DNA of 24,714 nucleotides from an uncultured virus (IMG/VR IMGVR_UViG_3300011339_000925) (lineage: Duplodnaviria; Heunggongvirae; Uroviricota; Caudoviricetes): IMG/VR virus record IMGVR_UViG_3300011339_000925; one strand, given 5' to 3'. Positions 1-24,714 of this stretch are shown here, piece after piece (position 1 is the first letter of the stretch; every line of letters starts with the position of its first letter). The notes under the pieces are model-generated. The model ran no database searches, was not told where the DNA came from, and saw only the letters and a program-made list of their open reading frames with translations. Both the position numbers and the translations under genes were made by a program.

Positions 1-37
1 CTTCAGCAGTTAATTTTGTAGATTGTTTTAAGCTCAT
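1..37 (-). CDS. Start of next gene, running off the left edge (MSLKQSTKLTAE...)
   Basis: ATG at 35-37 overlaps the TAA of the 112-aa ORF (TAATG coupling). The frame is open to the edge, but only 12 codons are visible. Confidence 0.45.
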   Translation of the reverse strand, partial: MSLKQSTKLTAE

Positions 38-375
38 TATTTTTTATGTGTTATAGTATCTTCACCATCTGTATTTAATATAAACTGCGCCATATCTGTA
101 TCTATACCTTGTTTATGACAAACTTGAAATAATAACATTAATACAATAGATGTTTTAGCATCATAAGCAGATTTAAAAGTACCAAAAGATGTTTTTAAAC
201 TATGAACATTATCTTCTACACTTTTAATTTTTAAAGACAAGTCTTTAATTTCTTTTTCGTGATCGTCCACTTTAGTATTTTTATTTTTATTAGCTTGAAT
301 ATACATTCCTGTCATAAAAACAATTTGCAGTAATCCAAACATTATAACAACCCATTCTGCTACATTTCCAAACAT
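37..375 (-). CDS. Small membrane protein, N-terminal TM helix plus coiled coil (holin/lysis-accessory-like, function uncertain)
   Basis: Hydrophobic WVVIMFGLLQIVFMTGMYI followed by heptad-like VDDHEKEIKDLSLKIKSVEDNVHSLK, with an A-rich leader and upstream promoter-like boxes. Confidence 0.65.
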   Translation of the reverse strand: MFGNVAEWVVIMFGLLQIVFMTGMYIQANKNKNTKVDDHEKEIKDLSLKIKSVEDNVHSLKTSFGTFKSAYDAKTSIVLMLLFQVCHKQGIDTDMAQFILNTDGEDTITHKK

Positions 376-411
376 TATATATATTTTTTAAGTAAGTTTT
401 AGTATTATTTA

Positions 412-428
412 GTAAAAATACAAAACTA
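412..428 (-). promoter_or_regulatory. Candidate Bacteroidota sigma70-type -7 element(s)
   Basis: Minus strand TAGTTTTG (421-428, exact TAnnTTTG) directly followed by TATTTTTAC (412-420), in the intergenic gap upstream of the 112-aa gene. Confidence 0.5.
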
Positions 429-482
429 TTCATGAACTTAAAATTGTAGTTTATTCTTTATATATTATATATGTTTAGTAAA

Positions 483-3400
483 TTAATCTAGTTCAGTAAA
501 TTTTGTTAATGTTTTTTTCACACCAGAATAGAACGGAATTAATGGTTCTATTTTAGCACCTATTTTTAATCTTTCTCTTTTAGTATCTTCATACAAATAT
601 GGATTTCCTATTGCTGTTTCACCTGCAGCTTTTATTAATTCTAATCCTTGTTTAATAGTAGATATAGAAGCCATAGGAGATGAACCTAATAAATCAATAG
701 TTGATTCAGGATTTACAAAGTAAGTTAAATCTCGATTAAACCTCCATGCAGAGTTAATAATAAAATCTGAACCTATTATATCATCCCATTCATCTTCATC
801 ATCATCATATCCTGCTAATGCTTTTGCTAAAAAGTAAGTTAGTGTTAATGATGCAATTATTTTAAATTCTCTTAATGTTTTTCTAACATTCTCTTCATCT
901 AATCCTTCTATATTAAATTCTTTTAATTTATCAGGATTAAAATGTGCTGTCCATAGTATTTGCAATCCTTTTTTAATTGAACTAGAATTTAAACTACCAT
1001 CAGACATAAATACACTACGAAAATATCCTTTATTAACTCCTAACTCTGATGTGTATTCTTTTGAAAATCTTCTTGTAATACCTTCAAATAACCATGATGC
1101 TTTAAATTGACCTAATAATCTACCATAAAAATTTTTATTTAAAGCTATTGGATCTCTTTTATTATCTCTAGCTAATAAAGTTCTAGATAAAGCATGTATT
1201 TCATTTATTACTTTATTACGAAATTCAGAACCAATTTCAAAAGATTCAGTAAAATCACCATCTAAATATGCTGCTCCATTTTCATCAAATTTAATTGCAT
1301 CAAGTAAAGAATAAAGATTACCAGAAGAATCTGGTATTTTAATAGCATTTAATCTTGCAAATAATAAAGAACCTTTTGATATTTTTTCAGATTGCTTAAA
1401 AAACCAAAAAGCTGTATCAGTCCATTTTCCTTTAGGAGTATCATAACCAAAATTACTTAACAATGGAAAATTATTATACCATTTTTCTAATTCGTCAGGA
1501 TTTTTTAATAACTGATATGTTTTTAAAAACCCTAATTTTAAATCACTATCTGTAAAAAATTTACCACCTGCAGCTTCTACATACATAGAAGAAAAAGATT
1601 GAAATAATTCTGCTACTCCTGAAAAAAAATTAAACCCTAATGATTTAATTGCTGTGTAGTTTATTAAATTATTAGTTAATTTTTTACCAGTAACTACTCT
1701 ACCAGAATCATTTCTTTGTTTTTCTATTGCTTTAAATTCTTCTTCTGTAATTAAGTTTTTTTCTAAATTTTCTTTTGCTTGTTGATAATTTTTTTCTAAT
1801 TCAGGGTCATATAACATTTTTGAAAAAACACCATCTTTATCCTGTCTTTTATCATACATGTGTGCTTCAACAAAATACTTTAATTGTTCAAAAGAATTAT
1901 TTTGTAAAGGAGTTGCTAATTGAGGTTTACCATCTTTAAACTGTATGTTTCCATTAACTACTCTATACTCAGGTTGAGCTTTTACAACATTCATTAATAT
2001 TTTTATATCATCTTCTATTTTTTCTTTTTCTGCTTTATTAATAGAAGCTGTTATAAATTCTTGAAGTATTTTAGGTAAATCATAAGATTTATTTTTAGCA
2101 GATAGTTTTTTATTTAACATATTACCATCTGGTATAGACATCATACTTTCACCTGTTGTAGGGTCTTCAAAATATTCTCTTTTATCTTCAGGTATTTCAG
2201 CTAATAAGTAATATGGAAGATTAGACATTTTTGTTAAAAACGCTACATTTTCTGGTAATTCAGGAATATAAGTTAATGATACACTATGTTTAGTAGAAGG
2301 GTCTTCTAACCTAGCTTTTTTAATTGTATTAGTATAAAAATTATAAAATATTTTTCTAGGATCATTATCATTCATAGCTTGTAGTTCTGTAAACTTACTG
2401 TCTAAGTAAATAGGATTTGTTACATTAAATTTAACATAGCTTTTTGTATATGCTAAAAATCTTTTTGCCCATTCTATTTCATCACTACTTCTTTTAGATT
2501 TAGTAAGTATATTTAAAAAAGTTACAGGATTAGAACTCATTAACATATAATTTATCTTATCGTTAATAATATCTTCTAAATTTCTAGTACCTTCTACAAT
2601 ATTACTTTTTCTTATATTTTTTTCACCTTCAGCTAAATATTGGTTATATGCTTCTTCATCAATTTGAATATTGTGATTATTTCTTAAAAAATTTAAATAA
2701 GTTTCTATTTGTCTATTAGTTACTTTTTCATTATTAAAATTAGGTATAACTTTATACTTATCTGTTATATATTTATGATTAAATTCACTAATAGTATATC
2801 CTGTTAGTTCTCCATTTTCATCTGTTTGCAGCATATAATTAAAAAACTCTTTTGGATTTTTTATATCACCTAGTAATTTTAAAATATTTTTTAACGATGC
2901 AATAAATAAATTTTGTTTTACTTCTATTGTATTTACAATATTTACAATTTTTTGATGTGCGTATCTAATTAAAGGGTTATTAGATGTAGCAGCTGATAGT
3001 ACTTTAGATGTCCATTTATCTTCTTGTCTATATCCACCAATAGGTGCTTTAACTTCATTAGATACTTTTTTTTCAGATGCTTTAGTTATAGCAGTTTCTA
3101 AATCAGATAATTTTTGATTAAACAATTTTATTTGATTTAATAAATCTTCTTCATATCCTTCAGTAGGAAACAAATCTAAATAAGTATTTAAATATTGAGA
3201 AGCTAATACAATATGACCATTTGATAAATAAGCAAATGCTTCATCTATATGTTCAAACGCTTGTTGCAATAAAAAAGGAATAATTTGATTTTCTTCGTAC
3301 TTTAAATCTTTAATTCTTTTTTCTAAAGCTTTTATTCTTTTTCTTAAAATAAATTTATACTCTTCATTTTTTTCTTTAAAATATTGTTTTTTAACAGCTT

Positions 3401-5537
3401 CTAAGTTAGATGTTAACTTATTTAAAGCTCTTTCATAAGGAGTTAATTTTATATCGATAGATAATTCTGAAGTAGTAGGTTGTATATCATAAATATACAT
3501 ACTGGTTTTTCCATCTAAAAAGAGTTTAATGTGATCGTATTTTACATTTTCATCTTGTATAAATTGATTTATAAACTCTTCTTTAGTTATATTATTTTCT
3601 TTTAAATAATCCTCTATATTATATAGTCCATAATTTTTAATATTGTAAACCTGATTACCTATATTATAAGTACCTGATTTTAAATTAACTGGTCGTACAA
3701 TTACAGATTTAATACCTTTATTAATCTTGTCAGCACTTTCTTCTTGAAAAGGAAAATCAAAATCTAATGAATACTCTACATCAGGTGTAGTTGTTTCTTC
3801 AACAATAGGATTATTTTCTACAAACTTTTTAAATCCTTCTATATCTTGTTTAGATGAAAGTATATGAATTTGTTCTGGTTCAAATACTATATAGTCTTTA
3901 TAAAAATCATAATCTGCAACAATAGAATCAATATTTTTATCGGTATACCCTTTAGCTTTTTCGTAAGTTATATCTGATAATACTCTTGCTCTATCGTTAC
4001 TTATATTTTTAAAACTTAATATTTCTCTACTGTCTATTAGAGCATTTACTTTATTTTTACCATAATCTTTTATACGATTTAAATCATTTGTAAAAAAGTA
4101 AGCATTAGCAGTATTAGAAATTTCTCTTTCTAGTACTTTTTTAATATTTTTAGAAAACTTATCAAATTCACCATCAGTACCATGATAAACAATATCTTTT
4201 ACTTTACTATCAGGAAATATAGTAGATAAATATCTTTCATATTGTTCTTGTGTACCTATAGATGCAAGTTGTGGATTTTCTGCAAATAATTCACTAATAC
4301 CTTGTCTTGGAGTTACTGATTGTTTATTTTGTACGTAACTTTTAAATCCTTGTATATCTTGTTTAGAACCTAATATATGAATTTGTTCTGGTTTACCAAC
4401 AGCATAAAGAGATAGTTGACCATCATCATTATGTGTAAGCATTGTATCAAATTCTCCTTTTTCATTTATGTTTCGTATTGAAGTGTTTAGTTCTTTTATT
4501 TTATTCTTTAAAAAATCTTCTTCAACATTCTCCCAACCAGAATTTGATTTTTTAAAATCTTCTTTTTCTTCTTTACTTTTAAAGAATTTAATTTCATCTG
4601 TAACATCTATAAGTTGTAAAGCTAAAGCATTTTCAAAATCACCTTTTTGTAATAAAGAATTAATATTAAGTAATTCTTTATTCAAAGACTCTTTAGAATC
4701 TACATAATAACCAAAATGAGCAAATGGTTGAACTTGAATATTTTTTGAATCTACAAGTAATGCTAGAGTATTTCCATATCCTTCAGCTATATTTTTATCT
4801 TTTGCAAAGTAAAACCCTTTTTGAAATTTAGATTTAGAAACATCAACTGTATCAAACTTTTCATTACTACCATGATAAACAATATCTTTTACTTTACTAT
4901 CAGGAAATATAGTATCAAGATATTGAGAGTATAGTTGTAAAGCTTGTTGTTTTTGTTGTGGGGTTATTTGACTATTCCAATTATACTTATTAATAAGATA
5001 ATCTAAAGCTGTAGCATGGGATGATTCCCCAAGTTCCTTATAATAAACAATAGATTTTTCTTTTAATTTGCCAGATTGTAATACTTCTCTAATAAATTTA
5101 TGTTGTTCAGGTTTAATAGTTGTAATAGGAGATAAAATCCATTCTATATATTTTTCTACGCTTTCTTTAGTAGATTTAGTTCTTATTAAACCTTTTTGTA
5201 TTTCAGATTCTACAGAACTGAATGGGTTTCCAAAATGGTTATTAGTATTATTAACTCTCAAACTAAAAATACCACCAATAGATTTAGCATACTGTATTCC
5301 TGCTATTTGGTAAACAGGTTGAATTACTATATTATCCTTTTTAGTTTTATTACCCAATTTAAGATAAATTTCAGATACTGTTTCTTGTTTATTACTAATC
5401 CCTAAAGCTTCATATACAGCATTAGCAAGAGTTTTATTCTCATTAAATAAGTTATTAATAGCAATTTGCTTATTGAGATATTGAATAAATTGTTCTTCTG
5501 GTATTGATTGCCCTTTATATTTTATTATACAACCCAT
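483..5537 (-). CDS. 1684-aa polyvalent virion cargo/ejection protein: Cys head, DUF4326-like, 2x ART-PolyVal-like, ASCH-like, helical C-terminal ejection-protein domain
   Basis: Long ORF with motifs HFGNPF...SHA, two VYHG[ST]...PEQI units and GIKSVIVR. The C-terminal GRLLGQFKASW...RRF...GYFRS and hydrophobic IIASLTLTYFLAKALAG followed by an acidic run resemble the last large cargo protein of crAss-like phages. Confidence 0.85.
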   Translation of the reverse strand: MGCIIKYKGQSIPEEQFIQYLNKQIAINNLFNENKTLANAVYEALGISNKQETVSEIYLKLGNKTKKDNIVIQPVYQIAGIQYAKSIGGIFSLRVNNTNNHFGNPFSSVESEIQKGLIRTKSTKESVEKYIEWILSPITTIKPEQHKFIREVLQSGKLKEKSIVYYKELGESSHATALDYLINKYNWNSQITPQQKQQALQLYSQYLDTIFPDSKVKDIVYHGSNEKFDTVDVSKSKFQKGFYFAKDKNIAEGYGNTLALLVDSKNIQVQPFAHFGYYVDSKESLNKELLNINSLLQKGDFENALALQLIDVTDEIKFFKSKEEKEDFKKSNSGWENVEEDFLKNKIKELNTSIRNINEKGEFDTMLTHNDDGQLSLYAVGKPEQIHILGSKQDIQGFKSYVQNKQSVTPRQGISELFAENPQLASIGTQEQYERYLSTIFPDSKVKDIVYHGTDGEFDKFSKNIKKVLEREISNTANAYFFTNDLNRIKDYGKNKVNALIDSREILSFKNISNDRARVLSDITYEKAKGYTDKNIDSIVADYDFYKDYIVFEPEQIHILSSKQDIEGFKKFVENNPIVEETTTPDVEYSLDFDFPFQEESADKINKGIKSVIVRPVNLKSGTYNIGNQVYNIKNYGLYNIEDYLKENNITKEEFINQFIQDENVKYDHIKLFLDGKTSMYIYDIQPTTSELSIDIKLTPYERALNKLTSNLEAVKKQYFKEKNEEYKFILRKRIKALEKRIKDLKYEENQIIPFLLQQAFEHIDEAFAYLSNGHIVLASQYLNTYLDLFPTEGYEEDLLNQIKLFNQKLSDLETAITKASEKKVSNEVKAPIGGYRQEDKWTSKVLSAATSNNPLIRYAHQKIVNIVNTIEVKQNLFIASLKNILKLLGDIKNPKEFFNYMLQTDENGELTGYTISEFNHKYITDKYKVIPNFNNEKVTNRQIETYLNFLRNNHNIQIDEEAYNQYLAEGEKNIRKSNIVEGTRNLEDIINDKINYMLMSSNPVTFLNILTKSKRSSDEIEWAKRFLAYTKSYVKFNVTNPIYLDSKFTELQAMNDNDPRKIFYNFYTNTIKKARLEDPSTKHSVSLTYIPELPENVAFLTKMSNLPYYLLAEIPEDKREYFEDPTTGESMMSIPDGNMLNKKLSAKNKSYDLPKILQEFITASINKAEKEKIEDDIKILMNVVKAQPEYRVVNGNIQFKDGKPQLATPLQNNSFEQLKYFVEAHMYDKRQDKDGVFSKMLYDPELEKNYQQAKENLEKNLITEEEFKAIEKQRNDSGRVVTGKKLTNNLINYTAIKSLGFNFFSGVAELFQSFSSMYVEAAGGKFFTDSDLKLGFLKTYQLLKNPDELEKWYNNFPLLSNFGYDTPKGKWTDTAFWFFKQSEKISKGSLLFARLNAIKIPDSSGNLYSLLDAIKFDENGAAYLDGDFTESFEIGSEFRNKVINEIHALSRTLLARDNKRDPIALNKNFYGRLLGQFKASWLFEGITRRFSKEYTSELGVNKGYFRSVFMSDGSLNSSSIKKGLQILWTAHFNPDKLKEFNIEGLDEENVRKTLREFKIIASLTLTYFLAKALAGYDDDEDEWDDIIGSDFIINSAWRFNRDLTYFVNPESTIDLLGSSPMASISTIKQGLELIKAAGETAIGNPYLYEDTKRERLKIGAKIEPLIPFYSGVKKTLTKFTELD
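3477..3760 (-). other. ASCH/PUA-like domain within the 1684-aa protein
   Basis: KINKGIKSVIVR (GIKSVIVR at 3693-3716) fits the ASCH I-x-x-G-x-K-x-x-[ETS]-x-R signature with Ile at the E/T/S position. About 95 aa, bounded by EYSLD and ELSID. Confidence 0.5.
3827..4224 (-). other. ADP-ribosyltransferase-fold (ART-PolyVal-like) cassette 2
   Basis: IVYHGT...AYFFTND...DYG...IDSI...DYIVFEPEQI matches the motif order of H-Y-x ART domains in phage polyvalent proteins. Confidence 0.7.
3827..4393. repeat. Direct repeat pair closing both ART cassettes (3827-3880 and 4340-4393)
   Basis: 48 of 54 nt identical, encoding PEQIHIL[GS]SKQDI[QE]GFK. Offset 513 nt, in frame. Confidence 0.95.
4178..4914. repeat. 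Perfect 47-bp direct repeat opening both ART cassettes (4178-4224 and 4868-4914)
   Basis: taccatgataaacaatatcttttactttactatcaggaaatatagta occurs twice and encodes TIFPDSKVKDIVYHG. Offset 690 nt, in frame. Confidence 0.97.
4340..4914 (-). other. ADP-ribosyltransferase-fold (ART-PolyVal-like) cassette 1
   Basis: IVYHGS...GFYFAKD...AEGYG...EFDTM...LYAVGKPEQI, with a long helical insert. Confidence 0.7.
4976..5330 (-). other. DUF4326-like domain within the 1684-aa protein
   Basis: R...HFGNPF (5220-5237)...KESVEKYIEWI...LKEKSIVYY...SHATAL follows the DUF4326 pattern (R..WGNPF..v..Y..W..L.GK.L.C.C.P..CH..L) but lacks the cysteines. Confidence 0.6.
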
Positions 5538-6258
5538 AGTTTGTTCATTTTAATTAATTCTATTGTACTTACAGAAACACCATATTTAGAAGCTATTTCT
5601 TTCATTTTCATTTTACCAAATAAAATTCTAATTTCATTAGCTTTTTCTTGGTTAAGTTTAGCCCTCGGATGATTCTCACCTTTAAACTTTTCAGATATTT
5701 TCTGTTTAGTTTCTTCTGAAAGATTTTTTCCTAAATGAGATTTTCTAATACTTTCTTTATGTTCATCAGATAGCTTTCTACCCACTCTTTTAGGATTATT
5801 AGTATTACTTTCAGAAATCTTTTGTTTATGTTCTTCTGTTAATACCATTCCTAAATTACTATTTACTTTTTTTCTTTTGTTAAAAGTAGGTTTTAAAATA
5901 TCTATGAAAAATTGTTCAAGTTTTAATAAATATTCTTTAGGACAATTAACTAAAATTTCAAACTGAAAATTATCAATACCATATTTATTACAAGATGCTT
6001 GCAGATGTTTATTAGGATGTTTTGACAGATTCATATTAGCAAAATGAGTTCTTTTTCTGCTATTTAGGTTTACAGCAGAACCAATATAACTATCTTGAGT
6101 TATTATATTTGTTATTTTATATATACCGCTTATGAACATTGTTTTTCTATTAAGTTGTCTTTCAATAGCAAAGATAATAAATTTTCAGCAGAAATACCAG
6201 AATTAGTTAATATTTTTGAATATACAGCATTAGCTAATTCAGGATTATTATTAAATAA
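5412..6258 (-). mobile_element. Putative homing-endonuclease insertion block bounded by direct repeats (5412-5450 and 6220-6258)
   Basis: Identical 15-mer atatacagcattagc at 5412-5426 and 6220-6234, plus attaaataa at 5442-5450 and 6250-6258. Both copies encode LFNxNxxLANAVY, are 808 bp apart and enclose the GIY-YIG gene. Confidence 0.55.
5525..6139 (-). CDS. GIY-YIG homing endonuclease with NUMOD3 repeats and C-terminal HTH
   Basis: SGIYKITN...YIGSA...R...H...LEQFFID...FN catalytic pattern, three [LT]xEEHKQKIS-type NUMOD3 repeats, GENHP, and HTH-like KEIASKYGVSVSTIELIK. Overlaps both neighbours (10 and 13 nt). Confidence 0.95.
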   Translation of the reverse strand: MFISGIYKITNIITQDSYIGSAVNLNSRKRTHFANMNLSKHPNKHLQASCNKYGIDNFQFEILVNCPKEYLLKLEQFFIDILKPTFNKRKKVNSNLGMVLTEEHKQKISESNTNNPKRVGRKLSDEHKESIRKSHLGKNLSEETKQKISEKFKGENHPRAKLNQEKANEIRILFGKMKMKEIASKYGVSVSTIELIKMNKLWVV

Positions 6259-6738
6259 TTCTTCTACACCTGGTTTAATAAGTGTTTCAGGACTTATTGA
6301 ATACTCTAAATCTTTTTGTTCTTGTTCTCTTAAAACTTCATCATCCAAATAAAAATCATTATTTTCATACCATTCTTTTATTTTATTTTCTTCTTCTTTT
6401 TTTAGTTTAGCTATATATTCTTCTTTTGCTTTTTTTTCTTGTTCTTTTGTTAAAAGAGGTTTAGCAACTGTTACAGGATTTTTATTTTCTAATTCCCAAG
6501 TATATAAATCAGCTTGTCCTACTTTAGTAAAATTTATAAAATAACTTGTATTATTTTCTTTATTGTACTCACCAATTTTTTTCTTAATATTAATTTGTTG
6601 TGCAAATGAAACTTCTTTACGATAGTTTTTTAAAACTTGCTTAAGTTTAATATATTTTTTTAAACCTTCTTCAGCTCCATATTTAAAAGCTAAGTCATTT
6701 AATATTTTATTACTTGCACTGTTTAATAAACAATTCAT
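6130..6738 (-). CDS. 202-aa hypothetical virion cargo protein with Cys at both ends (C3, C201); putative adaptor or N-terminal half of a split gene
   Basis: ATGA overlap with the 4999-aa gene. Shares the ELFxxNPxLA / LANAVY linker and EYS[IL] motif with the 1684-aa protein. Confidence 0.8.
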   Translation of the reverse strand: MNCLLNSASNKILNDLAFKYGAEEGLKKYIKLKQVLKNYRKEVSFAQQINIKKKIGEYNKENNTSYFINFTKVGQADLYTWELENKNPVTVAKPLLTKEQEKKAKEEYIAKLKKEEENKIKEWYENNDFYLDDEVLREQEQKDLEYSISPETLIKPGVEELFNNNPELANAVYSKILTNSGISAENLLSLLLKDNLIEKQCS

Positions 6739-9700
6739 TTACATTCTGTTTTAAATTCCTCTTTTTCTTTTAATTCTCTAAATATTTCTCTTTCTTCTTT
6801 AGTTAGATTTTGCATAAAGTCTCTAACACTAGTTTTAAATTCAAAGATACTAGGATCTATTGACTTTTCTGTAACATTTTGAGTAGGATTATAAATTACT
6901 AATTTTTTTCTAGGTCTAGAGACAGCAGTATACATCATTCTATTTACTTGTTCTTTACCTCCTGGAAAAGTCATAATATCATTTTCTAAAACATAAACTG
7001 AATTATAAGTACTTCCTTGAACTTTATGAGAAGTTATAGCATAATTATATCCTATATCTACAATTTTTCCTTTTAATGTATAAAACTCAGACCAAGCAGC
7101 TTTATATTCATTAGTACCTTTAGAAAAAGATTTAGCTTTAACAGCCATTTTACTAAGTACATTTTTAAACAAATCTTTTTCTTCAGGACTTATTGTAGTT
7201 ATTTTTTTAACACCAGTTTTTTTAACATTATTTTCATTTAAATATTCGTATTCAATAGTAAGATTATAAGTAGTAAAATTAACATCTGGAACTACAACAG
7301 GAGTAATTTCTTTAACTTTACCTTTAAATCCATTAGGTAATTCTACCGTACCATTTATTACATACGGACTATTAACTCTAATAAAATCACCTACTACAAA
7401 AGGTTCAGTAGTATTAAATAGTTTTTGTCTAACTAGACTATTAAAATTATCAACAACAGTATTTCTAGCTCCTATAATAATTGCTTGTTTAGGATTATTG
7501 TTATTTGTAATTTCAAAAACATAATCATCTACTAATTTTTTAGAATCTGTTTCATAAAGAACACCACCATCACTAGTAAAATTGTTTCTTCTTTCTTTTA
7601 AAGGATTATCTACACTAGGTTTATTATTTTGGATATTTTCTACATTATTTGCATATATATCTGTAATAGGTAATATAGGACTTTCTGCACCTTGACGCAT
7701 TCTTTCGTTTAGTTCAGCAAAATTTTTATTTTTATCAAGACTCCATATAGGAGAATCTTTACTTTGTCCAGATTCATTTATAGGAGGAATTTGAACATTA
7801 TCCCCCATAAATATAACTTTTGCACTTTTTAATTTTTTATTAAGTATTTTATTGTATAAAAAATCATTTATCATTGAAGCTTCATCAATAATAATATATT
7901 CTGCATTTTCAATAGGATCGCTTTTACCCATTCCTCTAAACTTAGCTTCTTCTTCTTGATTCCTTTCTCTAAAGAATATTTTACCAGTTTTACTATCATA
8001 GTCTGGTACTAACCCTAGCAGTCCTGCTACAGTAGTAGTTTTATATCCAGACATATTTTCTTGAAGAACTTGTCTAGCTTCATCTGAAACAGTTGCTCCT
8101 ATTATACTTGTTTTAGGTAACTTTCCAAGAGCTTTTTTAATAATAGTTGTTTTACCTGTACCTCCTCTACCTTTTAATAAAAATTTATCATCATTACTAT
8201 TTAAAAACTCTTCTATTTTATCAATAGCTTCTTTTTGTCCTTCGTTAGCATATACTCCTGGAAATAACTCATATTTTTTATTTGGTATTTCTAACGTAGT
8301 AGATGTAGTAGAAGTATTTTTTTCTTTTATTTCAACATCTTTTGATACTAAAGAATCGTATTTACTTTGAATATTTTTAGGATTCATAAATTTAAACTCT
8401 CCACCTTTTTGTCTGTATTCAGCACTTATAGGTTTACCATTTTCTAAAGTAAACTTATACTCTGTTCCAAATTCAAAAAAAGATTTAGTTTCTATTGATT
8501 TTTCTGTACTTTCACTACCTGTTTCTGTATTAATTAATCCTGTAACATCGGATTCATCTGCTGTTATTAATTTACCAGTATTAGTTTTAAATTCTATTTG
8601 ATATACTGCAGGAGCAATAATTTTTTCTTCTTTAGTAATATCATTTATAGATATTGTTGGTCCTAAAACCATTTGTACTTTTCCAGTAACTATTGCATCA
8701 AAAGAATTTTTATACTTATAGTATTTAATTTTTACTGTTCTTCCTTTATTTAATTTAGCTAATTTTTCAACATCTGTAATTACTTTTGTAGATGTTTCAG
8801 TTACAATATTAGAAACACCTGATTCTGTAGATTTAAATGTATTAGCATATACATCTCTTATAGCTTGTTTACCTGCTTCTGTTGTATTAGAAGAAGTACC
8901 TATTCCTGCAAAGTTTTTAGTTAATGTAGGAGTATCTATAGATACAAAATCTTGTTTTGTACTATCCCATTTATACCAACCTTGAGAATAAACATTATTA
9001 GCAACTTGATTAAATACATAAGTTGGTTTACCCATTGTAATACCTAATTGTACAGCTACACTAGTACCTCCATTTACTTGTGGTACTAAAGCTTTTTTTG
9101 TTGCTTGTCCTCTAGCTACTGTAATATCTGCACCTTTTGGTATAAGAGAACCAATAGCAAAAATACCATCTGCATTTTTAACTTGAGCATAGTTTCTAAT
9201 TTTTTTTGTATTTCTTGTTGTATGATTAAGTTCTATTCTACCCATAGCTCTTTCAGCATTAGTTACTGCAATTTGAGCTTCTCCTGTTGCAGGTCCTTGT
9301 AAAGCTACAGGTCCTACGTCATTTGTAGCATCAACAGGTTTTACTCCTTTAGCTTGTAATCTAGGATCAGATACAGCACCATCTGATGGTAATAAATAAT
9401 GTTTATTATTTACCATACCAAATTCAGCACCTATTAAATCCCATTCAGCATCATAACCTTTAGCACCACCAGAATGATTAGTATATTCTGCTGGGTTATT
9501 TACAGTAGTAGTTATTACATCAGAAACACCTGGTTCATTGTAATCAGCTATCTGCATAATAGCATCTACAGCTTCATCTAACAATGAACCTTTTTCTATA
9601 TTTAAAGCTTTTTTAATTAATTCTAATAAGTCATTAATTATTTTTTTAATACTCATCCCTTCAGAAGCTAATCTTCTTTGTACTATTTCTGAAGTTAATG

Positions 9701-12700
9701 TTTCTGTTACAAACTCTAATATACTATCAGCTGCATAATATATATTGTAATTATCTTTTATATCTTTAGGTAAACTACTTATTTTTTCTGCACGATATTT
9801 TTTAAATATTTCTAAATTAGCTTTTTCTTTTTCAGTAAAAGAATTTAAATATTTATCATAAACTTTTTTTAATTTTTCGTATTCAGGTGTTTTTTGAAAT
9901 TCAGGATCTTTTAATTTACTAGCAGTAACACCGTGTACTAATTCATGTAGTACATGAGATAATAATAAATCTTTATTATCCTTATATTTTCTTTCTAATC
10001 TAGTTAAATCATATTTTATAGTTTTTGTTAAACTATTATGTTCACCAAATGCTTTATCAAGAGCACCATATTCTATAGTATAATCATTTAATTTATCTTT
10101 TAAATATGTTGCTAACGCAGTATAATACTCATTAGAATTAAGCAATACACCTTCTAATAATTCATTAACTGTAGTTATTGGTTTTCCTTGACTATCTTTA
10201 AATGTAGCTTCTATTATATCTAAACTATTTTGAGGAGCACTACTAGATTTTATAGATTGAGTAAGGGTAGAAACTTGTACAGGAACTTTATTATTAGGTA
10301 TGATGCTCCTTTTATTTTTTTCTTCAAATTTATATTCTACAATAGACGCACTTTCTAATCCTAATCTATCAATAATTTTATAATGTAATTTATTATTCTT
10401 AGTATTTTCTAATTGATACAAATCTGTTTCAGAAGTATTAAAATTATAAATCGCAACAAACCTTAAATAATTTTGAATATTGTTATTTAAATCTGTTTTA
10501 GATACAAATTTTTTAGCTATTTCAGAATCTGTATTAATAAATATTTCTGTTAATACGTTTGTATCAGTATTGGGTATAGCTACATATTTTTTTTCAACAT
10601 CTTTATTAGAAGCATTTTTTATTATACCTGTTATAGATTTAGCTAATTGAGGATTATGTTGAAAATACTGCTTTTCAAATTCTTTAAAATATGTTGGTGA
10701 TGATAAATTAGTTTCTATACTTTTTAATATACTTGATAAATTTATAGCTTGATAATATTCAAAAGGTATATATTTAAAAAAGTTAGAAACACCAAATAAA
10801 TTAGCATTAAAATATAAAGAATATGCAGCTAAGTCTAATCCAAATTGTCTTAACTCTAAATCTTTTTGATTAGTTTTCATTAAATCTAACCAAGCATTTG
10901 TAATTTGATTTTCTAAAACTTCTGTTTTAACAAAACTATTACCCATAGTTAAAAGATTATCTTGGTTAATAGTAATTCTTCTTAACAAATTATTATTAGG
11001 ATATTTTTCTTTTAATTCTGTAAACCTATTTTTTAAATTTATCCATAAATCTGCTTTGTATGCATTTATATCTTTACCATCAGCTATTCGTTCTTGTATA
11101 AGTGGGTGAGAGTACACATAACTAAATAATCCATTATAAATAGAATTAGTGTCATCATCAGTTAATGAATCTGTTTTACCTAATGTTTCTGCAATTAAAC
11201 TTTCTATTGTTGAATATGCAGTTTTACTATATTGATATATATTTGAATAAAGATTAACAGCAAACTTTGGTATTTTAATATATTCACCTACAACAGTATT
11301 TTTAAGTTTAGAAACATTACCTATAGCATCTTCTATTAATTTAGATTGTTTTACAACTAGCTGTATTGTTTCAATATAATTTTTAGGTAATCCTTTAGAG
11401 TCTATAATCATAGCTCCCTGAACTGAATTAATACTTGTAGTTAATTCTTCATAATGTTTAAATGCTAATAAAATTGCTACTTGTTTTTCTTTTTGTTTAT
11501 CACTTAATTCTTCAAAAGATTTATTTAACATAGATTTATATTCTTCTAATGTAAATCCATCTTTACGAAGGTCTAATAATTTTTTTGAATCTTTATTAAC
11601 ATACTTTAAAAGTAGTTCCATTGTTTTCTTTTCTTTTTTATCATAATCATATTCAGTATCAAACATAGATTTTAACTTATCTAGTTCTTTGTAATACTCT
11701 TTAAGAATAGGTTGATTAATAAAATTTATTACCCAATTATGATTAAAACCAGTTTGAATAATTGTTAATCCTACTCCAAGGTTATAATTATTAATACCTC
11801 CTAATCCTAACAATTTTTCTTTAGCATTATCCACAGAAGCTGCTAACCACTCAGATATTCTTTCTGATATTACTCCACCATCAAATCCAAAAATCTTATC
11901 TAATCTCCATGCAGAAGTAGATGTAGATTGATTTTCTGAATAAAGGTCGTTAGTGTATTCATTAATTCTATTTTCTTTAACATTTTCAGTATAATAATTA
12001 CCTTTTTCATCTTTAAACATTACTCCTGTTCCTTTAATAAATAGATTAGCTTCTTGAGCCATTGCATGAAACGTATTAGCATTTGCTCCTACACCAACAC
12101 CTGTTTTACCTGCTTTATTATCAAAAAATGTATCTCTTTGATAATTAGGGTCATAAAATCCTAACCATTCTTTATTAAGTGAGTTTCCATATTTAGAATT
12201 AAATTCTGTAATTGTATTTTGTAAAGAATCAAAACCTTGAGGAGTTACAACACTATTAAAAATATCCGCACTTAATAATACTTCTTGATATATATCAACT
12301 ATTTTATTAACATCAGAATCACGTTTAACTAAAAATCTTTTTCTACTTTTTCTTAATTCTTTAATTAATTCTTCTCTATCAGCTATTTGTTTTTGTATTT
12401 TTTGATCTGCTACCATATTTAATAAAAATATTTCATTTATTAAAGTATTTAAATCGTCAGATAATTCTATTGCTCTTTCTTCATTAGGTGGATTAATTTC
12501 ATCATTTAATTCATTATAAATATCTTGAACATTATTTTGAAGTTTAGCAATAATAGGTTTATTATAAGGATTGCTTAATGCTAATTTTTGACTTAAATTT
12601 TCTGATACTAAAGCTATTTCTTCTGCACTAGGTGGTTCTATTACAACACTTGCTTCATAATTGTACATAAACAATTTATCTACGTCATAGTCACTACCCA

Positions 12701-15700
12701 TTTGAATAGCAAGTTCAGAAGGAACTATAATAGTATCTCCCATAGATTCAGGTAAAAACCCTGCTACTTCAAAAACCATCATTGATTTTCTACCTTCTGT
12801 TGGAATACGAAAACCAATTGATGTTAGTAATTCTTTAGGTAGTTTTTCTAAATCTATGTACCCATCTTTAATAAAATCTGTTATTTTTAATTTTTTACCT
12901 TTATGTGTAAAGTAAAAAGGAACATATACTTGAGCTCTTTCAGAAAAATCTTTTCCTTTTCCTTTTTTAATGTAATTTAATTTACCTTTTTTATTTTCAG
13001 CAGAAGTATATATAATACTATTTCTTTCTTCTTCAGTTAATGCTTCTTCACTTTTTATATTATTATTTTTACCAAAAGATTTATAAGTAAGAACTTCAGA
13101 AACCTGTACATAAGATTTACCACTTATTTTAGTACGCATTACAGAATTAGTAATAAGTGCTTGTAATACTGGTTGTATTTTACCTATGTTAGGATTAAAT
13201 ATTAATGGAAATAAGAAATTACCTTTTCCATCAGTTTTTAACATTTTTTTAGCGTTTTCAGTAAAATCTCTTCTTGCAGATTCATTTTCTAAAACTTGTG
13301 CTAATTTTTCTACATTTTTAATTACATAATTACCTTCAGCATCAGGAAACATATCAGTTTTTTCTAATAATTCTGATATTAATTTAGCTTTAGATTTTTC
13401 AACTAATCTTTTTTGAGCTTCTATGTAATCTTGTTTAACTTCTGCTACTGTTCTACCACTAGATAGTACGGTGTTATTAGCTAAATTAACAAATAACAAC
13501 TTCATAGCTTGTGTTACTTGACGAATAGTATTTTTACTTTCATCATAAGGAATGTTTAATTGAATGTGATAACCACTTCTTTCTAAAGTTATAGGAGATA
13601 AAAATGCTTCATCATTAACATTACCATTATTATCAAACAAAGTAGTTACTTGTTTATTACCTATTTTAACAGCAGATGGAAAAGTTAATCTATCTATATT
13701 TTGAGCTATCATATTTTCCCTTACTTTTTTCATTGGACCATCTTTAATTACAGCTGGTACTAAAGGAACAGATGATGTTTTAATATAAAACTCTTCTATT
13801 ATTCCATTTTCAAGATTAGAAAAAACTTGAACTGGTTTTCTAGGTTGTAATAATGCTTTAGAATCTAAATTTTTTATTTGTTCTTCTGTTAAATTTTCAA
13901 AAGGTAATACTCCTTCATCAGTTTCATTTTCTTTACCAAAATACAAATACAAATCAGAATTAGGATCATTATATAACATTTGATAATGCTCTGGGTCATA
14001 TAACATCATACCTCTTAAAACATCTGATGTACTAATTTCTCCATGTGCATATCTATCATTTAAATGTTCCCATACTGTTGTAAATTCTTGAGCATCAGTT
14101 AATTTTTCATTTTTTAAATCTTTGTAAAACTTTTGAATTTCTTTTTCATATTGTTCAATATTAGAAGCATCTACATTCATGTCATTGACTATAGCAACTT
14201 TATAAGTAGATTTTTTCCAAAATCCTCTTCTACCTTGAGCTAATAATCTAGCATTTCTTTTACTTAAATTATCAAATGTTGATAAAATTCCTTGAAGTAC
14301 TTGATCTTTAGTTAAAAGTTTATCTGTAGATGGTATTTTAGATTGTTGTGCAGGGTCACCTAGTATTAAATTTGTTTCAATTAATACTGTCATATTTTTG
14401 TATACAAAATCTATTACTGCGTGTTTAGTACGAGCATCTAAATCAGTACCATATTTTTTAATTAAATTTTCTTTATACGCTTCATCCATAATGTTTGTAT
14501 AATAAGTACCATCTTTCTTTTTACTTATAATACCAAAATCTTCCCAAGAATTTAATGTTTTTAAAACTATAGAGTTAAATCTTTGAAGTATTTTTTTCTG
14601 AATTAAATTTTTAACATCATCATTTAAAGTTAATGTAGATTTTAATCTGTAAAGATTATTCTTTTTGTCGTACAATGCTTTTAAAATTTTAACAGAATCT
14701 TCATCAGTATTTTCTGCTAATATTTCTGCATTTAAAAACTCATAATAATAAAAGTATTCTCCTGCACCTTTTTTAGTTTCAGTAGAATCTGCATTTTTTA
14801 ATTTTAATTTTTCTGATATTTTTTGTCTAATTTGATATTGTTGAATTTTAGCTACTTCCATATTGAAGTAGTTATAAAGATTCTTCTTTATAACATTAGA
14901 CATTCCCCATTTCTTTTCAGTTTCATTATACAATAAAATGTTTTCTAAATTAGGAGTAATGTTCTCAAACATTAAATTGGTAGATTTATCTGATAAAGTT
15001 TCAGCTTTTATAAGTCCTATATTCTCACCATTTTTATTTATTATTTGAGAATTTAACATTCTCATTATTTCAAATTCTATAGGATTAGAATCTTTAAAAA
15101 ACTTAGGAGCTTCATTTTTAAATCTAAACCCTCTATCTACAATTACTTTAATATTTTGCAGCTGAGCTCTTAAATTTTTATATACTAAAGTATTTTTTAA
15201 ATCAGACCATTTTGATTTAAACCAATTTAATTTTTCAGTTATAGGTTTAGAATTAGTAAATGAACTATATTGTACACCTGATACTCTATAAGTACCTGCT
15301 ATAGCTCTAGAACTTGTTAAAAGAATTGCTTTAGAAATATTTTGAAATATAGTACCTTCATTTATAAAAAGGTCTTGCAAGGTACTAGATGTCAAAAATC
15401 CTTTTTTAAGTAATAAATCTAAAAATACTTCTTTAAGAAATTTATTGTCATTTCTAGTAGCTGATGTAAATCCTTCTCTTTTTTGTAAATATTGAGTAAG
15501 ACCTATTTTATTTATATTCATACCAAGAGCATTAAAAATACTTTGTAGCTCTGATAATCCTTCATTAGTAATTATATTTTTTTCAAAATAAGAAGTATTA
15601 GCTAAAAGATTTTCAACACTTTTAATTATACTTTGAATATAAGATTTATTAATAACATTATTTTCTTGATTATTAATTAATTGTCTAGTAGATAATCTAG

Positions 15701-18700
15701 GATTGTTGTACATTTTTTGTACAAATTCACCTTTTATTAAATTAGCTCCTGTAGAATTATCTGATTCATTTTTAAAAACTCTATATTTTTGTTTAGCTAA
15801 TGTAGCTACTACTGTAATAGGATTTTCTTTTTCAGCAGAAAAAACTTGATAAAATTGTCTTCTTAATTGTTTATTAGGACTGTTATTTAAAATACTAGCA
15901 ACTTTATTTAAATAAGGACTTTTTGATTCAGCTAACTTGTCTACCATTAATTTATAAGAAGCTGCTGTGTTAGTGTATACTGAAGTTGTTAATTCTTCTA
16001 CAATTTGAGTAAATACAAAGTCTATAGGAACATAAACATCCATTCCTATACTATTTGTTTTTACAGTACCATTATTATTATAATCAGGAATAAATGATAA
16101 CATTCTTCTAATTTCATCATACATAGAATCTAATCTATTTTCTTTAGAAGATGCTTCATCTACATATTGTTCTGCACTATCTTCTGTATCAGCAAAAGAT
16201 TCAAATATTCCTTCTTTATTTTTTGAAAAATTTAAATTAGTTAAAACTGCTACTGCTCTATTACTATACTCATCAAACTTTTCTAATACATTTAAAATAT
16301 TATTTTTTAAAAAATTAGCTTTTTCTTGCTGTGTAGGATTTAATCCTGTAGCAGATTTTAATCTTTCTACTGCTTTTATTAAATTATTTTCTACATCTTT
16401 TATATTACCTGATAGTAGTTTATATGCTAATGAATCTATAATTGCAGCTTCTTCTTCTAATGCTAACTCGGGGTTTATTAAAATTGTAGAAGAAGATTCT
16501 ATATCAATAGATTGTTCTGCACTACCTTCTTCATCTATATCAAAATTAATTCCTAAATCTTTTAAATCTTCTTTTAAACTTTCTAAATTTTGGTTTTCAA
16601 TAATTTCTTTTACTTCTTCAGCAGTAGCTATTTTACCTGTTGCAGAACTTTCTTTTTTAACAGCTTCTTGATTAACTACTTCAAAATAAAACGTAGGTTG
16701 AAACGCATATAATCTACCATAAGCTTTAGTTTCTTTTGTAGCTATGTTAGTTTTTAAAAGTTGTCCTTTTACAATTAATTCTTGATAAGTAAATTCAGAA
16801 TTAGGTAAAGTAGATTCGTTTCTAAGTTCTTTATTATTTAGATTAAAAGATAAGTTATTAATAAGGTCTTCAACTTTTTCTAATAAAGTTTCATTAGTAT
16901 CTGTACTATCTATTTTAATTACTTTACCTGCATGAATTATTTGAGGTTCACCATTTTTAACAGATAGATTTACAATATGTTTACCAGTAGTTTTACCATC
17001 CTTTGTTAAATAAACAAACTTATCAACCCAACTATCATCAGATATTTTTCCTTGAGTTAAAAATTGTAGTAGTTCATTAGAAATGTTATCTCTAATTTCT
17101 TTAATTACTTCTTTATTTTCTTTTTCTTCTATTTTAAAATTACCAAATGTAACACCTATTGGTATTGAAATTGTAGATACTTCATTTTTATGAGTAGCTT
17201 GAGGTGCTAATAAATACACACGACCATTAACACCTGCATTTTTTTCATTAGGTAATACTTCTAATTGACCTTTAAATTCTCCATTTACACCTTGATATTT
17301 ACCATTTATATAAGTATAAATATTTTCTAACATATCCGCTTCAATAGGAAAATAATCTTTATTAAACTCTATTTTAGCTCTACTTACATTTTTTATTTTA
17401 ACTGTTAAAGGTTTAGCTCCTAGTGCTGCAAAATGATTTCTTATATCTCTAATTTTTTGCTTTTCAACTTCTAAATCAGCACTTGGTGCTATATTATTTA
17501 TATTAATGTAATTTATTTTATGAACAAACCCTCTATCTTCTAATACTCCAGTAATTTTATTTTTAGACTGTAGTTTTAAATCCATAGAATCTAAATACTC
17601 ATCTGTACCAGGAATACCTACAGGAGTATTAGCTAAAACTACTTCTAACTCATCTTCAACTTTTATATCATTACTATGTAGTATATCATATTCATCATTA
17701 TTTATAAATTGAACTTTACCATCTTTATATAATGTTTGTCTATTATTTACTGGTGATGTTTCAACCATTTTATAAGAAACAGCAAATCCTGAAATTAATT
17801 GATCAGTAATAGCTTCTACTACTTTTTCATTTTCTTCTTCTATATCAGTAATAGATCTAACTGTACTTAATATACTTCTATTAAAATCTTCTGCTGAAAT
17901 AGTTTGAAAATTAAATGTGGAATTATAAATTTTAATAACTTGATAAGCTAACGAAGCACTATATGGGTCTGATGAATTAAAGTTTTTTATATTATCTTGA
18001 AAATATTTAACAGTTAAAGGTTTTCTTTCACTAGATGATTTTTTTAAAGATTTATTTACATCTTTTAAAACAGCTGTATAAAGTCTTGCAACATCTTCTG
18101 AAACTCTAAAAGAATATTTATTAAATAAAGCACTAACTTTTGATTCTATTTGTTGAGGAGTATCATTATCAAAATCAAGAGTATTTTCAACATCATTTGA
18201 AAAATTCTTTTTAGTTTCTTCAGGTAAATCGTCAAATTCTCTAAACAATTCTTCAAATTGATCACCTACTGTTTCTTCTTTATTTTCTTCTGTTGTAGAT
18301 TTAACAACAGGTGCTTCGGCAACAGGTATTGTTTCTAAAGCATCTAGTTCTGCAGTAGGTTCAACAATAGGTTCTATCAGTTTTACATCTACAACTTGTG
18401 AGACAGGTACTTTTGCAGTATCTCCACTTTTTTCTTCATCGACTTTCCTAACAGTTGATTTTGAAGTTTTAGAGGTAGATTTTCTTGAAGTTTTTGTAAG
18501 TTCATTTTTTTCTATTTTAGCTTTAACTGTAACTTTTTTACTAGGATTAATTTTAAGATTTTTATTATTTTTAATTTTTTGTTTTATAATAGCTTCAATT
18601 TCTTTTAGTTCTTTATACTGAATACCTTTAACAGTAGTTTTAATATATTCATTAATTTCATTAGTTTCAAATCCTATTTTTTTTAAAGATTTTTTTTCTA

Positions 18701-21700
18701 ATTTTAACTCTTCAGATAAAATATTTAATGTTTCTTGAATTTCTGTTAAATCTTCTAAAAGAACTTCATCAGTAAATTCTATATCTTCTTTTGAATCTAT
18801 AATTTCTTGAGTTTTACTAGAATCAGTTACAACAGGATTTTGTTTTAACACTTCTGTAGAAAGAATCGCAAAAGCTATTTCATCTACAATTCTATCTTGT
18901 GTAAAAGTAACTGGTTCATTTTTTTCATTTCTTAAAGTTACTGATACAATAGTTCCTTGGTTATTTCTATTTATAGCTGTTAATGGAGCAAATAAAGTTG
19001 TATATTTTTTTCCTCTAATTAAAAATTCTCTACCATCAGCAGAAACTTCTTCTACAGAATTATTTTTAAAAGATTCTTCTATTTCTTTTTGTTTTAAAAT
19101 ATATCTTTTTTCTTTAGTAGATTCAGATACTTCTTCTAATACAATTATATTTTTATTCTTTTTTAAATCTCTTGCTAATACTTCTTCTTCAACAGCTTCA
19201 ATTTTATTAGCATTTGCTATAATAATTTCATTAATTTCATCTATATCTTCTTGAGATAAACTAGATATACCTTTTAAATTATCATATTTTGCTTGACTTA
19301 AAGCTCTTAATGAATCTTTGTAATTTTGATTTAGCTCATTGTAAACAGAATAAAGTTCTTCATCTGTTTTTATTTTAAGACCTTTTTTAAATTTTTCTAC
19401 TGATTTTTTTATGTAATCTACATTAGAAGGTTGAGATTCTTTTTCTTTTTCATAAGCTTTAATAGATTCTTCATAATCAGGATTTAAATTTTTTTCTACA
19501 AATTCATCTTGAGTTTGTTTAGCTTTTTGAATACTTTCCATCCAAGGAGATAACTCAGAAAGTTTATTATCTATTTCTTTTAATTTTTTAAGTAAAGCTT
19601 TTTTATTTCTTTTATTAGACCCAGGTATAGTATTAAGTATTTGTTCTTTTTCTTGATTTAAACTATTGTATGTTTTTTCTAAGACTGTCGATTGTTGTTC
19701 TTTTGATACTTCTGTATCAACAATTGTTGTATCACCTTGTTGCTTATCTCCTCTGTCAATACCTTTGTCGCTAGTTTCAGTTGCAGGTTTTTGTTTGCTA
19801 AATATTCCATTTATAACATCTTTTTCTTTTGTAGGAGTAATAGGTTTAGGAGCATTTGATTTTTTAACTATAACAGGATTTTGAAAATCTATAACAGCTT
19901 GTTTTTTTAATCCTGCATAATATTCTTTTTCAGTTTTTAATTGCTCTAACCTATCTTTAGCTACAGGATTATCTCCTGCAGAATTAAAAATACGAGCTTC
20001 TTCTTTTTGTATTTCTTTATCTACTAAATTTTCTTTTTTATCAGCAAATTCAAATAATGATTGAGCTTTAAATTTATTATTTAACTCGTTTAATTCTATA
20101 TTAGGATAAGTTTCTGCAACTGTATCGTAAGTTTTTTTAAACTCTTTTACTTTTTGTATTCTTTCTCTTAATACTTGTTGAGGATTTATTTCTCTACCAT
20201 CTACAACTTTGTTAGCTCTTATATTAGCTAAGTTTTTAAGATTTTCATCAGATTCTTTAGTAAGTAATTCTAATTCTTCAAGTCTTTCTTCGTAAGTACC
20301 TGATTCTGAAGCAGCTTGAACAAAGTTAGTTAATTGTTCATGGTCTAAAACTCTATATGCATCTTTTAATACAGCTACTTTAGCAGGGTCTTGTTCTACT
20401 TCAATAGCATCTAAAACTTTATTTTTTTGTTGTTCAAGGTCATAAAAATTATTAAACTTAGTTTGAGCTTTGTTTAATTTATCAGTATATTCAATAGGTA
20501 AATGTTTATTCATTAAATCTACTACCTGTTCAGTAAATTTATTTCTTTTAGTACTTTCTGATTCTCCAACTACAGTACCAACTCCACCCATTACACCACC
20601 GACTAATCCACCTGCTACCATTGAAGCATAAAATTGTGGGTCTGATAATGATTGTAAAGCTGCATCTGCAAATGCTTCACCATAATTAACATTACCTTCT
20701 TCACCTGCTTTAGAAGCTACAAATTGAAATCCTTCTTCAAGTGCTTCTGTACCTGTTTGAAATCCTAATTGTCCTAAGTTAGTTAAAGCTGCTGATTTAC
20801 CAGTTAACTTATCTTGAACAAATTTTCCTTCTACATTTTTTATAGCATTTAATGTAGCTCTTTTATTACTAAAATTATCTAGAAATTTAGTGTACTGATA
20901 ATACTCTGGAATAGCTAAAAGCATATTAACACCAAATACTGAGTTTCTAATTTGTTTAGCTTCAGCTTCAGTTAGTTCACCGTTTTGTATTTTTTCTTGT
21001 AAACTATCATATACTTGATTAGCTTCTAATGCAGATTCATAAATTCTACCTGAAGTAGCTGCAGTCATATTAGGTAGTTTTTGTGCTAACTTACCTAATG
21101 TTGTTCCAAACAATTCAGGATTTTCTATACCTGCTTGAGCAGCTAATTCTACTACTTTGCTATTTTGACCTAATTTAGCATATCTTAATCCTTTACCTAA
21201 AGCATTAGTAAGACCTCTGACTCCTGCACCTACTAATGCACCTGAACCCCAACCACCTGCTACAAATCCTAATCCATTAAATAAACTATCTAAAAAGAAA
21301 TCATCTGAAAGTACTTGGTCAGTAAAACTACCTTGTTGTTCAGCTCTAGTTTTATATAAAGGAAATGCTTCTTTAGATGCTTCATCTATTTCTTGAAGAA
21401 TTTTAAAAGTGCTGTTTTCAAAAAAGTTTTTACCTGATACAACATCTATAAGACCATTAGCTAATCCAAGTGTACCACCTATAAAAGAAGTACCTGCTGT
21501 TGTTAAACCTTGTACTGCTGCATTACCTACTTTATCTACAAAACTTTGATTAATAGCTCTATTTTCTGCTTGATCTGTTTCTCTTGTAACAAAGGCATCA
21601 TTTTTACCAAACTCATCAAATTTAGTACTATAAGCATATAAATAAGATAAATCTGGTTGAATATTTCTATTTGCTAAAGCTTTTCTTTTTAAAAAAGAAA

Positions 21701-21734
21701 CATCTCCAAAAGGTAATATATTTTCTTCAGGCAT
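6735..21734 (-). CDS. 4999-aa virion RNA polymerase polyprotein (membrane helices, two-barrel RNAP, zincin, SLOG-like, SF1B helicase)
   Basis: 15-kb uninterrupted ORF with TDAQ, SAVK, GFRIPTEG, GSDYDVDKLF, SVDNAKE, HELVH...EFVTE, HSGGAKGYD, and GRGGTGKT/DEASM/GDxxQ/HKVQGST/YTAVSR. Confidence 0.93.
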   Translation of the reverse strand: MPEENILPFGDVSFLKRKALANRNIQPDLSYLYAYSTKFDEFGKNDAFVTRETDQAENRAINQSFVDKVGNAAVQGLTTAGTSFIGGTLGLANGLIDVVSGKNFFENSTFKILQEIDEASKEAFPLYKTRAEQQGSFTDQVLSDDFFLDSLFNGLGFVAGGWGSGALVGAGVRGLTNALGKGLRYAKLGQNSKVVELAAQAGIENPELFGTTLGKLAQKLPNMTAATSGRIYESALEANQVYDSLQEKIQNGELTEAEAKQIRNSVFGVNMLLAIPEYYQYTKFLDNFSNKRATLNAIKNVEGKFVQDKLTGKSAALTNLGQLGFQTGTEALEEGFQFVASKAGEEGNVNYGEAFADAALQSLSDPQFYASMVAGGLVGGVMGGVGTVVGESESTKRNKFTEQVVDLMNKHLPIEYTDKLNKAQTKFNNFYDLEQQKNKVLDAIEVEQDPAKVAVLKDAYRVLDHEQLTNFVQAASESGTYEERLEELELLTKESDENLKNLANIRANKVVDGREINPQQVLRERIQKVKEFKKTYDTVAETYPNIELNELNNKFKAQSLFEFADKKENLVDKEIQKEEARIFNSAGDNPVAKDRLEQLKTEKEYYAGLKKQAVIDFQNPVIVKKSNAPKPITPTKEKDVINGIFSKQKPATETSDKGIDRGDKQQGDTTIVDTEVSKEQQSTVLEKTYNSLNQEKEQILNTIPGSNKRNKKALLKKLKEIDNKLSELSPWMESIQKAKQTQDEFVEKNLNPDYEESIKAYEKEKESQPSNVDYIKKSVEKFKKGLKIKTDEELYSVYNELNQNYKDSLRALSQAKYDNLKGISSLSQEDIDEINEIIIANANKIEAVEEEVLARDLKKNKNIIVLEEVSESTKEKRYILKQKEIEESFKNNSVEEVSADGREFLIRGKKYTTLFAPLTAINRNNQGTIVSVTLRNEKNEPVTFTQDRIVDEIAFAILSTEVLKQNPVVTDSSKTQEIIDSKEDIEFTDEVLLEDLTEIQETLNILSEELKLEKKSLKKIGFETNEINEYIKTTVKGIQYKELKEIEAIIKQKIKNNKNLKINPSKKVTVKAKIEKNELTKTSRKSTSKTSKSTVRKVDEEKSGDTAKVPVSQVVDVKLIEPIVEPTAELDALETIPVAEAPVVKSTTEENKEETVGDQFEELFREFDDLPEETKKNFSNDVENTLDFDNDTPQQIESKVSALFNKYSFRVSEDVARLYTAVLKDVNKSLKKSSSERKPLTVKYFQDNIKNFNSSDPYSASLAYQVIKIYNSTFNFQTISAEDFNRSILSTVRSITDIEEENEKVVEAITDQLISGFAVSYKMVETSPVNNRQTLYKDGKVQFINNDEYDILHSNDIKVEDELEVVLANTPVGIPGTDEYLDSMDLKLQSKNKITGVLEDRGFVHKINYININNIAPSADLEVEKQKIRDIRNHFAALGAKPLTVKIKNVSRAKIEFNKDYFPIEADMLENIYTYINGKYQGVNGEFKGQLEVLPNEKNAGVNGRVYLLAPQATHKNEVSTISIPIGVTFGNFKIEEKENKEVIKEIRDNISNELLQFLTQGKISDDSWVDKFVYLTKDGKTTGKHIVNLSVKNGEPQIIHAGKVIKIDSTDTNETLLEKVEDLINNLSFNLNNKELRNESTLPNSEFTYQELIVKGQLLKTNIATKETKAYGRLYAFQPTFYFEVVNQEAVKKESSATGKIATAEEVKEIIENQNLESLKEDLKDLGINFDIDEEGSAEQSIDIESSSTILINPELALEEEAAIIDSLAYKLLSGNIKDVENNLIKAVERLKSATGLNPTQQEKANFLKNNILNVLEKFDEYSNRAVAVLTNLNFSKNKEGIFESFADTEDSAEQYVDEASSKENRLDSMYDEIRRMLSFIPDYNNNGTVKTNSIGMDVYVPIDFVFTQIVEELTTSVYTNTAASYKLMVDKLAESKSPYLNKVASILNNSPNKQLRRQFYQVFSAEKENPITVVATLAKQKYRVFKNESDNSTGANLIKGEFVQKMYNNPRLSTRQLINNQENNVINKSYIQSIIKSVENLLANTSYFEKNIITNEGLSELQSIFNALGMNINKIGLTQYLQKREGFTSATRNDNKFLKEVFLDLLLKKGFLTSSTLQDLFINEGTIFQNISKAILLTSSRAIAGTYRVSGVQYSSFTNSKPITEKLNWFKSKWSDLKNTLVYKNLRAQLQNIKVIVDRGFRFKNEAPKFFKDSNPIEFEIMRMLNSQIINKNGENIGLIKAETLSDKSTNLMFENITPNLENILLYNETEKKWGMSNVIKKNLYNYFNMEVAKIQQYQIRQKISEKLKLKNADSTETKKGAGEYFYYYEFLNAEILAENTDEDSVKILKALYDKKNNLYRLKSTLTLNDDVKNLIQKKILQRFNSIVLKTLNSWEDFGIISKKKDGTYYTNIMDEAYKENLIKKYGTDLDARTKHAVIDFVYKNMTVLIETNLILGDPAQQSKIPSTDKLLTKDQVLQGILSTFDNLSKRNARLLAQGRRGFWKKSTYKVAIVNDMNVDASNIEQYEKEIQKFYKDLKNEKLTDAQEFTTVWEHLNDRYAHGEISTSDVLRGMMLYDPEHYQMLYNDPNSDLYLYFGKENETDEGVLPFENLTEEQIKNLDSKALLQPRKPVQVFSNLENGIIEEFYIKTSSVPLVPAVIKDGPMKKVRENMIAQNIDRLTFPSAVKIGNKQVTTLFDNNGNVNDEAFLSPITLERSGYHIQLNIPYDESKNTIRQVTQAMKLLFVNLANNTVLSSGRTVAEVKQDYIEAQKRLVEKSKAKLISELLEKTDMFPDAEGNYVIKNVEKLAQVLENESARRDFTENAKKMLKTDGKGNFLFPLIFNPNIGKIQPVLQALITNSVMRTKISGKSYVQVSEVLTYKSFGKNNNIKSEEALTEEERNSIIYTSAENKKGKLNYIKKGKGKDFSERAQVYVPFYFTHKGKKLKITDFIKDGYIDLEKLPKELLTSIGFRIPTEGRKSMMVFEVAGFLPESMGDTIIVPSELAIQMGSDYDVDKLFMYNYEASVVIEPPSAEEIALVSENLSQKLALSNPYNKPIIAKLQNNVQDIYNELNDEINPPNEERAIELSDDLNTLINEIFLLNMVADQKIQKQIADREELIKELRKSRKRFLVKRDSDVNKIVDIYQEVLLSADIFNSVVTPQGFDSLQNTITEFNSKYGNSLNKEWLGFYDPNYQRDTFFDNKAGKTGVGVGANANTFHAMAQEANLFIKGTGVMFKDEKGNYYTENVKENRINEYTNDLYSENQSTSTSAWRLDKIFGFDGGVISERISEWLAASVDNAKEKLLGLGGINNYNLGVGLTIIQTGFNHNWVINFINQPILKEYYKELDKLKSMFDTEYDYDKKEKKTMELLLKYVNKDSKKLLDLRKDGFTLEEYKSMLNKSFEELSDKQKEKQVAILLAFKHYEELTTSINSVQGAMIIDSKGLPKNYIETIQLVVKQSKLIEDAIGNVSKLKNTVVGEYIKIPKFAVNLYSNIYQYSKTAYSTIESLIAETLGKTDSLTDDDTNSIYNGLFSYVYSHPLIQERIADGKDINAYKADLWINLKNRFTELKEKYPNNNLLRRITINQDNLLTMGNSFVKTEVLENQITNAWLDLMKTNQKDLELRQFGLDLAAYSLYFNANLFGVSNFFKYIPFEYYQAINLSSILKSIETNLSSPTYFKEFEKQYFQHNPQLAKSITGIIKNASNKDVEKKYVAIPNTDTNVLTEIFINTDSEIAKKFVSKTDLNNNIQNYLRFVAIYNFNTSETDLYQLENTKNNKLHYKIIDRLGLESASIVEYKFEEKNKRSIIPNNKVPVQVSTLTQSIKSSSAPQNSLDIIEATFKDSQGKPITTVNELLEGVLLNSNEYYTALATYLKDKLNDYTIEYGALDKAFGEHNSLTKTIKYDLTRLERKYKDNKDLLLSHVLHELVHGVTASKLKDPEFQKTPEYEKLKKVYDKYLNSFTEKEKANLEIFKKYRAEKISSLPKDIKDNYNIYYAADSILEFVTETLTSEIVQRRLASEGMSIKKIINDLLELIKKALNIEKGSLLDEAVDAIMQIADYNEPGVSDVITTTVNNPAEYTNHSGGAKGYDAEWDLIGAEFGMVNNKHYLLPSDGAVSDPRLQAKGVKPVDATNDVGPVALQGPATGEAQIAVTNAERAMGRIELNHTTRNTKKIRNYAQVKNADGIFAIGSLIPKGADITVARGQATKKALVPQVNGGTSVAVQLGITMGKPTYVFNQVANNVYSQGWYKWDSTKQDFVSIDTPTLTKNFAGIGTSSNTTEAGKQAIRDVYANTFKSTESGVSNIVTETSTKVITDVEKLAKLNKGRTVKIKYYKYKNSFDAIVTGKVQMVLGPTISINDITKEEKIIAPAVYQIEFKTNTGKLITADESDVTGLINTETGSESTEKSIETKSFFEFGTEYKFTLENGKPISAEYRQKGGEFKFMNPKNIQSKYDSLVSKDVEIKEKNTSTTSTTLEIPNKKYELFPGVYANEGQKEAIDKIEEFLNSNDDKFLLKGRGGTGKTTIIKKALGKLPKTSIIGATVSDEARQVLQENMSGYKTTTVAGLLGLVPDYDSKTGKIFFRERNQEEEAKFRGMGKSDPIENAEYIIIDEASMINDFLYNKILNKKLKSAKVIFMGDNVQIPPINESGQSKDSPIWSLDKNKNFAELNERMRQGAESPILPITDIYANNVENIQNNKPSVDNPLKERRNNFTSDGGVLYETDSKKLVDDYVFEITNNNNPKQAIIIGARNTVVDNFNSLVRQKLFNTTEPFVVGDFIRVNSPYVINGTVELPNGFKGKVKEITPVVVPDVNFTTYNLTIEYEYLNENNVKKTGVKKITTISPEEKDLFKNVLSKMAVKAKSFSKGTNEYKAAWSEFYTLKGKIVDIGYNYAITSHKVQGSTYNSVYVLENDIMTFPGGKEQVNRMMYTAVSRPRKKLVIYNPTQNVTEKSIDPSIFEFKTSVRDFMQNLTKEEREIFRELKEKEEFKTECK
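6890..8270 (-). other. Dda/RecD-like superfamily 1B helicase domain
   Basis: Q motif NEGQKEA, Walker A GRGGTGKT (8148-8171), Walker B IIIDEASM (DEASM 7872-7886), MGDNVQIPP, RMRQ, YAITSHKVQGSTY and YTAVSRP, all present in order. Confidence 0.92.
8811..9536. repeat. Short direct repeat flanking the SLOG-like domain (8811-8825 and 9522-9536)
   Basis: agaaacacctgattc vs agaaacacctggttc (14/15), encoding E[SP]GVS. Offset 711 nt, in frame. Extends to about 22/27 nt. Confidence 0.6.
8835..9485 (-). other. SLOG-superfamily (YpsA/MoCo-carrier-like) nucleotide-binding domain
   Basis: HSGGAKGYDAEW (9441-9476)...RNYAQVKNADGIFAIG...GGTSVAV...GKPTYVF...FAGIGT follows the SLOG motif order SGGAxGxD, RN, GGT, KP. 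Confidence 0.7.
9560..10180 (-). other. Zincin-like metallopeptidase domain
   Basis: HVLHELVHG (HELVH 9933-9947, about H3930) with downstream EFVTE (9702-9716) as the likely third ligand. Boundaries approximate. Confidence 0.8.
10330..16490 (-). other. Two-barrel (double-psi beta-barrel) RNA polymerase region, crAss-like virion RNAP type
   Basis: Catalytic DYDVD at 12678-12692 (D3015/D3017/D3019), RIP at 12801-12809, DAQ at 14088-14096, SAVK Lys at 13665-13667 and VDNAK near 11820-11834. phi14:2 gp66 has an equivalent DFDID motif. Boundaries approximate. Confidence 0.88.
18389..18505 (-). CDS. Candidate overprinted 38-aa micro-ORF in the +1 frame of the polyprotein (MNLQKLQENLPLKLQNQLLGKSMKKKVEILQKYLSHKL)
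   Basis: ATG preceded by AAAATAGAAAAAA, TAG at 18389-18391, lying under a low-complexity K/S/T linker. Confidence 0.3.
   Translation of the reverse strand: MNLQKLQENLPLKLQNQLLGKSMKKKVEILQKYLSHKL
19679..19810 (-). CDS. Candidate overprinted 43-aa micro-ORF in the +1 frame of the polyprotein (MEYLANKNLQLKLATKVLTEEISNKVIQQLLIQKYQKNNNRQS)
   Basis: ATG at 19808-19810, TAG at 19679-19681. The host frame here uses several C/G-ending codons (AGC x2, GAC x2, AAG, TCG, GTC). Confidence 0.3.
   Translation of the reverse strand: MEYLANKNLQLKLATKVLTEEISNKVIQQLLIQKYQKNNNRQS
20560..21560 (-). other. Gly/Ala-rich hydrophobic helices at the polyprotein N-terminus (putative membrane-inserting ejection channel region)
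   Basis: GLTTAGTSFIGGTLGLANGLI, GLGFVAGGWGSGALVGAGVRGL and MVAGGLVGGVMGGVGTVVG, plus an EALEEGFQ motif, as seen in ejected internal virion proteins. Confidence 0.6.
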
Positions 21735-21737
21735 AAT

Positions 21738-23753
21738 TTATTCTGTTTCGCTTCCTATATTTGATACTTCTTTATTTTGTGCAGGGTCTTTAAAAGGATT
21801 AGTTTCTAAAACATGCTGTTTTAAATCTGAGTAAAACATTGAAATAACATCACCATTAGGGTAAGTAATTTTTACTATTGGATTTACAGATTCTATATTT
21901 CCTTTTTTATCTGTAGTATAAGTACTATATTTTTCATTATTATAAACTGCATCTTTAGCTAAAGTAGTAACTTCTATTTGAACAGGTTCTCCATTCAGAG
22001 TAATGTTAGGTCCTACAATTTTAGAGTTTTCAATTTTAGAGTTTTCTCCTTGCAAAATTGCTCTTTCAATATCAGTAAGTATGTTTGTATACGCTTGATA
22101 TTTTTTACCAGCACCTATTTTAATAACTGCAGGTTTATTATTTATTTTTAAATTAGCATTATAACTACCTTTAAAATCAGCAAAGTTATGATCGAAACCA
22201 GTAATTTCACCAGTTGCTAAATCTTCTGATGTTAATGCTTCATCTTCCATAGCTTGTCTACCAGAATCATAATGTTTCCATCCTAAACCTTTTTGATAAA
22301 TATCTATAGGGTTATTTAAAAAATATCCACCTCCAGTTCTTTCTTTATTACCTTTAGATTCAATTAAATTACCTAAAATCATGTCTGTATATTTTTTAGA
22401 TTCTGCTCCTAAGTTTTCTTCAGTAAAAAACTTATTACTAATAGCTTTGCTAAATGAATTATAAATTGGGTTTATTCTTTTTAAATATGCTTCGTTTGTT
22501 TCTGCGCTCTTTTGAGGATATAACTCCATAACTTTAGACAACCCTTTATATTTAAATAATCCATCATCACCTCTAGCATTTGCTAATGCAGTCGGAGTAA
22601 TATCTGTTTCTACAGAAGCTACAGCTATATCACCTCCAGGAGAAGTTACTATACTTCCAGAAAGTATTTCTTTTTCTTTAGGTAAATCTACATTTTTATA
22701 ATCTGATTTACCTACAGTATTTGTTACTTCTCTAGGATTAAATTCAGGTTTTTCTTTTTTACCAGCACTAGATGCCCCTGCATCAAATCCTATATCACTT
22801 TGGTTTTGAGTAACATCGTAACCATATTTCATCATTAATGCTGAATAAGCAGGAATTATTTCTGTATTATAAACATTCATTTTAGCATTGTCTATAATCT
22901 TTTTTTTCAGTTTATCTTTTTGGTCTTGTGTAAGATTAGGGTCTTTATCTATTTGTAATAGTTGAGGATTTGTTTCTTCAACACCTCTACTATCCATATA
23001 AGCTCTATAATTAGGATCTGCTTTAAATAAATTTTCAGCTATACTACGAACTTCATTTTTATCTACTCCTTGCCATCCTCTACCTTCACTTTGTTTAAAT
23101 ATTAATTCTTGTTCACCAGGTTGAGCTTTTCTTAGTGTTCCATCTTTATTTAAAACACCTGCTCTATATACTGCACCTGAAGTAGTATAACCATCAGCAT
23201 GAATACCTGTTAAAAATTTATCAGCTACACCTGTTACATCATAATCTTTTTGTATAGGTGGAGGAGTAAAGTAATTACCTACTACTGCACCTGTTTTTTC
23301 ATCAAATTTAAAAGTAGGTAAATTTAAAGCAACTACATTTTCCCAAATTTTCTTTTTTCTTTCAGAACTAATTCCTGAATCTGCATTTAAAGTTTTTTGA
23401 AAATCTTCGATTGTCTGTTTATTTTTAGAAAGTTTAGCTACATTAGTACTCAACATTCTTGCATCATCTAATGTTTGATGTAATAAATCTTCATAATTAC
23501 CTGCTTTTTCTCTTTCTTTAAATTTTTCTTGACTAGCTTCATATACTTTTTGAGCAGTTTCTAAATTACTAGGATGAACATTTTGAATCATATCTAGCAT
23601 TAATGCTTTAGATTTTGAATCAGTTTCTTTAGCAGCATCCCATCTTTCAATAAGAGCTTGACGCATTTCTTTTAATTCTGGAAAAGTCGAACCTACAAAT
23701 TGATTAACGTATTTAGCATCTCTTAAAGTAGGGTATAATAAAGGACCTGGCAT
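21738..23753 (-). CDS. 671-aa hypothetical protein, probable virion cargo protein
   Basis: Long Cys-free ORF 3 nt upstream of the RNAP polyprotein, with a helical N-terminus and A-rich leader AAAAATAATAATA-ATG. Confidence 0.8.
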   Translation of the reverse strand: MPGPLLYPTLRDAKYVNQFVGSTFPELKEMRQALIERWDAAKETDSKSKALMLDMIQNVHPSNLETAQKVYEASQEKFKEREKAGNYEDLLHQTLDDARMLSTNVAKLSKNKQTIEDFQKTLNADSGISSERKKKIWENVVALNLPTFKFDEKTGAVVGNYFTPPPIQKDYDVTGVADKFLTGIHADGYTTSGAVYRAGVLNKDGTLRKAQPGEQELIFKQSEGRGWQGVDKNEVRSIAENLFKADPNYRAYMDSRGVEETNPQLLQIDKDPNLTQDQKDKLKKKIIDNAKMNVYNTEIIPAYSALMMKYGYDVTQNQSDIGFDAGASSAGKKEKPEFNPREVTNTVGKSDYKNVDLPKEKEILSGSIVTSPGGDIAVASVETDITPTALANARGDDGLFKYKGLSKVMELYPQKSAETNEAYLKRINPIYNSFSKAISNKFFTEENLGAESKKYTDMILGNLIESKGNKERTGGGYFLNNPIDIYQKGLGWKHYDSGRQAMEDEALTSEDLATGEITGFDHNFADFKGSYNANLKINNKPAVIKIGAGKKYQAYTNILTDIERAILQGENSKIENSKIVGPNITLNGEPVQIEVTTLAKDAVYNNEKYSTYTTDKKGNIESVNPIVKITYPNGDVISMFYSDLKQHVLETNPFKDPAQNKEVSNIGSETE
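22017..22046. repeat. Perfect 15-bp tandem duplication (ENSKI-ENSKI)
   Basis: aattttagagttttc at 22017-22031 and 22032-22046. Confidence 0.9.
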
Positions 23754-23769
23754 TATTATTATTTTTACT

Positions 23770-23778
23770 GTAAAAGTA
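23770..23778 (-). promoter_or_regulatory. Candidate promoter -7 box for the cargo/RNAP operon
   Basis: Minus strand TACTTTTAC (TAnnTTTA variant) between the terminator and the ATG at 23753. A TTTG lies 16 nt upstream, shorter than the canonical spacing. Confidence 0.45.
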
Positions 23779-23790
23779 AATAAAAATATT

Positions 23791-23824
23791 AAAACAAAAA
23801 ACCCCTAATTTTATTTAGGGGTTT
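23791..23824 (-). terminator. Intrinsic (rho-independent) terminator
   Basis: Minus strand AAACCCCTAA-ATAAAA-TTAGGGGTTT perfect 10-bp stem (23799-23808 / 23815-23824) running into TTTGTTTT. Confidence 0.85.
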
Positions 23825-23867
23825 AATGAAAGGTTTAACCTTTAAATTATATAGTGTAGTAATTTTT

Positions 23868-23876
23868 GCAAAAATA
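23868..23876 (-). promoter_or_regulatory. Candidate -7 box TATTTTTG(C) just after the upstream stop codon
   Basis: Exact TAnnTTTG at 23869-23876, overlapping the 14-bp palindrome atttttgcaaaaat (23862-23875). No clear -33 TTTG. Confidence 0.35.
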
Positions 23877-23877
23877 A

Positions 23878-24714
23878 CTATTTTTTCTTTTTATTAAAGA
23901 GTTTAATAGAACTTTTAATTTTACCTCCGTACATTTTTGTAACATCAGGATCGCCAGCTTTTAAAATAGCTCTTTGTTCAGGTGTCAACTTAGTTGCATC
24001 TTGAGCTTGTTGTTCTAAAGCACCTAAATACAATAGTTTTCTACCATACACACCAGTGTCCATATCTTTTTCTAGCACTTTTAATTTACGACCTTCTAAA
24101 TTAAATTGAGCTTTATCTCTTCTTTGCGCTTGTTGAATATCAGAAAGATTACCATATATATTTGATTGACCTGTTATTTGAGCCATATCTCTATTATAGA
24201 ATCTATCAGCATTTTCAACAGCAGTTCTAGCGTTTTGTGCAGCTATTGTATTGTTTAATATATTTTGCTGATTTTGTATATCTGTATTTTGTATAGTTTC
24301 GTCTAAATTAATTTTATTTTTAGCACTTAACATTTGTCCATACATATTAGCTCTAGCAGCTGCTGCTGTAGCAGAATTAGTTAAATCTCTACTTACTAAT
24401 TGATTAGCTTCTCTTCTTTGTACATCAGCTTCATTTCTTAAAGCATCATAATTAACTTTATTTAAATTTACATTAGGATTTAATGCTTGTTGAGGTGGAG
24501 CCATTTTACCAAACCTTCTATTAAGTTGCATATTTTTAGCTATACCAAGATAAGGCATTAAATCTTGACCTTTAGATAATATATTACCTACCCTAGACCA
24601 ATCAAATTTTTGACGATCAGGTAAAACTATTTTAGGATCTTCAAATGTGTCCATAAATTTTCCATTTACAGGTGGTAAACCATCTGTATCATCTAAACCA
24701 TTTCCAGCTTTAAA
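23878..24714 (-). CDS. 5'-truncated probable virion cargo/internal protein (N/Q/A-rich helical, C-terminal MYGG plus basic tail)
   Basis: The frame stays open upstream of the listed Met at 24654 to the window edge (FKAGNGLDDTDGLPPVNGKF-M...), so the true start is probably outside. No Cys. Ends KMYGGKIKSSIKLFNKKKK-TAG. Confidence 0.8.
   Translation of the reverse strand, partial: FKAGNGLDDTDGLPPVNGKFMDTFEDPKIVLPDRQKFDWSRVGNILSKGQDLMPYLGIAKNMQLNRRFGKMAPPQQALNPNVNLNKVNYDALRNEADVQRREANQLVSRDLTNSATAAAARANMYGQMLSAKNKINLDETIQNTDIQNQQNILNNTIAAQNARTAVENADRFYNRDMAQITGQSNIYGNLSDIQQAQRRDKAQFNLEGRKLKVLEKDMDTGVYGRKLLYLGALEQQAQDATKLTPEQRAILKAGDPDVTKMYGGKIKSSIKLFNKKKK

What the first reader, a model, noticed from the sequence alone, without database searches (positions are those of the whole stretch)
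5412..6258. Homing endonuclease block that appears to split a cargo gene and supply its own re-joining tags
Seen: direct repeats encoding LFNxNxxLANAVY (identical 15-mer plus 9-mer) lie 808 bp apart. Removing the block fuses aa 1-173 of the 202-aa protein in frame to aa 43-1684 of the next, giving an 1815-aa protein reading ...KPGVEELFNNNPELANAVY-EALG.... The block holds a 29-aa tail ending QCS*, the GIY-YIG gene, and a new head starting MGC. The nuclease ATG overlaps the Gln-Cys codons and its last codons overlap M-G-C, with no non-coding DNA. Known: endonucleases usually stay harmless via introns or inteins, or fracture genes whose halves reassemble (split inteins, Aeh1 nrdA/mobE). Inference: a further strategy in which the invader carries a Cys-tail/Cys-head docking pair that re-links the halves after translation.
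Basis: partly seen in the sequence, partly recalled or inferred. Interest (0 to 1): 0.85.

Follow-up and report, generated by a model that had tools for sequence, protein, structure and literature searches.

The report
Nuclease cassette splits giant phage gene
A selfish nuclease gene has cut one giant phage protein gene in two and brought along a short conserved end-piece for each half, each carrying one of the only cysteines in these huge proteins, which may let the halves find each other again.

Summary
An ~810-850 bp block (window 5396-6258, minus strand) holds a 29-aa tail ending QCS*, a GIY-YIG/NUMOD3/HTH homing endonuclease and a 29-aa head starting MGC. It is flanked by two copies of LFNxNxxLANAVY, and all three ORFs overlap.

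Two nuclease-free relatives (P0078, P0079) carry the 202-aa and 1684-aa proteins as one gene reading ...KPGIQELFDSNQSLANAVYESLGF... at the junction, so the cassette split a gene.

The block is a discrete mobile unit. A 26.9-kb contig from another metagenome holds 5396-6247 at 96% identity and differs on both flanks. The head starts 83 of 106 library proteins with unrelated cargo and is never internal. Tail and head are under purifying selection (dN/dS 0.27, 0.18; nuclease 0.21).

New here: the three giant polyvalent proteins have 4 cysteines in 6,885 residues (1.4% in the rest of the phage). All 4 lie within 3 residues of the termini that face a neighbouring gene. A 155-kb phage repeats the pattern, including at nuclease-free junctions.

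Whether the cysteine tags re-link the halves is inferred only. Close precedents exist: the Aeh1 NrdA/MobE tails and the T4 MobA CTE/NTE element. Verdict: a new variant of a known kind.

The parts
6735..21734 (-). 4999-aa polyvalent protein, first member of the chain. It has a C-terminal SF1 helicase module and a single cysteine at residue 4998 (...FKTECK*).
   Evidence: ORF. Pfam AAA_30, PIF1 and UvrD_C_2. Cysteine census.
6735..6738 (-). Nuclease-free junction. An ATGA stop/start overlap joins the 4999-aa gene (...ECK*) to the 202-aa gene (MNC...).
6130..6738 (-). 202-aa protein: the N-terminal fragment of the split gene plus the cassette-derived tail. Its cysteines are only at residues 3 and 201.
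   Evidence: Residues 1-190 align to residues 1-181 of the uninterrupted P0078.
6220..6258 (-). Motif copy 1, LFNNNPELANAVY. It keeps the native left context ...KPGVEE.
   Evidence: The native uninterrupted motif is seen in P0002, P0078 and L007.
6133..6219 (-). Tail, a 29-aa C-terminal extension: SKILTNSGISAENLLSLLLKDNLIEKQCS.
   Evidence: Absent from the uninterrupted homologues. Conserved in 5 other cassette loci, in 26 of 29 longer hit proteins and in about 29 of 37 small proteins. dN/dS 0.27.
5525..6139 (-). Free-standing GIY-YIG homing endonuclease of 204 aa, with NUMOD3 and HTH DNA-binding parts.
   Evidence: dN/dS 0.21 among 5 copies.
5451..5537 (-). Head, a 29-aa N-terminal extension: MGCIIKYKGQSIPEEQFIQYLNKQIAINN. 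From about residue 14 onward it resembles the native linker that precedes the motif.
   Evidence: dN/dS 0.18.
5412..5450 (-). Motif copy 2, LFNENKTLANAVY. This is the cassette-side duplicate of the target and runs on into the native ...EALG.
   Evidence: It is variable between copies, with dN/dS 1.37 measured over a 17-aa stretch LFN..EALG. It is comparable to the 'HomR' region of the MobA element.
5396..6247 (.). Extent of the mobile unit as delimited by an independent copy: 852 nt, 32 differences, no gaps, with unlike sequence on both sides.
   Evidence: run X10, a 26,883-nt contig (tables 7 and 8).
483..5537 (-). 1684-aa protein: head plus the C-terminal fragment of the split gene. It carries ART-PolyVal and a single cysteine at residue 3.
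   Evidence: Residues 433-1684 align to residues 349-1613 of P0078 at 58% identity.

Best explanation
An ~810-850 bp homing-endonuclease cassette has inserted into a conserved linker motif (...KPGVEELFxxNPELANxVY|EALGF...) of a giant phage polyvalent-protein gene.

The cassette consists of four parts:
- a 29-aa C-terminal extension ending in Cys-Ser-stop;
- a free-standing GIY-YIG/NUMOD3/HTH nuclease gene;
- a 29-aa N-terminal extension starting Met-Gly-Cys;
- a second, variant copy of the 13-aa target motif.

Shown:
- The insertion turned one gene into two (202 aa and 1684 aa).
- The three ORFs overlap by 10 and 13 nt.
- The same cassette sits in many unrelated cargo genes.
- Its tail and head are under purifying selection.
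- Nuclease-free relatives have the uninterrupted gene.

Inferred:
- The nuclease cuts cassette-free alleles at or near the DNA that encodes the motif.
- Repair from a cassette-bearing genome during co-infection copies the unit in, with the two motif copies serving as homology.
- The overlapping ORFs are probably translationally coupled.
- Tail and head act as portable assembly tags that keep the two halves together, as shown for the insertion-derived tails of Aeh1 NrdA.

Most speculative step (about 1 in 3): the single cysteine near each facing terminus forms a link, most simply a disulfide once the virion is in an oxidising medium. Separately translated pieces (4999 aa ~ 202 aa ~ 1684 aa) would then behave as one linear chain for packaging and ejection, and fall apart in the reducing host cytoplasm.
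For: Split gene:
- P0078 and P0079 are uninterrupted. Their residues 1-181 and 1-160 align to the 202-aa protein at 47-49% identity. Their residues 349-1613 and 345-1486 align to the 1684-aa protein at 58-67%.
- Their junctions read ...PIKPGIQELFDSNQSLANAVYESLGF... and ...PIKPGVEELFESNPELANIGT... Each has one cysteine, at residue 3.

Mobility:
- Tail, nuclease and head stand in that order, adjacent, in 5 of 6 loci with this nuclease, beside unrelated cargo: the window, L001, L008, L009 and L010. In L005 the tail is internal and a further domain precedes the nuclease.
- Run X10 holds window 5396-6247 at 96% identity in a 26.9-kb contig that differs on both sides.
- All 71 of 71 word-index hits to the head carry it at residue 1, followed by diverse cargo.
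- In the exhaustive profile search, 83 of 106 hits start at residue 1. The other 23 match only from profile position 14 onward, which is the native linker.
- The tail ends 26 of 29 longer proteins and about 29 of 37 small ones.

Selection (pooled pairs of 6 copies):
- dN/dS is 0.27 for the tail, 0.18 for the head and 0.21 for the nuclease.

Cysteines:
- The three window proteins have 4 Cys in 6,885 residues, against 138 in 9,870 residues in the rest of the phage (binomial P about 3e-36). They sit at residues 4998 of 4999, 3 and 201 of 202, and 3 of 1684.
- In the complete 155-kb phage G001 the chain is 1311 aa (Cys 1310), nuclease, 691 aa (Cys 3, 690), nuclease, 3908 aa (Cys 3, 2176, 3908), then 2170 aa (Cys 4).
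- In the 71 head-bearing proteins, 145 Cys occur in 38,269 residues and only 30 are internal.
- The head cysteine does not depend on overlap with the nuclease. It persists where the nuclease ends before the cysteine codon (L002 2489, L001 9602).
- The tail cysteine persists where the ORF runs on into another domain.
- Six nuclease-free junctions also show the Cys/Cys pattern.

Precedent:
- PMC3045599 and bioRxiv 10.1101/2022.08.31.505936.
Against: - No direct evidence that tail and head bind, or that the cysteines bond. The complex predictor was unavailable.
- The two AlphaFold2 monomer models were of low confidence (pLDDT 52 and 56).
- The 1-2-1 count of cysteines along a chain would also arise if every junction were a scar of a cassette that happens to carry cysteines.
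- In nuclease-bearing junctions the tail Cys codon overlaps the nuclease ATG (xxA-TGY). That register allows only Cys or Trp, so part of the tail cysteine's conservation could be a coding by-product.
- Polyvalent proteins are thought to be cut into separate units anyway (PMC5512222, passages). A cut at a linker might therefore need no re-joining.
- dN/dS rests on 6 non-independent copies, and the ends of tail and head overlap the nuclease ORF.
- Nuclease activity and its target site are untested.
- That these proteins are packaged and ejected rests on the family's literature and on gene order. It was not tested here, and PHROGs and Pfam gave nothing for the neighbouring 671-aa gene.
Confidence: 0.72

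Rival explanations
1. Neutral fragmentation. The cassette splits the gene, but tail and head have no re-joining role. Polyvalent proteins are strings of independent modules that tolerate a cut at a linker. The extensions only supply a stop, a start and translational coupling. Their conservation and their cysteines reflect recent spread and overlap with the nuclease ORF.
For: - The tail Cys codon overlaps the nuclease ATG in the window and in at least two other nuclease families.
- Cassette copies are close to each other: 96% identity in X10 and 70-90% amino-acid identity among heads.
- Polyvalent proteins are proposed to be processed into separate units (PMC5512222).
- No binding evidence was obtained.
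Against: - dS among copies is substantial (0.28-0.31) while dN is 4-6 times lower.
- Tail and head are 29 aa each, far more than a stop and a start need.
- The head cysteine is invariant in 71 of 71 heads. It is also present in divergent head families that do not overlap a nuclease.
- The tail cysteine is kept where the ORF continues into a cap domain.
- Cysteine is purged everywhere else in these proteins.
Confidence: 0.22
2. Protein splicing. Tail plus head form a split intein that ligates the halves and removes itself, as in the 'fractured genes' with a free-standing nuclease between intein halves.
For: - The gene order (half, nuclease, half) matches fractured genes (PMC2677866; search listing and abstract start only).
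- Cysteines lie at both junction termini.
- The head begins with Cys followed by a predicted beta-hairpin.
Against: - No Hint or intein family matches the head, the tail or P0016 even at E up to 10. The PDB profile search found none either.
- 29 + 29 aa is far below the size I recall for a Hint fold (about 130 aa; recalled).
- The order is inverted. The Cys-first hairpin sits on the downstream protein after Met-Gly, not at the start of the upstream extension.
- The residue before the head cysteine is G, S, A, T, P or K in most heads, not Asn.
- The residue after the duplicated motif is not a conserved nucleophile.
Confidence: 0.03
3. RNA-level or ribosome-level repair. The block is removed as a group I intron, or ribosomes hop from the tail Cys codon to the head Cys codon, as in T4 gene 60.
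For: - Matching Cys codons flank every junction, and a stop follows the first within 0-2 codons. This recalls take-off and landing codons (for the gene 60 model).
- At short junctions the gap is only 8-15 nt.
Against: - Rfam finds no intron or other RNA family in 5200-6900 at E up to 1.
- Tail and head evolve as protein, with low dN/dS.
- A 607-nt hop has no precedent.
- Gaps between the two Cys codons vary (8, 11, 15, about 36 and about 75 nt, and 600-800 nt with a nuclease), with no common sequence.
- The head cysteine sits at residue 3, 4 or 5 behind a proper ATG.
Confidence: 0.02
4. Plain intergenic insertion. The 202-aa and 1684-aa genes were always separate, and the nuclease sits between them as free-standing nucleases usually do.
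For: Natural nuclease-free junctions with similar Cys termini exist in these arrays: the window's 4999/202 junction, two in L009, and G001's 3908/2170 junction.
Against: - P0078 and P0079 are fused across this exact point, with the uninterrupted motif and no cysteine there.
- The motif is duplicated around the block.
Confidence: 0.02

Closest known systems
T4-type MobA mobile element, which splits topoisomerase gene 39/60 (bioRxiv 10.1101/2022.08.31.505936; passages read)
   Same: - A homing endonuclease inserted inside an ORF.
- It adds a conserved C-terminal extension to the upstream half and a conserved N-terminal extension to the downstream half.
- The N-terminal extension overlaps the nuclease ORF out of frame.
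- It carries a variant copy of the target region ('HomR').
- The extensions are retained even after the nuclease is lost.
   Different: - MobA is an HNH enzyme, is found only in one gene at one site, and comes with a 50-nt ribosomal bypass.
- Here the nuclease is GIY-YIG and there is no bypass.
- The target is a generic linker motif, so one cassette sits in dozens of unrelated cargo genes.
- Each extension carries one of the protein's only cysteines.
Aeh1 nrdA split by mobE, with insertion-derived tails (PMC3045599; abstract and passages read)
   Same: - A free-standing endonuclease fragments a gene.
[quoted passage not shown]
- The authors predicted that such tails would be general.
   Different: - This is a single event. 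The tails had no database matches and were proposed to act by opposite charge.
- No cysteine role was proposed, and the tails are not a reusable cassette.
- Function was shown biochemically there. Here it is only inferred.
Fractured genes with split inteins and a free-standing nuclease (PMC2677866; search listing and abstract start; details recalled)
   Same: The gene order (N-half, nuclease, C-half) is the same, and so is the idea that the invader brings its own repair device.
   Different: Those use true split inteins and a Vsr-like nuclease. Here there is no Hint homology, the size is wrong, and the junction residues do not fit.
Polyvalent proteins of phages and conjugative elements (PMC5512222; passages read)
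   Same: The host genes are giant multi-domain proteins with ART-PolyVal, helicase and kinase-like modules, encoded among late genes. They are thought to be delivered with the DNA and processed into units.
   Different: A term search of that paper found no occurrence of cysteine, intein, homing endonuclease, GIY-YIG or linker. The terminal-cysteine rule and the fragmentation by nucleases are not described there.

Membership tests
Free-standing GIY-YIG homing endonuclease | GIY-YIG catalytic domain plus a DNA-binding module | tested here: met
   Pfam GIY-YIG 31.0 bits (cut-off 22.6) and NUMOD3 47.3 bits (cut-off 20.4). HTH_7 is weak. PHROG 314, E = 1.3e-29. 30-36% identity to annotated phage homing endonucleases.
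Free-standing GIY-YIG homing endonuclease | Present or absent at the same site in related genomes, and present in unrelated contexts | tested here: met
   Absent from P0078 and P0079. Present with different flanks in L001, L008, L009, L010 and the X10 contig.
Free-standing GIY-YIG homing endonuclease | Not embedded in an intron or intein | tested here: met
   No Rfam match. No Hint or intein match.
Free-standing GIY-YIG homing endonuclease | Cleaves the cassette-free allele and spares its own | not testable with these tools
   Needs enzyme and substrate DNA.
Endonuclease-derived assembly tails (Aeh1 NrdA/MobE; MobA CTE/NTE) | The extensions arrive with the insertion and are absent from uninterrupted homologues | tested here: met
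Endonuclease-derived assembly tails (Aeh1 NrdA/MobE; MobA CTE/NTE) | The element carries a variant copy of the target region | tested here: met
   Motif copy 2 at 5412-5450.
Endonuclease-derived assembly tails (Aeh1 NrdA/MobE; MobA CTE/NTE) | The extensions are retained under selection | tested here: met
   dN/dS 0.27 and 0.18, from 6 copies only.
Endonuclease-derived assembly tails (Aeh1 NrdA/MobE; MobA CTE/NTE) | The extensions are required for assembly or function of the split protein | not testable with these tools
The monomer models are of low confidence.
Split intein (fractured gene) | Hint-fold sequence blocks in the two extensions | tested here: not met
   No Hint or intein family at E up to 10 for head, tail or P0016. 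PDB profile search: none.
Split intein (fractured gene) | Nucleophile at the first residue of the upstream extension, and Asn followed by Cys/Ser/Thr at the end of the downstream one | tested here: not met
   The head ends ...INN and is followed by Leu. The residues around the duplicated motif are not conserved nucleophiles.
Group I intron with nuclease ORF | Ribozyme core detectable | tested here: not met
   Rfam, permissive search of 5200-6900: only two chance-level hits to unrelated families.
Polyvalent protein (Iyer et al. 2017) | Many unrelated effector domains in one polypeptide, including family-specific domains | tested here: met
   ART-PolyVal, E = 1.7e-11, in the 1684-aa protein. An SF1 helicase module in the 4999-aa protein. 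Head-bearing relatives carry ART-PolyVal, kinase-like and HATPase domains.
Polyvalent protein (Iyer et al. 2017) | Packaged in the virion and delivered to the host | not testable with these tools
   Only the gene order, next to late genes on the same strand.

The most novel reading that the evidence does not exclude
Giant phage polyvalent proteins of this group follow a 'cysteines only at facing termini' rule because separately translated pieces are strung head-to-tail through the terminal thiols. The simplest form of this link is an inter-chain disulfide made in the virion. The pieces would then form one linear, threadable chain that is packaged and ejected as a unit, and released as modules when reduced in the host. 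Homing-endonuclease cassettes exploit this by carrying a ready-made junction (Cys tail, nuclease, Cys head and a copy of a generic linker motif). With it they can break any such gene harmlessly, and in doing so they drive module shuffling.
Probability: 0.3. Interest if true: 0.85.

Novelty: new variant of a known kind. Interest (0 to 1): 0.68.

Why it matters
First, this would be a portable version of the 'molecular antidote' idea. A selfish nuclease carries standard end-tags and a copy of a generic linker, so one cassette can invade many different genes. The 83 head-bearing cluster representatives carry diverse cargo.

Second, recombination breakpoints fall on the same linker motifs. P0175 is 98% identical to P0078 up to KPGVEE and then differs. 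A cargo module bounded by two motifs occurs at about 99% identity in other metagenomes. This points to nuclease-driven shuffling as a source of the diversity of polyvalent anti-defence proteins.

Third, the near-total absence of cysteine from about 7,000-8,000 residues, except within a few residues of the termini that face a neighbour, is a sharp and testable signature. It bears on how virion-delivered proteins are assembled and ejected.

I found no description of this signature in three places:
- a term search of the polyvalent-protein paper;
- a search on split genes and homing endonucleases;
- three further full-text searches on phage ejection proteins, cysteines and split genes.

Tried and rejected
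- Annotated phage collection: no DNA or protein match to the region or to the 202-aa protein.
- Earlier findings of this scan: nothing for this genome or for the head sequence.
- AlphaFold2 of P0016, which has head and a tail in one 129-aa chain: pLDDT 52. AlphaFold2 of P0006, which has head plus cap: pLDDT 56. Both are too weak to use. Only the secondary structure is noted: a head hairpin then a helix, and a tail helix then a strand.
- ESM Atlas for the cap domain: no usable feature hit, and the structural neighbours are under the bar.
- Looking for DNA of the uninterrupted allele with P0079 in viral contigs and genome contigs: no confirmed locus. The empty site could therefore be compared only at protein level.
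- Split intein, group I intron and ribosomal hop: considered and rejected.
- Pfam's weak Intein_splicing hit inside the 1684-aa protein (residues 729-953, 20.8 bits against a cut-off of 35.8): treated as noise, because it lies far from the junction.
- Sequencing runs: no RNA holder is listed.
- Laid contigs showed several short joints, including one (X9, 5417 to 6229 with 3 letters between) that has the length expected of an empty site. Their sides are under about 30 nt, and the motif is widespread, so I do not count them as evidence.
- Pfam and PHROGs on neighbouring genes (671 aa, 155 aa, 112 aa): nothing usable.

Full report
**Setting**

The window lies in a 55,886-bp phage contig of 25.7% GC. 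On the minus strand four ORFs follow each other without gaps:
- a 4999-aa protein (6735-21734);
- a 202-aa protein (6130-6738);
- a 204-aa protein (5525-6139);
- a 1684-aa protein (483-5537).

Pfam finds an SF1-helicase module at the end of the 4999-aa protein and ART-PolyVal in the 1684-aa protein. It finds GIY-YIG, NUMOD3 and a weak HTH in the 204-aa protein. PHROGs calls the 204-aa protein a homing endonuclease. The large proteins are therefore 'polyvalent proteins' in the sense of PMC5512222. That paper places such proteins among late genes and argues that they are delivered with the DNA (passages).

**The observation**

- The exact 15-mer lies at 5412 and 6220, 808 nt apart. It is preceded on the coding strand by an identical 9-mer.
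- The two copies encode LFNNNPELANAVY and LFNENKTLANAVY.
- The nuclease ATG sits inside the Gln-Cys codons of the 202-aa ORF.
- The last 13 nt of the nuclease overlap Met-Gly-Cys-Ile of the 1684-aa ORF.
- Deleting 808 nt joins residue 173 to residue 43 in frame.

**Is it a split gene?**

Yes. A search for longer relatives of the 202-aa protein returned P0078 (1613 aa, from a 55,909-bp contig) and P0079 (1488 aa).
- P0078 residues 1-181 align to residues 1-190 of the 202-aa protein at 47% identity. Its residues 349-1613 align to residues 433-1684 of the 1684-aa protein at 58%.
- P0079 behaves the same way, at 49% and 67%.
- Their junctions read ...PIKPGIQELFDSNQSLANAVYESLGF... and ...PIKPGVEELFESNPELANIGT... 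This is the single, uninterrupted motif, with no tail, no head and no cysteine.
- The same uninterrupted motif occurs inside other long proteins. It accounts for the 23 internal matches of the exhaustive search, which read ...TIEGFKQWNNKQQQINELFESNPELANEVYEALGF....

**Is the block a mobile unit?**

Yes, on four lines of evidence.
- Adjacent tail, nuclease and head occur in L001 (a complete 155-kb phage), L008, L009 and L010, beside cargo unrelated to the window's. In L005 the same nuclease and head follow a protein in which the tail is internal.
- Laying public contigs on 4900-6900 showed a 26,883-nt contig in run X10 that matches 5396-6247. The match is 852 nt with 32 differences and no gaps, and the contig differs on both sides. 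The unit therefore ends inside the two motif copies.
- All 71 of 71 hits to the first 60 residues of the 1684-aa protein carry the head at residue 1, followed by diverse cargo.
- A profile of seven heads, scored against 1.84 billion cluster representatives, gave 106 hits at E up to 0.001. Of these, 83 begin at residue 1. None has the MGCVIKYKGQSIP part inside a protein.

The tail SKILTNSG...LIEKQCS ends 26 of the 29 longer hits and about 29 of the 37 hits of similar length.

A second tail type...VYLQDFEQVEKILKEEKIIDKKCS, follows a different linker motif, ITPQQKQQA...L-D. Cassette-like tails are thus found at more than one motif.

**Are tail and head maintained?**

Among six cassette copies the pooled Nei-Gojobori values are as follows:

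| Region | dS | dN | dN/dS |
|---|---|---|---|
| Tail | 0.28 | 0.07 | 0.27 |
| Head | 0.31 | 0.05 | 0.18 |
| Nuclease (5 copies) | 0.47 | 0.10 | 0.21 |

The cassette-side motif copy is variable (dN/dS 1.37). The caveats are the small number of non-independent copies and the overlap of the ORF ends.

**The cysteine pattern**

This was not part of the finding.
- The 4999-aa protein has one cysteine, at residue 4998. The 202-aa protein has two, at residues 3 and 201. The 1684-aa protein has one, at residue 3.
- That is 4 in 6,885 residues, against 138 in 9,870 in the other ORFs of the phage (binomial P about 3e-36).
- In the 155-kb phage G001 the array reads 1311 aa (Cys 1310), nuclease, 691 aa (Cys 3, 690), nuclease, 3908 aa (Cys 3, 2176, 3908 = last residue), then 2170 aa (Cys 4). 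Neighbouring genes there have ordinary cysteine content.
- Three protein sets from the searches show the same pattern:

| Set | Residues | Cys | Position |
|---|---|---|---|
| 71 head-bearing proteins | 38,269 | 145 | 30 internal |
| 35 proteins (29 longer hits plus 6 cluster members) | 34,820 | 66 | 46 terminal |
| 37 hits of similar length | 7,246 | 69 | 59 terminal |

- Most of the remaining 'internal' cysteines are tail cysteines followed by a further ~42-230-aa C-terminal domain.
- The first protein of a chain lacks the N-terminal cysteine, and the last lacks the C-terminal one.
- Six junctions without a nuclease show the same Cys/Cys pattern: the window's 4999/202 junction, G001's 3908/2170 junction, two in L009, one in L002 and one in L005. 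The spacing between the genes ranges from a 4-nt overlap to 57 nt.

**What the cysteines do and do not prove**

Part of the tail cysteine could be a coding by-product. In nuclease-bearing junctions the nuclease ATG overlaps it as xxA-TGY, a register that permits only Cys or Trp. The 1-2-1 count along a chain would also follow if every junction were a cassette scar.

Against a pure by-product reading:
- The head cysteine is kept in head families whose nuclease ends before it.
- The tail cysteine is kept where the ORF continues.
- The cysteine is the one residue shared by otherwise dissimilar tails and heads.
- All other cysteines have been purged.

I therefore take the terminal cysteines to be functional. 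How they act remains an inference. The simplest reading is a link between facing termini, a disulfide in the oxidised virion, that keeps separately made pieces in one linear chain.

**Rejected mechanisms**

- Split intein: there is no Hint similarity, the extensions are too small, and the junction residues and their order do not fit.
- Group I intron: Rfam finds nothing, and the extensions evolve as protein.
- Ribosomal hop between the two Cys codons: the gaps are variable, reach 600-800 nt, and each head has its own ATG.
- Plain intergenic insertion: contradicted by the fused relatives.

**Comparison with what is known**

The architecture matches the T4-type MobA element. That element adds conserved C- and N-terminal extensions. 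Its N-terminal extension overlaps the nuclease ORF and holds a variant copy of the target. The extensions are always retained (bioRxiv 10.1101/2022.08.31.505936; passages).

The proposed function matches Aeh1 NrdA/MobE, where insertion-derived tails were shown to be essential for assembly. Its authors predicted the mechanism would be general (PMC3045599; abstract and passages).

What differs here:
- a GIY-YIG enzyme;
- a generic linker as target, so one cassette occupies many genes;
- a cysteine in each tag of otherwise cysteine-free proteins;
- the same tags at nuclease-free junctions.

A term search of the polyvalent-protein paper found no mention of cysteine, intein, homing endonuclease or GIY-YIG. 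Supplements of these papers were not read.

**Module shuffling**

P0175 is 98% identical to the uninterrupted P0078 over 152 residues. It diverges exactly at KPGVEE and ends in a Cys tail.

Contigs in runs X9 and X11 hold window 4941-5464 at about 99% identity. This is the cargo module between the LFNEN...EALG motif and the ITPQQKQQA...YSQYL motif.

The linker motifs thus behave as recombination joints.

**Verdict**

- The split-gene reading, and the reading that the tags come with the invader, are supported.
- Re-linking through the cysteines is plausible but untested.
- The idea has direct precedents, so this is a new variant of a known kind.
- The terminal-cysteine rule is an additional unexplained feature worth an experiment.

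Noticed in passing
L005:762-2399 (545 aa); L002:422-1840 (472 aa); P0006, P0023, P0034, P0043, P0065: The tail cysteine is sometimes followed, in the same ORF, by a conserved C-terminal 'cap' instead of a stop. The short form is about 60-70 aa (C-xGxGKLKAKxG...FTKGGKW...P[TS]HxxGGVD...AKYGLVIP). The long form is about 230 aa and has a CxxC. There is no Pfam match, and the Atlas neighbours are under the bar.
   Followed up: partly
P0007, P0015, P0016, P0027, P0035, P0053, P0055, P0062, P0068, P0071 (alignment A4): A second tail type, ...VYLQDFEQVEKILKEEKIIDKKCS*, follows a different linker motif (ITPQQKQQA..L-D, normally continued by TIFPDSKVKDIVYHG). This suggests a second cassette family aimed at another linker. 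The DNA was not seen.
   Followed up: partly
window 4941-5464: Contigs in runs X9 and X11 match this stretch with 3-4 differences and stop at both ends. The ends fall in the head/LFNEN motif and in the ITPQQKQQALQLYSQYL motif, as if the cargo module between two linkers moves as a unit.
   Followed up: partly
P0175 against P0078: The two are 98% identical over residues 1-152 and unrelated after KPGVEE. P0175 ends in a different Cys tail (...EQGNIEKKC*). This looks like a recombination breakpoint exactly at the linker motif.
   Followed up: yes
window 6728-6745 (4999/202 junction): The nuclease-free junction reads GAATGTAAATGAATTGT. An ATG overlaps the Cys codon and is followed at once by TAA. 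This could be the scar of a lost nuclease ORF or could be chance in AT-rich DNA.
   Followed up: no
L008:993-1478: A 161-aa ORF with no Cys tags sits between a Cys tail (...PPNCVL*) and a Cys head (MSC...). It looks like an inserted passenger gene at a junction.
   Followed up: no
L001:8815-9600; L002:1788-2492 and 3556-4200: Three further, mutually divergent GIY-YIG nucleases (261, 234 and 214 aa) occupy other junctions of the same arrays. Each lies between a Cys tail, or a cap domain, and an MxC head.
   Followed up: partly
window 2680-3352 (1684-aa protein, residues 729-953): Weak Pfam Intein_splicing hit (E = 3.6e-4, 20.8 bits against a cut-off of 35.8), far from the junction. Treated as noise.
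   Followed up: no
G000:C1:27624-29378 (outside the window): A 584-aa late protein has 23 cysteines (3.9%), in contrast to the cysteine-free giant proteins a few genes away.
   Followed up: no
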